From Alphaproteobacteria bacterium (GTDB taxonomy: Bacteria > Pseudomonadota > Alphaproteobacteria > RF32 > CAG-239): DNA of 64,000 bases. The translations under genes were made by a program, and so were the position numbers. The stretch covers positions 15,633-79,632 of the forward strand of contig CAAGHP010000002.1 in NCBI GenBank assembly GCA_900769705.1, written 5' to 3'. Below the pieces are notes generated by a model. The model had not been told where the DNA came from and ran no database searches. It saw nothing but the letters and a program-made list of their open reading frames with translations. Positions 1 through 64,000 of this stretch are shown here, one piece after another. How positions within the stretch are numbered: position 1 is the first letter of the stretch; every line of letters begins with the position of its first letter.

Positions 1-438
1 GCAGGAACGTATAAAGCAACCGGCTCAACGGCCGAACCGGCGGTTTACGGAAGTGCGGCAGCCGCTGATGGTGAACGCAGAACCGGAGCCATGGGGCAGG
101 TTGCAGCCATTAAAAACAGCGATAATAACGGCATTTACGGCGTGGCGGCTAAAAATCCCGAAAAAGGTGATACCCGCGCAGTTAAAAGTAAAGGCTATCA
201 ATATGTTTCCGGCTATTATTACATTCATGCCGGAGCGTTTACGCAATATGACAAGGCTCATGCGCTTATGGTGCGGCTTAAAGAATACGGCAGCAGTCAT
301 GTTGTAAAAATAGATGTGAGCGGAACAACTTATTACCGCGTTTCTATTGGGCCTTACAGCCGTATTGAAGAGGCTAAAGTGGCACAAGCCAAATTAAAAT
401 ATTATGGAATAAGCGATACAAGAATTGAAAAGAAATAG
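1..438 (+). CDS. SPOR-domain protein, 5'-partial; likely RlpA-like septal lytic transglycosylase C-terminus
   Basis: Reading frame is open from base 1. The C-terminal segment ...YYRVSIGPYSRIEEAKVAQAKLKYYGI... matches the SPOR peptidoglycan-binding fold. The gene sits immediately upstream of dacA, as in the E. coli rlpA-dacA arrangement. Confidence 0.55.
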   Translation, partial: AGTYKATGSTAEPAVYGSAAAADGERRTGAMGQVAAIKNSDNNGIYGVAAKNPEKGDTRAVKSKGYQYVSGYYYIHAGAFTQYDKAHALMVRLKEYGSSHVVKIDVSGTTYYRVSIGPYSRIEEAKVAQAKLKYYGISDTRIEKK

Positions 439-447
439 GAGATAAAA

Positions 448-1593
448 ATGAAATTCAATAAGTTCGGTTTGACGGTTTTGCTGTGCAGCACGGTGTATGG
501 ATTTAATGCTATGTCTTTTGAAACGGCGGCGCGCAATGCAATTTTGATGGATTATGATACCGGTGAATATCTGTTTACTAAAAATATGGATGAAAGCGTG
601 CCTCCTGCTTCTATGAGCAAACTTATGACCGTGTATATTTTGATGAGCAAAATCAAAGATGGCAGCATCAAGCTGGATGATACATTTTCGGTTAGTGAAA
701 ACGCATGGCGCAAAGGCGGCGCAGCTACCGGCGGCTCTACAATGTTTCTTTCCATAGGCGATAATGTGACTGTAGAAAACCTTATTAAAGGCATAGTGAT
801 TCAGTCCGGCAACGATGCTTGTATTGTGGTAGCCGAAAATATAGCTGGCTCGGAAGATGATTTTGTTATTTTAATGAATAAAACCGCTAAAAACTTGGGT
901 CTAAAAAACAGCCATTTTGAAAATGCTACAGGTTTACCGCATCCGGATCACAGAATGTCTATGGAAGATTTGGCTATTTTATCACGCCACATTATCAAAG
1001 AATTTCCGGAACTTTATCATTATTTCAGCCAAAAAGAATTTGTTTATAACAATATCAAACAAGGCAATCGCAATCCGCTTTTATACACAATGAAAGGCGC
1101 TGACGGTTTGAAAACCGGACATACGGAAGAAGCCGGCTTTTGTTTGGCAGCTTCAGCAACCAAAGGAGAACGCCGTTTGATTGAGGTTATGAGCGGTATG
1201 AACAGCAACCGCGAACGTTCGGAAGAAGCTGAGCGTTTAATGAGCTGGGGCTTTAGAGAATTTAATAACTTCAAAATTTTGAACAAAGGACAAAATGTGG
1301 CCGAGGCTAAAGTTTGGTACGGTAAAGATAAAACCGTAAATCTGACTGTGGCCGATGATGTGCTGAAAACCGTGCACAGGAGTCAGCAGGAAAATGTAAA
1401 AGTCACGGCAGAATTTGACGAGCCGGTAAAAGCTCCGGTTAAAGCCGGTCAAGAAATCGGTTCGGTAAAAATAGAAATAGACGGTCAGAATCCTCTGAAT
1501 GTTCCGTTGATTGCCGCCAATGATGTTGACGAGACCGGTATGCTGGGTAAACTTTGGGCTAATATAAAGTATTTTGTATTCGGAGCTAAATAA
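448..1593 (+). CDS. dacA: D-alanyl-D-alanine carboxypeptidase, PBP5/6 family
   Basis: Signal peptide is present. Motifs SMSKLMT (SxxK), IQSGNDA (SxN) and LKTGHT (KTG) are all found. The size and the C-terminal domain fit PBP5. Confidence 0.88.
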   Translation: MKFNKFGLTVLLCSTVYGFNAMSFETAARNAILMDYDTGEYLFTKNMDESVPPASMSKLMTVYILMSKIKDGSIKLDDTFSVSENAWRKGGAATGGSTMFLSIGDNVTVENLIKGIVIQSGNDACIVVAENIAGSEDDFVILMNKTAKNLGLKNSHFENATGLPHPDHRMSMEDLAILSRHIIKEFPELYHYFSQKEFVYNNIKQGNRNPLLYTMKGADGLKTGHTEEAGFCLAASATKGERRLIEVMSGMNSNRERSEEAERLMSWGFREFNNFKILNKGQNVAEAKVWYGKDKTVNLTVADDVLKTVHRSQQENVKVTAEFDEPVKAPVKAGQEIGSVKIEIDGQNPLNVPLIAANDVDETGMLGKLWANIKYFVFGAK

Positions 1594-2237
1594 TGCGCGG
1601 CAAGTACATCACGCTTGAAGGTGGCGAAGGCTGCGGAAAATCAACACAAGTCAGACTTTTGGCGCAATATCTGGAACAAAACGGTATAGCCTGCGTGCAG
1701 AGCAAAGAACCCGGCAGCACGGAAGAAGGAAAAATTATCCGTAATTTACTGGTCACAGGGGATAAGGATAAGTTTGATGCCATTAGTGAGTGCTTGCTTT
1801 ATTATGCTGACAGGCGTTGTGATTTGACTAAAGTTGTCTGGCCTGCTTTAGAAGCAGGCAAATGGGTTGTCAGCGACAGATATGCAGATTCTACGGAAGC
1901 TTATCAGTATTATGGCTATGATAAGCGCGTGCCGCTGGAAACTTTGCAGAAGCTATATAGAATCGTAGCCGGTGATTTTCATCCGGATTTGACAATTATA
2001 TTGGATATGGAACCGGAAATTGGCATGCGCCGCTCTTATGCCAAAGCCGAAACCATGGCGGTTAAAGAACTGCGTTTTGAAAGCAGGCAGCTGGAATTTC
2101 ATAATAATCTGCGCCGCGGATTTCTGGAAATTGCCAAACGCGAGCCGGGACGCTGCGTGGTGCTGAATGCTGACAGGGATATTGAAACTCTGCATAAGCA
2201 AATTGTGGAAACAGTCAAAGAAAGGCTGGGCTGCTGA
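1593..2237 (+). CDS. tmk: thymidylate (dTMP) kinase
   Basis: P-loop ITLEGGEGCGKST is present. Length is 214 aa. The conserved tmk-holB-tatD order follows. Confidence 0.85.
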   Translation: MRGKYITLEGGEGCGKSTQVRLLAQYLEQNGIACVQSKEPGSTEEGKIIRNLLVTGDKDKFDAISECLLYYADRRCDLTKVVWPALEAGKWVVSDRYADSTEAYQYYGYDKRVPLETLQKLYRIVAGDFHPDLTIILDMEPEIGMRRSYAKAETMAVKELRFESRQLEFHNNLRRGFLEIAKREPGRCVVLNADRDIETLHKQIVETVKERLGC

Positions 2238-3289
2238 TGGCAGATGAGGTCAATATTTCTCCGCGCACTAACAGCTTTTTGCTGGGACAAACTAAAGCCG
2301 AAGAGCTTTTTTTGAAAGCTTGGAAAAATAATACTATGCACCATGCTTGGATTTTGAGCGGTCCGAAAGGTATCGGCAAAGCGACGCTGGCTTATCGTAT
2401 TGCCCGTTTTTTGCTATGGGCTGACGAAAGCAAAAAAGAGTCTTATAATTCATTAAATATTCCGGAGGATTCCGAAGTTTTTAAACAAACAGCTTCCGGT
2501 TCGCATCCGGATTTAATGGTTGTTGAACGCGATTATATTGAAACCGACCGCAAAAAAATTATTAAGGCTATTCAAAAAGGCGAAGCTCCTGATGAAGAAG
2601 AGCTGAGCGCTATGAAAAAGTCGGCTTTTATACGTGTGGATGACGTGCGCAAAGTCAATGAGTTTTTGGCTAAGACTTCATTTAATGATAATTGGCGGAT
2701 AGTGATTATAGACAGCGCCGATGAAATGAATAAAAACGCCGCAAACGCGCTGCTGAAGATTTTGGAAGAGCCTCCGGCACACACGGTTTTGCTGCTTATA
2801 AGCCACAATGCCGGAATGTTGCTACCGACAATCCGTTCGCGCTGCGCTAAATTACCGCTGCAGATGCTTGATTTTAATGAAACAGCTAGCCTGCTGCGTC
2901 GCTATCGTCCGCAACTTAAAGAAGCGATGATAAGCAAAGTGGCGGAAATGTGTTCGCAAAGTATTGGACAAGCTATTTTATATGCTGATTTGGATGCGGT
3001 CGGAATGTATGATAATCTGTGCAAGATTCTCTATCTTAAGCAAAAATTTGCGTTAAGAGATTTACTGGAGTTTTGTACGGAAGCTACCGCCGATGCCGAT
3101 AGTTTTGCTTTGCTGCAGGAGTTGATTTTGAAGTTTATCCGTGAAAATATGCTGCAATCTCAAGATGTTGAGGCTTTATATGCGTGCTGGGATGAAACAA
3201 ATCGTAAATTTGCCGATTGCCAAAACATAAATATGGATAAAAAACAGATGCTGATTAACTTAATAACTAAAATTTGCAAGGTTTTATAA
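2237..3289 (+). CDS. holB: DNA polymerase III delta-prime subunit
   Basis: Walker-A-like GPKGIGKATLA and sensor-2 TIRSRC box are present. Start overlaps the tmk stop (ATGA). Confidence 0.75.
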   Translation: MADEVNISPRTNSFLLGQTKAEELFLKAWKNNTMHHAWILSGPKGIGKATLAYRIARFLLWADESKKESYNSLNIPEDSEVFKQTASGSHPDLMVVERDYIETDRKKIIKAIQKGEAPDEEELSAMKKSAFIRVDDVRKVNEFLAKTSFNDNWRIVIIDSADEMNKNAANALLKILEEPPAHTVLLLISHNAGMLLPTIRSRCAKLPLQMLDFNETASLLRRYRPQLKEAMISKVAEMCSQSIGQAILYADLDAVGMYDNLCKILYLKQKFALRDLLEFCTEATADADSFALLQELILKFIRENMLQSQDVEALYACWDETNRKFADCQNINMDKKQMLINLITKICKVL

Positions 3290-4072
3290 ATGTTTACAGA
3301 CAGCCATTGTCATATTAACGCCGCCGATTTTGCACAGGACCGAGAAGAAACGGTGCAGCGGGCAAGAGATATACAGATTGATTATATTTTGGATGTGTGC
3401 GATGATATAGCCGATATGCCGCGTCTATTGGATTTTTGCAACAGTCACAGACATATTTATACCACTGCCGGAGTGCATCCGGAATTGGCTGACAAATATC
3501 CGGATTTTACGGCAGAGCAGATTTTAGAACAGGCAAAATCGCCGTATGTTGTCGGTATCGGCGAATGCGGGTTAGATTATTATTACAACGCCGATATCAA
3601 AGAACAGCAGCTAAAAGTTTTAGCAGCGCATATCAAAGCTGCACAGATAAGCGGATTGCCTTTGATTATCCATAATCGCGAGTCTGACGATGATATGATT
3701 GCCATGTTAGGCGAGGCTTATAAAAAGCAAAAATTCAAAGGGGAACTGCATTGTTTTTCGTCATCAAAAAAATTATTGGAATTTGCGCTTTCTATAGGGT
3801 TTTATATTTCAGCTTCCGGTATTATCACATTTAAAAATAGCGAAAATTTGCGGAATATGTTTAAAAGTGTGCCAAACGATCGGCTGCTGATAGAAACAGA
3901 TTCACCGTATTTGGCTCCGGTTCCGCACCGAGGACAGCGCAACGAGCCGGCTTTTGTGGTAAATACGGCAGAAGCATTGGCTAAACTGAAAAATATGGAG
4001 ATTACCGATTTGGCAGAATTAACAACCGGCAATTTTTTGAGATTGTTTGATAAGGTAAAAGCAGATGAGTAA
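3290..4072 (+). CDS. tatD: TatD-family metal-dependent hydrolase / DNase
   Basis: N-terminus is FTDSHCHIN. Other motifs are GVHPE, IGECGLDY and LIETDSPYL. Confidence 0.85.
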   Translation: MFTDSHCHINAADFAQDREETVQRARDIQIDYILDVCDDIADMPRLLDFCNSHRHIYTTAGVHPELADKYPDFTAEQILEQAKSPYVVGIGECGLDYYYNADIKEQQLKVLAAHIKAAQISGLPLIIHNRESDDDMIAMLGEAYKKQKFKGELHCFSSSKKLLEFALSIGFYISASGIITFKNSENLRNMFKSVPNDRLLIETDSPYLAPVPHRGQRNEPAFVVNTAEALAKLKNMEITDLAELTTGNFLRLFDKVKADE

Positions 4073-4850
4073 GCTGGTTATTTTAGGTAGCGGTGCCGCT
4101 CCCGGAGTGCCGTCCGTTTCCGGAGGGTGGGGCGCTTGCAATCCAACTAATCCCAAAAACAACAGACAGCGCGCCGGAGCTTATTTGACAGACGGAACAA
4201 CTCAAATTTTGATAGATACTTCACCAGATTTGAAAAATCAGCTGATAGCAAACAATATTACTGTAGTTGACGGAGTTTTATATACGCATACACATGCCGA
4301 CCATCTGCATGGCATCGATGATTTGCGAGGCATAACCCGCAATACCAGAAAAAGCCTGAATTTTTATGCCATAGCGCCGCAAATTGCCGAGATAAAAGAA
4401 CGTTTTCGCTATGTTTTTTCTAATGTAGAGCATTATCAGATTACTAATCATCCAGAATTGCTGCCGGTGGAAATAGAATATGGCAAAGAGTTTGATTTGG
4501 GAACTTTCAAAATCAGACCGCTGGAGTTTGGCGGGCACTCGGTGGCTACAACCGGATATTGCTTTAATGATGGGCAAGTGGTTTTAGTGCCGGATTTTAA
4601 GCTGATACCAGAACAGTCTTTGGCATATTTGCAGCAAATTGATGTGAATGTTTTGATTATGCCCTTGACTATTCTGCATGGCGGCAGGTATCATGCGAAT
4701 ATTGATATTATTTTGCACTATGCTTCTCTGATTAAAGCCAAAAGAGTGATTTTGACACATATGGCCACAGAATGCGATTATGATGAAGTGATGAAGTTGA
4801 CGCCGGAAAATATGGAGCCGGCTTTTGATAATATGGTTATTGAGTTTTAA
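4065..4850 (+). CDS. MBL-fold metallo-hydrolase
   Basis: THTHADHLHG (HxHxDH) motif is present. Start overlaps tatD by 8 nt. Confidence 0.7.
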   Translation: MSKLVILGSGAAPGVPSVSGGWGACNPTNPKNNRQRAGAYLTDGTTQILIDTSPDLKNQLIANNITVVDGVLYTHTHADHLHGIDDLRGITRNTRKSLNFYAIAPQIAEIKERFRYVFSNVEHYQITNHPELLPVEIEYGKEFDLGTFKIRPLEFGGHSVATTGYCFNDGQVVLVPDFKLIPEQSLAYLQQIDVNVLIMPLTILHGGRYHANIDIILHYASLIKAKRVILTHMATECDYDEVMKLTPENMEPAFDNMVIEF

Positions 4851-4861
4851 GGAGTATATGA

Positions 4862-5743
4862 ATGCTGTGTATTTATCATATTGCCGATCATGACGGGAAA
4901 GGTTCGGCCGCGATTGTTAAAAGTAAATTTCCTGATATTGAATTGATGGGGCTGAATCATGATATGGAAATTCCTTACGAAGAAATTGAAAAACATGATA
5001 AATTGGTTATCTGCGACATCGCGCTGCCGGTTAAATATATGCTTGAACTCAATAAAAAAATTGATTTGACTTGGATTGACCATCATGTTTCGGTTATCAA
5101 AGAATATGATGAATTGATGAAAACAGGTGAATATGAACCGATTAAAGGGGTGCGTAAAGTCGGTACAGCCGCCATTGTTTTGACATGGGGCTATTTTTAT
5201 CCGGAAAAAGAACTGCCGGAAGGCATCCGTCTGCTTGGTTTGAATGATATTTATGATTTGCGTGACCGTAGAGTCCGTCCGTTTGAATATGCGATTCAAA
5301 CATACGGAGTAAACCGCCCAACTGATAGAATCTGGACACAACTGATGAATAATGAAGTAGACATCAAAGCTATGGTTGAAAAAGGCTCGGCTATTTTATC
5401 ATGGGTTCGTCACCGCAATTATCGTTTGGTGCGCGGTATGGGCTTTGTCAGTGAATATAAAGGTATGCGCTGTGTTTGCGCTAATATGGCTCAGGGACAG
5501 TCCGAATTTTTTGATTCACTGGAAAATATCCGTGATTTTGATTTTATGGTTATTTTCTTTATGAATAAGAAAAACTTGTGGAATATGACCTTTTATACAG
5601 CAAAAAGCAATGTTGATGTGTCTTTGATTGCTAAAGAATTCGGCGGCGGCGGGCATGCTAAGGCGGCAGGAGCTTCATCCTTAAAAGAGCTTCCGGATTT
5701 TTTGAAAAACGGTAAGCCTTGGAGCAAACCACTGCAGAATTAA
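4862..5743 (+). CDS. DHH/DHHA1 family phosphoesterase (NrnA-like oligoribonuclease / pAp phosphatase)
   Basis: N-terminal HIADHDGKGS, a DHH motif (WIDHHVSV) and the C-terminal DHHA1 GGGGH motif are present. Confidence 0.65.
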   Translation: MLCIYHIADHDGKGSAAIVKSKFPDIELMGLNHDMEIPYEEIEKHDKLVICDIALPVKYMLELNKKIDLTWIDHHVSVIKEYDELMKTGEYEPIKGVRKVGTAAIVLTWGYFYPEKELPEGIRLLGLNDIYDLRDRRVRPFEYAIQTYGVNRPTDRIWTQLMNNEVDIKAMVEKGSAILSWVRHRNYRLVRGMGFVSEYKGMRCVCANMAQGQSEFFDSLENIRDFDFMVIFFMNKKNLWNMTFYTAKSNVDVSLIAKEFGGGGHAKAAGASSLKELPDFLKNGKPWSKPLQN

Positions 5744-5761
5744 GCCTGTATGTTTTTTTAT

Positions 5762-5799
5762 AAAATATCCCTTTGCCGTAAAAAGCAGGGGATATTTTT
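5762..5799 (+). terminator. rho-independent terminator of the rlpA..nrnA-like operon
   Basis: Perfect 10-11 bp stem AAAATATCCCC / GGGGATATTTT followed by TTTTAT. Confidence 0.7.
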
Positions 5800-5821
5800 A
5801 TATGTTCCTATATGTCTTTAC

Positions 5822-5850
5822 TTGACAAAAAAATGAAAAATAATATACTG
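5822..5850 (+). promoter_or_regulatory. sigma70 promoter, family copy A (TTGACA-17-TATACT, TGn extended -10)
   Basis: cTTGACAaaaaaatgaaaaataaTATACT. A near-identical promoter plus leader is found at 7169 and 9819. Confidence 0.6.
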
Positions 5851-5880
5851 AACTAAATTTTAATTATTAACTTATTTATT

Positions 5881-6615
5881 ATGATACATTTTACTAATAA
5901 ATCGTGTTTTTTAATTGGCAGAAACCGTAAAACACCGCAGCCTCTTTTAGTCGCATCCGATAAAGTCGGCTTTGGGCTGAAAGCGGAAGATGTTTTGGCA
6001 ATCGTAAGTTATAATCTTGTGTTTGCCCTAAACGCTCAAGCTGCGAATGAACTGAAAAAAATTGCCGATAAGTCGCTTTGCCTGTATGATTTGCCGGACT
6101 ATTGCTTTGAGGCAGATTTTGCAGCATGCGACAATGATTTTCGGCACAAAGCGGAGATGCTTTGTCAAAACGGCTGCAAAGTAGATGAAAAGCAGCTACA
6201 TCAGCCTGTGCTATGGTTTTTGGCAGAGCCGGTTTGGTTTTATAACCAAAATGAAAAGCCTAAGGACTATCTTCTGGCGGCGCTTATATATCTGAACCGC
6301 GACAGCTTTACACTCAAATATTCTATGAATTTTGATGAGGCACGCGTTCATGATATTATCGGCTTTGTGCTGGATGATTTTGTGTTTTCGCTGAATACGG
6401 CTGCCAACTGTATGCTTTTTGAGATGGTGCAGAATGAAAAATGCTTGTTCCGCGCTACAAAAGACGGAGAGTACGGCGTAGGGCGAAAAGTTACGCAAAC
6501 TCCGGAATTTTCTAAGCTTATCAATATCTTGCAAAATTATTGCGTGATAGACAACAGTGTATATCTGCCTTTTTTGAGGTGGAAAACCGATAATTCTGAA
6601 AAACTGATTTTTTAA
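5881..6615 (+). CDS. hypothetical protein, paralog family member A
   Basis: 244-aa ORF behind a strong promoter with no recognisable domain. Its N-terminal block LAIVSYNLVFALN aligns with LGIVCQGVIFALN of ORF 7240. Confidence 0.55.
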   Translation: MIHFTNKSCFLIGRNRKTPQPLLVASDKVGFGLKAEDVLAIVSYNLVFALNAQAANELKKIADKSLCLYDLPDYCFEADFAACDNDFRHKAEMLCQNGCKVDEKQLHQPVLWFLAEPVWFYNQNEKPKDYLLAALIYLNRDSFTLKYSMNFDEARVHDIIGFVLDDFVFSLNTAANCMLFEMVQNEKCLFRATKDGEYGVGRKVTQTPEFSKLINILQNYCVIDNSVYLPFLRWKTDNSEKLIF

Positions 6616-6626
6616 CTTAAATTATT

Positions 6627-7109
6627 ATGTTTATGGACAGCAAATTTAACATTAAAGTGGATGCTCCAAGCGAGTTGGCGTATATTACCGAGCTTGGACA
6701 TGTTCAGGTTCTGCCTGTGTTGGAAATAGCCAAGCGTGATAAACTTTGGGGAATTAAATGCGGCAATATTATCGTAGCGCTGAAAAATTCAAAGTTTAAC
6801 AACTGGATTCACGCCATGAAATCAGAGCGGGTTTTGTCGCCAAAATGGAAAATTTCTTTGCCGCTGGTGGATGATTTGTGCGATTGCTATGCAGCAAAAG
6901 ACAACTTCCGCAAGACTTTGGATTTTTTGCACGTTCACTCGGTTGATGCCGATGATTGGCTGGACGGCTGGTACTGGTCGGGCGAAGAAACCGGATTTGA
7001 TTCTGATACTATACATACTTTTGATATGAAAGACGGTATGTATTCTAAGCATGATCGCCGCGACAACAACGGTTTTGTGCGTTATGCTTTAGTGAGATTG
7101 CCAGAGTAA
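6627..7109 (+). CDS. hypothetical protein, co-transcribed with 5881
   Basis: 160-aa ORF 12 bp downstream of the previous gene. A terminator follows it. Confidence 0.5.
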   Translation: MFMDSKFNIKVDAPSELAYITELGHVQVLPVLEIAKRDKLWGIKCGNIIVALKNSKFNNWIHAMKSERVLSPKWKISLPLVDDLCDCYAAKDNFRKTLDFLHVHSVDADDWLDGWYWSGEETGFDSDTIHTFDMKDGMYSKHDRRDNNGFVRYALVRLPE

Positions 7110-7125
7110 TAGATTATAAAAAAAA

Positions 7126-7158
7126 CTGTAAAGTCATTAGTGATTTTACGGTTTTTTT
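7126..7158 (+). terminator. rho-independent terminator
   Basis: CTGTAAA..12 nt..TTTACGG stem (one G-U pair) followed by TTTTTTT. Confidence 0.55.
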
Positions 7159-7168
7159 GTTTATAGGC

Positions 7169-7197
7169 TTGACAAAAAAATAAAAATATGTATACTA
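7169..7197 (+). promoter_or_regulatory. sigma70 promoter, family copy B
   Basis: cTTGACAaaaaaataaaaatatgTATACT, nearly identical to copy A including the A-rich spacer. Confidence 0.6.
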
Positions 7198-7239
7198 AAA
7201 CTGTATTTTAATTATTTAACTTTTTAAATTTTTACTATT

Positions 7240-7581
7240 ATGTCTAATGGTTTTATTCAAACGCCATGCCCGCTGGTTTTTTATAACGGCCGAGAGGGCA
7301 AATTGGAACTTTCATCCAGAGTTGATACGGATAAGTGCCATTTAGTGTTGGGCATTGTTTGCCAAGGAGTTATTTTTGCATTAAATGATTTTAGCAAACG
7401 CTCCTTAATCGGTTTTCAATCTTCTGATTCTCATCTTGCAAAAATTCTGCCGAATGATAATCCGAAAGCAGTTGAAACCATGCACAATATTTTGCTGCAA
7501 AAAACCATAACTATGTTATCGTTTCATTGCAATGTTGATACTAATGTTGTTAAAAAACCTCTGTTATTATGGAAAGAGTAA
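7240..7581 (+). CDS. hypothetical protein, short paralog of 5881 N-terminal domain
   Basis: 113-aa ORF sharing the motif C.L...R....L.IV....VIFALN with the 5881 product. It has the same promoter and leader type. Confidence 0.5.
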   Translation: MSNGFIQTPCPLVFYNGREGKLELSSRVDTDKCHLVLGIVCQGVIFALNDFSKRSLIGFQSSDSHLAKILPNDNPKAVETMHNILLQKTITMLSFHCNVDTNVVKKPLLLWKE

Positions 7582-7586
7582 TAATG

Positions 7587-7630
7587 AAAATCCTCTTAAA
7601 AACTTATTGTTTTTGAGGGGATTTTTGTTT
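7587..7630 (+). terminator. rho-independent terminator
   Basis: AAAATCCTC...GAGGGGATTTT stem followed by a T-run. Confidence 0.5.
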
Positions 7631-7656
7631 ATAGTAACGGCATAAGGAGAAATTAA

Positions 7657-8868
7657 ATGCAGCTCAGCGCTAAATATCAGGCAGTTTTAGAAGTTATAGC
7701 CAAAGTTTTTCAAGATCAATATCCGGCCGACAATATTTTGAAGGAATATTTGCGGAATAGAAAGTATATCGGTTCTAAAGACCGCAAGTTTATTACCAAT
7801 ACGGTGTGGGATATCATTCGCCACCGTAGCCGGTTGGAATTTGACTGTGGCTGCTGCGAATCGCGGATGCTGCTGCTGACTTATCTTAAAGACGAAGATT
7901 TGGATATTGTAGCCGACGGTTCGGAATATGGCTTAAAACCGCTGACTAAAGAAGAAAAAGAAAAACTGGAGCATCTGAATGAAGATGTTTATCCTGAATA
8001 TATAGAAAAAGAATGTCCAAAATGGCTGTATGAAAAAATCAACAATCCGGCATTGGCCGAAAGTCTGAATACTACAGCTCCGGCTGATATCAGAGCTAAT
8101 TTTATCAGCCGCGAAGAAGCTAAAAACAAACTGCAGAAAGAGGGGTTGTTCTTTTCTCTTACTCCATATTCGCCGTATGGATTGCGCTCAGCCGAAAGAG
8201 TAAATTTGCAAAACTGCATAGCTTATCAAAACGGAGAAATAGAAGTGCAGGATGAGGCGTCGCAGCTTGGAGCTATTTTGTGTGATGTGCGCAATAATCA
8301 GAGGATTATAGACTATTGTTGCGGCGGAGGCGGCAAAAGTCTGCTGCTGGGAGCTATTTTGCATAACGACGGCTTGATTTATGCCCATGATAAAAACTTT
8401 AACCGTATGGATGGGTTAAAAACGCGGGCTGAGCGATTGGGAATTAAAAATATCAAAATTATCCAAGGGATAAATGCTGCCGATAAATTTGATCGTTTTA
8501 TTGTAGATGCTCCATGTTCCGGCAGCGGAACATGGAGGCGTTCGCCTGATGCTAAATACCGTCTTACGCCTAAGCAACTGAAAGCCATAGAACAAGCTCA
8601 GACCGAAATTTTAGATATTGCCGCCAAGCATGTGTCTGACAGCGGACGGATTATTTATATGACTTGTTCGGTTCTGCCTGAAGAAAATGAACAAAGGATA
8701 GAAGATTTTCTGCAAAAATATCCGGACTTTACGACTGTTAATATGAAAAATTTATGGGAAAGAAAATTGGAACAGCCATATCCTTTTACGGAAACGCGCT
8801 GGTTAAAGTGTTCACCTCTGTTGACCGGTACAGACGGATTTTTTGTCTGTGTACTGCAAAAGAAATAA
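7657..8868 (+). CDS. rsmB: 16S rRNA (cytosine-C5) methyltransferase, RsmB/Sun (NOL1/NOP2) family
   Basis: NusB-like N-terminus is present. SAM-binding site DYCCGGGGKS and catalytic IVDAPCSGSGTWRR are found. An RBS AAGGAG lies upstream. Confidence 0.75.
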   Translation: MQLSAKYQAVLEVIAKVFQDQYPADNILKEYLRNRKYIGSKDRKFITNTVWDIIRHRSRLEFDCGCCESRMLLLTYLKDEDLDIVADGSEYGLKPLTKEEKEKLEHLNEDVYPEYIEKECPKWLYEKINNPALAESLNTTAPADIRANFISREEAKNKLQKEGLFFSLTPYSPYGLRSAERVNLQNCIAYQNGEIEVQDEASQLGAILCDVRNNQRIIDYCCGGGGKSLLLGAILHNDGLIYAHDKNFNRMDGLKTRAERLGIKNIKIIQGINAADKFDRFIVDAPCSGSGTWRRSPDAKYRLTPKQLKAIEQAQTEILDIAAKHVSDSGRIIYMTCSVLPEENEQRIEDFLQKYPDFTTVNMKNLWERKLEQPYPFTETRWLKCSPLLTGTDGFFVCVLQKK

Positions 8869-8957
8869 ACTGTAACGTTTTGTGTGTTGCAATCTGTCCG
8901 GACTGTTTGTAGTCTTACGGATAGTTAATGTTTTATATGTAAAAAAGGAATAAGATT

Positions 8958-9755
8958 ATGGCTAAAATTCATGCTACAGCTGTTGTCGAAGACGGCGCAC
9001 AAATCTCGGACAGTGCAGAAATAGGACCTTTCTGCTGGGTTAGCGCTCAGGCTAAAATCGGCGAAAACGTACGTTTGCTTGGACAAGTTACAATTTACGG
9101 AGATACGACAATCGGCGAGGGGACAGTTGTTTTTCCCGGAGCCAGACTTGGCTGCGGACCGCAAGATCACGGCAATGAATTTCAGCCGGGAGCGCGTTTG
9201 ATTATAGGCAAACGCAATGTTATCCGCGAAAATGTGACTATGCACGCCGGTACGCCGAAAGAACACCTGACAACTGTTGTCGGCGATGATGGTATGTTTA
9301 TGGTTAATTCGCATATCGCCCATGACTGCGTGGTCGGCAATAATGTGATTATGACTAACAATGCGGTAATCGGCGGTCATGTCCATTTGGGCGACGGAGT
9401 TATTTTGGGTGGCAACTGTGCGGTTCATCAGTTTGTGCATATCGGGCGCAAAGCTATGGTTGGCGGCGTTTCGGGCATTGCCCGTGATGTTATTCCGTTT
9501 GGCATTGCCAACGGTATGCCGGCGCACCTGCGCGGTTTGAACGTTGTCGGTTTAAAGCGCAGCGGCTTGGAAGAAAGTGTTATCAAATCCTGCACCCGCG
9601 CATTTATGTTTATATTTAAAGGCTCTAACGGTACTTTTGAAGAGCGTGTTGCTCAAGCTGCCGAAAAATATAAAGACAATGAAATGATTATGGAACAAAT
9701 CACATTTATTCAGGAATCTTTGGCCGGCAAACGCAATTTGACTATTGCCGATTGA
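8958..9755 (+). CDS. lpxA: acyl-ACP:UDP-GlcNAc O-acyltransferase
   Basis: Left-handed beta-helix hexapeptide repeats run the whole length. Size is 265 aa with N-terminus MAKIHATAVV. RBS is AAGGAA. Confidence 0.8.
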   Translation: MAKIHATAVVEDGAQISDSAEIGPFCWVSAQAKIGENVRLLGQVTIYGDTTIGEGTVVFPGARLGCGPQDHGNEFQPGARLIIGKRNVIRENVTMHAGTPKEHLTTVVGDDGMFMVNSHIAHDCVVGNNVIMTNNAVIGGHVHLGDGVILGGNCAVHQFVHIGRKAMVGGVSGIARDVIPFGIANGMPAHLRGLNVVGLKRSGLEESVIKSCTRAFMFIFKGSNGTFEERVAQAAEKYKDNEMIMEQITFIQESLAGKRNLTIAD

Positions 9756-9779
9756 TTTAGCTAATTACACGGCATAAAA

Positions 9780-9807
9780 GAGCCTCTGCAAACGAGGTTC
9801 TTTTTTT
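9780..9807 (+). terminator. rho-independent terminator after lpxA
   Basis: GAGCCTC tgcaaac GAGGTTC followed by TTTTTTT. Confidence 0.6.
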
Positions 9808-9818
9808 ATAACTTTAGC

Positions 9819-9847
9819 TTGACAAAAATCACAAAAAATGTATATAT
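9819..9847 (+). promoter_or_regulatory. sigma70 promoter, family copy C
   Basis: cTTGACAaaaatcacaaaaaaTGtATATAT. The downstream leader shares the AAATTnnAATTATTAAC element with copies A and B. Confidence 0.55.
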
Positions 9848-9892
9848 TTCAGCTAAATTCAAATTATTAACAATTTAAATTATTTTGAGCGT

Positions 9893-10573
9893 ATGAATAT
9901 TTTAAAAAGACTGTACTTACAGTACACAGCATTGAAAGGCAATTTTACCTTAGGTACTTTAATCGGCTTGTGCGAGGTTTATGAATATGACCTTGATGAA
10001 AGCAAAAATTGGCAGGCCGAAGTTGCATGGAATATGAAGTGGAGCCAAAAGGACGGCATGACAACAAACCGCGAGCTGCGCCGCATTTTGAGCATTTTCT
10101 TTGTCAACCATACTTTTATGAGTGACAAAGCTTTTGAAAAGGTAATGGCTAATCGTAGACGAGTGCTGCCTTTGGTTATGGCTTGTTTGAAAAAACGTCA
10201 AAAGCCTTTGAATATGGTCGAAAGCACGGTTATAGCCAAACTTCCGCAAGAAAATTTTGAACTTCTGCCCCGACCTCTGCATCCGCGGATTGAAAAAGAG
10301 CTTTTGACTTCTGATGAGGTTCAGAAAGTTTTTTGGTACTGCAATCGGTTTGAACTTTCTACCGATTCTGAAATGAGCTTAGTACTGCTGGCTACCGGAA
10401 ACAGTTATGCCGCCACAACCAGCAAAAATATTGACTATAAAAAGCTGCTGCTTGAATATGTCAAAAACAATAAAGAAGCATTTAACAATGATTATTCTTT
10501 TGATTTGCTGTGTAAACAGGACGGATTAAACGAGATCAAAGAGATTGTTTTAAGCCGCCGTGCTGATGTATAG
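9893..10573 (+). CDS. hypothetical protein
   Basis: 226-aa ORF bracketed by its own promoter and terminator. No domain recognised. Confidence 0.5.
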   Translation: MNILKRLYLQYTALKGNFTLGTLIGLCEVYEYDLDESKNWQAEVAWNMKWSQKDGMTTNRELRRILSIFFVNHTFMSDKAFEKVMANRRRVLPLVMACLKKRQKPLNMVESTVIAKLPQENFELLPRPLHPRIEKELLTSDEVQKVFWYCNRFELSTDSEMSLVLLATGNSYAATTSKNIDYKKLLLEYVKNNKEAFNNDYSFDLLCKQDGLNEIKEIVLSRRADV

Positions 10574-10580
10574 ATTAAAA

Positions 10581-10612
10581 AACAGTGCCTTTTATTAAAG
10601 GCGCTGTTTTTT
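10581..10612 (+). terminator. rho-independent terminator
   Basis: ACAGTGCCTTT tatta AAGGCGCTGT followed by TTTTTT. Confidence 0.7.
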
Positions 10613-10613
10613 G

Positions 10614-10642
10614 TTGACAAATTAAAGCACTTTGTCTATATT
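10614..10642 (+). promoter_or_regulatory. sigma70 promoter (TTGACA-17-TATATT)
   Basis: Exact consensus -35 with a 17-bp spacer, placed right after the terminator. Confidence 0.6.
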
Positions 10643-10681
10643 TTCTGACATATTTCATATTATTATCTAAAGTGTATTTTT

Positions 10682-11776
10682 ATGGGAAAGTTTAATTATT
10701 TCAAAATGCTGTCAAAGGCCTGCACCAGCAGATTGACTGATTTGGAAGTAGATGAGTTATGCCAGCAATATTGCCGCAACGAGGCAAATTGGGCGGGCAA
10801 TTTACTTTCGTTCCAGTTATCAAAAATACCGGATATTCAAGTTGCCGGCTACTTAAAAGTTTATGGTAAGAAACTGTGGCTGCTTTATTTCAAAATTATC
10901 GGCGCCAAACCATACGGCACGGAAGTGCAAAAGCTGCTGATTTACGGTATGCCGTATGATATTTTTACGCTACTGCCGCACAATTTGAGCATTGACGGAG
11001 AATTGTTACTGATAGAAATGCAAAAAATAAACGAGTCGCCTGACGACAGCTTTATTTTAGCAAAACTGGAATGGTATTTGCAGCATTATGCTTTGTCGTT
11101 TGAGGCTTTACTGAAGCTGATTGATCAGTCCGAAAAGCTCCAAGCGGCAAATAAATCTCAGAATTTTGCTGTGCTGCAGCCTTTGTGTTTTGCTGTGCAG
11201 AAATTTGCGGAAAGCTCTAAGCCCAATGCTTTGTCAAGCGTGGAAACACAGCTCAGAATTTTGAATTTAGCCGATGACGGACAGTTGATAAAAAGTCTTT
11301 TGCATTTCTTTGATATGAGGAATATTCCAAATGAAAAGGTTGTGCAAAAGCTGATTGAAATCGGTAATATCGATTATCTGAAAGAGCTTCTTTCACACAG
11401 CTGCGTTCACGAACAAAAAGAAAAAGTCTACCATGCTTTTCCGCAGCTTAAAACTGAATTGTTGCTTTCCGAAATCGGAGCGGCGGCTTGTCAGCTTAAT
11501 CGGAGCGAGGCTCTCTATGCCAAGCATCATGACTATGCTAAGTTGGTGCAGGGCTATTGTTCGGGATTTCCGATGTGCTTTCTCAGTGAATCAGGCAAAG
11601 TTATGCCGATGCTGCTGATTTGCAAGGGCCTGTATATCAGCGCCGGCACCAAGGAAGGGCGTTGCCGCTGGATAGAAAAGGCAATTGAATATTGCCGCTT
11701 CTATAAGAACATTACAGAACTTCAACAGGTTATTCCTTTGCTGAAACAGGCTTTGGCTGAAGAAAAAGCTTTATGA
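10682..11776 (+). CDS. hypothetical protein
   Basis: 364-aa ORF with its own promoter and terminator. No domain recognised. Confidence 0.5.
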   Translation: MGKFNYFKMLSKACTSRLTDLEVDELCQQYCRNEANWAGNLLSFQLSKIPDIQVAGYLKVYGKKLWLLYFKIIGAKPYGTEVQKLLIYGMPYDIFTLLPHNLSIDGELLLIEMQKINESPDDSFILAKLEWYLQHYALSFEALLKLIDQSEKLQAANKSQNFAVLQPLCFAVQKFAESSKPNALSSVETQLRILNLADDGQLIKSLLHFFDMRNIPNEKVVQKLIEIGNIDYLKELLSHSCVHEQKEKVYHAFPQLKTELLLSEIGAAACQLNRSEALYAKHHDYAKLVQGYCSGFPMCFLSESGKVMPMLLICKGLYISAGTKEGRCRWIEKAIEYCRFYKNITELQQVIPLLKQALAEEKAL

Positions 11777-11783
11777 TTGAAAA

Positions 11784-11842
11784 AAACGTCTGCCGGAATC
11801 AATCCTCAAAAACAGGATAGATTCCAAAGCAGGCGTTTTTTT
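11784..11842 (+). terminator. rho-independent terminator (long compound hairpin)
   Basis: AAACGTCTGC ... GCAGGCGTTT outer stem with an inner GGAATC/GATTCC stem, followed by TTTTTTT. Confidence 0.55.
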
Positions 11843-11865
11843 GTGCTTATAGAACATAATTTAAG

Positions 11866-11893
11866 TTGACAAGCTTTCTGTTTATTTTATATT
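11866..11893 (+). promoter_or_regulatory. sigma70 promoter (TTGACA-16-TATATT)
   Basis: gTTGACAagctttctgtttatttTATATT, located upstream of the Y-family polymerase gene. Confidence 0.55.
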
Positions 11894-11920
11894 TAGAACA
11901 ATTATAGAACAAGGTGCAAA

Positions 11921-13072
11921 ATGTCTAAAATAGCTTTGGTGGATTGCGATAGTTTTTTCGTTTCTTGCGAACAGGCGGATAATCCTGAGCTGCGCGGCAA
12001 AGCCGTCTGCGTGGTTTCTGGTGGAAACGGCTGTGTGGTTTCCCGCTCACGCGAGGCCAAGGCTGCCGGTGTAAAAATGGGACAGCCGCTTTTTATGGCA
12101 AAAAAGGAATTTCCGCAGGTTTTGTATATATCCGGCCGGCATAAAAAGTATGAGGAATATTCGGCAAAGGTTATGACTTGTCTGCAAAATTTTACTTCCG
12201 ATGTCGAGATTTGCTCTATTGATGAAGCCTATTTGAATCTGCATGGTTTAGACAAGCTGTATAAACAAGATTTTGCAACATTGGCAGCTAATATCCGGCA
12301 AACGGTTTGGAAAAAATGCGGCATACCGGTTTCAGTCGGTGTCAGCTCGTCCAAACTATTGGCAAAATTGGCCAGCGATAAAGCCAAAAACAGCGGTGGC
12401 GTGTGTGTGATAGAACAGGCTGATTTGCCGGAAGTTTTGGCGCAAACAGCGCTTGAGGATGTGTGTGGTTTTGGCCGGCAGCATACGGCAAAAATGAAAA
12501 TGGCCGGAGTGTTTGACTGTCTGGAGTTTACAAAGCAAACCGACAGCTGGGTGCGTAAATATTTGGGAATCGCCGGACTTAATTTGAAATATGAGCTGCT
12601 AGGCTATGTCGTCAGCAAGGTAAAATCGCAGGCCGGTTTGCCGAAATCGATTCAAAGCACTTCAGCTTTGACTAAATTTACATCTGATATTGATGTGCTG
12701 AGAACCTCGCTGAAATATCACGTTCATGCGGCTGGACGCAAGCTGCGCGAAGATAACTGCTATTGCCAAACGGTTGGAGTAATGCTGCGCACCAAAGATT
12801 TTACCGTTTACAGTAACTATATAAAACTAGCGCAGCCGACAAACGGCGAACAAGAGCTTTTTAAGGCGGCGCAAAGCCTGCTGCCAAAAATATATTTACC
12901 GAATATTTTGTATCGCAGCAGCGGCGTGATGCTGGAGCATTTGCTCAGCGCTAATGACTTTCAGCCTAATTTATTTTCTGTTACCGAATACAAAGATGAT
13001 AAAATCAGCCGGGTTTTAGATGATTTAGAAAAAAGATTTGGCAAAGATGTGGTAAAAAACGGTTTATTTTAG
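11921..13072 (+). CDS. Y-family translesion DNA polymerase (UmuC/DinB-like)
   Basis: N-terminus MSKIALVDCDSFFVSCEQ matches the UmuC/DinB catalytic start. Length is 383 aa. No umuD or lexA-like partner is adjacent. Confidence 0.7.
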   Translation: MSKIALVDCDSFFVSCEQADNPELRGKAVCVVSGGNGCVVSRSREAKAAGVKMGQPLFMAKKEFPQVLYISGRHKKYEEYSAKVMTCLQNFTSDVEICSIDEAYLNLHGLDKLYKQDFATLAANIRQTVWKKCGIPVSVGVSSSKLLAKLASDKAKNSGGVCVIEQADLPEVLAQTALEDVCGFGRQHTAKMKMAGVFDCLEFTKQTDSWVRKYLGIAGLNLKYELLGYVVSKVKSQAGLPKSIQSTSALTKFTSDIDVLRTSLKYHVHAAGRKLREDNCYCQTVGVMLRTKDFTVYSNYIKLAQPTNGEQELFKAAQSLLPKIYLPNILYRSSGVMLEHLLSANDFQPNLFSVTEYKDDKISRVLDDLEKRFGKDVVKNGLF

Positions 13073-13088
13073 AAAAAATAAACAAAAG

Positions 13089-13132
13089 TTGACAAATTTT
13101 TCTTGTACTTGGCCGAAAAATATGTTTTAATA
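13089..13132 (+). promoter_or_regulatory. candidate sigma70 promoter region
   Basis: TTGACA at 13089, then TTGTAC-17-TTTAAT. The exact hexamer choice is ambiguous. Confidence 0.35.
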
Positions 13133-13163
13133 AGCGTAAATAATCAAATACGGGAGAAATATA

Positions 13164-14567
13164 ATGGCTGAAGATACTGAAAATTTGCAAGAAGAAAAAC
13201 TGAACGCCGAACAGCAGGCTGAAGAAAACAATATTCCGACTATTGATAATATTGATAATGTTCCGCCGCTTGATGTTGAAATGTTTCAACAGAAGACCAT
13301 GTTAGATTTGTTCAATAAACCGGATAATACTCCGGAAAAGCAGTGGTTGTATCAACAAATCAACGACTATCTGCAGGCTGGAAGTTTCACTGAAGAAGAC
13401 GCGAATAACCTTAATCACCCCGTATATAATGAAATTTATCAGAACTATCTGAACGATTTGAGTTATGACATTAAATCGGATGTATTTTCACTGGACGCCG
13501 ACAAAGTAAATTCAGCCATTGAAAAGCTGCAAAATCTGGCATGCATGCAGTTTGCAAGCAATTTGGAATCGGCAAAACAATTTGACAAGGTAATGCGCAT
13601 CCGCCTTTCATCGGTGCCGCAGTTGGAATATGCTTTTGAAACTGCGGTTGTAGGACGCGATATTTTTAATATGATTAATTCCAGTTCAAATTCGGTTGCC
13701 ACGCAGATAGAAGTAGAAAACAAAGTGCAAAGTTTGGAAGATTTGTATGATTATAAGATAATAGACAATGAGCAAATGGCGTTTGGCTATCATAATATTG
13801 CAATTTTGATGGAACAGCTTTCGCGTAAAAAGTCTGATAGAATGGGCAACAACAATGAACAGCTGGCTTCATACGATTATATGGGGAAAGCTTTGCGCCT
13901 GACCAGCAATCCGCAGCTGATAAAAACCTGCTTTGAGTATCTGCCGGATAATATGAATAAAAAGATGCTGTTTGTGCGCGAAGCTTGCGACCGTGCTTTG
14001 GAAAATTATCAAAATGACAGTGCGGCACTCTATAAAATCCACACACTTTATGGTAAATCTATGACCAAAGAATACATCAAGTCTTTTTTGCATATCAAAA
14101 ACTATTCGGAATATAAAGAAACTGTTTATCACTATAAGGAAGCTTTTAATTATGCCGATTCTAAGGAAAAGAAAATCAAAGCTCTGCGCGGACTGGCAAA
14201 ATTGCAACAACATACCGAACCGGAAAAAGCTTTTGAAGTTCGCTCCATTTTGGCCGAACAATTTTTGGAGGGTAAAACCAAAGTCCGTGAACTGATGAAA
14301 CTGTCGCTGGAGGCAAAGCAGCCGAATATAAAAGCAGCATTACTGGAAAGCGCAGCGAATGAGCTGATAGACAGCAATACACTAAAAGCCGAAGAAAAAT
14401 CCTTACTGCTTTCTAATGTTATTCATAATTTGCGTCCGTTATACGGTGAAAATAAAGAAAAATTGGCTAACTTGCAGAAAATAGAACAAAAATATTGTAA
14501 AAAAGAAGAAAAAAGAGACTTTATGGTCGGTCGGTTGTCATCAAAAGGAAATGATTATTTTAATTAA
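13164..14567 (+). CDS. hypothetical protein with acidic N-terminus and lysine-rich C-terminal region
   Basis: 467-aa ORF with RBS GGGAGA. No domain recognised. A terminator follows. Confidence 0.5.
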   Translation: MAEDTENLQEEKLNAEQQAEENNIPTIDNIDNVPPLDVEMFQQKTMLDLFNKPDNTPEKQWLYQQINDYLQAGSFTEEDANNLNHPVYNEIYQNYLNDLSYDIKSDVFSLDADKVNSAIEKLQNLACMQFASNLESAKQFDKVMRIRLSSVPQLEYAFETAVVGRDIFNMINSSSNSVATQIEVENKVQSLEDLYDYKIIDNEQMAFGYHNIAILMEQLSRKKSDRMGNNNEQLASYDYMGKALRLTSNPQLIKTCFEYLPDNMNKKMLFVREACDRALENYQNDSAALYKIHTLYGKSMTKEYIKSFLHIKNYSEYKETVYHYKEAFNYADSKEKKIKALRGLAKLQQHTEPEKAFEVRSILAEQFLEGKTKVRELMKLSLEAKQPNIKAALLESAANELIDSNTLKAEEKSLLLSNVIHNLRPLYGENKEKLANLQKIEQKYCKKEEKRDFMVGRLSSKGNDYFN

Positions 14568-14592
14568 GTTCAGTGTTTTTCTAAACTCCGAA

Positions 14593-14622
14593 AATTCCGC
14601 TTTTAAAAGGCGGAATTTTTTT
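14593..14622 (+). terminator. rho-independent terminator
   Basis: AATTCCGC ttttaaaag GCGGAATT followed by TTTTT. Confidence 0.7.
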
Positions 14623-14806
14623 GACCAAAATTAAAATAAAACAAAAGGTTAAGGTGTAAAAAAGTGTGTAAAAAAAACGACCGTTTTTTTTACACACTAA
14701 ATTTATGGTATTTTAATAATACAGAATTTTGCGTTTTTTGCAATAAATATTTAACTTTGCGCTATTTTTTTCACAATTCTGTAACAATCGGACTGCGGGG
14801 GTTGAC

Positions 14807-14834
14807 AGTGCTGTTTTTTCGGCTAAACTATTCA
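14807..14834 (+). promoter_or_regulatory. candidate sigma70 promoter for pheA
   Basis: TTGACA-16-TAAACT. Confidence 0.4.
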
Positions 14835-14856
14835 GCAAAACAGAAAGGAATACAAA

Positions 14857-15699
14857 ATGTTGAAAATTGCATATCAAGGCGCTCCGGGGGCATATTCGCA
14901 CATTGCCTGCCATCAGCTTTTTCCAAATCAGGAATATGTGCCGTGCGACACTTTTGAAATCGCTATGGAAATGGTAAAAAACGGAAGTGTTGATAAGGCG
15001 GTTATTCCGGTGGAAAATTCCAACGCCGGACGAGTCAGCGATGTTCATTTTCTATTGCCCAAAGCCGGTTTACATATTGTCGGCGAACATTTTTTGCGGG
15101 TTGAACATCAGCTTATAGGCGTAAAAGGTGCAAAACTTGAAGATATTGTGTGCGCGGCGTCGCATCCGCAGGCATTGGCGCAATGCTCGGAATTTTTGCG
15201 GCAGCATAATATCAAGGCGCTGAACCGCATAGATACAGCAAAATCATGCGAAAAAATCGCACAGGAGCAAGATAAAACCAAGGCCGCGATTGCCTCGAAG
15301 CTGGCGGCGGAAATTTATGATTTGCAGATTTTGGCATCCAACATCGAAAACGCCGACAATAACACCACTCGCTTTTTGATTATGCAAAAAGAAAATGTGA
15401 TTCCTATTGATGACGGTGGAAAATTTATAACAAGTATTGTGTTTGTTACTAAACATATTCCGGCGGCTTTGTATAAGGTTTTGGGCGGATTTGCCACCAA
15501 TGGAATCAATATCTGCAAACTGGAAAGCTATTTGCTGAACGGTCATTTCTTTTCGGCGCAGTTTTATATTGAGGTGGAACAGCATATAGAATCAAAAGCT
15601 TTACGTTATGCTATGGAAGAGCTGAAATTCTTTTCGGAAGAATATCAGATTTTAGGCTGCTACAAAGCCAATCAGTATCGGGAGCATAAAAACAAGTGA
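14857..15699 (+). CDS. pheA: prephenate dehydratase
   Basis: PDT domain begins IAYQGAPGAYSH. A C-terminal ACT domain is present. RBS is AAAGGAA. Confidence 0.85.
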   Translation: MLKIAYQGAPGAYSHIACHQLFPNQEYVPCDTFEIAMEMVKNGSVDKAVIPVENSNAGRVSDVHFLLPKAGLHIVGEHFLRVEHQLIGVKGAKLEDIVCAASHPQALAQCSEFLRQHNIKALNRIDTAKSCEKIAQEQDKTKAAIASKLAAEIYDLQILASNIENADNNTTRFLIMQKENVIPIDDGGKFITSIVFVTKHIPAALYKVLGGFATNGINICKLESYLLNGHFFSAQFYIEVEQHIESKALRYAMEELKFFSEEYQILGCYKANQYREHKNK

Positions 15700-16595
15700 A
15701 GTTTGCTCAAACCCAAAAATTAGCTGATTTTTTACGAAAAAAACAAATTTTTCCGCAAATTTTGAGTATTAAAGAAATTTGTTTGGGCGGCAGTTCCTAT
15801 AATTTTTGTGTAAAAACAATAAAAGGCGAGTTCTTTTTAAAGCTGATTTCCGCTAAACAAGTTGAAATTTACAGACTTCTGAAAAAGATATTGTCGCAGT
15901 TTGAATTTTTATATCTGCTGCCGGAGGAAAAATTTGCAGATTTTTATCTGCTGGCTATGCCATATGTGGTTGGACGCAAGCTGAAATATAAAGACTGTTC
16001 GCCGGAGCTGTTTGCTAAACTGCAGGCGGAATACGCCAAGTTTCGGAATTGCAGTTTAGCGGCGGAATTTATCAAGCCGCAGCAGGATATGCCGAAAATA
16101 ATTGCCAAAATATCAGCCTGTCTGCAGCATGACAACAGCGTGGCCGGACGTTTGCTGAATAAATATTTTTGGCGGAAAATCAAACCTGAATTGGTGTGTT
16201 TGGATGGTAACACCAAATTTATTCACGGCGATTTGACGGCAAACAATATTTTGGTTGATAAAGACGGAATACCATATTTACTGGATTTTGAGCAAGTACG
16301 CTACGGCTACGAGATTGAAGATGTTTGTTATTTGTTTTTGCAACTCAGCGGTTTTCGCGGCCTGTGGGGTAGAATAGGGCGTTTTGCCCGTCTGCGGAAA
16401 ATGATTGAACCGTTGATGCAAAATGAAATCAGCGCGGAATATTGGCTTTATGGCATACAGCTGTTTTATCTTAATCATCTCTATCGCCGTTTGGTTAATC
16501 CCAAAAAACACAGCAGCTTTCGCAAAGAAATGTGTCTGCTTTGGAGCCTGCGCCAATACTTTAGACTTTCTCGTTATTTGCATACAGTGGGATAA
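15696..16595 (+). CDS. phosphotransferase, APH/choline-kinase superfamily
   Basis: Kinase catalytic loop IHGDLTANNILVD and DFE motif are present. GTG start overlaps the pheA stop. Confidence 0.65.
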   Translation: MKFAQTQKLADFLRKKQIFPQILSIKEICLGGSSYNFCVKTIKGEFFLKLISAKQVEIYRLLKKILSQFEFLYLLPEEKFADFYLLAMPYVVGRKLKYKDCSPELFAKLQAEYAKFRNCSLAAEFIKPQQDMPKIIAKISACLQHDNSVAGRLLNKYFWRKIKPELVCLDGNTKFIHGDLTANNILVDKDGIPYLLDFEQVRYGYEIEDVCYLFLQLSGFRGLWGRIGRFARLRKMIEPLMQNEISAEYWLYGIQLFYLNHLYRRLVNPKKHSSFRKEMCLLWSLRQYFRLSRYLHTVG

Positions 16596-16692
16596 TTTTT
16601 GAACGACAAAGAAAAACTCTGCTCAAAATTACCTGAATAAATCCGGTAATAACAGAAAACCGACCATAAATAAGGTAGTTTAGTATAACTTT

Positions 16693-17877
16693 TTACACTT
16701 CTTTTACATCTATACACTTTTTTGCGGGATTGTATGAAATCGCCAATTTGCCGCGGCAGAGCTTTTGCGCATCGGCACCGAAAACCTCAAATCGCCAGCC
16801 TTGCATTGCCGGAGTGTTTTGCGGCTGATTTAAGATAATAAAGCGCAAATCGGCATCAGTAGCAATAAGCCGAGCCGAAACACCATGTTCTTGGCTTTTT
16901 ATTTTCAGTAGCATCCGCAGCATTTCAAACAAGCTTTGCTCATGGTTTGGCACAGACACTTCTTTTTTACGGTCTTTACGGCAAAGCTCGGTCGGTATCG
17001 GATTTTGGCGCGCGACTTGCAAGGCTTCCAAAATTTCTGCGCCGAGCTTGCCTTTAATAACATCAGCTTTCAGGTTGCGAACCTGCTTCAAATCATCAAG
17101 CGTTTTGGGAAAAGTACTGGCAATGTTTAAAAGTACATCGTCTTTGATAATGCCTGAGCGCGGCGTGTCGCATTTTTGAGCTTTATTTTCACGCCATGCG
17201 GCCAAATATTTCAGCGCAGACAAAAAATGCTGGCTGTGCACATTGTGGCGAATGCGCATCCAAGCGTCATCTGGATTGACATGATAGCAATGCTCGTCGC
17301 AGAGCGCCGCCGTTTCTTCATCTATCCAGTGCAGGCGGCCTGTTTCTTCCATTTTTTGACGCAGATATTTGTAGCAATCAACCAAATAGGTTACGTCATG
17401 CAAAGCATAAACAAGCTGATTTTCATCAAGCGGACGAATGCTCCAATCCGTCAGGCGGCAGGATTTATCCAGCTCTACGCCGGTAATGGCCTGCACTAAG
17501 TTGCCATAACCAATGTTGTCGGCAAAGCCGCAGACCATGGCGGCAATTTGCGTATCAAAAACATTGGCCGGAATTTTACCGGTAAGATTATAAAAAATTT
17601 CTATATCTTGACGGCCGGCATGAAAAACCTTGACAATATTCTGATTATTCAAAATCGCAAAAAAAGGACTTAAATCCATGTCTTTTGCCAACGGATCGAC
17701 AATTGCGGCGCCGCCGTCATAGCCAAGCTGCAAAAGACAAAGCCTTGGGTAATATGTGCGTTCACGAATAAATTCCGAGTCGATGGTTATAAAAGATTTT
17801 GTGCTTAATTCCTGGCAAAATTGCTCTAATTTTTCGGTTGTATTTATTAAATTCATTATTATTTCTCCATAATACAC
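16693..17877 (-). CDS. rnd: ribonuclease D
   Basis: DEDDy 3'-5' exonuclease domain (FITIDSEF, HDVTYL) and a C-terminal HRDC region are present. Confidence 0.8.
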   Translation of the reverse strand: MYYGEIIMNLINTTEKLEQFCQELSTKSFITIDSEFIRERTYYPRLCLLQLGYDGGAAIVDPLAKDMDLSPFFAILNNQNIVKVFHAGRQDIEIFYNLTGKIPANVFDTQIAAMVCGFADNIGYGNLVQAITGVELDKSCRLTDWSIRPLDENQLVYALHDVTYLVDCYKYLRQKMEETGRLHWIDEETAALCDEHCYHVNPDDAWMRIRHNVHSQHFLSALKYLAAWRENKAQKCDTPRSGIIKDDVLLNIASTFPKTLDDLKQVRNLKADVIKGKLGAEILEALQVARQNPIPTELCRKDRKKEVSVPNHEQSLFEMLRMLLKIKSQEHGVSARLIATDADLRFIILNQPQNTPAMQGWRFEVFGADAQKLCRGKLAISYNPAKKCIDVKEV

Positions 17878-17978
17878 AGAATAGCGCCGATTGCTTAAGA
17901 TTTTTTTAATTTGTGATTGATTTTATTTTTATTTAGTTTTAAAACAATAGCAGTTTTAATAAATTTTAAGAGGATATA

Positions 17979-19736
17979 ATGAACGAATATCGGACGCATA
18001 CATGCGGACAGCTCAGAGCCGCCGATGTCGGACAACACGTTAAATTGGCCGGCTGGATTCATCGTAAACGCAACCTCGGCAATTTGTGCTTTGTGGATTT
18101 GCGCGACCATTATGGAATTACGCAATGTGTTTTTGACAGCTCATCTGATTTGTTTGAAAAAATTAAAGACACCAGAGTTGAGAGCGTTGTTGGTATAGAA
18201 GGCGAAGTTGTGGCGCGTGAGAGCGTAAACAAAAATATGCCGACCGGCGATATAGAAATCAAAGTTTCGGCTGTGGAAATTTATTCTGAAGCCGATGTCT
18301 TGCCGATTCAGGTTTTCGGCGAGGGTGATGAACCGGAAGAAATGCGCTTGAAATATCGTTTTTTGGATTTGCGCCGCGAACGTATTCACAACAATATTTT
18401 ACTGCGCTGCAAGGTGATTGCCGAAATGCGCCGCTTGATGACAGAGCAGGGATTTAATGAATATCAAACTCCGATTTTGACAGCTTCTTCTCCGGAAGGT
18501 GCACGTGACTTTTTGGTCCCGTCACGTTTAAATCCGGGTAAGTTTTATGCTTTGCCGCAAGCTCCGCAGCAGTTTAAACAGCTGCTGATGGTTTCGGGTT
18601 TTGACCGCTATTTCCAAATTGCGCCGTGTTTTCGTGATGAAGACCCGCGTGCCGACCGTTCTCCGGGTGAATTCTATCAGCTGGATATGGAAATGTCTTT
18701 TGTTACGCAAGAAGACGTGTTCAAGGTTATTGAAACCACAATGGGCGGCATTTTTAATAAGTTTGCCAACGGGCGTACCGTTACGCAAGCTCCGTTCCCG
18801 AGAATTGCTTTCCGCGACGCTATGCTGAAATATGGCAGCGACAAGCCGGATTTGCGCAATCCTCTGTTTATTGTGGACGCTACTCCGTTCTTTAATAATT
18901 CAGGTTTTGGCGTTTATGATGCTAAGGTGGCTAATGGTGAGCAAATCCGCGCCATCAAAGCTCCGGCTGCCGGCAACAAGCCTCGTTCTTTCTTTGATAA
19001 ACTTGATGGTTATGCCAAAGAAGAAGGTTTTGGCGGCATGGCTTATGTAGCTTTGTCTGACAACGGCTCTAAAGGTATTGCCAAGTATTTCTCTGAAGAA
19101 AAAATGAACGAACTCAAAGCTTTGTTCGATGTTAAAGACGGCGATGCAGTTCTGTTTATGGGCGGTCCGGCTAAAACAATCAACAAGTTTGCCGGAAAAG
19201 TCCGCAATAAATTGGGAGAAGAACTTGATTTGTTTGAAAAAAATACATTCAAACTGTGCTGGGTAGTTGATTTTCCGTTTTATGAAGAAAATGAAGAAAC
19301 CGGCGCTATTGAGTTTTCTCACAATCCGTTCTCTATGCCTCAGGGCGGCTTGGATGCTTTGAACAACAAAGATCCGCTGGATATTTTGGCTTATCAATAT
19401 GACTTGGTTTGCAATGGGGTGGAACTTGCTTCTGGCGCCGTACGCAACCACGTTCCGGAAATTATGTACCGTGCGTTTGAAATTGCCGGTTATGACCGTA
19501 GTGTTGTCGATAACAAATTCGGTGGCATGATTAGCGCGTTCAAGTATGGTGCTCCTCCGCACGCGGGCTGCGCTCCTGGTATTGACCGTACGGTTATGCT
19601 GCTTTTGGACGAGCCGATTATTCGCGATGTAATCTTGTTCCCGCTGAACGGTAAGGCTCAGGATTTGATGATGCAAGCGCCGAATACTGTTACGGAACAG
19701 CAGTTAAAAGAGCTGCATATTCAAATTAAAGAATAA
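17979..19736 (+). CDS. aspS: aspartate--tRNA ligase (bacterial type; probably non-discriminating given gatCAB)
   Basis: Class II aaRS motifs [14 protein letters not shown] and GLDR, plus an N-terminal OB anticodon-binding domain. Length is 585 aa. Confidence 0.9.
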
Positions 19737-19740
19737 TCAC

Positions 19741-19778
19741 AAAGGCTCTGCTGTGTAATCGGCGGAGCCTTTAATAAA
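19741..19778 (+). terminator. terminator after aspS
   Basis: AAAGGCTC ... GAGCCTTT 8-bp stem. The U-tract is weak. Confidence 0.45.
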
Positions 19779-19808
19779 TTTATAAATCCGGTTAAACTAA
19801 ACCATGTT

Positions 19809-20969
19809 TTGATTTTAGGGAGTTTAGATATTATGAACAGATATTTGTTATTGACCTGCGCTATGTTATTGGCAATTCCGGCGTATGCCTCTACCGATAA
19901 GCTGATAGAAAATGTTAAAAACAAAAACCTGAAAGCAGTTGAAGCTTTGTTGAACAGCGGCGAAGATGTCAACGGTACCAATGCTCAGGGAAATACGGCT
20001 TTGCACTATGCAGTGGCAACTAACAACGCCGATATGGTAAAGCTACTGTTACAACACAATGCGGATATGAATGCGCAAAATACAAAAGGCTGGTCGCCGC
20101 TTTCGATTGCTGAAAAGAAAAATGTGGGCAATATCTATGATATTTTAGAAGCAAAACAAGCTAAAAATAAAGCTGAAGTTAAGGCGGCAGAGGAAAAAGC
20201 AGCTAAAGAAAAAGCTGATGCAGAAGCAAAAGCTAAAGCCGCGGCAGAACAGGCAACCCGCAAAAAAGCTGAAGCAGAAGCAAAAATGGCAGCAGAAAAA
20301 GAGGCTTTGCGCGCAAAAGAAGAAGCAGTCAGATTAGAGGCGGAAAAACAAGCTGCAGCTTTAAAAGAACAAGCAAAAAAAGCTGCGGCCGAGGCAGTTG
20401 CAAAAGCCGAACAGAAAAAAGCTGAGCTGGCAGCTAAACAAGCTGAAACAGAAGCAGCTGCTAAAGAAAAGGCACTAAAATTACAAAAAGCTCAAGCTAG
20501 CGCCGCAGCAGCTAAACAATTGACAGAACCAAAAGCCGAAGTTAAGAAAAATGTCGTAAAACCGGCTGTAAATACTATTATTCCACTGCAGAAAAATACA
20601 AATAAAAACAAAATGAAAAATAAAGATGTTAAACTAAAAAATAAAAAAATTAAGCAGGCTTTCAAAGCTTCGCCGTTATCGGCAAAAATAAGTCAAGGCG
20701 ATGAAGAAGTTGTTTATTGCCTGCAATATTTAGGTTTACAGGGCGAGCAAAAAAATATGACAGTGGCTGCAGGTTATTATGCCGTGGAAACAGGTGTCAG
20801 CAAAGCTCGTCATGATGTGGCTGCGGCCGAAGCTCAAAAGTATTATGAAAACGCTTCGGAAGCCGATATAAAGGCGAGGGCAGATTTGTGCGGAAAATAT
20901 ATTACGCCGAAACAAGCTGCTAAACAAAATCAAATTATCCGTAATTTGAATAAAGCTATCGGGTTCTAA
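19809..20969 (+). CDS. secreted ankyrin-repeat protein with long Ala/Lys/Glu-rich low-complexity region
   Basis: Signal peptide MNRYLLLTCAMLLAIPAYA is present. Two ANK repeats are found (GNTALHYAV..NADMVKLLLQHNADMN). About 130 aa of KAEAEAKAKAAAE-type repeats follow. Confidence 0.75.
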   Translation: MILGSLDIMNRYLLLTCAMLLAIPAYASTDKLIENVKNKNLKAVEALLNSGEDVNGTNAQGNTALHYAVATNNADMVKLLLQHNADMNAQNTKGWSPLSIAEKKNVGNIYDILEAKQAKNKAEVKAAEEKAAKEKADAEAKAKAAAEQATRKKAEAEAKMAAEKEALRAKEEAVRLEAEKQAAALKEQAKKAAAEAVAKAEQKKAELAAKQAETEAAAKEKALKLQKAQASAAAAKQLTEPKAEVKKNVVKPAVNTIIPLQKNTNKNKMKNKDVKLKNKKIKQAFKASPLSAKISQGDEEVVYCLQYLGLQGEQKNMTVAAGYYAVETGVSKARHDVAAAEAQKYYENASEADIKARADLCGKYITPKQAAKQNQIIRNLNKAIGF

Positions 20970-20987
20970 AATACATAAAATCAAACA

Positions 20988-21016
20988 GTTAAACTATAAA
21001 ACCGCCGGTTATGGCG
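20988..21016. terminator. bidirectional terminator between ankyrin gene and ugd
   Basis: AAAACCGCC ggttat GGCGGTTTT hairpin with A/T runs on both sides. Confidence 0.7.
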
Positions 21017-21042
21017 GTTTTATAATTGCTTTCAAATTTTGA

Positions 21043-22350
21043 CTAATTACATTTTTTGCCGATACATTGATATTCAAAGCCTAAATTTTCGGCAGTGCGG
21101 GCATTTAACATATTACGCAAGTCCAAGATTTTTTTAGAGTGCATCAGCTGAGCTACAATGTTCAAATCGGCAGCGGCAAATTCTTTCCATTCGGTCAAAA
21201 TAACCAAAACATCTGCATCTTTAACCGCTGAATACATATCATCGGCGTATGAAATTTTACTACCTAGTATTTGGCAGGCTGTACCCATGGCTTTGGGATC
21301 GTAGGCCGTAATATCGGTTTTGGCCCGCAGAAGCTCGCCGATGATATCCATAGCCGGACTTTGACGGCAATCGTCGGTACCGTTTTTAAAAGCCAATCCC
21401 CAAACGGCGATTTTCGGATGTTTGACATCTTTAACACTTTTAAGCACACGTTCTGCCATTTGTTGTTTACGCTTATTGTTGCCGGCAATAGTGGTCTCTA
21501 TCAGTTCAATCGGCGTATCTACCAATCGCGCCATATAGGCCATAGCCATGGTGTCTTTAGGAAAACAGCTGCCGCCGAAACCGATTCCGGCATTTAGAAA
21601 GCGGTTGCCGATACGGTTATCCAACCCCATTCCCTGCGCTACCTCATCAACATTGGCGCCGGATTTTTCGCAGAAATCGGCAATTTCGTTAATATAGTGA
21701 ATTTTCATGGCTAAAAACGCATTTGACGCGTACTTTATGGTTTCGCTGGAACGGCGGGATACAAACAGCATTTTTGTTTTTTCGGCAAAAGGCTGATACA
21801 ATTCGCGAATAACTTTTTCGGCCTTCTCAGCGTTTGTTCCCACAATAATCCTGTCCGGATTGAAAAAGTCGTGAATTGCAAAACCCTCGCGCAAAAATTC
21901 CGGCAGAGAAATCACATCAAAGCGGGCAGTTGGATTTTTGCTGCGGATAAGCTGCTCTATATTGTCGCCGGTGCCGACCGGTACGGTTGATTTTGTAGCA
22001 ATAACCGTGTAGTCGGTCAAATATTCGGCTAATTCGGTTGCGGCGGCATAAATATATTTCAAATCAGCTTCATGCGTTACCGGATGCGGCGGGGTTCCGA
22101 CGGCAATCAGCACAACATCGGCTCCTTCTATGGCTTTTTTCATGGAGGTGGTAAAGCTTAGGCGGCCGTTGGCGGTGTTTTTGGCAAACAGTTCCGCCAG
22201 TCCGTCTTCAAAAATCGTAAGCTGACCGGCTTTAAGCGCGTCTATTTTTTCTTTAATTTTATCCACGCAGACAACCGTATTGCCCAGTTCAGCCAAACCC
22301 ACGCCCGTGGGCAGCCCCACATAACCTGTTCCGATAATACCGATTTTCAT
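21043..22350 (-). CDS. ugd: UDP-glucose 6-dehydrogenase
   Basis: N-terminal NAD-binding MKIGIIGTGYVGL is present. Catalytic region GFGGSCFPKD is found. Length is 435 aa. Confidence 0.88.
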   Translation of the reverse strand: MKIGIIGTGYVGLPTGVGLAELGNTVVCVDKIKEKIDALKAGQLTIFEDGLAELFAKNTANGRLSFTTSMKKAIEGADVVLIAVGTPPHPVTHEADLKYIYAAATELAEYLTDYTVIATKSTVPVGTGDNIEQLIRSKNPTARFDVISLPEFLREGFAIHDFFNPDRIIVGTNAEKAEKVIRELYQPFAEKTKMLFVSRRSSETIKYASNAFLAMKIHYINEIADFCEKSGANVDEVAQGMGLDNRIGNRFLNAGIGFGGSCFPKDTMAMAYMARLVDTPIELIETTIAGNNKRKQQMAERVLKSVKDVKHPKIAVWGLAFKNGTDDCRQSPAMDIIGELLRAKTDITAYDPKAMGTACQILGSKISYADDMYSAVKDADVLVILTEWKEFAAADLNIVAQLMHSKKILDLRNMLNARTAENLGFEYQCIGKKCN

Positions 22351-22430
22351 AGCAGCATCCTTTCATTTTTTTGCAATTATCAAACTTTCGGCAGGGCTTT
22401 GCAAGAATTATTAGCGGTTTATACATAATA

Positions 22431-22461
22431 AAAAAAAGAGGCCGTTTCCAGCCTCTTTTTC
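22431..22461 (-). terminator. terminator downstream of ldh
   Basis: AGAGGC cgtttcca GCCTCT hairpin with flanking A/T runs. Confidence 0.6.
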
Positions 22462-22479
22462 TAAGCAAAATACCAAATT

Positions 22480-23427
22480 TTATTTATCGGCAATCATAGC
22501 CAAAGCTTTGTCGGTATATTCTTTCATGATTTCGGCGCTGGATTTTAATTTAGCGCGTTCTTCATCAGAAAGTTTTGGAGAAATAACGTGGAAAATACCT
22601 TTTTTGTTAATAACTGTCGGCAAAGACAAACTTACGCCTTTAACGCCTTCAATATCATCATGATGTGAAGACACAGTTAAAATAGCATATTCGTTATTGT
22701 TAATAGCGCGGCAAATCTGTGTCAAAGCGCCGGCGATACCATAGAATGTGGCACCTTTGCCTTCAATAATTTTATAGGCAGCATTAACAACGCCGTCTTT
22801 GATTTCAGCTTTTTTAGCATCGTCCAAAACCTTATTTACGCTAGCTGCGTATTCATCCAAAGACAAAGTTCCTGCTTCGGCGTTAGACCAAATCAAAACT
22901 TCGCTGTCGCCGTGTTCGCCGATAACGTCTGCGTGAACGGATTTTGTGGAAACACCCAAATAAAAAGCCAGCAAGGTTCTAAAACGGGAGGTATCCAAAA
23001 CCGTGCCGCTGCCGATAACGCGTTCTTTTGGAAAACCAGAAAGTTTGCGGGCAACTTCTGTCATAATGTCAGCCGGATTAGCGGTAATCAGCAAGATTGA
23101 ATCCGGAGCGTATTTGGCAACCTGCGGAATAATGCTTTCAAAAATTTTAACATTGCGTCCCAAAAGGTCAATACGAGTTTCACCCGGTTTTTGATTTGCA
23201 CCGGCGGTAACGATAACAACTTCGCAGCCGTCCAAATCTTCATAAGTTCCGGCTTTTATTTTTCCGGCATGTCCAAATGGAGCGGCATGGGCAATATCCA
23301 TAGCTTCAGCCTGAGCTTTTTTCTCATTCATATCAATCAATACAACTTTGTGGGCAACGCCTGTCATCATCAAAGAAAATGCAGCAGCACTTCCAACAGA
23401 ACCGGCACCGATAATACCAACTTTCAT
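22480..23427 (-). CDS. ldh: L-lactate dehydrogenase (LDH/MDH superfamily, Gln at the substrate-specificity position)
   Basis: N-terminus is MKVGIIGAGSVGSA. Active-site loop TAGANQKPGETRIDLL carries Q rather than R, which is the LDH signature. IGEHGDS motif is also present. Confidence 0.75.
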   Translation of the reverse strand: MKVGIIGAGSVGSAAAFSLMMTGVAHKVVLIDMNEKKAQAEAMDIAHAAPFGHAGKIKAGTYEDLDGCEVVIVTAGANQKPGETRIDLLGRNVKIFESIIPQVAKYAPDSILLITANPADIMTEVARKLSGFPKERVIGSGTVLDTSRFRTLLAFYLGVSTKSVHADVIGEHGDSEVLIWSNAEAGTLSLDEYAASVNKVLDDAKKAEIKDGVVNAAYKIIEGKGATFYGIAGALTQICRAINNNEYAILTVSSHHDDIEGVKGVSLSLPTVINKKGIFHVISPKLSDEERAKLKSSAEIMKEYTDKALAMIADK

Positions 23428-23546
23428 GTTTTATCTCCAATTAAAAATATGTTCAAAAATTCATTTACTTATATAGATATCTTTATGGTTAAATTGCAAT
23501 ACCTTTTTTGAATTTTTTGCAATTTTTTTTACATAAAAAAACAGGG

Positions 23547-23575
23547 TTGACAGTTTAAGCGAAAGTTTATATAGA
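23547..23575 (+). promoter_or_regulatory. sigma70 promoter (TTGACA-17-TATAGA)
   Basis: gTTGACAgtttaagcgaaagtttaTATAGA, upstream of ybaK. Confidence 0.5.
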
Positions 23576-23581
23576 AAAATT

Positions 23582-24079
23582 ATGAAAAATGTAGAGAAAA
23601 TGATAAAAACTAACGCTATGCGGATTGTGGAAACTGCCAAAATTCCGTATAAGGTGTATGAATATGAGGTGACCGACGGTGTTGACGCCAAAAGTGTGGC
23701 GCAATATTTGCAAAAGCCGGAAGAGCAGGTGTTTAAAACTTTGGTGACGCAAGCGCCAAACGACCAGCACGGTTTTGAACATTTTGTTTTTGTGATTCCG
23801 GCAAACGCCGAACTCAGCGTTAAAAAAGCCGCTCATGCCGCCGGTGTAAAAAATTTGGAAATGCTGCCGCTGAAAAAACTTTTGCCGCTGACCGGCTATG
23901 TGCATGGCGGTTGCTCTCCGTTGGGAATGAAAAAACAATTTCCGGTTTTTATTGATGAAACGGCAATTTTATTTGACACATTTTGCCTTTCGGGCGGAAA
24001 AATCGGTGTGACATTGGAGCTGAACGCCGAAGCTTTGGCCGCGGCAATCGGAGCAAAATTTGCAGATTTAACGCTGTAA
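23582..24079 (+). CDS. ybaK: Cys-tRNA(Pro)/Cys-tRNA(Cys) deacylase
   Basis: YbaK/ProX family. N-terminus is MIKTNAMRIVETAKIPYKVYEYE. A GGK motif is present. Confidence 0.8.
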   Translation: MKNVEKMIKTNAMRIVETAKIPYKVYEYEVTDGVDAKSVAQYLQKPEEQVFKTLVTQAPNDQHGFEHFVFVIPANAELSVKKAAHAAGVKNLEMLPLKKLLPLTGYVHGGCSPLGMKKQFPVFIDETAILFDTFCLSGGKIGVTLELNAEALAAAIGAKFADLTL

Positions 24080-24094
24080 ATAAGGAGTAAGAAA

Positions 24095-24529
24095 ATGAAA
24101 TATTTATTGATGGCTTGTTTATTACTGCCACTATCGGCGCAGGCATTTTGTTTGGGTGAGGTAAGTTCTTCAAGAGAAAACGGCTTGGGCGATACAGAAT
24201 ATCGCGACAGTAGCGGGCGTTTGCTTGGAACTTCACGCCAAAACGGACTAGGCGAAACCGAATATCGTGATAACAGCGGACGTTTGATAGGTACTTCCAG
24301 AGAAAACAGCTTAGGCGACACAGAATACCGTAGCAGCAACGGCACGCTGGCCGGAACCTCGCACCAAAACAGTTTGGGAGATACAGAATATCGCAGCAAC
24401 AGCGGCATGCTGATGGGAACGGCTCACAAAAACAGCCTCGGCGACACTGAGTATCGTGACAATATCGGACAGCTGAAGGAAACATCTCATAAAAACGGTT
24501 TGGGCGAAACAATCTATTATAATTACTAG
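24095..24529 (+). CDS. secreted tandem-repeat protein (6 x 21-aa NGLGDTEYRDxSGxLxGTSxx repeats)
   Basis: Signal peptide MKYLLMACLLLPLSAQA is present. The repeats are perfectly periodic. RBS is AAGGAG. Confidence 0.7.
   Translation: MKYLLMACLLLPLSAQAFCLGEVSSSRENGLGDTEYRDSSGRLLGTSRQNGLGETEYRDNSGRLIGTSRENSLGDTEYRSSNGTLAGTSHQNSLGDTEYRSNSGMLMGTAHKNSLGDTEYRDNIGQLKETSHKNGLGETIYYNY
24172..24510 (+). repeat. 63-bp tandem DNA repeat, about 5.5 copies (coding)
   Basis: ...aacggcttgggcgatacagaatatcgcgacagtagcgggcgtttgcttggaacttcacgcca... recurs with point differences. Confidence 0.8.
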
Positions 24530-24537
24530 GAGAATTT

Positions 24538-25008
24538 TTGATGAACGAAATTTTACGTTTGGCTATGGAACAGGCGCGCAAGACCATGAATGAAAATATC
24601 GGCGGTCCGTTCGGGGCTGCTGTGATTGCTGAAAACGGTGAAATTTTGGCCGTTACTTCAAACTCTGTTTTACGTGACAACGACCCAACAGCTCACGCCG
24701 AAGTCAACGCCATCCGCGCGGCCTGTAAAAAAATCGGCAGCTATGATTTAAGCGGCTGCGTCTTATACACCACGGCTTATCCTTGCCCGATGTGTTTATC
24801 AGCCATTATCTGGGCGAATATCAAAAAAGTATATTTCGGCTGCCGTCCCGAAGATGCCGAACATATTGGTTTTAGAGACGATTTTATTTATCGTTTTATA
24901 GAGGCTAAATGCCGCGACAAATCGGTGCTGGATATGGCGGAATTGGATAGGACGGATTGCTTGAAACTGTTTGAAGAATATCAGAAAAAAGCCAAAACTA
25001 TTTATTAG
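24538..25008 (+). CDS. CMP/dCMP-type zinc deaminase (TadA / guanine-deaminase-like)
   Basis: HAEVNAIR and PCPMC zinc-binding motifs are present. Length is 156 aa. Confidence 0.7.
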   Translation: MMNEILRLAMEQARKTMNENIGGPFGAAVIAENGEILAVTSNSVLRDNDPTAHAEVNAIRAACKKIGSYDLSGCVLYTTAYPCPMCLSAIIWANIKKVYFGCRPEDAEHIGFRDDFIYRFIEAKCRDKSVLDMAELDRTDCLKLFEEYQKKAKTIY

Positions 25009-25159
25009 TTTGTTTCTTTTTTTTACCAAAAAATAACCCGATTTCAAAAAGCAAATAAGTAGGTGCAGTCAGCAGTAACTGACTGACGATGTCCGGCGGA
25101 GTTAAGATGCCGGAAACTAACAAGATTCCGACAAAAATATAAGAACGCTTGCTTTTCAT
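24998..25159 (-). pseudogene. tatC: tatC 3'-remnant (last ~50 codons only)
   Basis: Minus-strand translation gives MKSKRSYIFVGILLVSGILTPPDIVSQLLLTAPTYLLFEIGLFFGKKKKQTNK. This aligns with E. coli TatC C-terminus [40 protein letters not shown]. An in-frame stop lies 13 codons upstream of the ATG. Confidence 0.55.
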
Positions 25160-25451
25160 CCGCCCGTTATTTTCAGCGGGTTTTATTTTAGGTATTTAAT
25201 GAGGTTTGGAAATATGAATAAAAATGTTGAAAACTGGCAGTGCAGCGGTCGTTCAATGATAGAAATGCTTGGATTGTGGCGCTTAATGAAAATACAGGCT
25301 CAAACCGCCATTATGTCTGCGGCAAAGCTTCTACAGAATATTATTACATTCATATTGGCTGCAAACCTTATAATTGGAGCGAAATCGCAAAAAAATGTTC
25401 AGTTTGTGCAACGCAAATATGTGATATAAAATTTCTTCTCAACAACAATGG

Positions 25452-25850
25452 CTAACTGTTGAATTTTTTTATAGCTTTATCAAAACTGCCAAGTTTAACG
25501 GCTTCTTCATAAAGGCGGACTTTATAATCAATTTTTTGCAAATATTTTTGAAATTGCTCAATTTGTGTCAAAATTTTAAGTTGCTGTTGTTTAAACATTT
25601 CCAAACGCTGGGGCAGGGTGGAATCGCCCTCGCGGAACCAGTCGATGTATTGTTTGATACCCTTGAGCGGCATTCCGGTTTCTTTCAGACATTCAATAAT
25701 AGAAAGCCAGCCTAAATCGTTGTCAGAAAACATACGCAAGCCGGAACTGCTTTTACGCACAAACGGCAGCAAGCCTTCTTTTTCATAATAGCGCAGAGTG
25801 TGGACGGTCAGTCCGGTTTTGGCGGCAACTTGCCCAATTGAATAATACAT
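25452..25850 (-). CDS. MerR-family transcriptional regulator
   Basis: HTH segment YSIGQVAAKTGLTVHTLRYYEKEGLL is followed by a dimerisation coiled-coil. Length is 132 aa. Confidence 0.85.
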   Translation of the reverse strand: MYYSIGQVAAKTGLTVHTLRYYEKEGLLPFVRKSSSGLRMFSDNDLGWLSIIECLKETGMPLKGIKQYIDWFREGDSTLPQRLEMFKQQQLKILTQIEQFQKYLQKIDYKVRLYEEAVKLGSFDKAIKKFNS

Positions 25851-25900
25851 CTTTGAATTTTCCGTAAAGTATATATTTTTTTTGCAGATTTTTAAAAAAT

Positions 25901-25938
25901 CTTGACTTAGAGTAAACTCTAAAGATTAGACAGTCAAG
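25901..25938 (+). promoter_or_regulatory. MerR-type operator/promoter: TTGACT, 19-bp spacer with perfect dyad TAGAGTaaACTCTA, weak -10 TAGACA, flanked by CTTGACT/AGTCAAG inverted repeat
   Basis: The 19-bp spacer with an internal dyad is the hallmark of MerR-activated promoters. It is divergent from the merR-like gene. Confidence 0.55.
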
Positions 25939-26132
25939 TGATAAAGAAAAAATTCATAGGAGGAAAAATGTTTAGATTGCAAAATCGTCAGGTGGCTTAG
26001 GTTGACTTAATTTATCGCGAAGCGGTTAAATCTTTGAAACATATTTTATATAATAACCATTTGTCGCATAATATCTATTATGTATAGTTTTAAATATTCA
26101 AAACCTGAATTTATTAAATCAAGCCAGGTTTT

Positions 26133-27713
26133 TTACAGCAAGGACGCTTTTATAAGCTGCTGCGTATATGGTTGTTGCGGCTGTTCAAATATCTGTGTTG
26201 TTACACCTTGCTCAATAATTTTGCCATTTTTCATTACCATAACTCGGTGTGACATAGCTCGAATTGCATTCATATCATGTGAAATAAAAATATATGATAT
26301 CTTATATTTTATCTGCAAACTTTTCAAAAGTTCTACAATTTGGGCTTGAACCGTCACATCTAGTGCCGATGTCGGCTCGTCCAAAATAATTATTTTTGGA
26401 TTTAAAATCAAAGCCCGTGCCAAAGCAATTCTTTGCCTTTGGCCTCCGGAAAATTCATGCGGATATGCATCCATAATTGATTCATCTAGATTAACTTCTT
26501 TTAATATTTCTTTGATTTTATTTATTTTTTCACTTTTCCGAAGTTGCTTGAAATGAACTGTTAAACCTTCTTCAATAATTTGTTTAATGGTCATACGCGG
26601 ATTTAAGGAATTGTATGGATCTTGAAAAACAATTTGCAAATCTTTGCTGAACTGATGCTGATTTTGATATTCATTGTCGGTCAATATTTCTATATTACCG
26701 CGATGTTTCAATAAGTTAATAACAGCTAAAGCCAAAGATGTTTTACCGGAGCCGGATTCGCCGACAATCCCTAAAGTTTCCCCTTGTCTTAAATCAAAAC
26801 TAACCTTATCAACGGCCTTGAAATCAGCAGTCACCCTGCCCCAAATATTTTTTTTGCGAGGAAAAGATACTTCTATATCATTAGCTTTAAGTATAATTTT
26901 TGAATCTTTTTTTTGCTGCAAATTCAATAATAAATTAGATGATATTAACTTTTTAGTGTAACTTGTTTGCGGGTTTTCAAACACCTGTTTTGCAGTTCCG
27001 TATTCTAATAAATCGCCTTTGTACATAACAGCAATATGGTCGGAGATTTTATGAACTAAACGTAAATTATGGCTGATGAAAATAATGGACATATTTAGTT
27101 TTTGTTTTAATTCCAGCAGCAAATCAATAATTTGCTCTTGGATTGTCACATCCAAAGCCGTGGTCGGCTCATCGGCAATCAAAATCTGCGGATTGTTGGC
27201 AATCGCCATAGCTATCATAACTCTTTGCCGCTGCCCGCCGGAAAGTTCAAACGGATAAGCATTTATTTTTTGTTCAGGCTCTGGAATTTTAACCAACTGC
27301 AGCAATTCAAATGTACGTTTTTTTATTTGTTCTTTGCTTAAATTTTGATGTAATTCCAAACTTTCCGCTATTTGTACGCCGATTTTGTGCAGCGGATTCA
27401 ATGAAGACATAGGTTCTTGGAAAATAAAAGATATTTTATTACCGCGAATTTGCTGAAATTCTTTGTTATTAAGACCTATAAGCTCTGTTTGATTAAAAAC
27501 TATGGAAGATTTTTCTAAATGATAAGCCTTTGGATAAGGCAGCAAACCCAAAATCGATAATGCCGTTACAGATTTTCCTGAACCGGATTCACCGACTATT
27601 CCAAGAATTTCCCCCTGCTCTAATTTTAGGCTTATGTTATTTACAGCGCAAAAATCAGTTTGGCCGTTTCGCTTGAAATATACTGATAAGTGATTGATTT
27701 CCAAGATATTCAT
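26133..27713 (-). CDS. yejF: ABC transporter ATP-binding protein with two fused ABC domains (YejF/microcin C-oligopeptide type)
   Basis: Two sets of Walker A ([16 protein letters not shown]), signature LSGGQRQR and Walker [11 protein letters not shown] are present. Confidence 0.85.
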
Positions 27714-28723
27714 CAGCCATTTTTCCTTGTATCAAATACATCGCGTACACCTTCGCCGATAAATATCAGCATAGAAAGCAATCCGGATAGCACCATAAAA
27801 ATACTGATACCTATCCATGGTGCCTGCAAATTGTCTTTGCCTTGGCGTACTAAGTCTCCCAGCGACGGATATTCCTGCGGCAAGCCAAGTCCCAAAAAAT
27901 CCAAGGCACTCAAAGAAGTTATCGCCTCTGCCATAATAAACGGAATAAAGGTAATTGATGTGACCAGTGCATTAGGCAGAATATGTCGAAACATTATGCG
28001 AAAGCTACTGACGCCAAGTACTTGAGCTGCCTTAACAAACTCAAAATTGCGCAGGCGTAAAAATTCGGCACGCACCATTCCGGTTAATCCGGTCCAAGAG
28101 AAAAGCAGCAAAATAACCAGCAAACTGCAAAAAGTCGGCAAAAATACGCTGGCGATAATAATCAATATAAATAACTGCGGCAAAGAATCCCAAATTTCAA
28201 TAAATCTTTGCAAAACAATGTCTGTTTTACCGCCGAAATATCCCTGCACTGCTCCGATGAATATGCCTATTACCGATGAAATAAGCGTTAATAATATAGC
28301 AAAAATCAGTGATAGGCGAATACCGTATAAAATCCGCGCCAGCACATCACGCCCTTCTTCATCCGTACCAAGCCAATGTTTTTTATCCGGAGCCGATGGC
28401 GTAGCACTGTCCAAATAATAATCAACGGTATTAAATGAATATGGTATCGGAGGCATTATCATCCAACCGTTCTGTTTGATATTGCTTTGAATTAAATTAT
28501 CACGATAATCGGCCGCCGTCGGAAAATCTCCACCCCAAAAAGCATCACTGTAATTATGTATAATTGGAAAATATAATTCATTTTTATATTTTACTATCAA
28601 TGGCTTATCATTAGCAATTAAATTTGAAAATAAAGATAGTACAAAAATTATACCTAAGAGCCAGATTGAAATTAAAGCTCTTTTATTTTTTTTGAACACC
28701 TGTATTTTATTTTTCAGATCCAT
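27713..28723 (-). CDS. yejE: ABC transporter permease (YejE/OppC-like)
   Basis: Six-TM BPD-transporter fold with an EAA-like loop ...[20 protein letters not shown]... Stop overlaps the yejF start. Confidence 0.78.
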
Positions 28724-28725
28724 TC

Positions 28726-30726
28726 TTATAATCCGAATTCATCAAAATCTGCTTCTGTATTTTGAGCAGTCTCATTTTCAGCCTGTGCGGCGGCAACATT
28801 TTCGGCTTTTTTGCTTTTCTCTGCTGCTTTTTTTTCTTTAGAAACTGTTTTTTCTATCCAGATTTGTTTTTTATCCTGATTAAAAGTAATCCAACTTTCA
28901 AACCATTTTTCAAAATTTTTGCTGACATCATTGGATATTCCTGAAGCCAGCCGCCCCAGTTTTAAATCTAGGCCTTTTACAAATTTTTCGTGAATACCTA
29001 AATTTATTTGCTTTTGACACTTGTTCTTACCGCTTAAAAATGACATCAAAAGTTCATTAGCGCTGCAAAAATGCCAATCTACATGTTTTTGTAGCTGTTT
29101 ATCATATATTGCCATGTTAATCGAGCGGTTAGCAATAAAATCATTTGCAAACACCGGATCTTTGGTGTTTTGAAAATTGTTTACGCCGGAGGTTCCTTGA
29201 ATCACAATAGTACTGTCTTCAAGCAAGTTATTTTCACGCAGTTCCTGCACAAAATATTCCAGTTCGCCGTATAAACAGCGCATTTGCTGCAAATAGGCTT
29301 TTTGCCGCTGCTGTGTCAAATCATATTTTATCCAAGGCAGACTGGCGATGTCATACCAGTCATCAGTCGGCTTAACCTGACAAAACTCATTATATATATA
29401 CATATTAGACGGTAAATCTACAAACACAAAATAAGCTTGTTTTCCCTTGTCTTCTTTAATATTTTGCAAAAGCACATCAAATGTTTTGATGGAATTTACC
29501 ACATACAGGTTGCTGTAATCAATACCAACCATCGGTGCATTTTTCAAATCAACAAAATTAGAAACAAAGGTAAAAACAGATGACATATTATTTATAATCT
29601 GCATGCTAGCAAGCCATTCCATCAGCAAAATATTTATCTTAGACAGCAAAGACAACCGAATATCATAAATATTTACCGGCTGGTTAATTTTTTCCATGCA
29701 TCTGTCGACATTGATTTGATGATTTTTATGACACATATCAAAATCGCGGGATTTATAGGCCGATACCAAATAGCCCTGATTTTGGAAATAATCGTATAAA
29801 CTATTGTCTTTTAAATTGATAAGTTCACGGCGGATATTGTAAAAACGCCAATATTCAGAGAGCAATCTGTTTTTCAAAATATGCGACTTGCTGGATTTTT
29901 CAGAATCCGGATTCAGTGAACGAACCATATTATATAAAAATTCATCTTCCGCCGTAAAAGCTTTGGGATAAACAGTAAAATTATTCTTTTGATAAAATCC
30001 CTGCATAATATTTTGAGTGCGGGTTGCTTCATTTGTGTGCAGTGTTGTTAAATAGGCATAAGAAGAAAGGTTTGGCAGCATAAAATAGATAAAACGCTTA
30101 TTTTCGCCCTCACCGGTTTTGTTGGAGTTATATGTTTCCAAAAATTCAGGCATATTGGTTTGATTGATATAGGCCGAATATACGTGAAAAAACAATACTC
30201 CGGAAGCCAGCATATATAAAAAACGTACAAAAAGGCTGCCGTAATAAAATATGCCGTAACATATTATGGCAAAGCCTATACCCAAAGCCGTATGTACTGG
30301 AATTGTTGTACTGCCGATAGAAAAAAGCTGCTGCAGCATAGAAAATTGCCGATATAAAACAAATACCAAGGCAAATGTAATAAAAGAGGCTAGACAGCAT
30401 TTTATAACCGTTCTGTTGCGCAGCAAAAATATAACTGCCGAAGAAAAAGCTAAAAAGCCCAATAAAATATAAGAAATTTCCGGAATGGGAAAAATGGAAT
30501 CGCGGAAGACTTCAATATTTCCAGAACCGGAGAATAAAATAAAATCCGTCGATAATAAAAAGGCTATGTACAAAGCGATAATCGTATTTTCAATAAACGA
30601 AATTTTTTTATGGTTTATCTGTAGCGGTTTGCCATGTCTGGAAAAACGCCCTTCCACATCATGTTTCAGCGGTGCAGCAGAATTCTGCACCACCGGAGCA
30701 TCGGAATTTAAATCATTCATAAACAT
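28726..30726 (-). CDS. hypothetical polytopic membrane protein with large C-terminal domain; possible degenerate alkaline-phosphatase/sulfatase-superfamily fold
   Basis: 666-aa protein with about 5 N-terminal TM helices and a ~430-aa soluble domain. Weak ordered resemblance to sulfatase motifs (YFVFVDLPS ... STIVIQGTSG), but catalytic residues are not conserved. Translationally coupled to yejE. Confidence 0.45.
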   Translation of the reverse strand: MFMNDLNSDAPVVQNSAAPLKHDVEGRFSRHGKPLQINHKKISFIENTIIALYIAFLLSTDFILFSGSGNIEVFRDSIFPIPEISYILLGFLAFSSAVIFLLRNRTVIKCCLASFITFALVFVLYRQFSMLQQLFSIGSTTIPVHTALGIGFAIICYGIFYYGSLFVRFLYMLASGVLFFHVYSAYINQTNMPEFLETYNSNKTGEGENKRFIYFMLPNLSSYAYLTTLHTNEATRTQNIMQGFYQKNNFTVYPKAFTAEDEFLYNMVRSLNPDSEKSSKSHILKNRLLSEYWRFYNIRRELINLKDNSLYDYFQNQGYLVSAYKSRDFDMCHKNHQINVDRCMEKINQPVNIYDIRLSLLSKINILLMEWLASMQIINNMSSVFTFVSNFVDLKNAPMVGIDYSNLYVVNSIKTFDVLLQNIKEDKGKQAYFVFVDLPSNMYIYNEFCQVKPTDDWYDIASLPWIKYDLTQQRQKAYLQQMRCLYGELEYFVQELRENNLLEDSTIVIQGTSGVNNFQNTKDPVFANDFIANRSINMAIYDKQLQKHVDWHFCSANELLMSFLSGKNKCQKQINLGIHEKFVKGLDLKLGRLASGISNDVSKNFEKWFESWITFNQDKKQIWIEKTVSKEKKAAEKSKKAENVAAAQAENETAQNTEADFDEFGL

Positions 30727-32186
30727 CAGTTATCTAACTTTTCTCTGACTAATTTATTGACAATAGCAGGATTAGCTTTGCCTTGCGACATTTTGAGCGT
30801 CTGTCCCACAAACCAGCCGGCCAAATTAGTTTTACCGTTTTTATAGGCTTCGACATTAGCCGGATTAGAGGCAATGACTTCATCAATAATTTTTTCAATA
30901 GCGCCTGTATCTGTAACCTGTTTCAATCCTTTTTCTTCTACGATTTTTTCAGGATTTTCGCCAGTTTCGCTCATAATTTCAAACACATCTTTGGCAATTT
31001 TACCAGAAATAACTTCTTTGCTGATAAGCTCTACCAGTTTGCCGAGATTTTCGGCAGAAACAGGACTATGATGAATATCAAGTTTCTTTTTATTCAGCAT
31101 GGCAAAAAAATCGCTCATCATCCAGTTTGCCACCTTTTTGGCATCGTGGCCGGCTGAAGCTTTTTCAAAAAAGTCAGCAACTTCTTTGTTTTCACACAAA
31201 ACAGCTGCATCGTACGGAGTCAAGCCCATTGTTTCAACAAAACGCTGTTTTTTGGCATCAGGCAATTCCACCATTTCTTTTTTGATTTGTTCAATATATT
31301 CATCGCTCAAAACCAACGGAGGCAAGTCAGGTTCCGGAAAATAGCGGTAGTCATGAGCAAATTCTTTTTTGCGCATAACTTTAGTTTGTCCTGAAGTTGG
31401 ATCAAACTGACGGGTTTCCTGACAAATTTCTCCGCCGTTTTCATAAACTTCAACATGGCGTTTAGCTTCATTTTCAATAGCTTGCATAACAAACTTAACG
31501 CTGTTTACATTTTTCATTTCGCAGCGGGTGCGCAGCTCGTCAGAACCGTACGGACGGACAGAAACATTTACATCGCAGCGCATAGAACCTTCATCCATAT
31601 TGCCGTCGCAAGTTCCTAAATAACGCAGAATCGAGCGCAGTTTACGCAAAAATGCTCCAGCTTCTTCCGGTGCGCGGAAATCCGGCTTTGTTACGATTTC
31701 CATCAAACCAACGCCGGCTCGGTTAAAATCAATAAAGCTTTTATGCGGGCTCAAATCATGAATGGACTTACCGGCATCCTGTTCTATGTGCATACGCTCG
31801 ATACCGATTTTTTTGGAGCTGCCGTCACTCAAATCTATACGAATGCTGCCCTCGCCTACAATCGGAAAACGGAATTGCGTAATTTGGTAGCCGCTTGGTA
31901 AGTCGGCATAAAAATAGTTTTTGCGTGAAAATTCGGAATATTTATTGATTTTAGCATTTAAGCCCAATCCGGTTTTAACAGCCTGATGTACGCATTGACG
32001 GTTTAAAGTCGGTAGCATTCCCGGCATTCCTGCGTCAACAAAAGATACATTGACATTCGGATCATCGCCAAACTCGGTAGAAGCTCCACTGAAAATTTTG
32101 GATTTTGAAATAATTTGACAATGGATTTCCAAACCCACAATAACTTCCCATTTTCCTTTAGCTGTTTCGATAATATATTCTGCCAT
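30726..32186 (-). CDS. gatB: Asp/Glu-tRNA amidotransferase subunit B
   Basis: [25 protein letters not shown]... is the GatB N-terminus. I placed the start at the ATG with an AGGAAA RBS, which overlaps the gatA stop. Confidence 0.88.
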
Positions 32187-32187
32187 T

Positions 32188-33645
32188 TTATTTCCTTTCA
32201 AACTTTGCATCAGCTTCAATTTTAGCAGCAACATTGAAAATTGTACCTTCGTCAAAAGGCTTGCCAATCAGCTGCATACCATACGGCAGACCGTTTTGAG
32301 ACAAGCCAATCGGCAGACTGAGCGCCGGCAAGCCGGCTAAGTTTACCGAAACAGTAAATACATCGTTCAAATACATGTTAATCGGATTATTTTTCATACT
32401 TTCATCACCAATTGGAAAAGCCGTAACCGGAGATGTCGGAGTCAAAATAATGTCGCATTGCTTAAATGCGTTTATAAAGTCATCGTGAATAAGACGGCGC
32501 ATTTTTTGAGCTTTAATGTAATAAGCATCATAATAGCCGGCAGATAAAACGTAGGTACCAATCATAATACGGCGCTTAACTTCGGTGCCAAAACCTGCAG
32601 TGCGGGTATTGATATATAATTTATCTAAGTTTTCGCCTTCTTTGCGCAAACCGTAGCGGATTCCGTCATAACGCGCCAAATTGGAAGACGCTTCGGCCGG
32701 AGCCAAAACATAGTATGTCGCCAAAGCATATTTTGTATGCGGCAGAGAAATTTCTACAACTTCAGCGCCGCGGGCTTTCAGATATTCCGCAGCTTTATCC
32801 CAATATGCGCAAACTTCTTCGTTTAAACCTTCGGGACGATATTCTTTAGGCATACCAATTTTAAGTCCTTTGATATCTTTGCCTAAAAAGCTTTCAAAAT
32901 CAGGTACTTTTACATCACATGATGTTGAATCTTTAGCGTCAAAACCTGCCATGCTTTTCAACAAAATTGCACAATCTCGCACGTCTTTGGCTATTGGTCC
33001 GGCTTGGTCTAAAGAAGAAGCAAAAGCCACAATGCCGTAACGAGAGCAGCGCCCATAAGTAGGTTTTATACCGGTGCATCCGCAAAAAGCTGCCGGTTCG
33101 CGGATAGAACCGCCGGTATCGGTTGCCGTAGCTCCGGCGCACATATTTGCAGCTACAGCAGCTGCCGAACCGCCGGAAGAACCACCAGGAACCAAAGCGG
33201 CATTTAGGCTCCACGGATTGATAACCGGACCAAAGTAGCTGGTTTCATTGCTGCCGCCCATAGCAAATTCATCCATATTCAGTTTACCCAAAAAAACAGC
33301 ACCGTCATTCAGCAGCTGAGATGTTACAGTTGATTCATACTGCGGAACAAAATTATCCAAAATATGTGAGCATGCGGTGGTGCGGATACCTTTGGTGCAA
33401 AACAAATCTTTGATACCGAGTGGTATGCCTTCCAAAGCGCGGTTTGTGCCGGCAGCATAGCGTTCATCAGAGGCCTTTGCCTGTGCTAAAGCCTTGTCAC
33501 CGCATTCCGTAACATAAGCATTATAGCGCTTGCCTTCCTGCATATTTTCTAAATAAGCTTGGGTTAATTCCACAGAGCTGAATTTTTTGCTTTTCAAACC
33601 GTCTAAAGTTTCATGAATTGTTAATTTTGTAATTTCTTTCATCAT
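32188..33645 (-). CDS. gatA: Asp/Glu-tRNA amidotransferase subunit A
   Basis: Amidase signature [13 protein letters not shown] and the catalytic Ser-cisSer-Lys context are present. Length is 485 aa. Confidence 0.9.
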
Positions 33646-33647
33646 TT

Positions 33648-33935
33648 TTACTCCACAACTTTCGGCACGGCAAAATAATCATATTCCTTATCCGGCGCAT
33701 TAGCCAAAACAGCCTCCTGACAGCCTCCGTCGGTAATTTCATCATCACGCAGGCGCAATGTAGTGTCATTAACCGATATCAACGGTTCCACATTGTCTGT
33801 ATTGACTTCGTTAAGTTCTTCTATCCAACTCAAAATTTTGTTAAATTCTTCTTTAGTTGCTTCAATTTTGTTATCTTCAACCTTCAATCTGGAGAGAAAA
33901 GCCACTCTCTTGACGGTTTCATTATCTATGGCCAT
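33648..33935 (-). CDS. gatC: Asp/Glu-tRNA amidotransferase subunit C
   Basis: 95 aa, typical GatC, immediately upstream of gatA. Confidence 0.85.
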
Positions 33936-33949
33936 AGTTTTTACCTCTT

Positions 33950-35704
33950 TTACATATCTATTTTTATTGGTAGCATTACAGTATCATATTGTAAGCGTTT
34001 GAAAAGCTTTAAATTTGTGATATCAACACCGCTTTGCTCAATCAGCTGTTCGGCTTTGATACTTCCGGTGTTGGCTATTAAATCGCCGATTTTTTCGCTC
34101 AAAGTTTTAGCTTTAGGAAAACTTACTATTCTAATGTTTTGGTTTCTTTTAATTTTTCCTAATTCAATAGCTTTGGAAAGAGCCTCAAGATATCCGCCCA
34201 TAGCATCAACCAGTCCCAAATTTAAGGCCTGTCTGCCCGTCCAAACACGACCGCGGGCTATTTTATCCATCGGCTGCGTCAATTTACGATTTTCGGCTAC
34301 TTTTGCCGTAAAGTCTTGATATACTTCATCAAGCGACTGATTAAATATCTTTTTTTCAGAGGTACTGAATTTATGGTTAGGGCTTAAAATTCCGGCATTG
34401 TCGCCCAAAGTAACCTGTCCCCAGTTTATTTCAAGCTTCTTCCAAAGTTTTTCAAAAACCATTTTACCTCCGAAAACCCCGATAGAACCTGTAATTGTCA
34501 TAGGTTCTGCCATAATATAGTCTCCGGCCAAAGAAATAAAATAGCCACCCGAAGCAGCGTATGACGACTGCGATATAATCAGAGGAACTTTTGTTTTTTC
34601 TTTAAGCTGTTTCAATGCAAAATAAATTTCATCCGCCGCATTATAGCTGCCGCCGGGACTGTCAATACGCACAACAACAGCTTTCAGCTGCTTCAGATTT
34701 TTAATATTTTCAATATCTTCAACCGTATCTTGGCTGCAAATAGCACTGTCGCGGCTTAAATTATCTTTGCTTTTACCATCAATAATTTCGCCGTTCAGAT
34801 TCAATACCGCAATTGTCGGTAAATTTCCATCATTATTAGACAGCGTAGCTGCGTAATCTTGCAAATTCACAAAATGTTCAGCGCCCTCATCTTTCAGTTG
34901 CTTTTCCAGCTGCGGCAAATACATAGTACCGTCTATCAACCCCAGTTTCTGCCCTTCCCGCGCCGTCAAAGGCGCCTTATTGACTATGTTTTCAAATGTC
35001 TCGGCTAATTTTCGGTTTTCTGAAATATCAACTTTCAACTCAGCCATTAAAGCTGCCCCCAGAGACTTCATTTCTTCAGCATATGTTTTAGGCATTTTGG
35101 CTTCAGTCAACGATGCCATGGCATTTTTATATTCATAGCGGGCATAAAATTCCGGTGAAACTCCTATTTTATCCAATAAATTTTTCAAAAACGGTACTTC
35201 AATGCTGACACCGGTCAAACCTATATAAGTATGCGGTTGCATATAGATTTTATCAAAAAATGAAGCAAGATAATATTCTATATTGCCGCGTCCTAAAGCT
35301 CCGAACCCTTGGGAAAAAACCACCGTTTTTTTACCGGTTGATTTAAAAACCAATAAAGACCGAGCCACATCTTGAGCTTGTGCCGGAGTAAGTGAAAATG
35401 TATTTATCTTAGCAATTATGCCGGTAATATTATTATCAGCAGCTGCAAATTCTATGGACTGCAGCAATTTAGAAAACGTTATCGGCGTTTCATCCATAAG
35501 TTCGGCTAAAATTCCTGCATTATCGCTTTCGATAATCGGTTCACTAAAATCAATAGTCAGATATGTGTTTTTTTCAATAGTCGGCGGATAGCTGCTGAAA
35601 AGGCCTCCAACAACCAAACCTATAAGGCAAATCACTGTCAAAGCGCCGACTATAGTGCAAAAAGAATGCAAAAATCCTTTTAATTTCAGCAAAAAAGCCT
35701 TCAT
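33950..35704 (-). CDS. sppA: signal peptide peptidase SppA (protease IV, 67K two-domain type)
   Basis: N-terminal TM segment plus two ClpP/crotonase-like domains. Motif SQSSYAASGGYFISLAGD contains the catalytic Ser. Confidence 0.78.
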   Translation of the reverse strand: MKAFLLKLKGFLHSFCTIVGALTVICLIGLVVGGLFSSYPPTIEKNTYLTIDFSEPIIESDNAGILAELMDETPITFSKLLQSIEFAAADNNITGIIAKINTFSLTPAQAQDVARSLLVFKSTGKKTVVFSQGFGALGRGNIEYYLASFFDKIYMQPHTYIGLTGVSIEVPFLKNLLDKIGVSPEFYARYEYKNAMASLTEAKMPKTYAEEMKSLGAALMAELKVDISENRKLAETFENIVNKAPLTAREGQKLGLIDGTMYLPQLEKQLKDEGAEHFVNLQDYAATLSNNDGNLPTIAVLNLNGEIIDGKSKDNLSRDSAICSQDTVEDIENIKNLKQLKAVVVRIDSPGGSYNAADEIYFALKQLKEKTKVPLIISQSSYAASGGYFISLAGDYIMAEPMTITGSIGVFGGKMVFEKLWKKLEINWGQVTLGDNAGILSPNHKFSTSEKKIFNQSLDEVYQDFTAKVAENRKLTQPMDKIARGRVWTGRQALNLGLVDAMGGYLEALSKAIELGKIKRNQNIRIVSFPKAKTLSEKIGDLIANTGSIKAEQLIEQSGVDITNLKLFKRLQYDTVMLPIKIDM

Positions 35705-35706
35705 TT

Positions 35707-36474
35707 TTATTTCTCCGTTTTTTCTGCCATCATTTTAGCAACATACGGATACCTCTTGACTGCTTCGGAATTTAATTCAGCACATTTATTTTCAATAAGT
35801 TCTTGCAATTCCGTCATAAATTCTTCTTTAGTTTTACCTTTGGCGCTGATTGGCGGCAAAAATTCAAACACCGCAGTTCCAGGATAGCGCAAAAAAGAAT
35901 TCTTTGCCCAAAACAGTCCGGTATTAACAGCCACCGGTACAATCGGCAAATCTAAATTTTCGCCTAAAAAGAAAATTCCTGATTTATAACCTTTGGTCGA
36001 CCCAGGCTTGCAGCGGGTTCCTTCCGGAAAAATCACAACCGGACGACCGGCATCGGTTTTCTTTTTAACCTCTGTCAACATGTGTTTCATAGCGCTGGCA
36101 CCGCCTTTGCGGTTGACAGGAATCATTCCGTAAAAATATTGCGACCAGCCGAAAAACGGCAAAAATATCAATTCGCGTTTCAAAATATAGGTGGTGGTCG
36201 GAGAAAATTGCGTAAATGAATAGGTTTCCAGCGCAGACTCATGCTTGCAGGCATAGAGCACATTATGATTGCGGATATTTTCAGCGCCGCGCAGCTCCAA
36301 TTTTATGCCGCCTAAAAAGCGCACCCAGAACAAAGCTATCGGCATAATAATTCTGTCCCAATAAAATATGGTAGCCTTTTGCGGCAGTAAAGCCAGCGGC
36401 AGCTGAATTATGCAGCCGATACCCAAAGTTCCGAAAAAGAAAATATTAGTCAATAAAGAACGAATAAACAGCAT
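35707..36474 (-). CDS. plsC: 1-acyl-sn-glycerol-3-phosphate acyltransferase
   Basis: LPLAT motifs are present: HESALE (HX4D/E-like) and FPEGTRC (block III). Confidence 0.72.
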   Translation of the reverse strand: MLFIRSLLTNIFFFGTLGIGCIIQLPLALLPQKATIFYWDRIIMPIALFWVRFLGGIKLELRGAENIRNHNVLYACKHESALETYSFTQFSPTTTYILKRELIFLPFFGWSQYFYGMIPVNRKGGASAMKHMLTEVKKKTDAGRPVVIFPEGTRCKPGSTKGYKSGIFFLGENLDLPIVPVAVNTGLFWAKNSFLRYPGTAVFEFLPPISAKGKTKEEFMTELQELIENKCAELNSEAVKRYPYVAKMMAEKTEK

Positions 36475-36486
36475 GTTATTTTCTCC

Positions 36487-37067
36487 TTAATAAATATGCA
36501 GATGCCGGCCGACATAGACAATTAAAAATTTGTTATATTCCATCAGCAACAAACGAAAAGTTCCCCAGCTTTTCCACCATTTTAGATTAACATTCGGTGA
36601 ATAAATCGGATTTAAGATAACCTTCAAATCATTTTCAGCTGTCACATAAATTATAAATTCTTGCAAACTACGCGGAATATGGTAGCTTGAGGTTACCAGC
36701 CGAATGGATTTTATGTCATTTTTTTTAATCCATTCTTCGGTTTCTATGGCGTTTTCAATAGTGTTTTTAGCTTTGCGCCCCAGCTCTATTTTATTTTTAT
36801 CATCTGCTGTAATTTCTGCTTGCTTTTCTATTTGACCGATACTTATGTTTTCCGGCACTCCGGAAATAAACAGCCTATCCGCCAAATTATTATTTAGCAG
36901 CTTTATACCTTCTGAAATCCGGTTGCGTCCGCCGGTCAATACAATAATAGCATCGGTCTTGGTAGTTTTATCAATATCATAAGAATTGATATAATGCGCA
37001 AAGTAAACAAACCCCAAACACCATACAGTAAAAGTGCACCCAAGTCCATACAAAAGCCAGCGTTTCA
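36487..37067 (-). CDS. DUF218 / YdcF-SanA family protein
   Basis: Motifs AIIVLTGGRNRISEGIKLL and VTSSYHIPRS are present. I placed the start at the ATG overlapping the ftsX stop (TAATG), giving an N-terminal TM helix. Confidence 0.6.
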
Positions 37068-38000
37068 TTAAATCATTTTCTCCAAGGTTTTGCGGACGGT
37101 CACATATGATGTACCCATTGCGTATAAAGATGAAAACAGCGGTGTTACCATTATCAGACTCCAAGCCACAGTGGAAAGCTGCGCTCCTTTAATCAGTCCG
37201 CTGCCGGTAGAAATTCCGTATTTGGCCACCAAAATAATGCATGGTACGGCGGCCATTAAGCCGATAATTCCCGAAAAAAAGCCGATTTTAGCAAAATTTT
37301 TGGCATATTGGCGGGCTATATAGTCATCTTTAGCGCCGATAATATGCAAAATTTCAATAGTATTCAGATTTATTCCTAAGCTGGTGCGTGTGGAATAGTA
37401 AATAGAAAATGCACAAATAGCAATAACCATAAACAATACGGACAGAGCCATATTTTTAAGCGATGTTGCAAACTTTATCAGCCGATTGAGCCACAAACGA
37501 TGATTATCGACCGAAGCATTTTCCGAAACTTGGCGTAGTCCGCGCGTTACTTCATCATAATTTAATTCGGCATTTTGTTTAAGCTTCACATCCAAAAGCA
37601 CGGGAATCGGCAAAGATGAGATATCAACTTTATCGCCCAGCCAAGGCGTCATAAGCTTTTCTACGGTTTGCGCGTCCAAGGCTTTAACGCTTTCGACCGC
37701 CGATAAATTTTCTACATACTGCAATACCCTGTTTTGTTGTTCCAAAGTTTTTTCGGCATCTATATGCTTGTTTTCATCTTCAACCGGAATAATCTGCACC
37801 GTAACCGAGCCCATAATATCTTTTTCCCAGCTGTCAGCCATGGCGTTGATTGCCATAACAATCGCCAAAACCACAATAAAAAGATACATATATATGGAAG
37901 TCAAAACATACATAAAAATCGAGGTATCATCATCTTCGGCGTTTATTTCACTGCGGCGACCCGTAACCAAATCACTTTTCATATATTTTTCTCCAATCAA
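37068..38000 (-). CDS. ftsX: cell-division ABC transporter permease FtsX
   Basis: Four-TM FtsX topology with a periplasmic loop. Start overlaps the ftsE stop. Confidence 0.78.
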   Translation of the reverse strand: MIGEKYMKSDLVTGRRSEINAEDDDTSIFMYVLTSIYMYLFIVVLAIVMAINAMADSWEKDIMGSVTVQIIPVEDENKHIDAEKTLEQQNRVLQYVENLSAVESVKALDAQTVEKLMTPWLGDKVDISSLPIPVLLDVKLKQNAELNYDEVTRGLRQVSENASVDNHRLWLNRLIKFATSLKNMALSVLFMVIAICAFSIYYSTRTSLGINLNTIEILHIIGAKDDYIARQYAKNFAKIGFFSGIIGLMAAVPCIILVAKYGISTGSGLIKGAQLSTVAWSLIMVTPLFSSLYAMGTSYVTVRKTLEKMI

Positions 38001-38707
38001 ACTCTGCCCAATGCCGGATACAGTTTTGCCGAACCGTTGTTCAGCACAATACGCGGATAATTATAGCTAGAAGTCAGCTGTTCATTGTGAGTTGCCAGCA
38101 CGACCGTAGTTCCGACTTTGTTAAGTTCTACAAACAATTTCATCAGTTTTCCGGCAATATCCGAATCCACGCTGCCGGTCGGCTCGTCGGCAAACAAAAT
38201 TTCCGGACGGTTTATTACGGCTCTGGCAATGGCAACACGTTGCTTTTCTCCGCCGGAAAGCGAAGCGCAGACTTTATATATGCTTTTGTGCAGTTCCACC
38301 CATTGCAGCAGCTCTGTCACGCGTTTATATATTTCCTTTTCGCCCATACCACGCACTCTGAGCGGCAAAGCTATGTTGTCAAACACACTCAAATGTTCCA
38401 ACAAACGAAAGTCTTGAAACACCACGCCGATTTTTTGTCTGAGCTCGGCCAAGGTATCGCGGTTAGAAAAATTTATATTGTTGCCAAACACTTTCAACAC
38501 ACCTTTATGCGGCTTTTTTACCAAATAAAGCATATTTAGCAATGTTGTTTTGCCGGCACCGCTTTTCCCCGTTACAAACGTAAAAGACCCCGGAAGCAAA
38601 GAAAAGTAGATGTTTTGCAAAACATTTTCATTGCGTTCATAGCCGACGGAAACATTCTGCAAATCGATAATCGGCTGTTTTATAACTGATTGGTTGTTTT
38701 CCATCAT
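37997..38707 (-). CDS. ftsE: cell-division ABC transporter ATP-binding protein FtsE
   Basis: Walker A GKSGAGKTT, signature LSGGEKQRV and Walker B LFADEPTGSVD are present. Confidence 0.88.
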   Translation of the reverse strand: MMENNQSVIKQPIIDLQNVSVGYERNENVLQNIYFSLLPGSFTFVTGKSGAGKTTLLNMLYLVKKPHKGVLKVFGNNINFSNRDTLAELRQKIGVVFQDFRLLEHLSVFDNIALPLRVRGMGEKEIYKRVTELLQWVELHKSIYKVCASLSGGEKQRVAIARAVINRPEILFADEPTGSVDSDIAGKLMKLFVELNKVGTTVVLATHNEQLTSSYNYPRIVLNNGSAKLYPALGRV

Positions 38708-38814
38708 ATTCCTCCAATTTGAACTAAGAATATATCAATTATCCATTTAATAAAATACTTTTTTTCTTTTATTCTGCAGATTTTTAGAATATAGTGCAAA
38801 AAAAAGAGGTTAGT

Positions 38815-39633
38815 ATGTTAATAAGTTGTCCAAAATGTAATGCCGTATATCAGATTCCGGACGGCAAAATTCCGGCTAATGGGAAAAAATTTAAATGCGC
38901 CGAATGCGGCGAAGTGTGGACTGTGCGTCCGCAAGACGTAAAGGAAGTTAAAACAGAAGAAAAAACTGCGCAGGTGCCGTCATCGGCATCTGTGGCTGCC
39001 GCTTTCTTACCGCAAGCAGAAAACAGCAATCCGCATGTTAAACCGCAGATTATCAGCCCGCAAACGACTCAAAACAGCGATGTGGAAAATATGTTCAACC
39101 GCCTGTCGCAAGACACAAAAGGCTTGTTCAACAACAACACATCTTCCGACACCGGCGTCGAAAAATGGAAACGTCGCTTTATTATGTTCTTTTCGCCGTT
39201 TATGGTAAATTGCTGTCTTTTGATATTGATTTTTGCTTTTACCATTTACATTGGCTACACCAACCGCTTTTATTTGGTTTCAAATATTCCGCAGCTGGAA
39301 AATTTTTATAAAAAAATTGGTATTAACAGTCTACTGAAAGGACGCGGACTGGTGTTTCAAAACCTACAGAGTCGCTATGTGGAGCGCCAGGGTAAGTTTT
39401 TTGTGGAAGTATCCGGCTCGATTTATAATGAAAGCGATATGAAATCGCTGGTGATGCCAATTAAAGCCGAGCTTTATAATGCCGAAGGTGAAAAACTTTC
39501 CGAAACAATTAAAGTGCTGACGCTGGACAGGCTGGAGCCTGACTTCAGCGCCGTATTCCGCATTTTGCTGCCGGATACTGGTTTGGAAGACAAAATAATC
39601 AATTTAAGTTTTGATGAAAATGCAGATATTTAA
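38815..39633 (+). CDS. MJ0042-type zinc-ribbon protein with DUF3426-like membrane/periplasmic domain
   Basis: CPKC...CAEC zinc ribbon at the N-terminus, a TM helix, then a C-terminal domain. I placed the start at the ATG preceded by AAGAGG. It is divergent from ftsEX. Confidence 0.75.
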   Translation: MLISCPKCNAVYQIPDGKIPANGKKFKCAECGEVWTVRPQDVKEVKTEEKTAQVPSSASVAAAFLPQAENSNPHVKPQIISPQTTQNSDVENMFNRLSQDTKGLFNNNTSSDTGVEKWKRRFIMFFSPFMVNCCLLILIFAFTIYIGYTNRFYLVSNIPQLENFYKKIGINSLLKGRGLVFQNLQSRYVERQGKFFVEVSGSIYNESDMKSLVMPIKAELYNAEGEKLSETIKVLTLDRLEPDFSAVFRILLPDTGLEDKIINLSFDENADI

Positions 39634-39643
39634 GGAGATAAAA

Positions 39644-40096
39644 ATGTTAAGAGATGATTTGCAAAACAGCTTAAAAGAAGCAATGAAAAATAAAGATATG
39701 AAAACTGTCGGCGCTGTGCGCCTGATTATTGCCGGACAAAAAGAAAAAGATGTAGAAGCCCGCGCTAAAGGTTTGGAAAAAGCCAGCGATGCCGATTTGC
39801 TTGCCATGATGCAGACAATGATAAAACAAAGAAACGAATCTATCAAAATTTATAATGAAGGCAATCGCCCTGATTTGGCTGAAAAGGAACAAGCTGAAAT
39901 TGATGTAATCAATCGCTTTTTGCCAAAGCAGATGGATGCCGCCGAAATTGACGAAGCTATCAAAGCCGCCATTGCCGAAACCGGTGCAGCAAGCATCCGT
40001 GATATGGGTAAAGTTATGGGCGCGCTCAAAGCAAAATATGCCGGAAAAATGGACTTTGGAGCCGCTTCGGCAGCAATTAAAAAGTTTTTGGCCTAA
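39644..40096 (+). CDS. yqeY: GatB/YqeY-domain protein
   Basis: MLRDDLQNSLKEAMKNKD... ending in the GatB_Yqey fold. RBS is GGAGAT. It lies upstream of dnaG. Confidence 0.8.
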   Translation: MLRDDLQNSLKEAMKNKDMKTVGAVRLIIAGQKEKDVEARAKGLEKASDADLLAMMQTMIKQRNESIKIYNEGNRPDLAEKEQAEIDVINRFLPKQMDAAEIDEAIKAAIAETGAASIRDMGKVMGALKAKYAGKMDFGAASAAIKKFLA

Positions 40097-40119
40097 ATAA
40101 AGGTTGCTACGGCCAAGCG

Positions 40120-41970
40120 ATGAATGACGATTTACAAAAATTCTTAGACGAGCTGCGCAGTAGAATTTCTATTGCTGATGTTGTCGGTAGCAAAGTAAAA
40201 CTGACGAAAAGAGGGCGTGAATATTTAGGTTTATGCCCTTTTCATAATGAAAAAACGCCGTCATTTACCGTTAATGAAAGTAAAGGCTTTTACCACTGTT
40301 TCGGCTGTGGCGCACATGGCGATATTGTCAAATTTGAAATGGACGCTAATGGTTTGCCTTTTATGGAAGCAGTAAAAAAGCTTGCTGATAAAGCCGGAAT
40401 GCAGCTGCCGGTCTGGTCCAAAGAAAGCCAAGAACAAAACCTGAAACGCAAATCATTATACGAAATTATGGATATTGCCTGTGCTTATTTTGAAAAATGC
40501 CTGAGAATGCCGGTTGGTGCGCACGGATTGGCCTATTTTAAAGATAAGCGTGCTTTAAGCGAAGAAACCATCAAAAAATTCCGTTTGGGTTATGCTCCAA
40601 ACGGCAACGGACTGAAAGCCCTACTAGCCTCAAAAGGCATATCAGAACATGATATGGCAGAGCTTGGGCTGATTGCCGTACCAGAAGATAAAAACCGCCT
40701 GCCGCACGATTTTTTCCGCGACAGAGTAATGATTCCAATAATGGATAAGCAAGGTAATGTTATTGCTTTTGGTGGGCGCATTTTGGACAACAGTCAGCCT
40801 AAATATCTGAACTCGCCGGAAACTCCGATTTTCAATAAACGCCGAATTCTTTATAATATGAACCATGCCCGCGAACCGGCATACGGCGCTAAGCGTCTTA
40901 TTATCTGTGAAGGCTATATGGATGTGATTGCGCTGGACAGTTTCAATTTTAATTATGCGGTGGCGCCTTTAGGCACTGCTTTGACCGAAGAGCAGATTAT
41001 AGAAGCTTGGCGCGTGTGCAACACCCCTACTCTTTGTTTTGACGGCGACGGAGCCGGTATTAAAGCCGCCATACGTTCGATTGACCGCGTGCTGCCGATA
41101 CTCAAGGCCGGATATTCGGTAAACTACATATTTTTAAAAGAAAAAAAAGATCCAGATGAGCTGCTACACAGCCTTGGCGCACCGATATTTGAGCAATATT
41201 TACAAAAAGCCAAACCGCTGGTAGATATTTTGTGGCATAAATGCAAAATGAATAAAGACACTGACACGCCGGAACAAAAAGCCCTGATAGAAAAAGAAAC
41301 TTTTGAAGAAGTGGCTAAAATCAAGGACGAACAAATCCGCAGCTACTATATGCAAGAAATGAAAAAGCGGATTTATTACACTTTCGGCAAAGGCTCAATT
41401 TATAAAAATGCGCAAACTGAGCCAAACGGCGTACAGTCCGCCGCCGACACGATGCAAAAATCGGCCTATACACCTCGCCGCAAAAAGACTGAAGACGAAC
41501 CGGTTTATCATTTTGTAAAAAAGCCTCCGCTAAATGATTTGGTTATCCGCGGAATTATCGCTGCTATGCTTTTATATCCGGAACTTATTGAAAAATATGA
41601 AGAAAAATTGACGGCTTTTGAAATAAACAATTCCAAAATGGCTAAAGTGCTGACGGAAATTATTGAAATCCACCAAGAAGATGAAAATACGGACAGCGAA
41701 CAGCTGATTGAAAAACTCAAACTTAATTTTTCAGCTGAAATCGGCGATTTATGGGAAATAAACATGTATAAATCGCAAAAATCCACTCTGCCCAGTCTCA
41801 AAGCAGAAATAGATAACGGCTTACTGGAAATTCAATTAAAACAAATTGATACTGAGTTAAAAGAATGTACAACTTTAATGAGTAGTCAACCAGAAAATTC
41901 GGCAGAAATTTATGAGCGCTATAAAAATTTATTAAAAGAGCGCAATAACCTGATTTTGGCAAAAGAATAA
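40120..41970 (+). CDS. dnaG: DNA primase
   Basis: Zinc-binding CPFHNEKTPSF...CFGCGAHGD is present. TOPRIM domain EGYMDVIAL and a C-terminal helicase-interaction domain are found. Confidence 0.92.
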   Translation: MNDDLQKFLDELRSRISIADVVGSKVKLTKRGREYLGLCPFHNEKTPSFTVNESKGFYHCFGCGAHGDIVKFEMDANGLPFMEAVKKLADKAGMQLPVWSKESQEQNLKRKSLYEIMDIACAYFEKCLRMPVGAHGLAYFKDKRALSEETIKKFRLGYAPNGNGLKALLASKGISEHDMAELGLIAVPEDKNRLPHDFFRDRVMIPIMDKQGNVIAFGGRILDNSQPKYLNSPETPIFNKRRILYNMNHAREPAYGAKRLIICEGYMDVIALDSFNFNYAVAPLGTALTEEQIIEAWRVCNTPTLCFDGDGAGIKAAIRSIDRVLPILKAGYSVNYIFLKEKKDPDELLHSLGAPIFEQYLQKAKPLVDILWHKCKMNKDTDTPEQKALIEKETFEEVAKIKDEQIRSYYMQEMKKRIYYTFGKGSIYKNAQTEPNGVQSAADTMQKSAYTPRRKKTEDEPVYHFVKKPPLNDLVIRGIIAAMLLYPELIEKYEEKLTAFEINNSKMAKVLTEIIEIHQEDENTDSEQLIEKLKLNFSAEIGDLWEINMYKSQKSTLPSLKAEIDNGLLEIQLKQIDTELKECTTLMSSQPENSAEIYERYKNLLKERNNLILAKE

Positions 41971-42080
41971 ACTTTAGTTTCGGTCAATAAAAGACTGCAT
42001 TCAAAATATGAAGATGTTTCTTTATAGCACAAGCGCCCTGCTCTTTTGCAAAACAGGGCGCTGCGGTTTTATATATCAGC

Positions 42081-42224
42081 CTAGAATTTGTATTTGGCGC
42101 TGACAGAACCTTCGGCAAATTTATTGCCGTCAATCCATGCTTTAGCTTCATTTGCATTGTTTTCCGTGCCGGCATTTTTGCGGCTGACATCCTCGGCGAA
42201 TTCGCTCCGCTCAAAGCCAAGCAT
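42081..42224 (-). pseudogene. C-terminal remnant of an Omp25/Omp31-like outer-membrane beta-barrel gene
   Basis: Minus-strand frame encodes MLGFERSEFAEDVSRKNAGTENNANEAKAWIDGNKFAEGSVSAKYKF*. The terminal ...KYKF is the porin C-terminal signature. A stop lies 7 codons upstream of the only ATG. Confidence 0.4.
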
Positions 42225-42273
42225 GACGAGTCTTGGTGTTCTTTAAGCACCACTTTCCTAACACAAACGCAAT

Positions 42274-42297
42274 GGCCTCTCCAACATTAGAGAGGCC
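42274..42297 (-). terminator. hairpin downstream of gyrA (terminator candidate, weak U-tract)
   Basis: Perfect 8-bp stem GGCCTCTC caacatta GAGAGGCC. Confidence 0.4.
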
Positions 42298-42328
42298 AAA
42301 AGACAGCGATTTTTTTTAAACCGTTTTT

Positions 42329-45142
42329 TTATTCGTCCGACTCGGTAGTATCCGGCTCTGTCACAATGTCTTCCGCTGTATCGTCAACATCGGCAACATT
42401 GTCGCCCAAAACCTCACTGCCTTCCTCGTCGATTTCTTCATCGGAGCCGGCATCGGCATCAAGCCAGGTTACGGAAACAACTTTTTCATCTTCTCCGGTA
42501 CGGAACAAAATAACGCCTTGCGTCTTGCGTCCGGCTACACGGATATCGTCAACCGGCATACGGATAAGTTTGCCGCCGTCGGTTACCATCATAATTTCCT
42601 TACCGTCTTCAATCGGGAACGAGCTTACAACCTCTTTGTTGCGCGGAGACATTTCCATATTGGCAATACCCTGCCCGCCTCGTCCGGTTACACGGTATTC
42701 ATATGAAGAAGTGCGCTTGCCGTAACCGGTTACAGTCACAGTCAAAATAAACTCTTCGGCTTTGCGCATTTCTTCAAATTTAGATATATTCAGTAAATTC
42801 AGCAAGCCGGTCTGATCCGGAGAAATGCAGGCATCAACGCCGCTTTCGGCTTCCATACGCTTCATGGCGCTGGAAACACGCAGATATTCATCTCGTTCTT
42901 CCACGCTGGCAGTGCAGTGCTTCAAAACAGACATAGAAATTACTTCATCATCACCCTGCAGCTTGATACCGCGTACACCGGTAGAATTACGGCCGACAAA
43001 TACACGCAAATCTTCAACCGCAAAACGAATACATTTGCCGCTCTTGGCCGCCAGCATAATATCGTTGCCATCATCACACAAAGCCACATTGATAAGCTTG
43101 TCGCCTTCGTCCAGCTTCATAGCGATTTTACCGTTAGACTGAACATTGACAAAGTCCATCAGGCTGTTACGGCGTATATTGCCTTTAGCAGTTGCAAATG
43201 CAATAGACAGATTCTCACAATCGGCTTCATTTTCCGGCAATTTCATAATGGCGGTGATTGTTTCACCCTGCACCAGCGGCAGCAGGTTGATAAACGGTTT
43301 GCCTTTAGATGTCGGCGAACCCAGCGGCAGTTTATAAACCTTCATCTTATAAACAATGCCTTTGTTCGAGAAAAACAACACCGGAGTATGAGTGCTGGCC
43401 ACAAACAAACGGGTAACAAAATCTTCTTCTTTTGTCGTCATTCCCGATTTGCCTTTACCGCCGCGGCGCTGAGCTTTATAAGCATTAAGCGGCACACGTT
43501 TGATATAGCCGGCTTCGGTCACGGTCACAACCATTTCTTCACGCTGAATTAAAGATTCGATATCTTGATTGTATTCAATATCTTCAATTTTGGTCAAACG
43601 CGGAGTAGCGTATTCGTCTTTAACGGCAACCAGCTCATCGCGCATAATGCCATAAAGTTTTTCACGGCTAGCCAAAATAGAAAGAAATTCTTTAATGTCT
43701 TCGCCCAAAGAAACCAATTCATCGTGAATTTTATCACGTTCCAAACCGGTCAAGCGTTGCAGTTTCAAATCCAAAATGGCTTTGGCTTGGTCATCCGACA
43801 AGCGATATAGACCGTTTTCAACTTTTCTATCCGGTTCGTCAATCAAATTAACCCAATCTTCAATAGAAGCTGCCGGCCAAGCTTTGCCAACCAAAGAGTC
43901 TTTAGCGTCTTGCGGAGTTGGAGCAGTTTTAATCAGTTCGATAACTTCATCCAAATTTTCCACAGCTATAGCCAAACCAACCAAAACATGCGCGCGGTTA
44001 CGAGCTTTGTTCAAGCGGAAAATCGTGCGACGGCGGATAACTTCTTCACGAAATTCAATAAAGGTCGAGATTATGTCTTTCAAATTCATCATCATCGGGC
44101 GACCGCCGTTAATTGCCAGCATATTCATACCAAAGCTGGTTTGCAAAGCCGTAAACTTATAAAGCTGGTTTAAAACCACATCGGCTTGGAAATCGCGCTT
44201 GATTTCAATCACAATGCGCACGCCCTGACGGTCAGACTCATCACGGATATCCGAGATACCCTCAACTTTTTTATCTTTTACCAATTCGGCAATATGCGAA
44301 ACCAAAGCCGCTTTGTTTACCTGATACGGCACTTCATGCACGATAATGGCTTCTTTATCCTTACGAATTTCTTCAATAGTGCATTTTGCACGCATCATAA
44401 TCGAACCGCGGCCGGTCAAATAAGCCTGCTTGGCTCCGCCGTAGCCCAAAATCAGGCCGCCGGTCGGAAAATCAGGCCCCGGAACAATATTAACCAGTTC
44501 TTCAATGCTGATTTCCGGATTATCTATATAGGCACAGCAAGCATCAATCACTTCACCCAAATTATGCGGAGGAATGTTTGTTGCCATACCAACGGCAATA
44601 CCGTTGCCGCCGTTTACCAACAAGTTAGGAAAACGCGCCGGCAAAACTGTCGGTTCCTGCAAAGATTCATCATAGTTTGGCATAAAGTCAACAGTATCTT
44701 CGTCCAAGTTATCGGTCAAGCAAGAAGAAACTTTAGCGAGTCTGGCTTCGGTATAACGCATAGCCGCAGCGCCGTCGCCGTCCATAGAACCAAAGTTACC
44801 TTGTCCGTCAACCAGTGTCAGACGCATGGAAAACGGCTGCGCCATGCGCACCATGGCTTCATAAATAGAGCTGTCGCCGTGCGGGTGATATTTACCCATA
44901 ACATCGCCGACGATACGCGCCGATTTACGATATGGCTTGGTGCAATCATAACCGTTTTCATACATTCCGTAAATAATACGGCGATGCACGGGTTTCATAC
45001 CGTCGCGGGCATCCGGCAAAGCACGGGATACAATCACGCTCATGGCATAGTCCAAATATGAACGGCGCATTTCTTCCGAAATCATGGTCGGGGCAATGTT
45101 ATCAGACTTAATGACATCTGTGTTTTCAATTTCTTCTGTCAC
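42329..45142 (-). CDS. gyrA: DNA gyrase subunit A
   Basis: Motifs [28 protein letters not shown] and active-site [10 protein letters not shown] are present. Six beta-pinwheel blades and an acidic C-terminal tail follow. I placed the start at the GTG preceded by AAGAGG ([10 protein letters not shown]...); the longer TTG-initiated ORF to 45232 is probably an over-extension. Confidence 0.9.
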
Positions 45143-45239
45143 TTTATACCTCTTTTCTTTAAACTTGTTAAACTGCTTAAACATAGCAAATTTAAGTGCT
45201 GATAAAAAGTTTTTTATGCGTTTTATACCCAAAATAAAA

Positions 45240-45640
45240 TAGGTATTTTGCGTCTATGGGCAAAAAAAGTGCCTTAAAATCGATTTTTGCTTGAAAAAGT
45301 TAATAAAAATCAAAAACTGAGATTAACATTGCAATACGCCTCACTTATAGTGGCACAGCTGTGGCAAGCCTGATAAATGTCATCTAGCGGAGAGTTGAAT
45401 AATCATACTTCAGAAATGACTCTTTTAGCCTTTAAGCCTAAAAGCTTTGGACATACGCTAAAAGCTCCCCGAGCCAAATACATCGGGGATATTTATTGCC
45501 TCCTTAAGACAAATAACGACGTTATCCTACCGCCGCTGAAGTAAAGAACAGTTCAAAGTTACGGAGCCTGTTGGCTTCTAAACATTGCAAATGCAACATC
45601 TACTCTGAAAGTTAAAGAAAAAAATATAAAAAGTCAAAAA
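45240..45640. other. ~400-bp non-coding gap with stable hairpins; candidate sRNA or decayed gene
   Basis: No ORF longer than 55 aa. A CCCCGA/TCGGGG hairpin lies at 45464-45487. No tRNA, tmRNA or RNase P consensus is visible. Confidence 0.25.
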
Positions 45641-45680
45641 AACAAAAAAATAACGGCTGCCCGATTAGACAACCGTTTGC
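45636..45680 (-). terminator. rho-independent terminator of the TPR gene
   Basis: AACGGCTG ... CAACCGTT stem followed, on the minus strand, by a long T-run. Confidence 0.6.
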
Positions 45681-45701
45681 AATATTTTTTATAAACGAAC
45701 G

Positions 45702-46673
45702 CTATTCTGCAGATTCAGCTGCTGCTCCAGCGTCGGTGCCGTCATCTTTCGGCATAATATCCGGCAGTTGACCGACAGCCTGTTTGCGCTTCAATTTATT
45801 TACAAATTTGATAGAGCGCTGAGCATCCCACTTTCTTTTACCCTCTTCGCTTTGGTAAATCATTTTATAAACTTCAATAGCCTGATCAAATTCAGAAAGC
45901 TTAGTCAAGCAAGAAGCCAAACCGTCATAAAGCTTGTGGGTATAGCGCCCGCCAACAATAGCCTGCGCCTTTTTATAGCATTTCAAAGCGTCTTTAAACT
46001 TGAACATTTTTTGATATACATAGCCAATGCTAATCCAAGCCTGCAATTCTTGGCTGTTGATGTTCAGAATCTTTGTAAAGCATTTCAATGCAGATTCGTT
46101 GTCGCCCATCAGCTGATATGTAACGCCAATACCGTTCCAGGCTTTGGTATTATATTTATCGCCGGACAAAACTTTTTTAAAGAAAGAAATAGAGCGGTCG
46201 TATTGTTTCAATTTTTGCAATGTTACAGCAATGCTCAGCAGTGTCTGCGGGTGTTTGCTGTCAATTTTCATAGCTTCTTCCAAAACGTCCAAAGCTTCTT
46301 TGTATGAAAACATATGCTGCAAAGCAATAGCTTTACCGTTCAATGCTTCCAAAGAGGTGCGGTCATTAGCAAAAGCCTCGTCAAAACAAGCGATTGCTTC
46401 TTTATATAATCCGCGCATACTCAAAGTAACGCCTTTATTGTTCAAAACTTCTACAGATTTAGGATTTATAGCTAAAGCTTTGTCAAAGCATTCCACAGCA
46501 TCTGTGTATTTACTCATTTTTTGATATGCAAACCCTTGGCTGTTCATAGCTTTCCAAGCTCTTGGATTTTCAGCTATCACTTCTGCAAATTTTTGGATAG
46601 CTTCTTCATATTGGCCGGCGTCTAATAGTTCTTGGCCTCTTTTGTATGCACTGTTTTCATTTAGTTTAACCAT
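45702..46673 (-). CDS. TPR-repeat protein
   Basis: About 8 tandem 34-aa TPR units (A..Y......A...A). Start placed at the ATG with an AAGAGG RBS. Its own TTGACA promoter lies at 46726. Confidence 0.7.
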   Translation of the reverse strand: MVKLNENSAYKRGQELLDAGQYEEAIQKFAEVIAENPRAWKAMNSQGFAYQKMSKYTDAVECFDKALAINPKSVEVLNNKGVTLSMRGLYKEAIACFDEAFANDRTSLEALNGKAIALQHMFSYKEALDVLEEAMKIDSKHPQTLLSIAVTLQKLKQYDRSISFFKKVLSGDKYNTKAWNGIGVTYQLMGDNESALKCFTKILNINSQELQAWISIGYVYQKMFKFKDALKCYKKAQAIVGGRYTHKLYDGLASCLTKLSEFDQAIEVYKMIYQSEEGKRKWDAQRSIKFVNKLKRKQAVGQLPDIMPKDDGTDAGAAAESAE

Positions 46674-46745
46674 TTTTACCTCTTTATTGTACAAAATAAT
46701 ACTTCTGAGAGTGTTAGCACATAAAAATTATTATGTCAAGATTTT

Positions 46746-47666
46746 TTACATAAGCCGTAACTGCTTAAAAATAGGCATATCAGTACGGATTTCTATATAT
46801 TTACATAAAAATTTTTGGCAATTTTTTCTAATATTTTCACGATTTTGGGCAAAATAATTTTGATATTCCTGTCTGAACTTGACCGAACCGCTGTAAAATT
46901 CCACTTCTTGTCCGTTGTAGGCTGCTTTATAGTCGCCGGCCGGCGGCGCAATTTCTTCCAGCACGTCGAAAATCTTTACGCAATAGACTCTGTTATTTTT
47001 GGCCAGCAACGCAATGCTTTTGAATTGTTCGTCATCAAAATGATAAAAGTCACTCAATATAAAAACAGTCCCTTGACCTTTTTGATAATATTTCAAACTA
47101 TTAAGAGCTTCGCTTAATTTACCGCTTGAACTATCAGACAATATTTTTTTACCTGTTTCAGCTATTTTGTTAAAAACAGACATCAAGTTTTTTATGCTGC
47201 CCTGAGGCTTGAAATAATCAGAATTTTTTCCATCATAAATCAATATGCCGAAACGGTCTTTATTGCGCAAAGACAGCCATCCCAGCAAAGCGGCGATTTT
47301 TGAAGCAGTTACGGATTTGAGCTCTTTTTTTGTGCCGAAAACCATTGTTGCGGACAAATCAAGTACTACCGTTATCACACGGTCTTTTTCTTCGGAGTAG
47401 ACTTTGGTAAAAGGCTCGGATTTACGGGCTGTGATACGCCAGTCAATATCGCGGATATCATCGCCAAAATTATAGGAGCGCACTTCTTCCAGCTCTATTC
47501 CCCGTCCTTTGAATGCCGATTTTACATTGCCGGCTCGATCAGAGGTCAAAAAATCATGATTGCGCGACAGATACGGCAAATAGCGTTGCTGCTCAATCAG
47601 TTCCGGCACAGTTACAGCCAAACCGCTTTTATCATTCTGCTTTTTGTCTTTTTTAAAAAACAGCAT
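46746..47666 (-). CDS. DUF58-domain protein (vWA-like, MoxR partner)
   Basis: DIRDIDWRITARKSEPFTKVYSEEKDRVITVVLDLSATM matches the DUF58 core. Confidence 0.75.
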   Translation of the reverse strand: MLFFKKDKKQNDKSGLAVTVPELIEQQRYLPYLSRNHDFLTSDRAGNVKSAFKGRGIELEEVRSYNFGDDIRDIDWRITARKSEPFTKVYSEEKDRVITVVLDLSATMVFGTKKELKSVTASKIAALLGWLSLRNKDRFGILIYDGKNSDYFKPQGSIKNLMSVFNKIAETGKKILSDSSSGKLSEALNSLKYYQKGQGTVFILSDFYHFDDEQFKSIALLAKNNRVYCVKIFDVLEEIAPPAGDYKAAYNGQEVEFYSGSVKFRQEYQNYFAQNRENIRKNCQKFLCKYIEIRTDMPIFKQLRLM

Positions 47667-47678
47667 AGCAACAAATCC

Positions 47679-48668
47679 TTATGGCAGCGGTACAATTTTC
47701 AGCAGACTTGCAATAATATCATCGCTGGTTAAGCCTCCGGCCTGAGCCTCAAAGCTCAAGATAATTCTGTGGCGCAGAACATCATAAACCACGGCATGAA
47801 CATCTTCCGGAGTTACAAAGTCGCGTCCAGATAGCCAAGCGTTAATTTTGGCACATTTATCCAAAGCAATGGTTGCACGCGGGCTAGCTCCGAAAGCAAT
47901 AGTATTTTTCAGTGTTTCATCATATTTTTCCGGATGCCGAGTCGCCATAATCAGCTGTATTAAATATTCCTCAACCGCATCGCTGCAATATACTTTATAC
48001 GCTTCCTGGCGGGCGGCAAAAACATCTTCGGCCTGAATTACGCCATATTTAGCCTCGAACTGAGCCAAACTGTCGGCAGCAGTCTGCGTGCTGTTTTCTT
48101 CATTACGTACCAACTGCAGAATTTTATGCTCTGTCGCAGCTTCCGGCTGATCAATTTTGATATACATCAAAAATCTGTCAAGCTGCGCTTCCGGCAAGTT
48201 ATATGTACCTTCGTGCTCAATCGGGTTTTGAGTAGCCATAACCATAAACAATTTGGGTAATTTATATTGTTTTCCACCCACGCTGACTTGACGCTCGGCC
48301 ATAGCTTCTAGCAATGCCGACTGCACTTTGGCCGGCGCGCGGTTAATTTCATCGGCCAAAATAAGATTGGCAAAAATCGGACCTTTACGAAACTCAAATT
48401 GTCCGGTTGAGGCCACATAAATGTCACTGCCGGTAATATCCGACGGCAGCAAATCCGGAGTAAACTGTATACGGCTGTAAGCAGCTTCAATGCACTCTGA
48501 CAGAGTTTTTATAGCCTTGGTTTTTGCCAGCCCCGGAGCCCCCTCCACCAACGCATGACCATCGGCCAACATAGTGATAATCAATTTGCGAACAAGCTCT
48601 TCCTGCCCTAAAATCCGGCTTTCCATAAATTGTTTTAAGTTTGTGATTTTATCTCTGATTTCTGACAT
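47679..48668 (-). CDS. MoxR-family AAA+ ATPase
   Basis: Walker A LVEGAPGLAKTK and Walker B ILADEINRAP are present, plus the MoxR C-terminal lid. Length is 329 aa. Confidence 0.85.
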   Translation of the reverse strand: MSEIRDKITNLKQFMESRILGQEELVRKLIITMLADGHALVEGAPGLAKTKAIKTLSECIEAAYSRIQFTPDLLPSDITGSDIYVASTGQFEFRKGPIFANLILADEINRAPAKVQSALLEAMAERQVSVGGKQYKLPKLFMVMATQNPIEHEGTYNLPEAQLDRFLMYIKIDQPEAATEHKILQLVRNEENSTQTAADSLAQFEAKYGVIQAEDVFAARQEAYKVYCSDAVEEYLIQLIMATRHPEKYDETLKNTIAFGASPRATIALDKCAKINAWLSGRDFVTPEDVHAVVYDVLRHRIILSFEAQAGGLTSDDIIASLLKIVPLP

Positions 48669-48775
48669 TTGACGCCTCTCAAAAAATTGTACGCAAGTCT
48701 AAATAAAGACTTTTCTTTCTCTTATATTTACGATATATAAGTTTTAAAAATGTTAAAAACAAGAAGATTTCAAAA

Positions 48776-51118
48776 ATGAGCGACATATTTGATTTAGACG
48801 ACAGCTGCTGCGCGCCGCAGCTTTATGACAACATCAGTGCTTTGCGCCCGTCCGCACCGTGGCTGAATGAGCTTAATCCTGAGCAAAAGCAGGCTGTGGA
48901 AACAACCGAAGGTCCGCTTTTGGTGCTTTCGGGCGCCGGTACGGGAAAAACCAAAGTTTTAACCACCCGTTTGGCCTATATTTTGACAATGCGGAAGGCT
49001 CAGCCGTGGAATTGTCTGGTTGTAACCTTTACCAACCGCGCCGCCAAAGAGATGAAAGAACGCGTGCAAAACCTTATTGGCGATATGGCAAACAGCGTTT
49101 GGCTTGGCACTTTTCACAGTATTTGTGTCAAAATTCTGCGTGCTCATGCCGAAGTGGTCGGTCTGCATTCCAACTTTACGATTCTGGGCGAAGACGACCA
49201 AAAACGTTTGATTAAGCAAATTTGCGAATCTTCCGGCATAGATGAAAAAAAATATCCGGCGCAAAGTCTGATGGAAAGAATCGCCCGCCTTAAAGATAAA
49301 GGTATTACCGTGGATAAAGCGGCACAAGATTATCGCTCTAATGTTTTGCTGGAAGTCTACAAAAAGTATCAAGCCCGCATGGTGGAGTTGAATTGCGTCG
49401 ATTTTGGCGATATATTGCTGGATACGCTCACTATTTTGATGTCTGATGCCGAAATTTTGCGCAAATATCAAGAAAAATTTCAATATATTATGGTGGACGA
49501 GTATCAAGACACCAACGTTACGCAATATCTGTTTTTGCGTCTGCTTTCGCAAAAATATCGCAATTTGTGCTGTGTGGGGGATGACGACCAATCCATTTAT
49601 TCCTGGCGCGGTGCGGAAATTGAAAACATTATGCGCTTTCAAAAAGATTTTGAAGATGCAAAAGTTATCCGTTTGGAGCGCAACTACCGTTCAACCGCCA
49701 ATATTTTGAACGCCGCCTCAGCTCTGATAGCCCACAATTCAACACGCTTGGGCAAAACTTTGCGCGTGGCCGAAAACAGTCCGGCAAGCAAAGGCTCTAA
49801 TGAAAAAATCAAAGTTTTGAGCATTTACAGCGGCGAAGAAGAGGCTAAATGGATAGCTTCTGAAATTGAGCGGCTGCACCGCGGCGGACACCCCTACTCC
49901 GATTTTGCGGTTTTGGTGCGCACGGCTTTTCAAACCCGCGAATTTGAAGAAAAATTTATCAGCGAAGCCATACCATATCAAGTTATCGGCGGACCAAAAT
50001 TCTATGAACGCGCCGAAATCCGCGATTTATTGGCTTATTTCAGAGTTATTTTGCAGCCTGGCGATGATTTGGCATTTGAACGCATCATCAACAAACCGGC
50101 ACGCGGCATTGGTGCCAAAACCATTGAAAAATTACAGGAAACTGCCCGCAACAATCATACTTCAATGTTTGCGGCAGTGAATATTCTGTTGGAAAACGGC
50201 GGACTTAGCGGCAAAGCTAAAACAAATTTAAGCGAGCTTATGGCAAAATTTGCTGAATGGCAGCGCGTGGCCAACGCTGTTTCTCCAAACGATTTAGCCG
50301 AACAGGTTTTGGACGAGTCCGGCTATTTGGAAATGCTGAAAAATGATACTTCGGCTGACGCTCCGGGGCGTATTGAAAACTTGAAAGAACTTGTCGGCGT
50401 GATGGGCGATACCGAAAACTATCCGAATTTGGCTGAATTTTTGGAACACGTCAGCTTGGTTATGGATAACGACAACGCCGTTGACAACAATAAGGTTATG
50501 CTGATAACCCTGCACTCTGCCAAAGGTTTGGAATTTAACATCGTCTTTTTACCGGGGTGGGAAGAAGGTTTATTTCCGCATCAAAAAAGCCTTGATGAAG
50601 GCGGAACCAACTCGCTGGAAGAAGAACGTCGTCTGGCCTATGTGGCTATTACGCGCGCCAAGCAAAAACTCTATATTACTACCACTTATTGCCGCCGCGT
50701 CTACGGACAATGGCAAAACAATATGCCATCACGCTTTTTGAATGAAATTCCGACTTCAACACTGGATATTGTCAACCAAACCAGCAGCTGCTACAACGGC
50801 GGCGGTTCGGGTTACAATTCATACGGCAACAACAGCGGTTATAACGGCGGATACAAAAAATACGGCAGCAAATACAGCAACAAGCCGAAATTTTCGACCA
50901 AGCCTAGTTATCAAGCCGACTATGACTATGAACCTAACGATTATGCCGATTATGATTCATATCAAAGCAGCAAAGCGTCCAGTCTGGTTGGCACAAGAGT
51001 ATATCACGAAAGTTTCGGTTACGGCAAAATAACCAATGTTGAGGGGCAAACCTGCGAAGTGGAATTTGAAAAATTCGGCCGCCGCAAAATTATGGGAACA
51101 TACCTAAGAAGAGCCTGA
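48776..51118 (+). CDS. uvrD: UvrD/PcrA/Rep-family DNA helicase with low-complexity Gly/Tyr/Asn-rich linker and Tudor-like C-terminal domain
   Basis: Helicase motifs I (SGAGTGKT), II (YIMVDEYQDTN), V and VI (VAITRAK) are present. The C-terminus VGTRVYHESFGYGKI is UvrD_C_2-like. Confidence 0.85.
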   Translation: MSDIFDLDDSCCAPQLYDNISALRPSAPWLNELNPEQKQAVETTEGPLLVLSGAGTGKTKVLTTRLAYILTMRKAQPWNCLVVTFTNRAAKEMKERVQNLIGDMANSVWLGTFHSICVKILRAHAEVVGLHSNFTILGEDDQKRLIKQICESSGIDEKKYPAQSLMERIARLKDKGITVDKAAQDYRSNVLLEVYKKYQARMVELNCVDFGDILLDTLTILMSDAEILRKYQEKFQYIMVDEYQDTNVTQYLFLRLLSQKYRNLCCVGDDDQSIYSWRGAEIENIMRFQKDFEDAKVIRLERNYRSTANILNAASALIAHNSTRLGKTLRVAENSPASKGSNEKIKVLSIYSGEEEAKWIASEIERLHRGGHPYSDFAVLVRTAFQTREFEEKFISEAIPYQVIGGPKFYERAEIRDLLAYFRVILQPGDDLAFERIINKPARGIGAKTIEKLQETARNNHTSMFAAVNILLENGGLSGKAKTNLSELMAKFAEWQRVANAVSPNDLAEQVLDESGYLEMLKNDTSADAPGRIENLKELVGVMGDTENYPNLAEFLEHVSLVMDNDNAVDNNKVMLITLHSAKGLEFNIVFLPGWEEGLFPHQKSLDEGGTNSLEEERRLAYVAITRAKQKLYITTTYCRRVYGQWQNNMPSRFLNEIPTSTLDIVNQTSSCYNGGGSGYNSYGNNSGYNGGYKKYGSKYSNKPKFSTKPSYQADYDYEPNDYADYDSYQSSKASSLVGTRVYHESFGYGKITNVEGQTCEVEFEKFGRRKIMGTYLRRA

Positions 51119-51130
51119 TTAAAGCAATTT

Positions 51131-51171
51131 AAAAAAAAGAACCACGCGTTAAACGCGTGATTCTTTTTTTT
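51131..51171. terminator. bidirectional terminator between uvrD and thrS
   Basis: GAACCACGCG ttaa ACGCGTGATTC hairpin flanked by A8 and T9. Confidence 0.8.
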
Positions 51172-51191
51172 ACAGCATTCTGAATATTTGA

Positions 51192-53123
51192 CTATTCAAA
51201 TCTATGCGGCATTTCCGCTTCTTTTTGCAACATAGCCACAAAGTCGTCCAAAGCCATAACTTCTTGTTTTTCCGAACCCAGACGGCGAACTGTCACCGTG
51301 CGGTTTTCTTTTTCTTTAGCGCCGACAACAGCAATTACCGGAATTTTTGCCAAAGAATGTTCTCGAACTTTGTAGTTGATTTTCTCGTTACGCAAATCTG
51401 TTTCAGCTGTTAAGCCAGCTTTAGTCAAAGCATCGGCAACTTCTTTTGCATAATCGTCAAACTCACTGACAATCGGAGCAACCACCACTTGTTCAGGCGA
51501 CAGCCACAAAGGCAGTTTACCGGCGTGATGTTCAATCAAAATACCCAAGAAACGCTCAATAGAGCCAAACAAAGCGCGGTGCAGCATAACCGGCTGATGT
51601 TTTTCGCCGTCTTCGCCGATATATGATATATCAAAACGCTGTGGCAAGTTCATATCAACCTGAATTGTACCGCATTGCCATTCACGACCGATGGCGTCGC
51701 GCAAAATAAATTCCAATTTAGGGCCGTAAAAAGCACCTTCGCCGGCGTTGATTTCATATTTATAGCCGTGTTTATCCAGCGCGTGAGCCAAAGAATTTTC
51801 GCACAAATCCCAAATTTCATCAGAACCGATACGATAAATGCTGTCAGGACGAGTCGACAAATAAATTTTGATGTTATCAAAACCAAAGTCTTTATAAATA
51901 TCAAAAATCAGTTTCATCGTACGAATGCACTCATCTTCCATTTGTTCCGGAGTGCAGAAAATGTGCGCATCATCTTGCGTAAATTCACGCACGCGCATCA
52001 ACCCCATCAAAGAGCCGGAAGCCTCATAGCGGTTTACCTTACCAAATTCAGCTATACGCAGCGGCAAATCACGATAAGACTTAACGCCTTGTTTATAAAC
52101 AAGCAATCCTCCTGGACAGTTCATTGGTTTAACGCAAAATTCTTTACCGTCTTCGGTTTTACCGGAATAGTTATGCGCACCATATTTATCCCAGTGGCCG
52201 GAGGTCACCCACAAGCATTTATCCATAATACGCGGTGTAGAAATTTCTTCATAACCGTTATGTTCTTGGCGATTGCGCATATATTCAATCAGTTTGCGAT
52301 ATACTCTATATCCTTTGTCATGCCAAAAAACGGCACCCGGAGCGTATTCCGGCTCAAAATGGAACAAATCCATTTCCTTGCCGATTTTACGATGGTCGCG
52401 CTTAGCGGCTTCTTCAAGCATTGTCAAATAAGCGTCCAATTCCTTTTTAGTCGGCCATGCGGTTGCATACAAACGCTGCAGCATTTCATTTTTGGCATCA
52501 CCGCGCCAATAAGCGCCGGCAACTTTTGTAATTTTGAATGCATCGCCGATTTTACCGGTTGACGGAACGTGCGGACCGCGGCACAAATCGGTGTAATTAC
52601 CTTGACGATATAAAGTAATTGTTTCATCTTCAGGCAAATCTTCAATAATTTGCACTTTATAATGTTCGCCCAGTTTTTTGAAAAACTCGATAGCTTCCTG
52701 ACGTGACATTACAATGCGTTCAATTTTTTCATCTCGTTTAACAATTTCATGCATTTTGGCTTCTATTTTAGCAAAATCTTCCGTTGTAAAGTTTTCTTTG
52801 CACGAAAAGTCATAATAAAAACCGTTATCAATAGCCGGACCGATTGTTACTTGAGCATCCGGCCACAGTTCTTTAACAGCTTGAGCCATAACGTGAGAGC
52901 AAGAGTGACGCAAAATTTGTAAACCGTCTTTGTCCTTGGCGGTGATAATAGTGACTGTAGAATCGGTGGTTATCGGAGCAGTTAAGTCCTGTAATTTGTC
53001 ATTAACGGAAACTGCCAAAGCGGCCTTTCCCAAACTTGTGCTGATTTTATTGGCGATTTCCAAGCCGGAAACGCCGTCTTTTTCATCTAATATACTGCCA
53101 TCCGGCAATTTAATTTTAACCAT
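51192..53123 (-). CDS. thrS: threonine--tRNA ligase
   Basis: TGS and second-additional domains, class II core (FRDE-type motifs, HRAL) and a C-terminal anticodon-binding domain are present. Length is 643 aa. Confidence 0.92.
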   Translation of the reverse strand: MVKIKLPDGSILDEKDGVSGLEIANKISTSLGKAALAVSVNDKLQDLTAPITTDSTVTIITAKDKDGLQILRHSCSHVMAQAVKELWPDAQVTIGPAIDNGFYYDFSCKENFTTEDFAKIEAKMHEIVKRDEKIERIVMSRQEAIEFFKKLGEHYKVQIIEDLPEDETITLYRQGNYTDLCRGPHVPSTGKIGDAFKITKVAGAYWRGDAKNEMLQRLYATAWPTKKELDAYLTMLEEAAKRDHRKIGKEMDLFHFEPEYAPGAVFWHDKGYRVYRKLIEYMRNRQEHNGYEEISTPRIMDKCLWVTSGHWDKYGAHNYSGKTEDGKEFCVKPMNCPGGLLVYKQGVKSYRDLPLRIAEFGKVNRYEASGSLMGLMRVREFTQDDAHIFCTPEQMEDECIRTMKLIFDIYKDFGFDNIKIYLSTRPDSIYRIGSDEIWDLCENSLAHALDKHGYKYEINAGEGAFYGPKLEFILRDAIGREWQCGTIQVDMNLPQRFDISYIGEDGEKHQPVMLHRALFGSIERFLGILIEHHAGKLPLWLSPEQVVVAPIVSEFDDYAKEVADALTKAGLTAETDLRNEKINYKVREHSLAKIPVIAVVGAKEKENRTVTVRRLGSEKQEVMALDDFVAMLQKEAEMPHRFE

Positions 53124-53154
53124 TTTATCTACCTTTTCACTATTAAAAAGTTCA

Positions 53155-54306
53155 TTATAAGTTTATCAGTTCTTTATAAACCTCGATTGTTTTATCACAC
53201 ATAATTTGTTTTGTAAAATGTTCTTTTACATTTTTTATACCGGCAGCGCCGATTTTTTCTCTTTCATCGGTTGAAAGGTGCAAAGCCCAATCAATAGCTT
53301 CGGCCAAAGCTTGGACGCTGGTGCTTTCATAAAGCCTGCCGGTCACGCCGTCTATCACGGTTTCTACAGAACCGCCGATGTTAGACGCAACAACTACTCT
53401 GCCCATAGCCTGCCCTTCAATCGCAATGCGCCCGAAAGCCTCCGGTTCAATAGAAGTTGAAAGCACAACGTCCGAAACCATCATTGCCGCCGGAATATCC
53501 TTGACATTGCGGATAAATAAAAAGCGGTCTGTCATATTATAATTGGCAATCATCTTGCGCAGCTCGGAAGAATATTTTTTGCGTCCTTGGTCGTCGCCGA
53601 TTATCACGCAAAAAAAGTCTTCATTATCAATCAGATGCAGTGCTTCAATCAGTAATTTCTGCCCTTTCCAATTAGTCAGGCGGCCAATCAAAGTCACAAT
53701 CGGCTTATCTTCCGGAATATTATTATCTTCCAAATACTTAATCATTCGTTCGGCGGAAGTGGTTTCCACATTAAAGTTTTCCATATTAACGCAGCGGTGA
53801 ATCAAGCGAATCTTACTTTCATCCGTTTTATAATTTTTCAAAATATGCTGCTTTATGTGGTTGGAAATAGCAATCACGCGTTCGCCGTAAGTCATAATTT
53901 TGTTATAGAATTTCTTAATACCCCACGGACCTAAGCCGTATGTACCGTGGAAAGTAGTCACAAAATGCACGCCGCAGCGTTTTGCCGCCCAATAAGCGCT
54001 CCAAGCCGGAGCTCGCGAACGGGCATGCACAATGGTAATGCCGTATTTTTTAATAATTCGCGCCAAACGCAGCGAATTTAAATACATTTTGAAAATATTT
54101 TTCGTTTTCAGCGGCAACGTAAAATGCTTAACTTTTATACGTTCCAAATTATATTCCATGCGACCACCTTCTGAGGCGACATAGTTTTCAATACCGCGTT
54201 TCTGCAGCTCCGAAGCAATTTCTATGGTGCCGAGTTCTACTCCGCCCTGCCCCAGCTCAGGCAAAACCTGCAGCACTACAATTTTTTTATTATCTTGATT
54301 TTCCAT
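53155..54306 (-). CDS. glycosyltransferase, GT4 (GT-B fold) family
   Basis: EX7E-type C-terminal motif EAFGRIAIEGQAMGRVVVAS is present. Start placed at MENQDNKK with an AGGTGA RBS and an upstream TGTATAAT -10. Confidence 0.72.
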   Translation of the reverse strand: MENQDNKKIVVLQVLPELGQGGVELGTIEIASELQKRGIENYVASEGGRMEYNLERIKVKHFTLPLKTKNIFKMYLNSLRLARIIKKYGITIVHARSRAPAWSAYWAAKRCGVHFVTTFHGTYGLGPWGIKKFYNKIMTYGERVIAISNHIKQHILKNYKTDESKIRLIHRCVNMENFNVETTSAERMIKYLEDNNIPEDKPIVTLIGRLTNWKGQKLLIEALHLIDNEDFFCVIIGDDQGRKKYSSELRKMIANYNMTDRFLFIRNVKDIPAAMMVSDVVLSTSIEPEAFGRIAIEGQAMGRVVVASNIGGSVETVIDGVTGRLYESTSVQALAEAIDWALHLSTDEREKIGAAGIKNVKEHFTKQIMCDKTIEVYKELINL

Positions 54307-54400
54307 ACTTTTCACCTGTACAGTACCATTTAAATCTGCTGTATTATACAATAAATGATGTATTTTTCAAAAATTTACGACAGGTTATGCACATAGCAAC

Positions 54401-54442
54401 ACAAAAAAACACCGCTGTCTTATAACAAGACAACGGCATTTT
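54401..54442. terminator. bidirectional terminator
   Basis: CCGCTGTCTT ataac AAGACAACGG hairpin with flanking A/T runs. Confidence 0.65.
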
Positions 54443-54448
54443 TTTAGG

Positions 54449-54820
54449 TTATTCATCTGTTTCATCCAACTTGCATTCTTTTTCAGGCTCAGTAATAGCC
54501 ATAAACCAGTCAATGACTTTTTTATCGGTTTTGGCTGCAATAATACCGTTAAACACAGCTGCAACAAAGAATGTAGCAATTCCGGCAACCAGCGGCAATA
54601 TCAGGGACAAAGCCAAGAATACTGCGCATTTTCTGCGGTTGGTCTGAAAATAGCTGGCAGAAACGACGGCTAAACCAACAGAGATAAGGCTGAAGATAAG
54701 ATATTCTATGCCAAAGCCTGAATCCATGTTAATCACAACGCCGTTAGTTTTTGCGCCAACCAACATAATTGCCAAAAAAGCGACAACAAGAACAATAACA
54801 CTGTTACGAGTCTTCTTCAT
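54449..54820 (-). CDS. small integral membrane protein (3-4 TM)
   Basis: 123-aa hydrophobic ORF with a terminator immediately downstream. Confidence 0.45.
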   Translation of the reverse strand: MKKTRNSVIVLVVAFLAIMLVGAKTNGVVINMDSGFGIEYLIFSLISVGLAVVSASYFQTNRRKCAVFLALSLILPLVAGIATFFVAAVFNGIIAAKTDKKVIDWFMAITEPEKECKLDETDE

Positions 54821-54998
54821 AATCTTGAAAAATTAAATAGTTAAACAAACAAGTTAATTTATAAGTTTATGGTATTTAATCTTCAAAAAGATGTAAAGAC
54901 AACAAATTTAATTGCCATAATTCTAACCATAATACTTATTTAATACATTTTTATTGTATGATTATTTTTGACTTTATGCAAGAAATTTTTAAATATTT

Positions 54999-55028
54999 TC
55001 TTGTTTTTTTGTACAAAATTGGTATAAT
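54999..55028 (+). promoter_or_regulatory. sigma70 promoter with extended -10 (TTGTTT-16-TGgTATAAT)
   Basis: Perfect TATAAT with an upstream TG. Confidence 0.5.
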
Positions 55029-55059
55029 AGACTAAAAGAATTTCACTCAGGAGAATAAA

Positions 55060-55797
55060 ATGTCTGCTGTAAATTTTACATTAAAACCTGTAAAGACTAC
55101 AAAACTTTATTTAGATAATAGTTTTGCCCTGAAAAAACGTTTTAATTATGTTTATGTGGATTTAGAATCTGCTTTTACAGCTATCAGACAGGCTGAACCC
55201 AAGGTTTCTCTTGATAAATTTGAACGCTATCTAAAATCATGCAATAATGACGGACACTGCTTGCAGGAAAGTTATTACGATTCGGCAAAAACTCAACTAA
55301 TGAGCAAATGTATTGTCGATAAAAACGGTCACAAAGATGGGCCTTCATTGCACTATTCCGAAGACGGTCAATCCGTGACGTACGGCTGGTATCGCAAAGG
55401 CAAACCGCATGGTAAATGGATAAAAAAAAGCAAAAACGGCGTAATCTCAAGCTTTAGTATGATTTATGACAGAAGCGGGCAAAAAATTTCACCGGATACC
55501 TCAGTTTATGACGGAAAATTGAATAAATTTTGGTACAACGCAAAAACCGATGAAATGAAACAAATTCTTGAAAACGGCGAACCGACAGCAGCTTATAAAG
55601 CTATAATATCCGAAAGAATTTCTAAAATGAAAAATGAAGGACGTTCCGGCGCTGTAAAAATTGATGAAAAATTGGCGGATATCCGTGCTAAAATCAATCA
55701 TTCCAATTCAGAACAAAGCAATACCGCGGCAAAACCGCAGGTTAAAATACAGCCCCGTCTGAAAGCAGCAATAAAATCCGACTTTTTGGAAAAATAA
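55060..55797 (+). CDS. hypothetical protein with MORN-variant/YwqK-like repeats
   Basis: HYSEDGQSVTYGWYRKGKPHGKWIKKSKNG fits the G.W..Y..G...G.W MORN-like pattern. RBS is AGGAGA. Confidence 0.45.
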   Translation: MSAVNFTLKPVKTTKLYLDNSFALKKRFNYVYVDLESAFTAIRQAEPKVSLDKFERYLKSCNNDGHCLQESYYDSAKTQLMSKCIVDKNGHKDGPSLHYSEDGQSVTYGWYRKGKPHGKWIKKSKNGVISSFSMIYDRSGQKISPDTSVYDGKLNKFWYNAKTDEMKQILENGEPTAAYKAIISERISKMKNEGRSGAVKIDEKLADIRAKINHSNSEQSNTAAKPQVKIQPRLKAAIKSDFLEK

Positions 55798-55818
55798 AAA
55801 ATCACAGAGGCTGCATTA

Positions 55819-57282
55819 TTATAAAAAACTTTCATAAACTTTAGAATTTTTTGCTAATTCTTGTTCTAAAATTTTTGCGCCATATTTTTCAACCAATGTC
55901 GGTTCAGAAGACAATAGAGATGTGCCTAAGCCAAAAGAATGATTTTGCCACTTAACTCCGGCTAATTCCAATATAGTCGGTGCCCAGTCAAATTGATTAA
56001 ACGGTTTGTAAATAATTTGTTCTTTAATATTCTTACCAATAACTATATTATAAGTTTTTCGTGTCGGCACTTGCTGTAATAGATATTCTATATTTGAAGG
56101 CATCATAAGATGATCTCCGGTAACAATAAGAATTGTATCATCATAAAATGATTGCTTTTTAAACCAATCTATAAATTCGGCAACCTGAAAAGACGTGCAT
56201 TTAACAACATCACGCATATCACCGTATTTTTGCGTGCATTTATCATCGTGATAACCTAAAGGGAAATGTGTATCTAAAGTTGTTCCGCTAATAAAAAAGT
56301 TTTTATTTGAATTTGCAATTTTTGTAATTTTAGACTTAAAAATTTCAAAAAAAGCTCTATCTTTTATTGCTCGATATCCATTGTTACTTGTTTGCTTTAT
56401 AAATATTGCAGGATTGCGATTGACTAAATCAAATCCTCCCTCAGCCTTCTTAAATCCGTGTAATCGTACAAATTCCGAAGTTCCGACAAATTCCATATAT
56501 GAAGATTGTGCAAAATAAGTATAATAACCATGATCATCAAACCAATCTGACACACAATACAAATTCGGCAGAAACTTTTTTTCTCCTTTTGTATTGCTTA
56601 TAGATTGAAAATACATAACCAGAGGTACACCGCACAAAGTTGATACATGGCTTGCTATAGTCCAATTCGTACCAGGCATATTGTTATATCCACTGAAAGA
56701 TAAACCTTTTTCATTTTCTAAATCACTTAATAAATTTTCGCCAAATATCTGCTTATTAGAAAATGATTGTTCTAACGATTCTACAAATAATATCACTATA
56801 TTTTTTTTATTTGCTGTCTGAAATTTCAAAGTATTACCGTCCACATAATTTTGCTCATAAAAATTTGAATACCTGAAAACATTTAACACCCTTTTTATAT
56901 CTGCATAATCAACCATTGAATGCTTTTCAGCAAACATATTTGGAGCATAGCTAAAACTAAAAAAACAAAAGCTGACTAAAAAATATAAAATACAAGAAAG
57001 CCCATATTTTCCTAACCTCAAACTTTGAGAATATTGCTTAGTATAAAAAATCAATAACCCCAGCAAAATAATTAAAATCATACCAAAAGTTATCTGTAAA
57101 ACTGTATACCAAGGTATAACTGATAAAGAATCTTTCAAAAATATGGTGTGAAAAATGAGTTGGTTTATCGAATAATTTCCGAAAATAACTTTAGAAGCGA
57201 ACAAAATACTGCTTAGGCAATAACATAAAATAGATAAATATATAAATAATTTTGCTGCTAATTTAGTTATTTTTTTTAACAT
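55819..57282 (-). CDS. sulfatase-family membrane protein (LtaS/OpgB-like phosphoglycerol transferase)
   Basis: N-terminal TM helices are present. Metal-binding block IVILFVESLEQSF and the GDH-type motif ILIVTGDHLMMPS are found. Confidence 0.65.
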   Translation of the reverse strand: MLKKITKLAAKLFIYLSILCYCLSSILFASKVIFGNYSINQLIFHTIFLKDSLSVIPWYTVLQITFGMILIILLGLLIFYTKQYSQSLRLGKYGLSCILYFLVSFCFFSFSYAPNMFAEKHSMVDYADIKRVLNVFRYSNFYEQNYVDGNTLKFQTANKKNIVILFVESLEQSFSNKQIFGENLLSDLENEKGLSFSGYNNMPGTNWTIASHVSTLCGVPLVMYFQSISNTKGEKKFLPNLYCVSDWFDDHGYYTYFAQSSYMEFVGTSEFVRLHGFKKAEGGFDLVNRNPAIFIKQTSNNGYRAIKDRAFFEIFKSKITKIANSNKNFFISGTTLDTHFPLGYHDDKCTQKYGDMRDVVKCTSFQVAEFIDWFKKQSFYDDTILIVTGDHLMMPSNIEYLLQQVPTRKTYNIVIGKNIKEQIIYKPFNQFDWAPTILELAGVKWQNHSFGLGTSLLSSEPTLVEKYGAKILEQELAKNSKVYESFL

Positions 57283-57380
57283 AGCAATATATACTCCTAA
57301 AATTATTTTTTTACACTATTAAATACACATTATTTTTCAACATCAATTTAATATTATCAACAAAAACCGCAACTTTTTAT

Positions 57381-57423
57381 AAAAAAATCCGTTTATCTAT
57401 AAAAAGATAAACGGATTTTTTTT
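57381..57423. terminator. bidirectional terminator
   Basis: Perfect 11-bp stem TCCGTTTATCT ataaaa AGATAAACGGA with A7 and T8 flanks. Confidence 0.8.
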
Positions 57424-58213
57424 AATACAATTTAGAAACTTGTTCATACGGAATAATATATTCACGCCGCACTGATTTTTCTTTCAGATTAGTATAACGC
57501 AGCAGCAAACCTCTTTGATTTTTGGGCTTGCCGGCTTTGGTATAAAGCTTATGGGCATTCAAATACCGATAAGACATCACAGGCAGCTCATACAAATCTT
57601 TAATCCGCAGTTGTTCAGTAAATACCTGCCATAAAGTCCAAAAATACTGCTGAACTTCCACATTATTTTGGGACTGGCGATAGAAAAATTCTTTTATCAA
57701 AGCATCTTCCGATACTGCATAAACAGTGCCGTTTTTACATTCCGGCTTGAGTTTTTCCAAACGCTTGCTGAAATTACCGACTCCCATACGTGAACTTGCA
57801 ACCATCAGCGCTGTCATTTGATTTGGTTCCAACGAAGTTTGCAGATTTTCCAAAAATGCATTTTTGATATCGGTAAAATACTCTTGCATTTTTGGATACA
57901 CTTCTGCACGGATAGTATAATCCATTGGCTGTATCCATCGATCTTTTACCGCAGACACACCGCAATACATAATATACGCACCCTTGCCGGTTTTAGCCGC
58001 ATCAAGTTGCACTCCGTTCATATATCCCATCAAGACAATCGCTTTTGGTATGCACTCATCATACAGCTCGGCGTTTGCTTGAGTTTCTTTTTTTGTATAG
58101 CGTGGCGTTCTGACTAAAAAATAAACAACAGAAGCAACGGCCATATAAAACACAACTGCTATTCCGGCCAAACATTTCGGCGACATAGCTAAAAAAAACT
58201 TTTTCATAAGCAT
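57422..58213 (-). CDS. hypothetical exported/membrane-anchored protein
   Basis: Start placed at MLMKKFFLAMSPK... (signal/TM). The longer ORF to 58282 would run through its own promoter. Confidence 0.45.
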   Translation of the reverse strand: MLMKKFFLAMSPKCLAGIAVVFYMAVASVVYFLVRTPRYTKKETQANAELYDECIPKAIVLMGYMNGVQLDAAKTGKGAYIMYCGVSAVKDRWIQPMDYTIRAEVYPKMQEYFTDIKNAFLENLQTSLEPNQMTALMVASSRMGVGNFSKRLEKLKPECKNGTVYAVSEDALIKEFFYRQSQNNVEVQQYFWTLWQVFTEQLRIKDLYELPVMSYRYLNAHKLYTKAGKPKNQRGLLLRYTNLKEKSVRREYIIPYEQVSKLY

Positions 58214-58234
58214 AAGATTAATAATAAACAAAAA

Positions 58235-58259
58235 TGTACTCTTTATGTCAACAAGAGTA
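58235..58259 (-). promoter_or_regulatory. promoter with perfect palindrome GTACTCTT-N9-AAGAGTAC centred on the -35 TTGACA
   Basis: Operator-like dyad overlapping the -35 element upstream of 57422..58213. Confidence 0.4.
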
Positions 58260-58292
58260 CATTTCTCAGTTTTATTTGTCAATTAAAATCGA

Positions 58293-58997
58293 CTATTCAC
58301 GCTCTTTATGATTTTTGATATATTTTATAGTGTCAAGCGGTAGCGAATCTACATAATGTTTATGATTATTATTCTTTATAGAATCATTCACATTCAAACT
58401 ATCGCCTTCAACAACCAATGTATCTTCAGCAACTTTTGTTTCTACCTTAACATTATTTTTCCGCTTTACAGCGTTAGCGCGTTCCTCTGCGCGAATTTGC
58501 TCCAATCTGCGGCGTTTTGCAGCGTTAGCACGTTCTTGCAATTCTCCAGCGCGACGGTTTAGATTTTCTTGATAATGTTTAGGGTCGCCCACAACTTGAA
58601 TTTTTCTATTAATAACAATCATACTGTTATTTGCTTTCAGCACACCGTCATCATATGTTTCAACCACATAAACATCGCCGTTTGGCATTTCATATTCTTC
58701 AGGATGAGTTTTTGCACCTGTGCGTTTCAAAGAAACATCAGGATTATTGTCCAGCCCCCACAACAGCTGCTCATATCCTTCCCCTTTCATATTTTTGTCT
58801 TTATAAATAGGAACTGATACTTTGTGCAGATGAACCTCATTGCCATAGATATCAACATCATCGACAGCATCAATAGTCAACATATCTTGAACAGGTTCTT
58901 TTTCCTGATGTTTATCGGTGCAATTAGTCAACGTCGCGGCCAGCGTAACACCCATAGCCACTGTTTTCAACTGATTTAATTTATCTTTCAAAGTCAT
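58293..58997 (-). CDS. hypothetical lipoprotein/exported protein with basic coiled-coil segment
   Basis: Start placed at MTLKDKLNQLKTVAMGVTLAATLTNC with an AGGAG RBS and an upstream TATATAAT. The segment RRAGELQERANAAKRRRLEQIRAEERANAVKR is repetitive. Confidence 0.5.
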   Translation of the reverse strand: MTLKDKLNQLKTVAMGVTLAATLTNCTDKHQEKEPVQDMLTIDAVDDVDIYGNEVHLHKVSVPIYKDKNMKGEGYEQLLWGLDNNPDVSLKRTGAKTHPEEYEMPNGDVYVVETYDDGVLKANNSMIVINRKIQVVGDPKHYQENLNRRAGELQERANAAKRRRLEQIRAEERANAVKRKNNVKVETKVAEDTLVVEGDSLNVNDSIKNNNHKHYVDSLPLDTIKYIKNHKERE

Positions 58998-59090
58998 TTG
59001 ATTTTCTCCTAAATTATATACAATATAGTCCGAAAACATTTTTTTGTCAATAAATTATTCACAATAATCGGTATTTTAAAGTAAATTATT

Positions 59091-59118
59091 TGCATTTGCT
59101 TTTCAGCCGCGTAAAATA
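59091..59118 (+). promoter_or_regulatory. sigma70 promoter (TTGCAT-16-TAAAAT)
   Basis: Located upstream of the Gate-domain gene. Confidence 0.4.
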
Positions 59119-59141
59119 AACGCAAACAAAAGGAAATAAAT

Positions 59142-60368
59142 ATGTTGAATATTCTTTGGACTTCATTTTTTATCATCAGTTTTATTGCTGCTTTTATTCA
59201 GGCTTGCTTTTTAGGCAATCCGCAAATCTGGACCACACTTGCCAATCATTTGTTTGAAGCCGCAACAGGCGCTTTTCAGTTAGCCTTGAATTTAACCGGA
59301 ATGCTCTGCTTATGGCTTGGACTTTTGAAAATCGCCGAAAAATCAGGATTAACCGAAATATTTGCCAAAGCCTTGCGTCCGTTGTTCAAAATCATTATGC
59401 CGGATTTGCCGCAGAATAGTCCGGCTGTCGGCTCCATGGTTATGAATATGGCCGCCAACATGCTCGGACTAGACAATGCCGCCACTCCGATGGGACTGAA
59501 AGCCATGGAACAGCTGCAAGAAGTTAATCCACATAAAGAGAAAGCCTCAAAGGCGCAGATAATGTTTATTGTGCTAAATGCCTCTTCTTTAACGATTTTG
59601 CCGGTTTCTATTCTGATGTACCGCCACTTGCAGGGAGCATCCAACCCCGGCGCCGTGTTTGTGCCGATTTTGCTGGCCACATTATGTTCCACAATTGCCG
59701 GATTTTTAGCTGTTGCCATTACGCAAAAATTAGACATTTTCAATCGTAAAATGCTGGCTTATTTAACCGGACTAATCACTGTTATTGGCTTAATAAGCTA
59801 TGGCTTTTACAATCTTTCCCCCGAAAAACGCCTGACTTATTCAGAAACTTGCGGCAATGCGCTTATTCTTGGTTTTATAACCTTTTTTCTGATATTCGGG
59901 GCCTGCAAAAGACTTAATCTTTATGAAACATTTATTACAGGAGCTAAAGAAGGATTTCAAATCGCTGTGCAAATCATTCCATATTTAGTGGCTATGCTGG
60001 CTGCTATTGCGGTTATGCGCTATTCAGGTGTGCTAGATGCTTTGGTTTGCTGTTTTGAAAAAATATTTTCTTGGCTGGGCTGCGATACCGGATTTATCGG
60101 TGCTTTGCCTACGGCTTTTATGAAACCGCTTTCCGGCAACGGCGCCCGCGCTTTGATGATTGAAACCATGCAAACTTACGGCGCTGACAGTTTTCCGGCC
60201 TTTGTATCGGCCGTTATTCAGGGCTCGACTGAAACCACTTTTTATGTGATTGCATTATATTTTGGCGCCGTTAAAATAGCCAAAACAGGAGCTGCCCTGC
60301 CCTGCGCTTTGTTTGCTGATTTTATCGGCGTTATCGCCTCTATTATAATATCCTACATTTTTTATTAA
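59142..60368 (+). CDS. nucleoside-recognition (Gate) domain membrane protein, SpmA/SpmB-like fusion
   Basis: 408-aa polytopic protein with two Gate-like halves. RBS is AAGGAA. Confidence 0.45.
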   Translation: MLNILWTSFFIISFIAAFIQACFLGNPQIWTTLANHLFEAATGAFQLALNLTGMLCLWLGLLKIAEKSGLTEIFAKALRPLFKIIMPDLPQNSPAVGSMVMNMAANMLGLDNAATPMGLKAMEQLQEVNPHKEKASKAQIMFIVLNASSLTILPVSILMYRHLQGASNPGAVFVPILLATLCSTIAGFLAVAITQKLDIFNRKMLAYLTGLITVIGLISYGFYNLSPEKRLTYSETCGNALILGFITFFLIFGACKRLNLYETFITGAKEGFQIAVQIIPYLVAMLAAIAVMRYSGVLDALVCCFEKIFSWLGCDTGFIGALPTAFMKPLSGNGARALMIETMQTYGADSFPAFVSAVIQGSTETTFYVIALYFGAVKIAKTGAALPCALFADFIGVIASIIISYIFY

Positions 60369-60378
60369 GGAAACTAAA

Positions 60379-60816
60379 ATGAAAATTCTTGTACAAAAAG
60401 TTCTAAACGCTTCCGTAAACGTAAATCAGCAGCTTGTTTCACAAATAGACCGAGGATTTTTGCTGTTTATCGGCGTTGAAAAAGGCGACACTCATACTCA
60501 AGCCGATTTTTTGACAAAAAAAATTGCAAATCTTAGGATTTTTGAAGATGAAAACAATAAGATGAATCTATCAATTCAAGATGTTAAGGGAGAAATTCTG
60601 GCGGTGTCGCAATTTACCTTAGCCGCTGATTTGAGCCGCGGAAACCGTCCGGGATTTGAAAGCGCCGCTCGCCCTGAAGAAGCTAAACAACTATATGAAT
60701 ATTTTGTTGAACAGCTGCAAACATATAATCTTCCGGTGCAAACAGGTATTTTTCAAGCCGATATGAAAGTTGCGCTGGTCAACGACGGTCCCTGCACTTT
60801 TATTTTGCAAAAATAA
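60379..60816 (+). CDS. dtd: D-aminoacyl-tRNA deacylase
   Basis: N-terminus MKILVQKV..ASV.V, motif SQFTLAAD and Gly-cisPro-like NRPGFE are present. Length is 145 aa. Confidence 0.85.
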   Translation: MKILVQKVLNASVNVNQQLVSQIDRGFLLFIGVEKGDTHTQADFLTKKIANLRIFEDENNKMNLSIQDVKGEILAVSQFTLAADLSRGNRPGFESAARPEEAKQLYEYFVEQLQTYNLPVQTGIFQADMKVALVNDGPCTFILQK

Positions 60817-60824
60817 CCGCATAT

Positions 60825-60861
60825 AAAAAATCGGAAAACTTAAAGTTTTCCGATTTTTTAT
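60825..60861. terminator. bidirectional terminator (dtd / small-peptide array boundary)
   Basis: Perfect 10-bp stem ATCGGAAAAC ttaaa GTTTTCCGAT followed by TTTTTT. Confidence 0.8.
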
Positions 60862-61047
60862 TCATTTGTCTTTATTAAACATAATCACATTAAGACAAAT
60901 CCACATAAGAACAGCCAAAAACATAACGACTGTTTTCAACATATTGCGCAGCATCTCATCAGGCTGAACAGTTTCTATATAAAACACCAACAACGCAATA
61001 AGCAGCATCAGCGCAATAGCAAGCACCGATAATTTCTTTTTAGTCAT
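60862..61047 (-). CDS. small hydrophobic protein, 61 aa, 2 TM (array gene 1)
   Basis: MTKKKLSVLAIALMLLIALLVFY... lies 9 bp downstream of array gene 2. Confidence 0.5.
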   Translation of the reverse strand: MTKKKLSVLAIALMLLIALLVFYIETVQPDEMLRNMLKTVVMFLAVLMWICLNVIMFNKDK

Positions 61048-61056
61048 AAGCCAATC

Positions 61057-61482
61057 TTAAAATTTATTAAACAACAATAAAGAAACATACAAACGGCTAA
61101 AATAATTGCCAATATTGTCAAAAATCTGCCCCCAGTCAACTAATAAAGCAAAACCGACAGCAAAAGCCAACACCAAAGCAATAGTAAAAATTACCGAACG
61201 CAATTTGACAGCTAGTTTATTATACTCTTGATACTCGAACAAAGCCAAATTGCCGTAATTACTATATTCTTCAGCTTTTTTCAGCTTTTCTTTTTTAAAC
61301 ATTTTCAAACTTGGCAACAAGTCAAAGAGCCAAGAAAACAGCAAACGGCTTATTGTGACAAAAACAATAAGGCCAACCAGTGGCAATGTTTCCTCAACTG
61401 TTGTTACAAACGGCGCCAGAGCTATCAGTACAATCAAGATAATTGTGAGGCTCCACTTCAAATAATAACCATTCATACGCAT
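61057..61482 (-). CDS. small membrane protein, 141 aa (array gene 2), paralog of 62253..62729
   Basis: TM helices at both ends. C-terminal LLVDWGQIFDNIGNYF aligns with WKVDWLPIFHNVKEWL of the 158-aa protein. Confidence 0.55.
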   Translation of the reverse strand: MRMNGYYLKWSLTIILIVLIALAPFVTTVEETLPLVGLIVFVTISRLLFSWLFDLLPSLKMFKKEKLKKAEEYSNYGNLALFEYQEYNKLAVKLRSVIFTIALVLAFAVGFALLVDWGQIFDNIGNYFSRLYVSLLLFNKF

Positions 61483-61519
61483 AAAAATTTAATGAAACAT
61501 AAATATAAAATTTGCTGTT

Positions 61520-61547
61520 ATGTTAGCATTCATTAGATTTTTGTCAA
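61520..61547 (-). promoter_or_regulatory. sigma70-like promoter (TTGACA-16-TAACAT) with conserved AT-rich leader
   Basis: Leader ...caaattttatatttatgtttcattaaatttttatgcgtATG is near-identical to the leader at 61814-61841. Confidence 0.5.
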
Positions 61548-61565
61548 GATTTAAATAATAAAAAA

Positions 61566-61598
61566 CACAGTCTTCTCAATGAAGACCGTGTTTTTTTT
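61566..61598. terminator. bidirectional terminator
   Basis: CACAGTCTTC tcaat GAAGACCGTG followed by T8. Confidence 0.7.
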
Positions 61599-61635
61599 GG
61601 GAAATAACAGATTAAAAAATCAGATAATTAGAATT

Positions 61636-61770
61636 TCAGCTAAAGAGCGAACACACCCAAGCAGAAAAATTTCTAATGTTTTCAATCCAATTAACCATCA
61701 AAGCCAAAATGAACACCACTATACCGCAAAATAAAATGGTGACTAACCATCTAAAATAATAGTTATACAT
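61636..61770 (-). CDS. small hydrophobic peptide, 44 aa, 1 TM (array gene 3; below the ORF-track cutoff)
   Basis: MYNYYFRWLVTILFCGIVVFILALMVNWIENIRNFSAWVCSLFS. It has its own promoter and terminator. Confidence 0.45.
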   Translation of the reverse strand: MYNYYFRWLVTILFCGIVVFILALMVNWIENIRNFSAWVCSLFS

Positions 61771-61813
61771 ATTACAAAAAAATTTAAAATATATAAAAAT
61801 AAAATTTGTAATT

Positions 61814-61841
61814 ATGTTACCATGTCTCAGTTTTTTGTCAA
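61814..61841 (-). promoter_or_regulatory. sigma70-like promoter (TTGACA-16-TAACAT), duplicate of the 61520 promoter
   Basis: ttgacaaaaaactgagacatggtaacataattacaaattttatttttat... versus ttgacaaaaatctaatgaatgctaacataacagcaaattttatatttat... Confidence 0.5.
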
Positions 61842-61855
61842 GTTTTAAAATAAAA

Positions 61856-61892
61856 AAGACTGTAAAATTCTTGCGAAAATCACAGTCTGATT
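61856..61892 (-). terminator. terminator of array gene 4
   Basis: GACTGT ...18 nt... ACAGTC followed, on the minus strand, by TTTTTT. Confidence 0.5.
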
Positions 61893-61897
61893 TTTCA

Positions 61898-62179
61898 TTA
61901 ACGGAACATCATTAACAGTATATCATTTTGGACTGAATTTTTTAAGGCTCCGGTTTTTGCCAATTTTCTGCCGATATGAATATCATAGACGCACAACAGA
62001 CAGAAAATACAAAACAAAGCCCCCGCACCCGCAATAACGCTATGAAAAACTATACCAATCAAAGCAAATGCTGCACAAAAAACAATCAATACACTGAAAA
62101 CAATCTTCTCACTAATTAAACTCATCTTCATAAAAATTTTAAAAACACAAATATATTTTATCAATTTTATATATAGCAT
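61898..62179 (-). CDS. small membrane protein, 93 aa (array gene 4) with glycine-zipper-like helix
   Basis: ...FHSVIAGAGALFCIFCLLCV... Confidence 0.5.
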   Translation of the reverse strand: MLYIKLIKYICVFKIFMKMSLISEKIVFSVLIVFCAAFALIGIVFHSVIAGAGALFCIFCLLCVYDIHIGRKLAKTGALKNSVQNDILLMMFR

Positions 62180-62198
62180 ATTTATGTTTTTCCGTCAA
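62170..62198 (-). promoter_or_regulatory. sigma70 promoter (TTGACG-17-TATATA)
   Basis: Minus strand reads ttgacggaaaaacataaatatgctatatata. Confidence 0.55.
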
Positions 62199-62205
62199 TA
62201 CAGTT

Positions 62206-62240
62206 CTATAAAAAATTGCAGAAGTTTTAGCAACCTCTGC
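62206..62240 (-). terminator. terminator of array gene 5
   Basis: GCAGA ...13 nt... TCTGC followed by a T-run. Confidence 0.5.
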
Positions 62241-62252
62241 AGTTTTTTTAAC

Positions 62253-62729
62253 CTAGCTGATAATTCCGCTAAAGATAGAGCCTATGGTTTGCAGCCATTC
62301 TTTTACATTATGAAAAATCGGCAACCAGTCAACTTTCCACCCCAGCAAACCTACGGGCAGAAAACAGATACAAAACTTAACCGCATCCAGCTTGATTTTT
62401 CTGAACTTAATCCTAAATTCGGCATCTTTTTCTTTTTCAAATTTTTCCTTAGCCTCGCCCCATTTCTTTTCTGCTTGCGCACAGGCTTCATCAATATCTT
62501 TGCCAAACTGTTTATGGTCGGCCAGAAAAACCAAAAAGCAATGAACAGACGCCAAGCTTAAAACAAGCATAATAAACAGAGCCAAGCTCGAAGTTTTATC
62601 GGACAGAGACAAAGAAAAAATAAACATACTGCCCAAAAATATTGTGATAACAATCATTGTCACAAATTCGGTTACAGAGATTTTTTTCTCATGTTTAGCG
62701 ATAAAATCAAAATAAAAATTCATAAGCAA
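62253..62729 (-). CDS. small membrane protein, 158 aa (array gene 5), paralog of 61057..61482
   Basis: N- and C-terminal TM helices flank a charged KEKFEKEKDAEF middle. It shares the VDW..IF.N motif with array gene 2. Confidence 0.55.
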   Translation of the reverse strand: MLMNFYFDFIAKHEKKISVTEFVTMIVITIFLGSMFIFSLSLSDKTSSLALFIMLVLSLASVHCFLVFLADHKQFGKDIDEACAQAEKKWGEAKEKFEKEKDAEFRIKFRKIKLDAVKFCICFLPVGLLGWKVDWLPIFHNVKEWLQTIGSIFSGIIS

Positions 62730-62811
62730 AAATAATTTAAATGAAACATAAAAATAAAATATTGCCTAAAGTTTATGACTTTTTATACTTTTGTCAATAT
62801 CAAAATAAAAA

Positions 62812-62848
62812 AGTCCGTAAAATCCTTATGAATTCTACGGTCCTCTTT
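62812..62848 (-). terminator. terminator of array gene 6
   Basis: GACCGTA ... TACGGAC hairpin followed by T6 on the minus strand. Confidence 0.45.
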
Positions 62849-62856
62849 AATTATTC

Positions 62857-63072
62857 TCAATCATTCCGAGGCAGAATGTCAAACAAATCTACCAATAGAC
62901 GGGCGGCCCAAAGTAAACAAGCTCCGGCAAAAATACCGACAGCACCGGCAACAATAGCACCTAAACAAAATACGGTGCTCGAAACTAAAATCAAAACAAT
63001 TCCGGCAATTACAGCTAAATAAGTTATTACAACTGCAAAATTGTGGAAATAAAGCATAAGCATTTTACGCAT
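62857..63072 (-). CDS. small hydrophobic protein, 71 aa (array gene 6) with GxxxG glycine zipper
   Basis: ...LGAIVAGAVGIFAGACLLWAARLL... Confidence 0.5.
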   Translation of the reverse strand: MRKMLMLYFHNFAVVITYLAVIAGIVLILVSSTVFCLGAIVAGAVGIFAGACLLWAARLLVDLFDILPRND

Positions 63073-63166
63073 AAAAAGAAAGATTTAAAAATTAAACATA
63101 CTAATAAAAAAACTATTCTAATAAAAACACGATTCAATATTTTTGTCAATATCACAAAACAAAAAA

Positions 63167-63200
63167 ACTGCAGAAGTTGTTACTCTTCCACAGTTTTATT
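63167..63200 (-). terminator. terminator of array gene 7
   Basis: CTGCAGAAG ... CTTCCACAG imperfect hairpin followed by a T-run. Confidence 0.4.
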
Positions 63201-63206
63201 AAGCAC

Positions 63207-63383
63207 TTATTTTGCATTTTCCGAATTACAGATAAATACAAAAGCAAACAAAGTCATATAAAACACAAACATAATCGCTGGCGGATATGCTTCCATCTCC
63301 ATAACATCAAGACAAGAGAAACATACGATAATTCCCAGCATAATCACAGCCATACAGCCACAAACAATGCCCAACATTTTCAT
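63207..63383 (-). CDS. small hydrophobic peptide, 58 aa (array gene 7; below cutoff)
   Basis: MKMLGIVCGCMAVIMLGIIVCFSCLDVMEMEAYPPAIMFVFYMTLFAFVFICNSENAK. Its ATG overlaps the stop of a 30-codon upstream ORF (ATGA). Confidence 0.4.
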   Translation of the reverse strand: MKMLGIVCGCMAVIMLGIIVCFSCLDVMEMEAYPPAIMFVFYMTLFAFVFICNSENAK

Positions 63384-63472
63384 AGTTTTTTGTTAATTTT
63401 CCACAAACAAACCATGACAAACACTAAACACATAACTTCAAAAATTTCGATTACTAAATTTGCTACAGCCAT
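63380..63472 (-). CDS. tiny hydrophobic ORF, 30 aa, translationally coupled to array gene 7
   Basis: MAVANLVIEIFEVMCLVFVMVCLWKINKKL. Its stop overlaps the next start. Confidence 0.3.
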   Translation of the reverse strand: MAVANLVIEIFEVMCLVFVMVCLWKINKKL

Positions 63473-63533
63473 AACAAAATATTTTAAATTAAACTTAATT
63501 ATAAAAATTTCATCGCGCCACGCTGTTTATGTT

Positions 63534-63635
63534 TTACTTATCGCCATGTTTGTCAATATAACCCATAAAAATTCCGGCCATACCTAAAACACACAAGATT
63601 AGTAAAAACGCGGCAATCATTATAAAATTTTCCAT
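63534..63635 (-). CDS. tiny hydrophobic ORF, 33 aa (array gene 8)
   Basis: MENFIMIAAFLLILCVLGMAGIFMGYIDKHGDK. A TTGACA lies about 65 bp upstream with a conserved ttttatttttatgtg leader. Confidence 0.3.
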   Translation of the reverse strand: MENFIMIAAFLLILCVLGMAGIFMGYIDKHGDK

Positions 63636-63716
63636 ATGTTAATAATTTTAGTTACACATAAAAATAAACTTATATGTTTGTCTTATCTTATTTTCTTGTT
63701 TTTGTCAATAATTTTT

Positions 63717-64000
63717 CTAAAAACTTTGCCGCAGCCATAGCTGCCAGCTTTCGCTGTTGCGTCCGATGTTGTGACTGCCCTCATAGCCGATTTCCAGCGA
63801 TAAATTATCGGTTATGCCTAACGAAGCGGCAGCTTTATAAATCAGCCTGTCGCCAAATTTACTGGTAGCCCATGTTTTTTCGGCATTAAAATGCAGACGC
63901 ACAACGCCAAAATCTTTCAAAATACCAATTTCCGGCGCCAATCCGCCCCAGCTGTTGTGCGGAATAAAACCGCCATATGCGCCGTTTATTTTCAGCAAGC
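63717..64000 (-). CDS. outer-membrane beta-barrel protein (Omp25/Omp31/OmpA-like porin family), 3' part; continues beyond window
   Basis: Frame is open to the window edge. The C-terminus ...EIGYEGSHNIGRNSESWQLWLRQSF* ends in the beta-barrel terminal Phe. Confidence 0.5.
   Translation of the reverse strand, partial: LLKINGAYGGFIPHNSWGGLAPEIGILKDFGVVRLHFNAEKTWATSKFGDRLIYKAAASLGITDNLSLEIGYEGSHNIGRNSESWQLWLRQSF

Follow-up and report, generated by a model that had tools for sequence, protein, structure and literature searches.

The region analyzed here encodes a lineage-restricted multigene family (ORF1, ORF2, and ORF3) built on a new alpha/beta domain of about 110 aa. The host clade consists of uncultured gut Alphaproteobacteria; the contig and its relatives are MAGs recovered from the gut metagenomes of humans and pigs, and the stretch studied (the window) is 64 kb long. 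The family shares with unrelated orphan genes a short box at the predicted transcript start. The best explanation, which we put at somewhat less than an even chance, is a lineage-specific, co-controlled orphan gene set, in which a trans factor would recognize the sequence of the box and govern the genes jointly. The features of the window on which the analysis rests are as follows.

5768..5800, + strand: intrinsic terminator of the upstream DHH/DHHA1 gene, a stem-loop followed by a T-run, at the 5' edge of the cassette
5822..5849, + strand: predicted promoter P1 (TTGACA, 16 nt, TATACT), 11/12 of the sigma-70 consensus
5857..5871, + strand: box 1, an exact ATTTTAATTATTAAC, 7 nt past the -10, with the leader extending to 5880
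5881..6615, + strand: ORF1, 244 aa, two domain copies in tandem (~residues 1-122 and 123-244)
6627..7109, + strand: ORF2, 160 aa, aligned with the domain profile by hhalign (65%, E 6e-5)
7119..7158, + strand: intrinsic terminator after ORF2 (A-tract, 14-bp stem, T-tract; -19 kcal/mol)
7169..7196, + strand: predicted promoter P2 (TTGACA, 16 nt, TATACT), 11/12 of the consensus, a duplicate of P1
7205..7220, + strand: box 2, ATTTTAATTATTTAAC, with one inserted T, 8 nt past the -10, with the leader extending to 7239
7240..7581, + strand: ORF3, 113 aa, one domain copy, aligned by hhalign with the C-terminal domain of ORF1
7583..7628, + strand: intrinsic terminator between the family and rsmB (-23 kcal/mol)
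9819..9848, + strand: predicted promoter P3 (TTGACA, 18 nt, TATATT), 11/12 of the consensus
9857..9871, + strand: box 3, ATTCAAATTATTAAC, 2 mismatches
9893..10573, + strand: o9893, 226 aa, an orphan, soluble, belonging to a second family of paralogs
10614..10642, + strand: predicted promoter P4 (TTGACA, 17 nt, TATATT), 11/12 of the consensus
10652..10667, + strand: box 4, ATTTCATATTATTATC, a degenerate copy
10682..11776, + strand: o10682, 364 aa, distantly paralogous to o9893 across the first ~150 residues

A Lineage-Restricted Family on a New Alpha/Beta Domain

Within the family, the best homology pairs ORF3 with the C-terminal half of ORF1 (BLASTP E 5e-6; hhalign 96%, E 3e-9). A third copy of the domain, in the N-terminal half of ORF1, is weaker (E 2-3e-4), and 23 domain sequences align collinearly. 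An earlier interpretation of this DNA (the sequence-only reading) had described open reading frames at 5881-6615 and 7240-7581 whose products have a block in common; both frames are present, and the block is real (LAIVSYNLVFALN in ORF1, LGIVCQGVIFALN in ORF3). ORF2 (6627-7109), which that reading did not include, probably contains one domain copy (~residues 11-110) followed by a C-terminal extension, to judge from the profile alignment, an assignment weaker than those of ORF1 and ORF3. The extension is conserved (GWYWSGE...GFVRYAL); a DUF1566 or lectin-like fold for this C-terminus (WYWSGE...VRYAL) was considered, found no profile support, and was dropped. The junction between ORF1 and ORF2 is 11 nt long and lacks a Shine-Dalgarno (SD) sequence (TTAACTTAAATTATT-ATG), and the two genes are predicted to be co-transcribed. 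The ORF1-3 proteins are soluble; neither a Sec-type signal nor a membrane segment was found in them.

An AlphaFold model of the ORF3 domain, built on the 23-sequence domain alignment, is mixed alpha/beta (pLDDT 92.5, pTM 0.86); a model of full-length ORF1 with six orthologs was unusable (pLDDT 35). A Foldseek search of the pLDDT 92.5 model, as the sequence-only reading had proposed, yielded no match in the PDB or BFVD (best E 0.6-0.7, TM <= 0.27); the modeled fold, though confidently predicted, appears to have no counterpart among PDB or viral structures. Neither Pfam, PHROG, PADLOC, nor NCBIfam has a family for ORF1-3 at E <= 0.1, and a PDB profile search returned nothing at E <= 10, in agreement with the earlier statement that no recognizable domain is present. 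Pfam was likewise blank when ORF2-like proteins and other products of box genes were searched at E <= 1. Homologs are extremely sparse: 8 matches were found among 1.84 billion representative proteins, word-index searches gave 5, 3, and 13 clusters, and the family occurs in 4 of 185,579 species genomes. Searches by tblastn found nothing in phages (ORF2 query) or plasmids (ORF1 query).

Two further genes, o9893 and o10682, form a second orphan family (hhalign 83%, E 9e-6), and no recognizable domain was found in either. In the sole comparison made with ORF1-3 (BLASTP, E <= 1), o9893, the product of the third unit, showed no relationship. The earlier description of a paralogous family in tandem arrangement is borne out.

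Wherever flanking sequence could be read, the family sits immediately upstream of rsmB; this holds for the window and for related loci L002-L005, L011, L015-L018, and L019-L022. Its neighbors are DHH, dCMP deaminase, rsmB, lpxA, and ProRS genes; the deaminase is an ordinary CMP/dCMP enzyme of 155 aa. In none of the five genomic contexts does the family adjoin a gene for a toxin or recombinase or one from a mobile element, and the GC and GC3 of the family resemble those of the host. The rsmB site is fixed and vertically inherited rather than mobile. Copy number varies from 1 to 6 genes per species. Orthologs of ORF2 occur in L002-L004 and L015, and L003 and L004 each contain four ORF3 paralogs in tandem, so the comparison with related genomes suggested by the sequence-only reading finds the family both present and expanded. 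At the level of sequence, these loci show gain and loss of copies by tandem duplication at a fixed chromosomal site. Values of dN/dS are 0.18-0.31 for the family (ORF1, 0.18-0.28; ORF2, 0.18-0.19) versus 0.01-0.04 for RsmB and LpxA; the family is under purifying selection, yet evolves ~5-10 times faster than the neighboring genes.

Promoter Cassettes and the Box

P1-P4 have the appearance of near-consensus sigma-70 (housekeeping) promoters. TTGACA hexamers begin exactly at 5822, 7169, and 9819, where the sequence-only reading had placed three units; the fourth promoter-box site, at 10614, is an addition to it. The -35 and -10 of P1 are kept across two clades whose ORF1 proteins are 50% identical. 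Global alignments of the 5822, 7169, and 9819 upstream regions score 32, 26, and 22, against 11.7 +/- 4.0 (maximum 26) for composition-matched shuffles, and these regions are mutually closer than they are to the other TTGACA promoters of the window. The earlier claim of a near-identical promoter and leader applies to 5822 and 7169, which are clear duplicates, but not to 9819, which shares only the -35, the -10, and the box. Cassette terminators fold at -15 to -33 kcal/mol, and the hairpin of 7583-7628 also precedes rsmB in L003 and L005. Judged by these signals, each unit is a self-contained cassette of promoter, leader, gene(s), and intrinsic terminator. Phage morons are also autonomous promoter-gene-terminator units inserted between other genes, and the present units resemble them in combining a strong promoter of their own with an intrinsic terminator alongside, amid unrelated housekeeping genes. 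Unlike morons, the units have no prophage context, phage, viral, and plasmid collections are blank, and the site is conserved and inherited vertically.

The -35 and -10 elements are generic; TTGACA and TAnnnT also precede dinB (11866), pheA (14802), and small membrane-protein genes. The specific element is the box, a 15-mer (ATTTTAATTATTAAC) that precedes four units in the window (5822, 7169, 9819, and 10614). The composite of TTGACA, N15-18, TAnnnT, N6-20, and ATTATT(T)AA occurs four times in the window, versus a mean of 0.115 (maximum 2) in block shuffles, and on the + strand of the window ATTTTAATTATTAAC with <=2 mismatches is found only at 5857, 7205, and 9857. The box follows the -10 by 7-10 nt, a position where the transcript is expected to begin (+1 being predicted solely from the -10); 8-24 nt separate it from the ATG. 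The literal leader 11-mer of the sequence-only reading, AATTATTWAAC, was rejected; it is not enriched (10 sites versus 12.9 expected), and the box was redefined for this reason. With <=1 mismatch, CTTGACAAAAA is weakly enriched (9 sites versus 4.6 expected); it also precedes unrelated small membrane-protein genes.

The ORF1 5' UTR is nearly invariant in seven orthologous loci, although the encoded proteins share only 50% identity and the flanking DNA cannot be aligned. At L019, a locus found through protein homology alone, the box is perfect in 3/3 units, and it is perfect before the L019 orthologs of o9893 and o10682 and the L035 ortholog of o10682. An exact composite scan of metagenome contigs located the box upstream of homologs of ORF1, o9893, and o10682, and upstream of a 422-aa o10682 paralog; in related contigs it also precedes two further orphan families (176-aa and ~295-aa). 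Part of this metagenome set was picked through an exact-box search, so that it shows breadth rather than frequency. The box is carried by at least four unrelated orphan families, the ORF1-3 family among them; a scan of viral contigs for the composite promoter plus box found none.

An inverted repeat (TTAAT-T-ATTAA, predicted +3 to +13) is present in the consensus of the box, its left arm variable (TCAAAT, TCTGAT, and TCATAT) and its right arm nearly fixed. With this unequal conservation the box seems a poor fit to a classical dimeric operator; a Fur-, Zur-, or CodY-like operator, considered for the AT-rich inverted repeat, was set aside on the same ground and is kept only as a lead. Some family members have a degenerate or absent box (L003 ORF3a, L015 P0049, and box 4). 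Promoterless internal cistrons retain box-like 3' halves (TTTTATTAAC before L003 ORF3d and TTAACTTAAATTATT before ORF2), which points to a role at the level of RNA rather than DNA.

SD-Less Leaders and the Possible Action of the Box

The leaders of the box genes are ~25-45 nt long, ~90% A+U, unstructured, and without an SD sequence. Duplexes with the anti-SD have energies of +1.9 (ORF1), +0.6 (ORF2), +1.7 (ORF3), -1.5 (o9893), and -0.4 kcal/mol (o10682), versus -9.3 for RsmB, -8.7 for the DHH gene, and -5 to -9 kcal/mol for most core genes. The leaders fold at -3 to -7 kcal/mol, with z between -0.8 and +1.3 relative to shuffles (0.14 for the ORF1 leader), and Rfam gave no match to them at E <= 1 or at the gathering score; the window contains no rRNA. 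Other SD-less genes occur in the window: orphan genes at 61-64 kb have a different leader (ATTTTATTTTTATGT...), and hyp123 (54449-54820, - strand) has an upstream region with no box.

The 3' end of the box and the bases that follow it read UUAACUU(A/U)(U/A) in several leaders, a match at 7-9 of 9 positions to UUAACUUUA, which forms the core of epsilon. The T7 gene 10 epsilon enhancer (UUAACUUUAA) is an AU-rich 5' UTR element containing UUAACUU that raises ribosome loading (PMC9590205). Enhancers of the epsilon type are defined by UUAACUUUA and its complementarity to helix 17 of the 16S rRNA. The box leaders resemble epsilon in being AU-rich, in carrying UUAACUU, and in their flexible distance upstream of the start codon, and the extent of their match to UUAACUUUA depends on the gene. 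They differ from it in that epsilon works with a strong SD, which the box genes do not have, and in that the conserved part of the box reaches further 5' (AUUUUAAUUAU).

In the explanation we favor, a sequence-specific trans factor would recognize the box and control the box genes together as one set. The spacing of the box, fixed relative to the -10 and variable relative to the ATG, suggests a role in transcription initiation, in which the box may act as an operator over the start site or as an initial-transcribed element. The better-conserved 3' half of the box (AUUAUUAAC(U)) and the AU-rich, unstructured leader would probably stand in for the SD in ribosome loading. It is possible, though doubtful, that the box serves this gut lineage as an address label for an expression system of its own, whose factor (a protein, an sRNA, or some feature of the ribosome) would turn on the whole class of SD-less, fast-evolving orphans or translate them selectively.

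Two other accounts of the box itself have to be weighed against joint control by a trans factor. The box may work on RNA only, as an SD-replacing translation enhancer acting via S1 or rRNA pairing without coordinated regulation, unrelated genes sharing it since each needs one ribosome-loading signal. All box genes lack an SD and the neighboring core genes carry one, the leaders are unstructured and rich in AU, promoterless internal cistrons retain TTATTAAC or TTAAC motifs, the leaders approach the core of epsilon, and the right half of the box is the better conserved. We nevertheless consider an RNA-only role somewhat unlikely; AU-rich enhancers of the S1 type do not depend on an exact 15-mer, the spacing is held to the -10 and not to the start codon, and the SD-less orphans at 61-64 kb use another leader. 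It is highly improbable that the likeness among the units is generic, a chance resemblance of strong sigma-70 promoters and AT-rich leaders set in intergenic DNA that is itself AT-rich. The same hexamers at dinB, pheA, and the small membrane-protein genes are in keeping with a chance likeness, as are the weak enrichment of CTTGACAAAAA and the lack of enrichment of AATTATTWAAC, but the composite exceeds its expectation, the box (<=2 mismatches) is restricted to these units, it is kept between clades with diverged proteins and unalignable flanks, and it recurs before the same orphan families in other species. The sequence-only reading had itself named a generic promoter likeness as evidence that would count against it; the shared cis element proves specific.

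Possible Roles of the Proteins

The proteins most likely belong to a niche- or conflict-related accessory genome, a placement that draws purely on their evolutionary behavior. Within conflict systems, the Bacteroidales acquired interbacterial defence clusters are tandem arrays of orphan immunity genes, and the present family resembles them in its small cytoplasmic tandem paralogs, variable copy number, rapid divergence, and gut habitat. It differs from them in having no adjacent toxin or recombinase and no sequence or structure match to immunity families. In the PmrA and CpxR sites of Legionella and Coxiella Icm/Dot effectors and the VjbR box of Brucella, promoter-proximal elements define effector regulons. 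As in those regulons, unrelated, lineage-specific genes without domains are tied together by a short AT-rich cis element at a fixed promoter position, and such an element can serve to list the genes of the set. The box, unlike those sites, is found past the -10, where +1 is predicted, and not upstream, and the host is an uncultured gut alphaproteobacterium, not known as intracellular.

An orphan immunity, antitoxin-like, or anti-phage array, in which cytoplasmic binders would neutralize toxins or phage proteins and duplicate in an arms race, accords with small (~110 aa), soluble, mixed alpha/beta proteins, with tandem diverged paralogs whose number differs among species, with a dN/dS above that of the neighbors, and with the scarcity of homologs. 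Such an array is unlikely; a toxin, recombinase, or mobile element is adjacent in 0/5 genomic contexts, no PADLOC defence model, Pfam immunity family, or solved immunity structure was matched, phage and plasmid collections are without matches, and the site is fixed and vertically inherited rather than mobile. The sequence-only reading had seen instead the effector pattern of intracellular bacteria. On such a view ORF1-3, and perhaps all box genes, would encode effectors that a host-associated or intracellular bacterium translocates, and a secretion system would come under the same regulation. The families are indeed lineage-specific, fast-evolving, paralogous, and without known domain, one cis element is common to unrelated orphan genes, the lineage-specific expansion fits (though it is not specific to effectors), the gut source is host-associated, and another part of the window codes for an ankyrin-repeat protein. 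We found no positive evidence for translocation, and consider it quite unlikely: the proteins have no signal peptide and no eukaryote-like domain (Pfam), and a secretion-system gene is absent from the 64-kb window, the 87-kb scaffold, and the short related loci examined. The ankyrin-repeat gene (19833-20969), which had been offered as supporting context, has a normal SD and no box, and the window contains ordinary cell-envelope and housekeeping genes, not those of an obviously reduced intracellular genome. A literature search on the lifestyle of RF32 gut Alphaproteobacteria found nothing usable. The family being real, expanded in relatives, and equipped with a specific cis element, the findings that the sequence-only reading had listed as contrary to it did not materialize; taken together, the data neither support the effector idea nor exclude it.

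Hardly any work exists on the uncultured Alphaproteobacteria of the gut, and the majority of genes specific to these lineages escape annotation. A short exact tag that links several orphan families permits sequence-based grouping of such genes and the prediction of co-expression, which is testable in gut metatranscriptomes. The domain family is a structural target, with a confidently predicted fold that has no match in the PDB or the viral structure set, and the SD-less box genes, in a genome that otherwise uses SD sequences, raise the question of alternative ribosome recruitment in Alphaproteobacteria. If the proteins are exported, the box would be an effector-finding motif, as the PmrA site is for Legionella; if the box is indeed an address label, it could be used to list the full host- or competitor-interaction repertoire of the lineage straight from metagenomes.

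Promoters, leaders and the shared box

The window derives from an 87-kb scaffold of a human gut metagenome (BRIT16-1_SAMN02334113) and has a G+C content of 40%; the NCBI protein cluster to which its LpxA belongs is labelled 'Pseudomonadota bacterium'. The features considered here are as follows.

5822, 7169 and 9819: TTGACA promoters P1, P2 and P3
5881-6615: ORF1, 244 aa
6627-7109: ORF2, 160 aa, beginning 11 nt past ORF1
7240-7581: ORF3, 113 aa
9893-10573: o9893
10614: fourth promoter
10682-11776: o10682
19833-20969 (+): ankyrin-repeat protein, 378 aa, flanked by aspS and ugd

ORF1, ORF3 and the three TTGACA hexamers lie exactly where the sequence-only reading had placed them, and each promoter matches the sigma-70 consensus at 11 of 12 positions. 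Together with sites at 10614 and 11866, these are the best promoter-like sites of the region. A strong intrinsic terminator ends each unit; with its own promoter and leader as well, each is an autonomous cassette. The claim of a shared promoter and leader held in part: P1 and P2 are plainly duplicates, whereas P3 has in common with them only the hexamers and the leader motif (pairwise alignment scores of the three upstream regions 32, 26 and 22; composition-matched shuffles 11.7 +/- 4.0, maximum 26). The hexamers are generic, since TTGACA-N16-18-TAnnnT also heads dinB, pheA and, at 61-64 kb, several consecutive genes for small membrane proteins; even the A-tract following the -35 is generic.

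Judged from sequence, the specific element of these units is a 15-nt box, ATTTTAATTATTAAC. With up to two mismatches allowed, its plus-strand matches in the window are at 5857, 7205 and 9857 only. The window contains four promoter-plus-box composites (0.115 expected), the fourth of which, at 10614, heads o10682. The box starts 7-10 nt past the -10, at the predicted transcription start, with a variable 8 to 24 nt between it and the ATG.

Most core genes of the window carry a GGAG-type Shine-Dalgarno (SD) sequence, with anti-SD duplex energies of -9.3 (RsmB), -8.7 (DHH) and -5.6 kcal/mol (LpxA). It is absent from ORF1 (+1.9), ORF2 (+0.6), ORF3 (+1.7), o9893 (-1.5) and o10682 (-0.4 kcal/mol), for which the 25 nt upstream are 80-96% A+T. 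The leaders fold no more strongly than shuffles and match no Rfam family. Promoterless internal cistrons retain box-like 3' halves, for example ahead of ORF2 (TTAACTTAAATTATT-ATG) and of ORF3d, an ORF3 paralog in the related locus L003 (TTTTATTAACTTTAATTTTT). The 3' end of the box and the bases following it read UUAACUU(A/U)(U/A), which may offer a lead in its resemblance to the epsilon enhancer of T7 gene 10, UUAACUUUAA (PMC9590205).

Other SD-less leaders were observed in the window. An orphan of 123 aa at 54449-54820 (-) has an AT-rich leader with TTTAAC, and neither box nor TTGACA promoter. At 60862-63660 (-) lie at least six small orphan genes in a row, encoding predicted membrane proteins of 58-158 aa, each with its own (A/C)TTGACAAAA promoter, intrinsic terminator and SD-less leader. 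This second leader type, ATTTTAT(T/A)TTTATGT...TTAAAT, starts 8-9 nt past the -10; ATTTTA opens both leader classes. In one ORF1 ortholog (L030), a TAA-to-CAA change in the leader opens in-frame read-through from an upstream ATG inside the promoter, and the 267-aa ORF1 recorded in the database (P0001) is for this reason a gene-calling artefact.

Conservation of the box in related loci

The seven ORF1 loci compared, all orthologous, form two clades, between which the proteins are about 50% identical and the upstream genes differ. Alignment across both clades is limited to the -35 and -10 elements, the box and the remaining 5' UTR, and the 5' UTR is almost invariant across the seven. A further locus, L019, was located via a database protein (P0043) and not via the box; a perfect box heads each of its three transcription units, those of the o9893 homolog, the o10682 homolog and an ORF3-like gene.

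Scanning metagenome contigs for exact matches to the composite gave 19 loci. In gut-type contigs (37-45% GC) the box heads homologs of ORF1, o9893 and o10682, a 422-aa o10682 paralog, and orphan families of 176 aa and 294-296 aa; no Pfam domain was found in the proteins behind it. The extra loci are flanked by genes that look like housekeeping genes (judged by eye from ORF translations). Matches in contigs of different composition look like chance, and viral contigs gave none. The box sits at the predicted transcript start, is common to unrelated orphan genes and is kept across species.

A lineage-confined domain family

ORF3 aligns with the C-terminal half of ORF1 (BLASTP E 5e-6; hhalign 96%, E 3e-9). 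Both also align with the N-terminal half of ORF1, less strongly (E 2-3e-4) but collinearly and with the same motifs, and ORF2 matches the domain profile over residues 11-110 (65%, E 6e-5) and has a conserved C-terminal extension of 50 aa. The motifs are, in order, I-x-x-P-C-x-L...N, hLGhxxxGhhFALN and L..yCxVD.....PhLxW. As the sequence-only reading had held, there is no recognisable domain: Pfam, PHROGs, PADLOC, NCBIfam and PDB sequences gave no match, nor did phage and plasmid DNA. Sequence searches gave only 5, 3 and 13 clusters, and 1.84 billion representatives, searched exhaustively with a profile, yielded 8 proteins. The feature is assigned to no known family; the domain family is new, confined to one lineage, and duplicates in tandem. 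A 113-aa protein from a Logan assembly (P0044) fuses in frame the beginning of the N-terminal domain of ORF1 and the end of the C-terminal domain; either recombination between the two internal repeats produced a natural deletion, or the fusion is an artefact of assembly.

AlphaFold gave a pLDDT of 35 for full-length ORF1; for ORF3, modelled from a 23-sequence domain alignment, it gave a confident model (pLDDT 92.5, pTM 0.86), in which two beta-hairpins and three main helices are completed by a closing strand. Foldseek found nothing similar to this model in PDB (best E 0.73, TM <= 0.19) or BFVD (best E 0.6), and the predicted fold is possibly new compared with these databases. The proteins have no membrane segment or signal-like N-terminus.

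Relatives of ORF1 occur in four species genomes, all gut MAGs, and further relatives in assemblies from human and pig gut. The genes around the family are ordinary (SHMT, MscL, SLT, PBP5, Tmk, HolB, TatD, an MBL-fold hydrolase, a DHH/DHHA1 protein, RsmB, LpxA, DinB, PheA, AspS, GatCAB, GyrA, DnaG and ThrS). In all contexts with flanking sequence the family lies immediately upstream of rsmB with a terminator between, whose hairpin is identical in the window, L003 and L005; gene content varies.

Family genes upstream of rsmB, by locus
Window, L002: ORF1-ORF2-ORF3
L003, L004: ORF1-ORF2 and four tandem ORF3 paralogs
L005, L011: ORF1 alone
L015-L017: ORF2-like and ORF3-like gene
L019-L022: one ORF3-like gene

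The distant paralogs o9893 and o10682 (hhalign 83%, E 9e-6) are located downstream of lpxA both in the window and in L002, whereas in L019 (5600-7487) their position is upstream of the ORF3-like gene; the two orphan families therefore remain associated in the rsmB-lpxA neighbourhood. ORF1-3, o9893 and o10682 are real genes, with dN/dS of 0.18-0.31 (ORF1-3) and 0.12-0.15 (o9893 and o10682), against 0.01-0.04 for RsmB and LpxA, and their GC and GC3 match the host's.

Between the window (5881-7581) and L002 (6001-7702), dS is 0.11-0.22 for ORF1-3, 3-6 times below the adjacent rsmB (0.67), and 0.40 for o9893 and o10682; the low values may reflect recent recombinational exchange of the cassette. 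L005 has a distant ORF2 relative at 2722-3336 (25% identity, tblastn E 7e-8), between mutL and ldh, so ORF2-like proteins are not restricted to the rsmB site. In L019, the stretch that separates the o10682 homolog from the ORF3-like gene (7490-7890) is translated as 'FSIIVPVYNVQRFLPLCIKSLTNQSYDNFEIICINDGSTDNSKELLEQYAKA'; broken by frameshifts, it looks like a glycosyltransferase gene remnant and hints at site rearrangement.

Possible roles of the box and its genes

The sequence-only observation was confirmed and extended, and its interpretation is supported in part. The genes had been proposed as secreted effectors. The features behind that proposal (orphan status, paralogy, shared regulation and a host-associated source) are real, but none is effector-specific. 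No secretion system was found in the window or the related loci examined, and no eukaryote-like domain or signal in the proteins. The ankyrin-repeat gene, suggested as a companion, lies outside the box set, with a normal GGAG Shine-Dalgarno and no box. An effector function is a minority possibility, as is an immunity or defence array formed by the ORF1-3 type family, which matches the evolutionary pattern equally well but comes with no toxin, mobile context or family match.

The box genes would act most like a small accessory-gene regulon defined by its promoter-proximal box. A sequence-specific factor may read the box and make the genes one co-controlled set, and the constant distance from box to -10 points to a role in transcription initiation. 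Because its halves are unequally conserved and it is partly retained at internal cistrons, the box may additionally or alternatively act at the RNA level, in ribosome loading that does not depend on an SD. The proteins evolve fast and their copy number changes, which suggests that their role is related to the niche or to conflict.

Follow-up and report, generated by a model that had tools for sequence, protein, structure and literature searches.

The minus strand of the window, the 64,000-nucleotide stretch of DNA analysed here, carries between positions 60823 and 63714 six insulated transcription units, in each of which a promoter is followed by an AU-rich leader lacking a Shine-Dalgarno (SD) sequence, one to three ORFs for small inner-membrane proteins and an intrinsic terminator. 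Our tentative reading is that these units make up an accessory island, in which cassettes built on a common promoter-leader module are shuffled and encode membrane proteins of protective or envelope-modulating function. The island is lineage-restricted and accessory, and its host is an uncultured human-gut alphaproteobacterium. A preliminary description of this DNA had already pointed to nine small membrane-protein ORFs in six such cassettes; ORF listing and hydropathy bear out the first point, and the modules found by nhmmer and the hairpins 3′ of the units bear out the second.

Layout of the Island

The island sits in a variable hotspot flanked by core genes. At one end lies dtd, as had been described, convergent with the 61-aa gene; the upstream neighbour at the other end (63717-64000) proved to be the C-terminus of a DUF7843/Lnb_N/DUF7840 protein rather than an Omp25/31-like porin. 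Mobile-element genes are found neither in nor adjoining the array, in agreement with the earlier account, and genes for toxins, secretion systems, phages or recombinases adjoin no version of the locus.

The minus-strand ORF listing gives 61, 141, 44, 93, 158, 71, 58, 30 and 33 aa, as earlier placed. The products of 93 and 158 aa are really 77 and 156 aa long. The 93-aa reading was rejected, as its start falls inside the gene's own promoter, and other gene callers give 77 or 75 aa; the 158-aa length came from an upstream TTG taken as the start. Hydropathy predicts one transmembrane (TM) helix in the 33-, 30- and 44-aa products, two in those of 58, 61, 71 and 77 aa and three in those of 141 and 156 aa. 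The ORFs below 60 aa number four, where three had been counted.

Terminator-like hairpins are enriched in the array (11 vs 3.7 +/- 1.8 in shuffles), and one lies 3′ of every unit. That of cassette 5 is possibly bidirectional, since its stem is flanked by A and T runs. The position and symmetry of the hairpin next to dtd suggest that it serves both dtd and the 61-aa gene. The 33-, 30- and 58-aa genes are probably co-transcribed as one operon, as no terminator lies 5′ of the internal promoter-like stretch; the 141- and 61-aa genes probably form another, so that the count of six cassettes holds. The features are collected in Table 1.

Table 1. Features of the island, listed in the direction of transcription (window positions).
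Feature	Position	Strand	Remarks
Cassette 1 promoter-leader	63633..63714	-	TTGACAAAAA at 63708-63699; core TTTATTTTTATGT; no SD; nhmmer E 1.2e-10
33-aa single-TM peptide gene	63534..63635	-	ORF listing
Internal promoter-leader-like stretch 5′ of 30-aa ORF	63470..63562	-	Weaker; nhmmer E 0.003
30-aa single-TM peptide gene	63380..63472	-	ORF listing; stop overlaps 58-aa start (ATGA)
58-aa two-TM protein gene	63207..63383	-	ORF listing; dN/dS 0.22-0.29
Cassette 1 intrinsic terminator	63164..63197	-	13-bp stem and T run
Cassette 2 promoter-leader	63070..63155	-	nhmmer E 1.5e-6
71-aa two-TM protein gene, GxxxG-rich second helix	62857..63072	-	ORF listing; dN/dS 0.12-0.26
Cassette 2 intrinsic terminator	62815..62840	-	Hairpin scan
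Cassette 3 promoter-leader	62721..62803	-	nhmmer E 3.3e-10
156-aa F1 protein gene	62253..62723	-	ATG at 62723; dN/dS 0.26-0.30
Cassette 3 intrinsic terminator	62217..62241	-	Hairpin scan
Cassette 4 promoter-leader	62123..62204	-	-35 TTGACG at 62198-62193; nhmmer E 4.2e-5
77-aa two-TM protein gene	61898..62131	-	Leader pattern, start at 62131; dN/dS 0.37
Probable terminator 3′ of 77-aa gene	61851..61887	-	Hairpin with large loop and T run; by eye only, missed by scan
Cassette 5 promoter-leader	61768..61847	-	TGn-extended -10; nhmmer E 7.2e-8
44-aa ORF	61636..61770	-	In-frame deletion allele of 112-aa F1 gene
Deletion junction in 44-aa ORF	61725..61737	-	Sole remaining copy of 13-bp repeat ATTTTATTTTGCG
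Cassette 5 intrinsic terminator	61560..61596	-	16-bp stem, A and T runs flanking
Cassette 6 promoter-leader	61474..61553	-	TGn-extended -10; nhmmer E 2.4e-12
141-aa F1 protein gene	61057..61482	-	dN 0.32-0.46, dN/dS 0.25-0.31
61-aa two-TM partner gene	60862..61047	-	dN/dS 0.46-0.68
Terminator hairpin between 61-aa gene and dtd	60823..60861	.	Hairpin scan

The Promoter-Leader Module

Each cassette has one copy of a module of about 80 nt, comprising a near-consensus sigma-70 -35 box (TTGACAAAAA), a spacer of 16-17 nt, a -10 box (with a TGn extension in two or more cassettes) and an unstructured AU-rich leader of 35-45 nt. The invariant core of the module sits just 3′ of the predicted -10 box, and the leader core TTTATnTTTATGT is kept even where orthologues have reached saturation at synonymous sites. 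An nhmmer profile built on 20 cassette promoter-leaders recovers seven array sites at E 2e-12 to 3e-3, with only weak matches in the rest of the 64 kb. A generic promoter scan of the array counts 20 promoters vs 14.3 +/- 3.6 expected, an enrichment that is not significant. Four or five further orphan genes of the window also have this style of -35 box and an AT-rich leader lacking an SD, so that the module may in part be a genome-wide style rather than an array-specific one. The SD core is missing from all nine array ORFs, as had been noted, vs its presence in 28 of 34 ordinary genes of the same window (Fisher p = 9e-6), and folding of the leaders (MFE -2.6 to -7.5 kcal/mol, z -1.6 to +1.2) indicates that they are unstructured.

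What would such a module do? It would confer strong, coordinated and SD-independent expression, with initiation probably assisted by ribosomal protein S1 on the open AU-rich leader. The module may hold a common operator as well, and the same sequence could serve as the short-homology substrate of cassette shuffling.

Protein Families and Their Distribution

The array products are members of at least six orphan families, and the absence of a recognisable family, remarked on earlier, extends to Pfam and NCBIfam, neither of which gives a significant match. PHROGs match only at E >= 0.008, PADLOC gives nothing beyond a weak 4TM match, PDB and BFVD contain no specific fold match and IMG/VR contains no relatives. 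An exhaustive hmmsearch of 1.84 billion proteins returned 11 relatives, apparently all from one group of gut metagenomes and MAGs, and the 71-aa family amounts to just 11 clusters in 5.8 billion proteins. The array genes are nevertheless called in many independent assemblies: identical proteins stand in NCBI nr under 'Alphaproteobacteria bacterium' (the 71-aa one as a hypothetical protein), their samples including Hadza stool metagenomes, and the gene for the 33-aa peptide, which is identical in sister species L009 (dS 0.06), is called on 395 contigs.

The 44/112-, 141- and 156-aa proteins and a 147-aa protein of other strains are paralogues of one 3-TM family, F1, whose terminal motifs are retained among old paralogues. 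The 141-aa protein is predicted to have three TM helices, a cytosolic helical hairpin and an amphipathic tail with VDWxxIFxN (AF2 pLDDT 82), and AF2 gives a four-helix model for the 156-aa protein (pLDDT 74). The 61-aa gene invariably lies immediately 3′ of a 141-type gene. The 44-aa allele arose by a 204-bp in-frame deletion: the 112-aa gene is intact in all eight other strains fetched, where two copies of the 13-bp repeat ATTTTATTTTGCG lie 204 bp apart, and the exact 44-aa sequence was not found in a collection of 15 billion proteins. F1 paralogy, this deletion remnant, the single conserved module of about 80 nt and the interspecies shuffling and exchange of cassettes go beyond the preliminary description.

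Selection and Cassette Dynamics

Across three sister species the ORF frames, and mostly the lengths, are kept, with dN/dS of 0.12-0.7; the 30-aa peptide has the same length in all three species (dN/dS 0.4-0.7). The array proteins are under purifying selection, dN/dS being 0.12-0.46 for most families despite saturated synonymous divergence, and they change about 3-15 times faster than the flanking genes. For the 30- and 61-aa ORFs, whose dN/dS is 0.4-0.7, weak constraint would also fit.

Whole cassettes are gained, lost, reordered and exchanged across species. The 147-aa cassette is present in five of eight strains and missing from the window, and cassette order is changed in species B and C. 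Between species, nucleotide identity is 98.8% for the 147-aa module and 94.1% for the 33-30-58 module vs 86-89% for the flanking genes, while the 71 and 141-61 modules have 70-72%; cassette dS likewise ranges from 0-0.16 to 1.28 vs 0.73-0.85 in the flanks. The homology breakpoints, placed where BLAST HSPs end (the HSPs overlap by about 10-27 bp), coincide with the common junction of terminator T-run and -35 box. Broken alleles occur now and then.

Possible Roles of the Array Proteins

Our best guess is that the products are coordinately expressed inner-membrane proteins with a protective or envelope-modulating role. They would reside in the inner membrane, acting in protection of the immunity or exclusion type or in modulation of the envelope, under diversifying ecological pressure. 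What points to a protective role is just the fast evolution, the presence/absence variation, the interspecies exchange and the occasional broken alleles, and similar dynamics would also arise with dispensable or weakly selected genes.

Could the products instead be co-regulated small membrane regulators or accessory subunits of envelope machinery, their variability reflecting weak constraint only? Modulation of transporters and sensors is a frequent task of small membrane proteins, the single common promoter-leader with its invariant core suggests a shared regulator, all families are under purifying selection, and the 141-61 pair is retained even in a different genomic context. However, a housekeeping accessory subunit is as a rule encoded beside its partner complex, and gain, loss, reordering or exchange between species is not usual for it; moreover, the next-nearest genomes, ranked by Dtd similarity, lack the array beside dtd. 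We regard this alternative as rather unlikely.

It is quite improbable that F1 proteins are membrane-disrupting abortive-infection effectors (CBASS/Pycsar TM type) or superinfection-exclusion proteins derived from prophages. The location in a variable hotspot between core genes would suit such a role, as would the match of the 156-aa subfamily to the PADLOC CBASS '4TM effector' PDLC00716 (best E 4e-5; 8 of 15 members at <= 0.01), but this match is limited to the TM helices and a Lys/Glu-rich stretch, so that composition bias is its likely cause. No cyclase, sensor or other defence gene adjoins the array, and the IMG/VR, PHROG (no better than E 0.008) and BFVD results speak against phage origin.

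The array proteins are unlikely to act as toxins. The preliminary description had likened the array to bacteriocin/immunity loci. On such a reading GxxxG hydrophobic peptides would be the toxins and TM proteins their cognate immunity. The GxxxG/AxxxG-rich helices of the 71- and 77-aa proteins recall class II loci, where small hydrophobic peptides lie beside TM proteins; yet inspection shows neither a double-glycine nor a Sec leader on any peptide, all of them resembling integral hairpins, ABC/C39 exporter, MFP and modification genes are absent from every locus version and from about 6-9 kb around it, and the genes are transcribed separately rather than as toxin-immunity operons, so the likeness lapses and a bacteriocin or microcin locus is improbable.

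The other likeness drawn there, to tandem type I toxin-antitoxin-like membrane peptides (hok/ldr/ibs/tisB style), fares a shade worse and is very unlikely. Small hydrophobic genes repeated in tandem are typical of ldr/ibs loci, and the 33-, 30- and 44-aa products are single-TM and of toxin-like size, but the 44-aa ORF is a deletion artefact and most products have 58-156 aa and two or three TM helices, with no match to a Pfam or NCBIfam toxin family. On the plus strand no promoter/terminator pair is consistently placed over or beside the ORFs, the array yields no Rfam sRNA, and the leaders are short and without a translational lock, behind near-consensus promoters.

There is similarly little chance that the ORFs are non-functional or proto-genes, hydrophobic by composition on a T-rich strand furnished with promoters. 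T is indeed heavily over-represented on the coding strand (the plus-strand AT skew reaches 0.33), a bias towards codons for Phe, Leu, Ile and Val; every family is orphan, and broken alleles are found. Against this stand frames and near-identical lengths kept in three species at saturated synonymous divergence, the low dN/dS of most families, the terminal motifs kept in old paralogues and AF2 models that are confident despite shallow alignments. Finally, small ORFs in a single orientation with hairpins between them might recall pieces of a single larger gene in decay or an attC array of integron type, a reading with practically no chance of being right, as every ORF has full-length orthologues (decay had been judged unlikely from the start), neither strand has an RYYYAAC...GTTRRRY pair, no integrase is nearby, each hairpin consists of a short stem with a T run behind it and every cassette has its own promoter.

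Comparison with Known Systems

The island read as shuffled cassettes for protective or envelope-modulating proteins resembles several known systems in part. In the Borrelia erp/ospE-F 'upstream homology box' genes and the Mycoplasma vlp/vsp arrays, a conserved upstream promoter/operator precedes divergent coding parts. Common to these and the island are membrane-associated genes, paralogous or not, in tandem or dispersed, with a near-identical 5′ promoter/leader, and recombination that varies gene content among strains. However, surface lipoproteins are encoded there and integral inner-membrane helical proteins here, homopolymers in the array (A runs of 4-6) are too short for phase variation, and the host is alphaproteobacterial, with no sequence homology.

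Orphan immunity arrays are known from acquired interbacterial defence islands of Bacteroidales and from orphan CDI/Rhs immunity clusters. In these, as in the island, the genes are small, evolve fast, vary among strains, pass horizontally between genomes and are each expressed on their own, and F1 is similar in size and 3-TM topology to E1-type colicin immunity proteins, immunity proteins against pore-forming colicins having three or four TM helices and about 110-180 aa. In contrast, the island shows neither toxin remnants nor a recombinase nor a mobile-element setting, and its proteins match no immunity family of Pfam or NCBIfam; an immunity function is pure inference.

With ldr/ibs/hok/tisB the array has in common that tiny hydrophobic peptides recur in tandem, most of them unannotated, whereas it has no antisense RNA signal, its leaders are open rather than locked, its promoters are near-consensus and its products are mostly larger multi-TM proteins. 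In integron arrays and CALINs, too, small orphan genes all point one way, and the arrays vary in order and content by whole cassettes; the island differs in lacking attC core sites and an integrase, in having a promoter and terminator per cassette and in its junctions at the T-run/-35 box. Sberro et al. and GMSC have reportedly catalogued small-protein families of the human microbiome, which are, as here, conserved, mostly transmembrane, unannotated small ORFs of gut bacteria; where those are lists of families, the island adds a cassette architecture, a common leader and shuffling.

Organization of the array

The array consists of six insulated transcription units that have one expression module in common and encode orphan inner-membrane proteins. 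The nine minus-strand ORFs listed in the preliminary description (61, 141, 44, 93, 158, 71, 58, 30 and 33 amino acids) are present as claimed, and with the corrected lengths they form the units [33, 30, 58], [71], [156], [77], [44] and [141, 61]. The start assigned to the 93-aa ORF falls within the spacer of the promoter that drives it; the start adopted here follows from the leader pattern and from other assemblies, which call the gene at 77 or 75 aa, and the 158-aa ORF likewise becomes 156 aa from its ATG. Nor is the 44-aa ORF the native form of its gene, which encodes 112 aa in eight of the eight other strains of the same species that were fetched: in the window allele an in-frame stretch of exactly 204 bp between two copies of a 13-bp repeat, ATTTTATTTTGCG, is missing. 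The exact 44-aa product is absent from a collection of 15 billion proteins, and the allele may be genuine in this strain or may come from a collapse during assembly.

The layout, read from the strand sequence and an alignment of the regions 5′ of all array starts, is strictly repeated: a hairpin with a T run and a few A/T bases are followed by TTGACAAAAA, a spacer of 16–17 nt, a −10 hexamer of the TAACAT, TAGAAT or TAAACT type (preceded by TGn in cassettes 5 and 6) and a leader of 35–45 nt with about 13% G+C that abuts the ATG. Promoter-leaders of 20 cassettes from three species were combined into a profile HMM, which matches the array at seven sites (E 2e-12 to 3e-3) and the rest of the 64 kb only marginally (best E 0.02). 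The earlier proposal of separate promoter/leader/ORF/terminator cassettes is borne out. Terminator-like hairpins are in excess (11 versus 3.7 ± 1.8 in shuffled sequences); a generic promoter scan of the array gave no enrichment (20 versus 14.3 ± 3.6).

Promoter-leader module

TTGAC is invariant among the 20 cassettes and TTTATnTTTATGT, a core that starts about 10–15 nt 3′ of the predicted −10 box, is kept in most of them. The leaders are unstructured, with minimum free energies (−2.6 to −7.5 kcal/mol) no better than those of shuffled sequences. The leaders had been described as lacking a Shine-Dalgarno (SD) sequence, and indeed none of the nine array ORFs has an SD core at −17 to −4, in contrast to 28 of 34 ordinary genes of the window (Fisher p = 9e-6), so that absence of SD is a trait of the array genes and not of the organism. 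Open AU-rich leaders are the classical substrate of S1-assisted initiation. The common module would be expected to give strong, coordinated, SD-independent expression, and the TTTATnTTTATGT core is well placed to double as an operator or an RNA-binding site. Orthologues of the 141 type share the same leader core and −35 box despite a dS of 1.3–1.5, which argues that this cis-module is itself under selection.

In most leaders the conserved core ATG opens a mini-ORF of 3–9 codons (MFH, MCN, MFNF and similar, each followed by a stop), and in the 156-aa cassette the stop of the mini-ORF overlaps the main start (ATGA). A role as an upstream ORF was rejected: since the mini-ORF is conserved neither in length nor in sequence and is missing from some cassettes, the conserved leader ATG is treated as a DNA/RNA motif. 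A metagenome scan with the leader pattern recovered the same families only. Rfam gave no match at gathering thresholds and, at permissive thresholds, terminator hairpins mis-scored as miRNAs; a tRNA search found none.

Array proteins

Hydropathy predicts one transmembrane (TM) segment in the 33-, 30- and 44-aa products, two in those of 58, 61, 71 and 77 aa and three in those of 112, 141 and 156 aa, as well as in a 147-aa protein of other strains. All-against-all BLAST and multiple alignment place the 112/44-, 141- and 156-aa proteins and the products of 128- and 137-aa genes of sister species in one paralogous family, F1 (pairwise E about 1e-4 to 1e-21), to which the 147-aa protein and a second 137-aa protein match weakly (best pairwise E about 4e-4 to 1e-2). 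F1 proteins have an N-terminal M-N-G-Y-Y-x-K/R-W motif, a conserved PF flanked by two TM helices, a variable linker rich in Lys and Glu, a third TM helix and an amphipathic tail with (V/I)DWxxIFxNxxxW. AlphaFold2 models of the 141-aa (pLDDT 82) and 156-aa (pLDDT 74) proteins agree with these features: in the predicted fold TM1 is followed by a long helix comprising TM2 and one of the linker's two arms; a second long helix then runs back and has TM3 at its end, and an amphipathic helix closes the chain. The 71-aa protein may be a distant relative of the 77-aa one (E 0.001–0.01). No protein family had been recognized at the outset, and searches of all array peptides against Pfam, NCBIfam and PHROGs likewise gave nothing significant.

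In each of the three species that have the array the ORFs have kept their frames, with length differences of at most a few residues. The dN/dS ratios (Nei-Gojobori) are 0.12–0.35 for the 58, 71, 156 and 141 families, 0.37 for the 77 family and 0.4–0.7 for the 30 and 61 families, with synonymous divergence near saturation in several of the pairs. The flanking dtd and SpmA/B-like "Gate" genes show a dN of 0.03–0.04 and a dS of 0.73–0.85 between the window's own species and the first of its sisters (species A and B), versus a dN of 0.04–0.5 for the array proteins. Judged by these rates, the array proteins are constrained, yet about 3–15 times faster-evolving than their neighbors. That the ORFs are non-functional is accordingly given very little weight. 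Nor are they fragments of one decayed gene, a reading that the preliminary description had already doubted and that is refuted by the existence of full-length orthologues. An apparent hyper-diversity of the 138-aa orthologue, which occupies many database clusters, was also rejected, the sequences being 95% identical to each other on average.

Host and distribution

Proteins identical to those of the window are labeled "Alphaproteobacteria bacterium" (MAG) in NCBI nr, and the contigs with the array come from human stool metagenomes, Hadza samples among them. The array lies between a Lnb_N gene and dtd in three sister species: A (related loci L001–L008), B (L009–L011) and C (L012, GCA_963632615.1). 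A Dtd-anchored scan of one genome per species, aimed at syntenic arrays across the genus, yielded only three moderately close genomes (73–84% Dtd identity), none of which has the array beside dtd. More distant relatives carry single cassettes with the same promoter style in other contexts (loci L095, L097 and L100 in the table).

Positions of the array, its neighbors and related features
Feature	Sequence	Position	Strand	Remarks
Nine array ORFs	window	60862–63706	minus
Leaders, most with mini-ORF	window	61474–63714	minus
77-aa ORF, start	window	62131	minus
156-aa ORF, ATG	window	62723	minus
DUF7843/Lnb_N/DUF7840 protein, C-terminus	window	63717–64000		protein of 580–613 aa
DUF3015 and DUF7843/Lnb_N/DUF7840 proteins	L001	1241–3565		conserved upstream neighbors
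Sulfatase-family membrane protein	window	55819–57282	minus
Sulfatase-family membrane protein	L001–L008	about 10200–11700
Candidate second array, rejected	window	23427–26133		ordinary small genes
144-aa ORF with tandem repeats	window	24095–24529	plus	secreted/lipoprotein-like
Array-like leaders	window	5816–5880, 7163–7242, 9813–9892, 10615–10681	plus
244-aa orphan ORF	window	5881–6615	plus	non-membrane; array-like leader
160-aa ORF	window	6627–7109		directly 3′ of 244-aa ORF; no SD
Orphan ORF	window	starts near 7240	plus	array-like leader
226-aa orphan ORF	window	9893–10573	plus	non-membrane; array-like leader
364-aa orphan ORF	window	10682–11776	plus	non-membrane; array-like leader
Extra cassettes	L012	2036–2872, 3058–3639		sister-species array
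Extra cassette	L094	3–431		sister-species array
F1 gene and 64-aa partner	L095	174–887		adjoin type IV pilin/pseudopilin-like gene (N-terminal GRSMIEMLGVLAIIGVLS)
167-aa F1 gene	L097			between ileS and anmK
38-aa TM peptide cassette, then F1 cassette	L100

Cassette dynamics

Five of eight strains of species A have a whole extra cassette (promoter, 147-aa F1-like gene and terminator) between the 58- and 71-aa genes, which is missing from the window. The order of cassettes varies between species: 33-30-58, (147), 71, 156, 77, 112, 141-61 in A; 156, 147, 33-30-58, 75, 138-61 in B; and 278, 193, 137, 30-58, 73, 156, 77, 137, 128, 140-64 in C. In BLASTN of A against B the arrays fall apart into modules whose HSPs end within about 10–27 bp of TTGACAAAA boxes, and divergence over the array is a mosaic. 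Nucleotide identity between A and B is 98.8% for module [147] (dS 0), 94.1% for [33-30-58] (dS 0.06–0.16), 86–89% for flanking core genes (dS 0.73–0.85), 84% for [156] (dS 0.43) and 70–72% for [71] and [141-61] (dS 0.9–1.3). Some cassettes have thus recently moved between species, and others greatly exceed the backbone in age or in rate of evolution. Neither integrase nor transposase genes are found, in keeping with the original remark that mobile-element genes are absent, and there is no attC-like site; the cassettes probably recombine via the short homology of the common T-run/−35 region.

Some alleles are broken. Certain metagenomes have split or truncated versions of the 147- and 156-aa genes (proteins P0096–P0100), and the window has the 112-to-44 deletion. 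The split and truncated alleles indicate ongoing pseudogenisation or switching; one example is the 147-aa gene, represented by ORFs of 83 + 68 aa on the same contigs, with the break in A/T-rich sequence near EIKK. The extra cassettes in the sister-species arrays of L012 and L094 encode proteins with an N-terminal TM anchor, a long coiled coil of ERLEAERKKQEA-type repeats and a C-terminal domain that is J-domain-like by eye, with HPL replacing HPD; a Pfam scan of these proteins found no significant family.

Neighboring genes and other features of the window

The neighbor taken initially for an Omp25/31-like porin is the C-terminus of a DUF7843/Lnb_N/DUF7840 protein, which together with a DUF3015 protein is conserved upstream of the array; its last residues, ...WLRQSF, give it the aromatic end seen in outer-membrane proteins. 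Depending on the strain, the gene for a sulfatase-family membrane protein close to the array has been called at 461, 487, 494 or 498 aa or as split (228; 335 + 132 aa), which suggests variation in the start region or by frameshift. The 144-aa ORF is made up of about six tandem units of about 20 residues (NGLGDTEYRDSSGRLLGTSR), and an antisense ORF overlapping it mirrors the repeats.

Elsewhere on the plus strand, several orphan, non-membrane genes are preceded by an array-like, AT-rich, SD-less leader with a (C/G)TTGACAAA(AA) promoter and a terminator in front of it. A Pfam scan of the 244-, 160-, 226- and 364-aa ORFs found no family, and the array leader profile matches the four array-like leaders only weakly (E 0.02 to 7). 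There seem to be two classes of genes in this genome, SD-bearing housekeeping genes and SD-less orphans.

Possible roles of the array

What could such an array be for? Its cassettes are present in some strains and absent from others, pass between species, have an accelerated dN and are occasionally lost, and from this we infer that the array evolves in the manner of genes under ecological conflict. The reading we favor, tentatively, is a protective role, either immunity to toxins that act on membranes or a block on the entry of phage or DNA, because the products look like constitutive residents of the membrane and not like peptides that are secreted or tightly repressed. Next in rank, and rather unlikely, is a co-regulated regulon that modulates the envelope.

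It is conceivable, at a similarly low probability, that the terminator-junction/promoter/leader of about 80 nt is a dedicated, portable cis-module with a dual role in a non-integron, promoter-bounded gene-cassette system. Through the invariant TTTATnTTTATGT 3′ of the predicted −10, it would act as a common signal for SD-independent expression and for regulation, and it would also be the recombination site of the system, by which gut alphaproteobacteria would assemble, shuffle and exchange a novel repertoire of inner-membrane proteins; a membrane-level immunity repertoire would be one example of its use. If the overall reading of the array holds, it would add families of membrane proteins that are wholly uncharacterized, from an uncultured and little-known lineage of gut alphaproteobacteria. 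It would be a clear case in nature of translation from SD-less AU-rich leaders where ordinary genes use SD, and of cassette-style variation in gene content produced without an integrase, by recombination at a common promoter junction. It would also offer a testable system for SD-independent initiation and for diversification of small membrane proteins under ecological conflict.

Comparison with known systems

A type I toxin-antitoxin set (hok/ldr/ibs/tisB-like), to which the array had been likened, would consist of single-TM peptides of about 60 aa or less, a description that fits only the 33- and 30-aa products and the 44-aa deletion allele here; the others have 58–156 aa and two or three TM segments. 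The leaders are open rather than translation-blocking, their folding being no better than that of shuffles, the promoters are near-consensus, no consistent plus-strand promoter/terminator pair or Rfam sRNA is found at the array, although a novel antisense sRNA may exist, and no product matches a described toxin family in Pfam or NCBIfam, so that this resemblance has little chance of being meaningful. The likeness to bacteriocin and immunity-peptide arrays fares no better. For a class II or microcin producer locus one would expect a leader peptide, but by inspection the translations contain no double-glycine or Sec leader and their hydrophobic helices begin within 2–10 residues of the N-terminus; Pfam context in 12 related loci reveals no ABC exporter, C39 or accessory gene within 6–9 kb, and the related loci have no modification genes. 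It is hardly plausible, too, that these are abortive-infection effectors of the CBASS/Pycsar type. A PADLOC scan of the array peptides gave only a weak, partial match to the TM effector profile PDLC00716 ("4TM"), in eight of 15 members of the 156-aa subfamily (best E 4e-5, 21 bits, profile positions 164–254 of 302); it covers the TM helices and a charged stretch and probably reflects composition bias, and no locus examined has a nucleotide cyclase.

Other candidates were rejected. An integron cassette array or CALIN does not fit, with no RYYYAAC ... GTTRRRY match on either strand of 60801–63750, a promoter module for each cassette, no integrase in the loci and terminator-like hairpins. Membership of the Oxa1/TMCO1/Get1 superfamily (TM, cytosolic coiled coil, TM) is suggested only by a marginal, compositional TMCO1 match (E 0.041 in a PDB profile search) that neither fold search supports. 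As for a phage moron or superinfection-exclusion origin, IMG/VR has neither relatives nor the leader motif in single-protein and leader-pattern scans, PHROG matches have E of at least 0.008 and BFVD gives none.

With the immunity proteins of pore-forming colicins, whose Pfam families match none of the array proteins, the likeness is limited to size and three-TM topology. The protein families are new, as is the specific promoter-leader module. In general kind the array is familiar, a multigene island that varies between strains and encodes small membrane proteins behind conserved 5′ regions; its unusual parts are the shuffling of promoter-bounded cassettes and the SD-less leaders in an SD-using genome.
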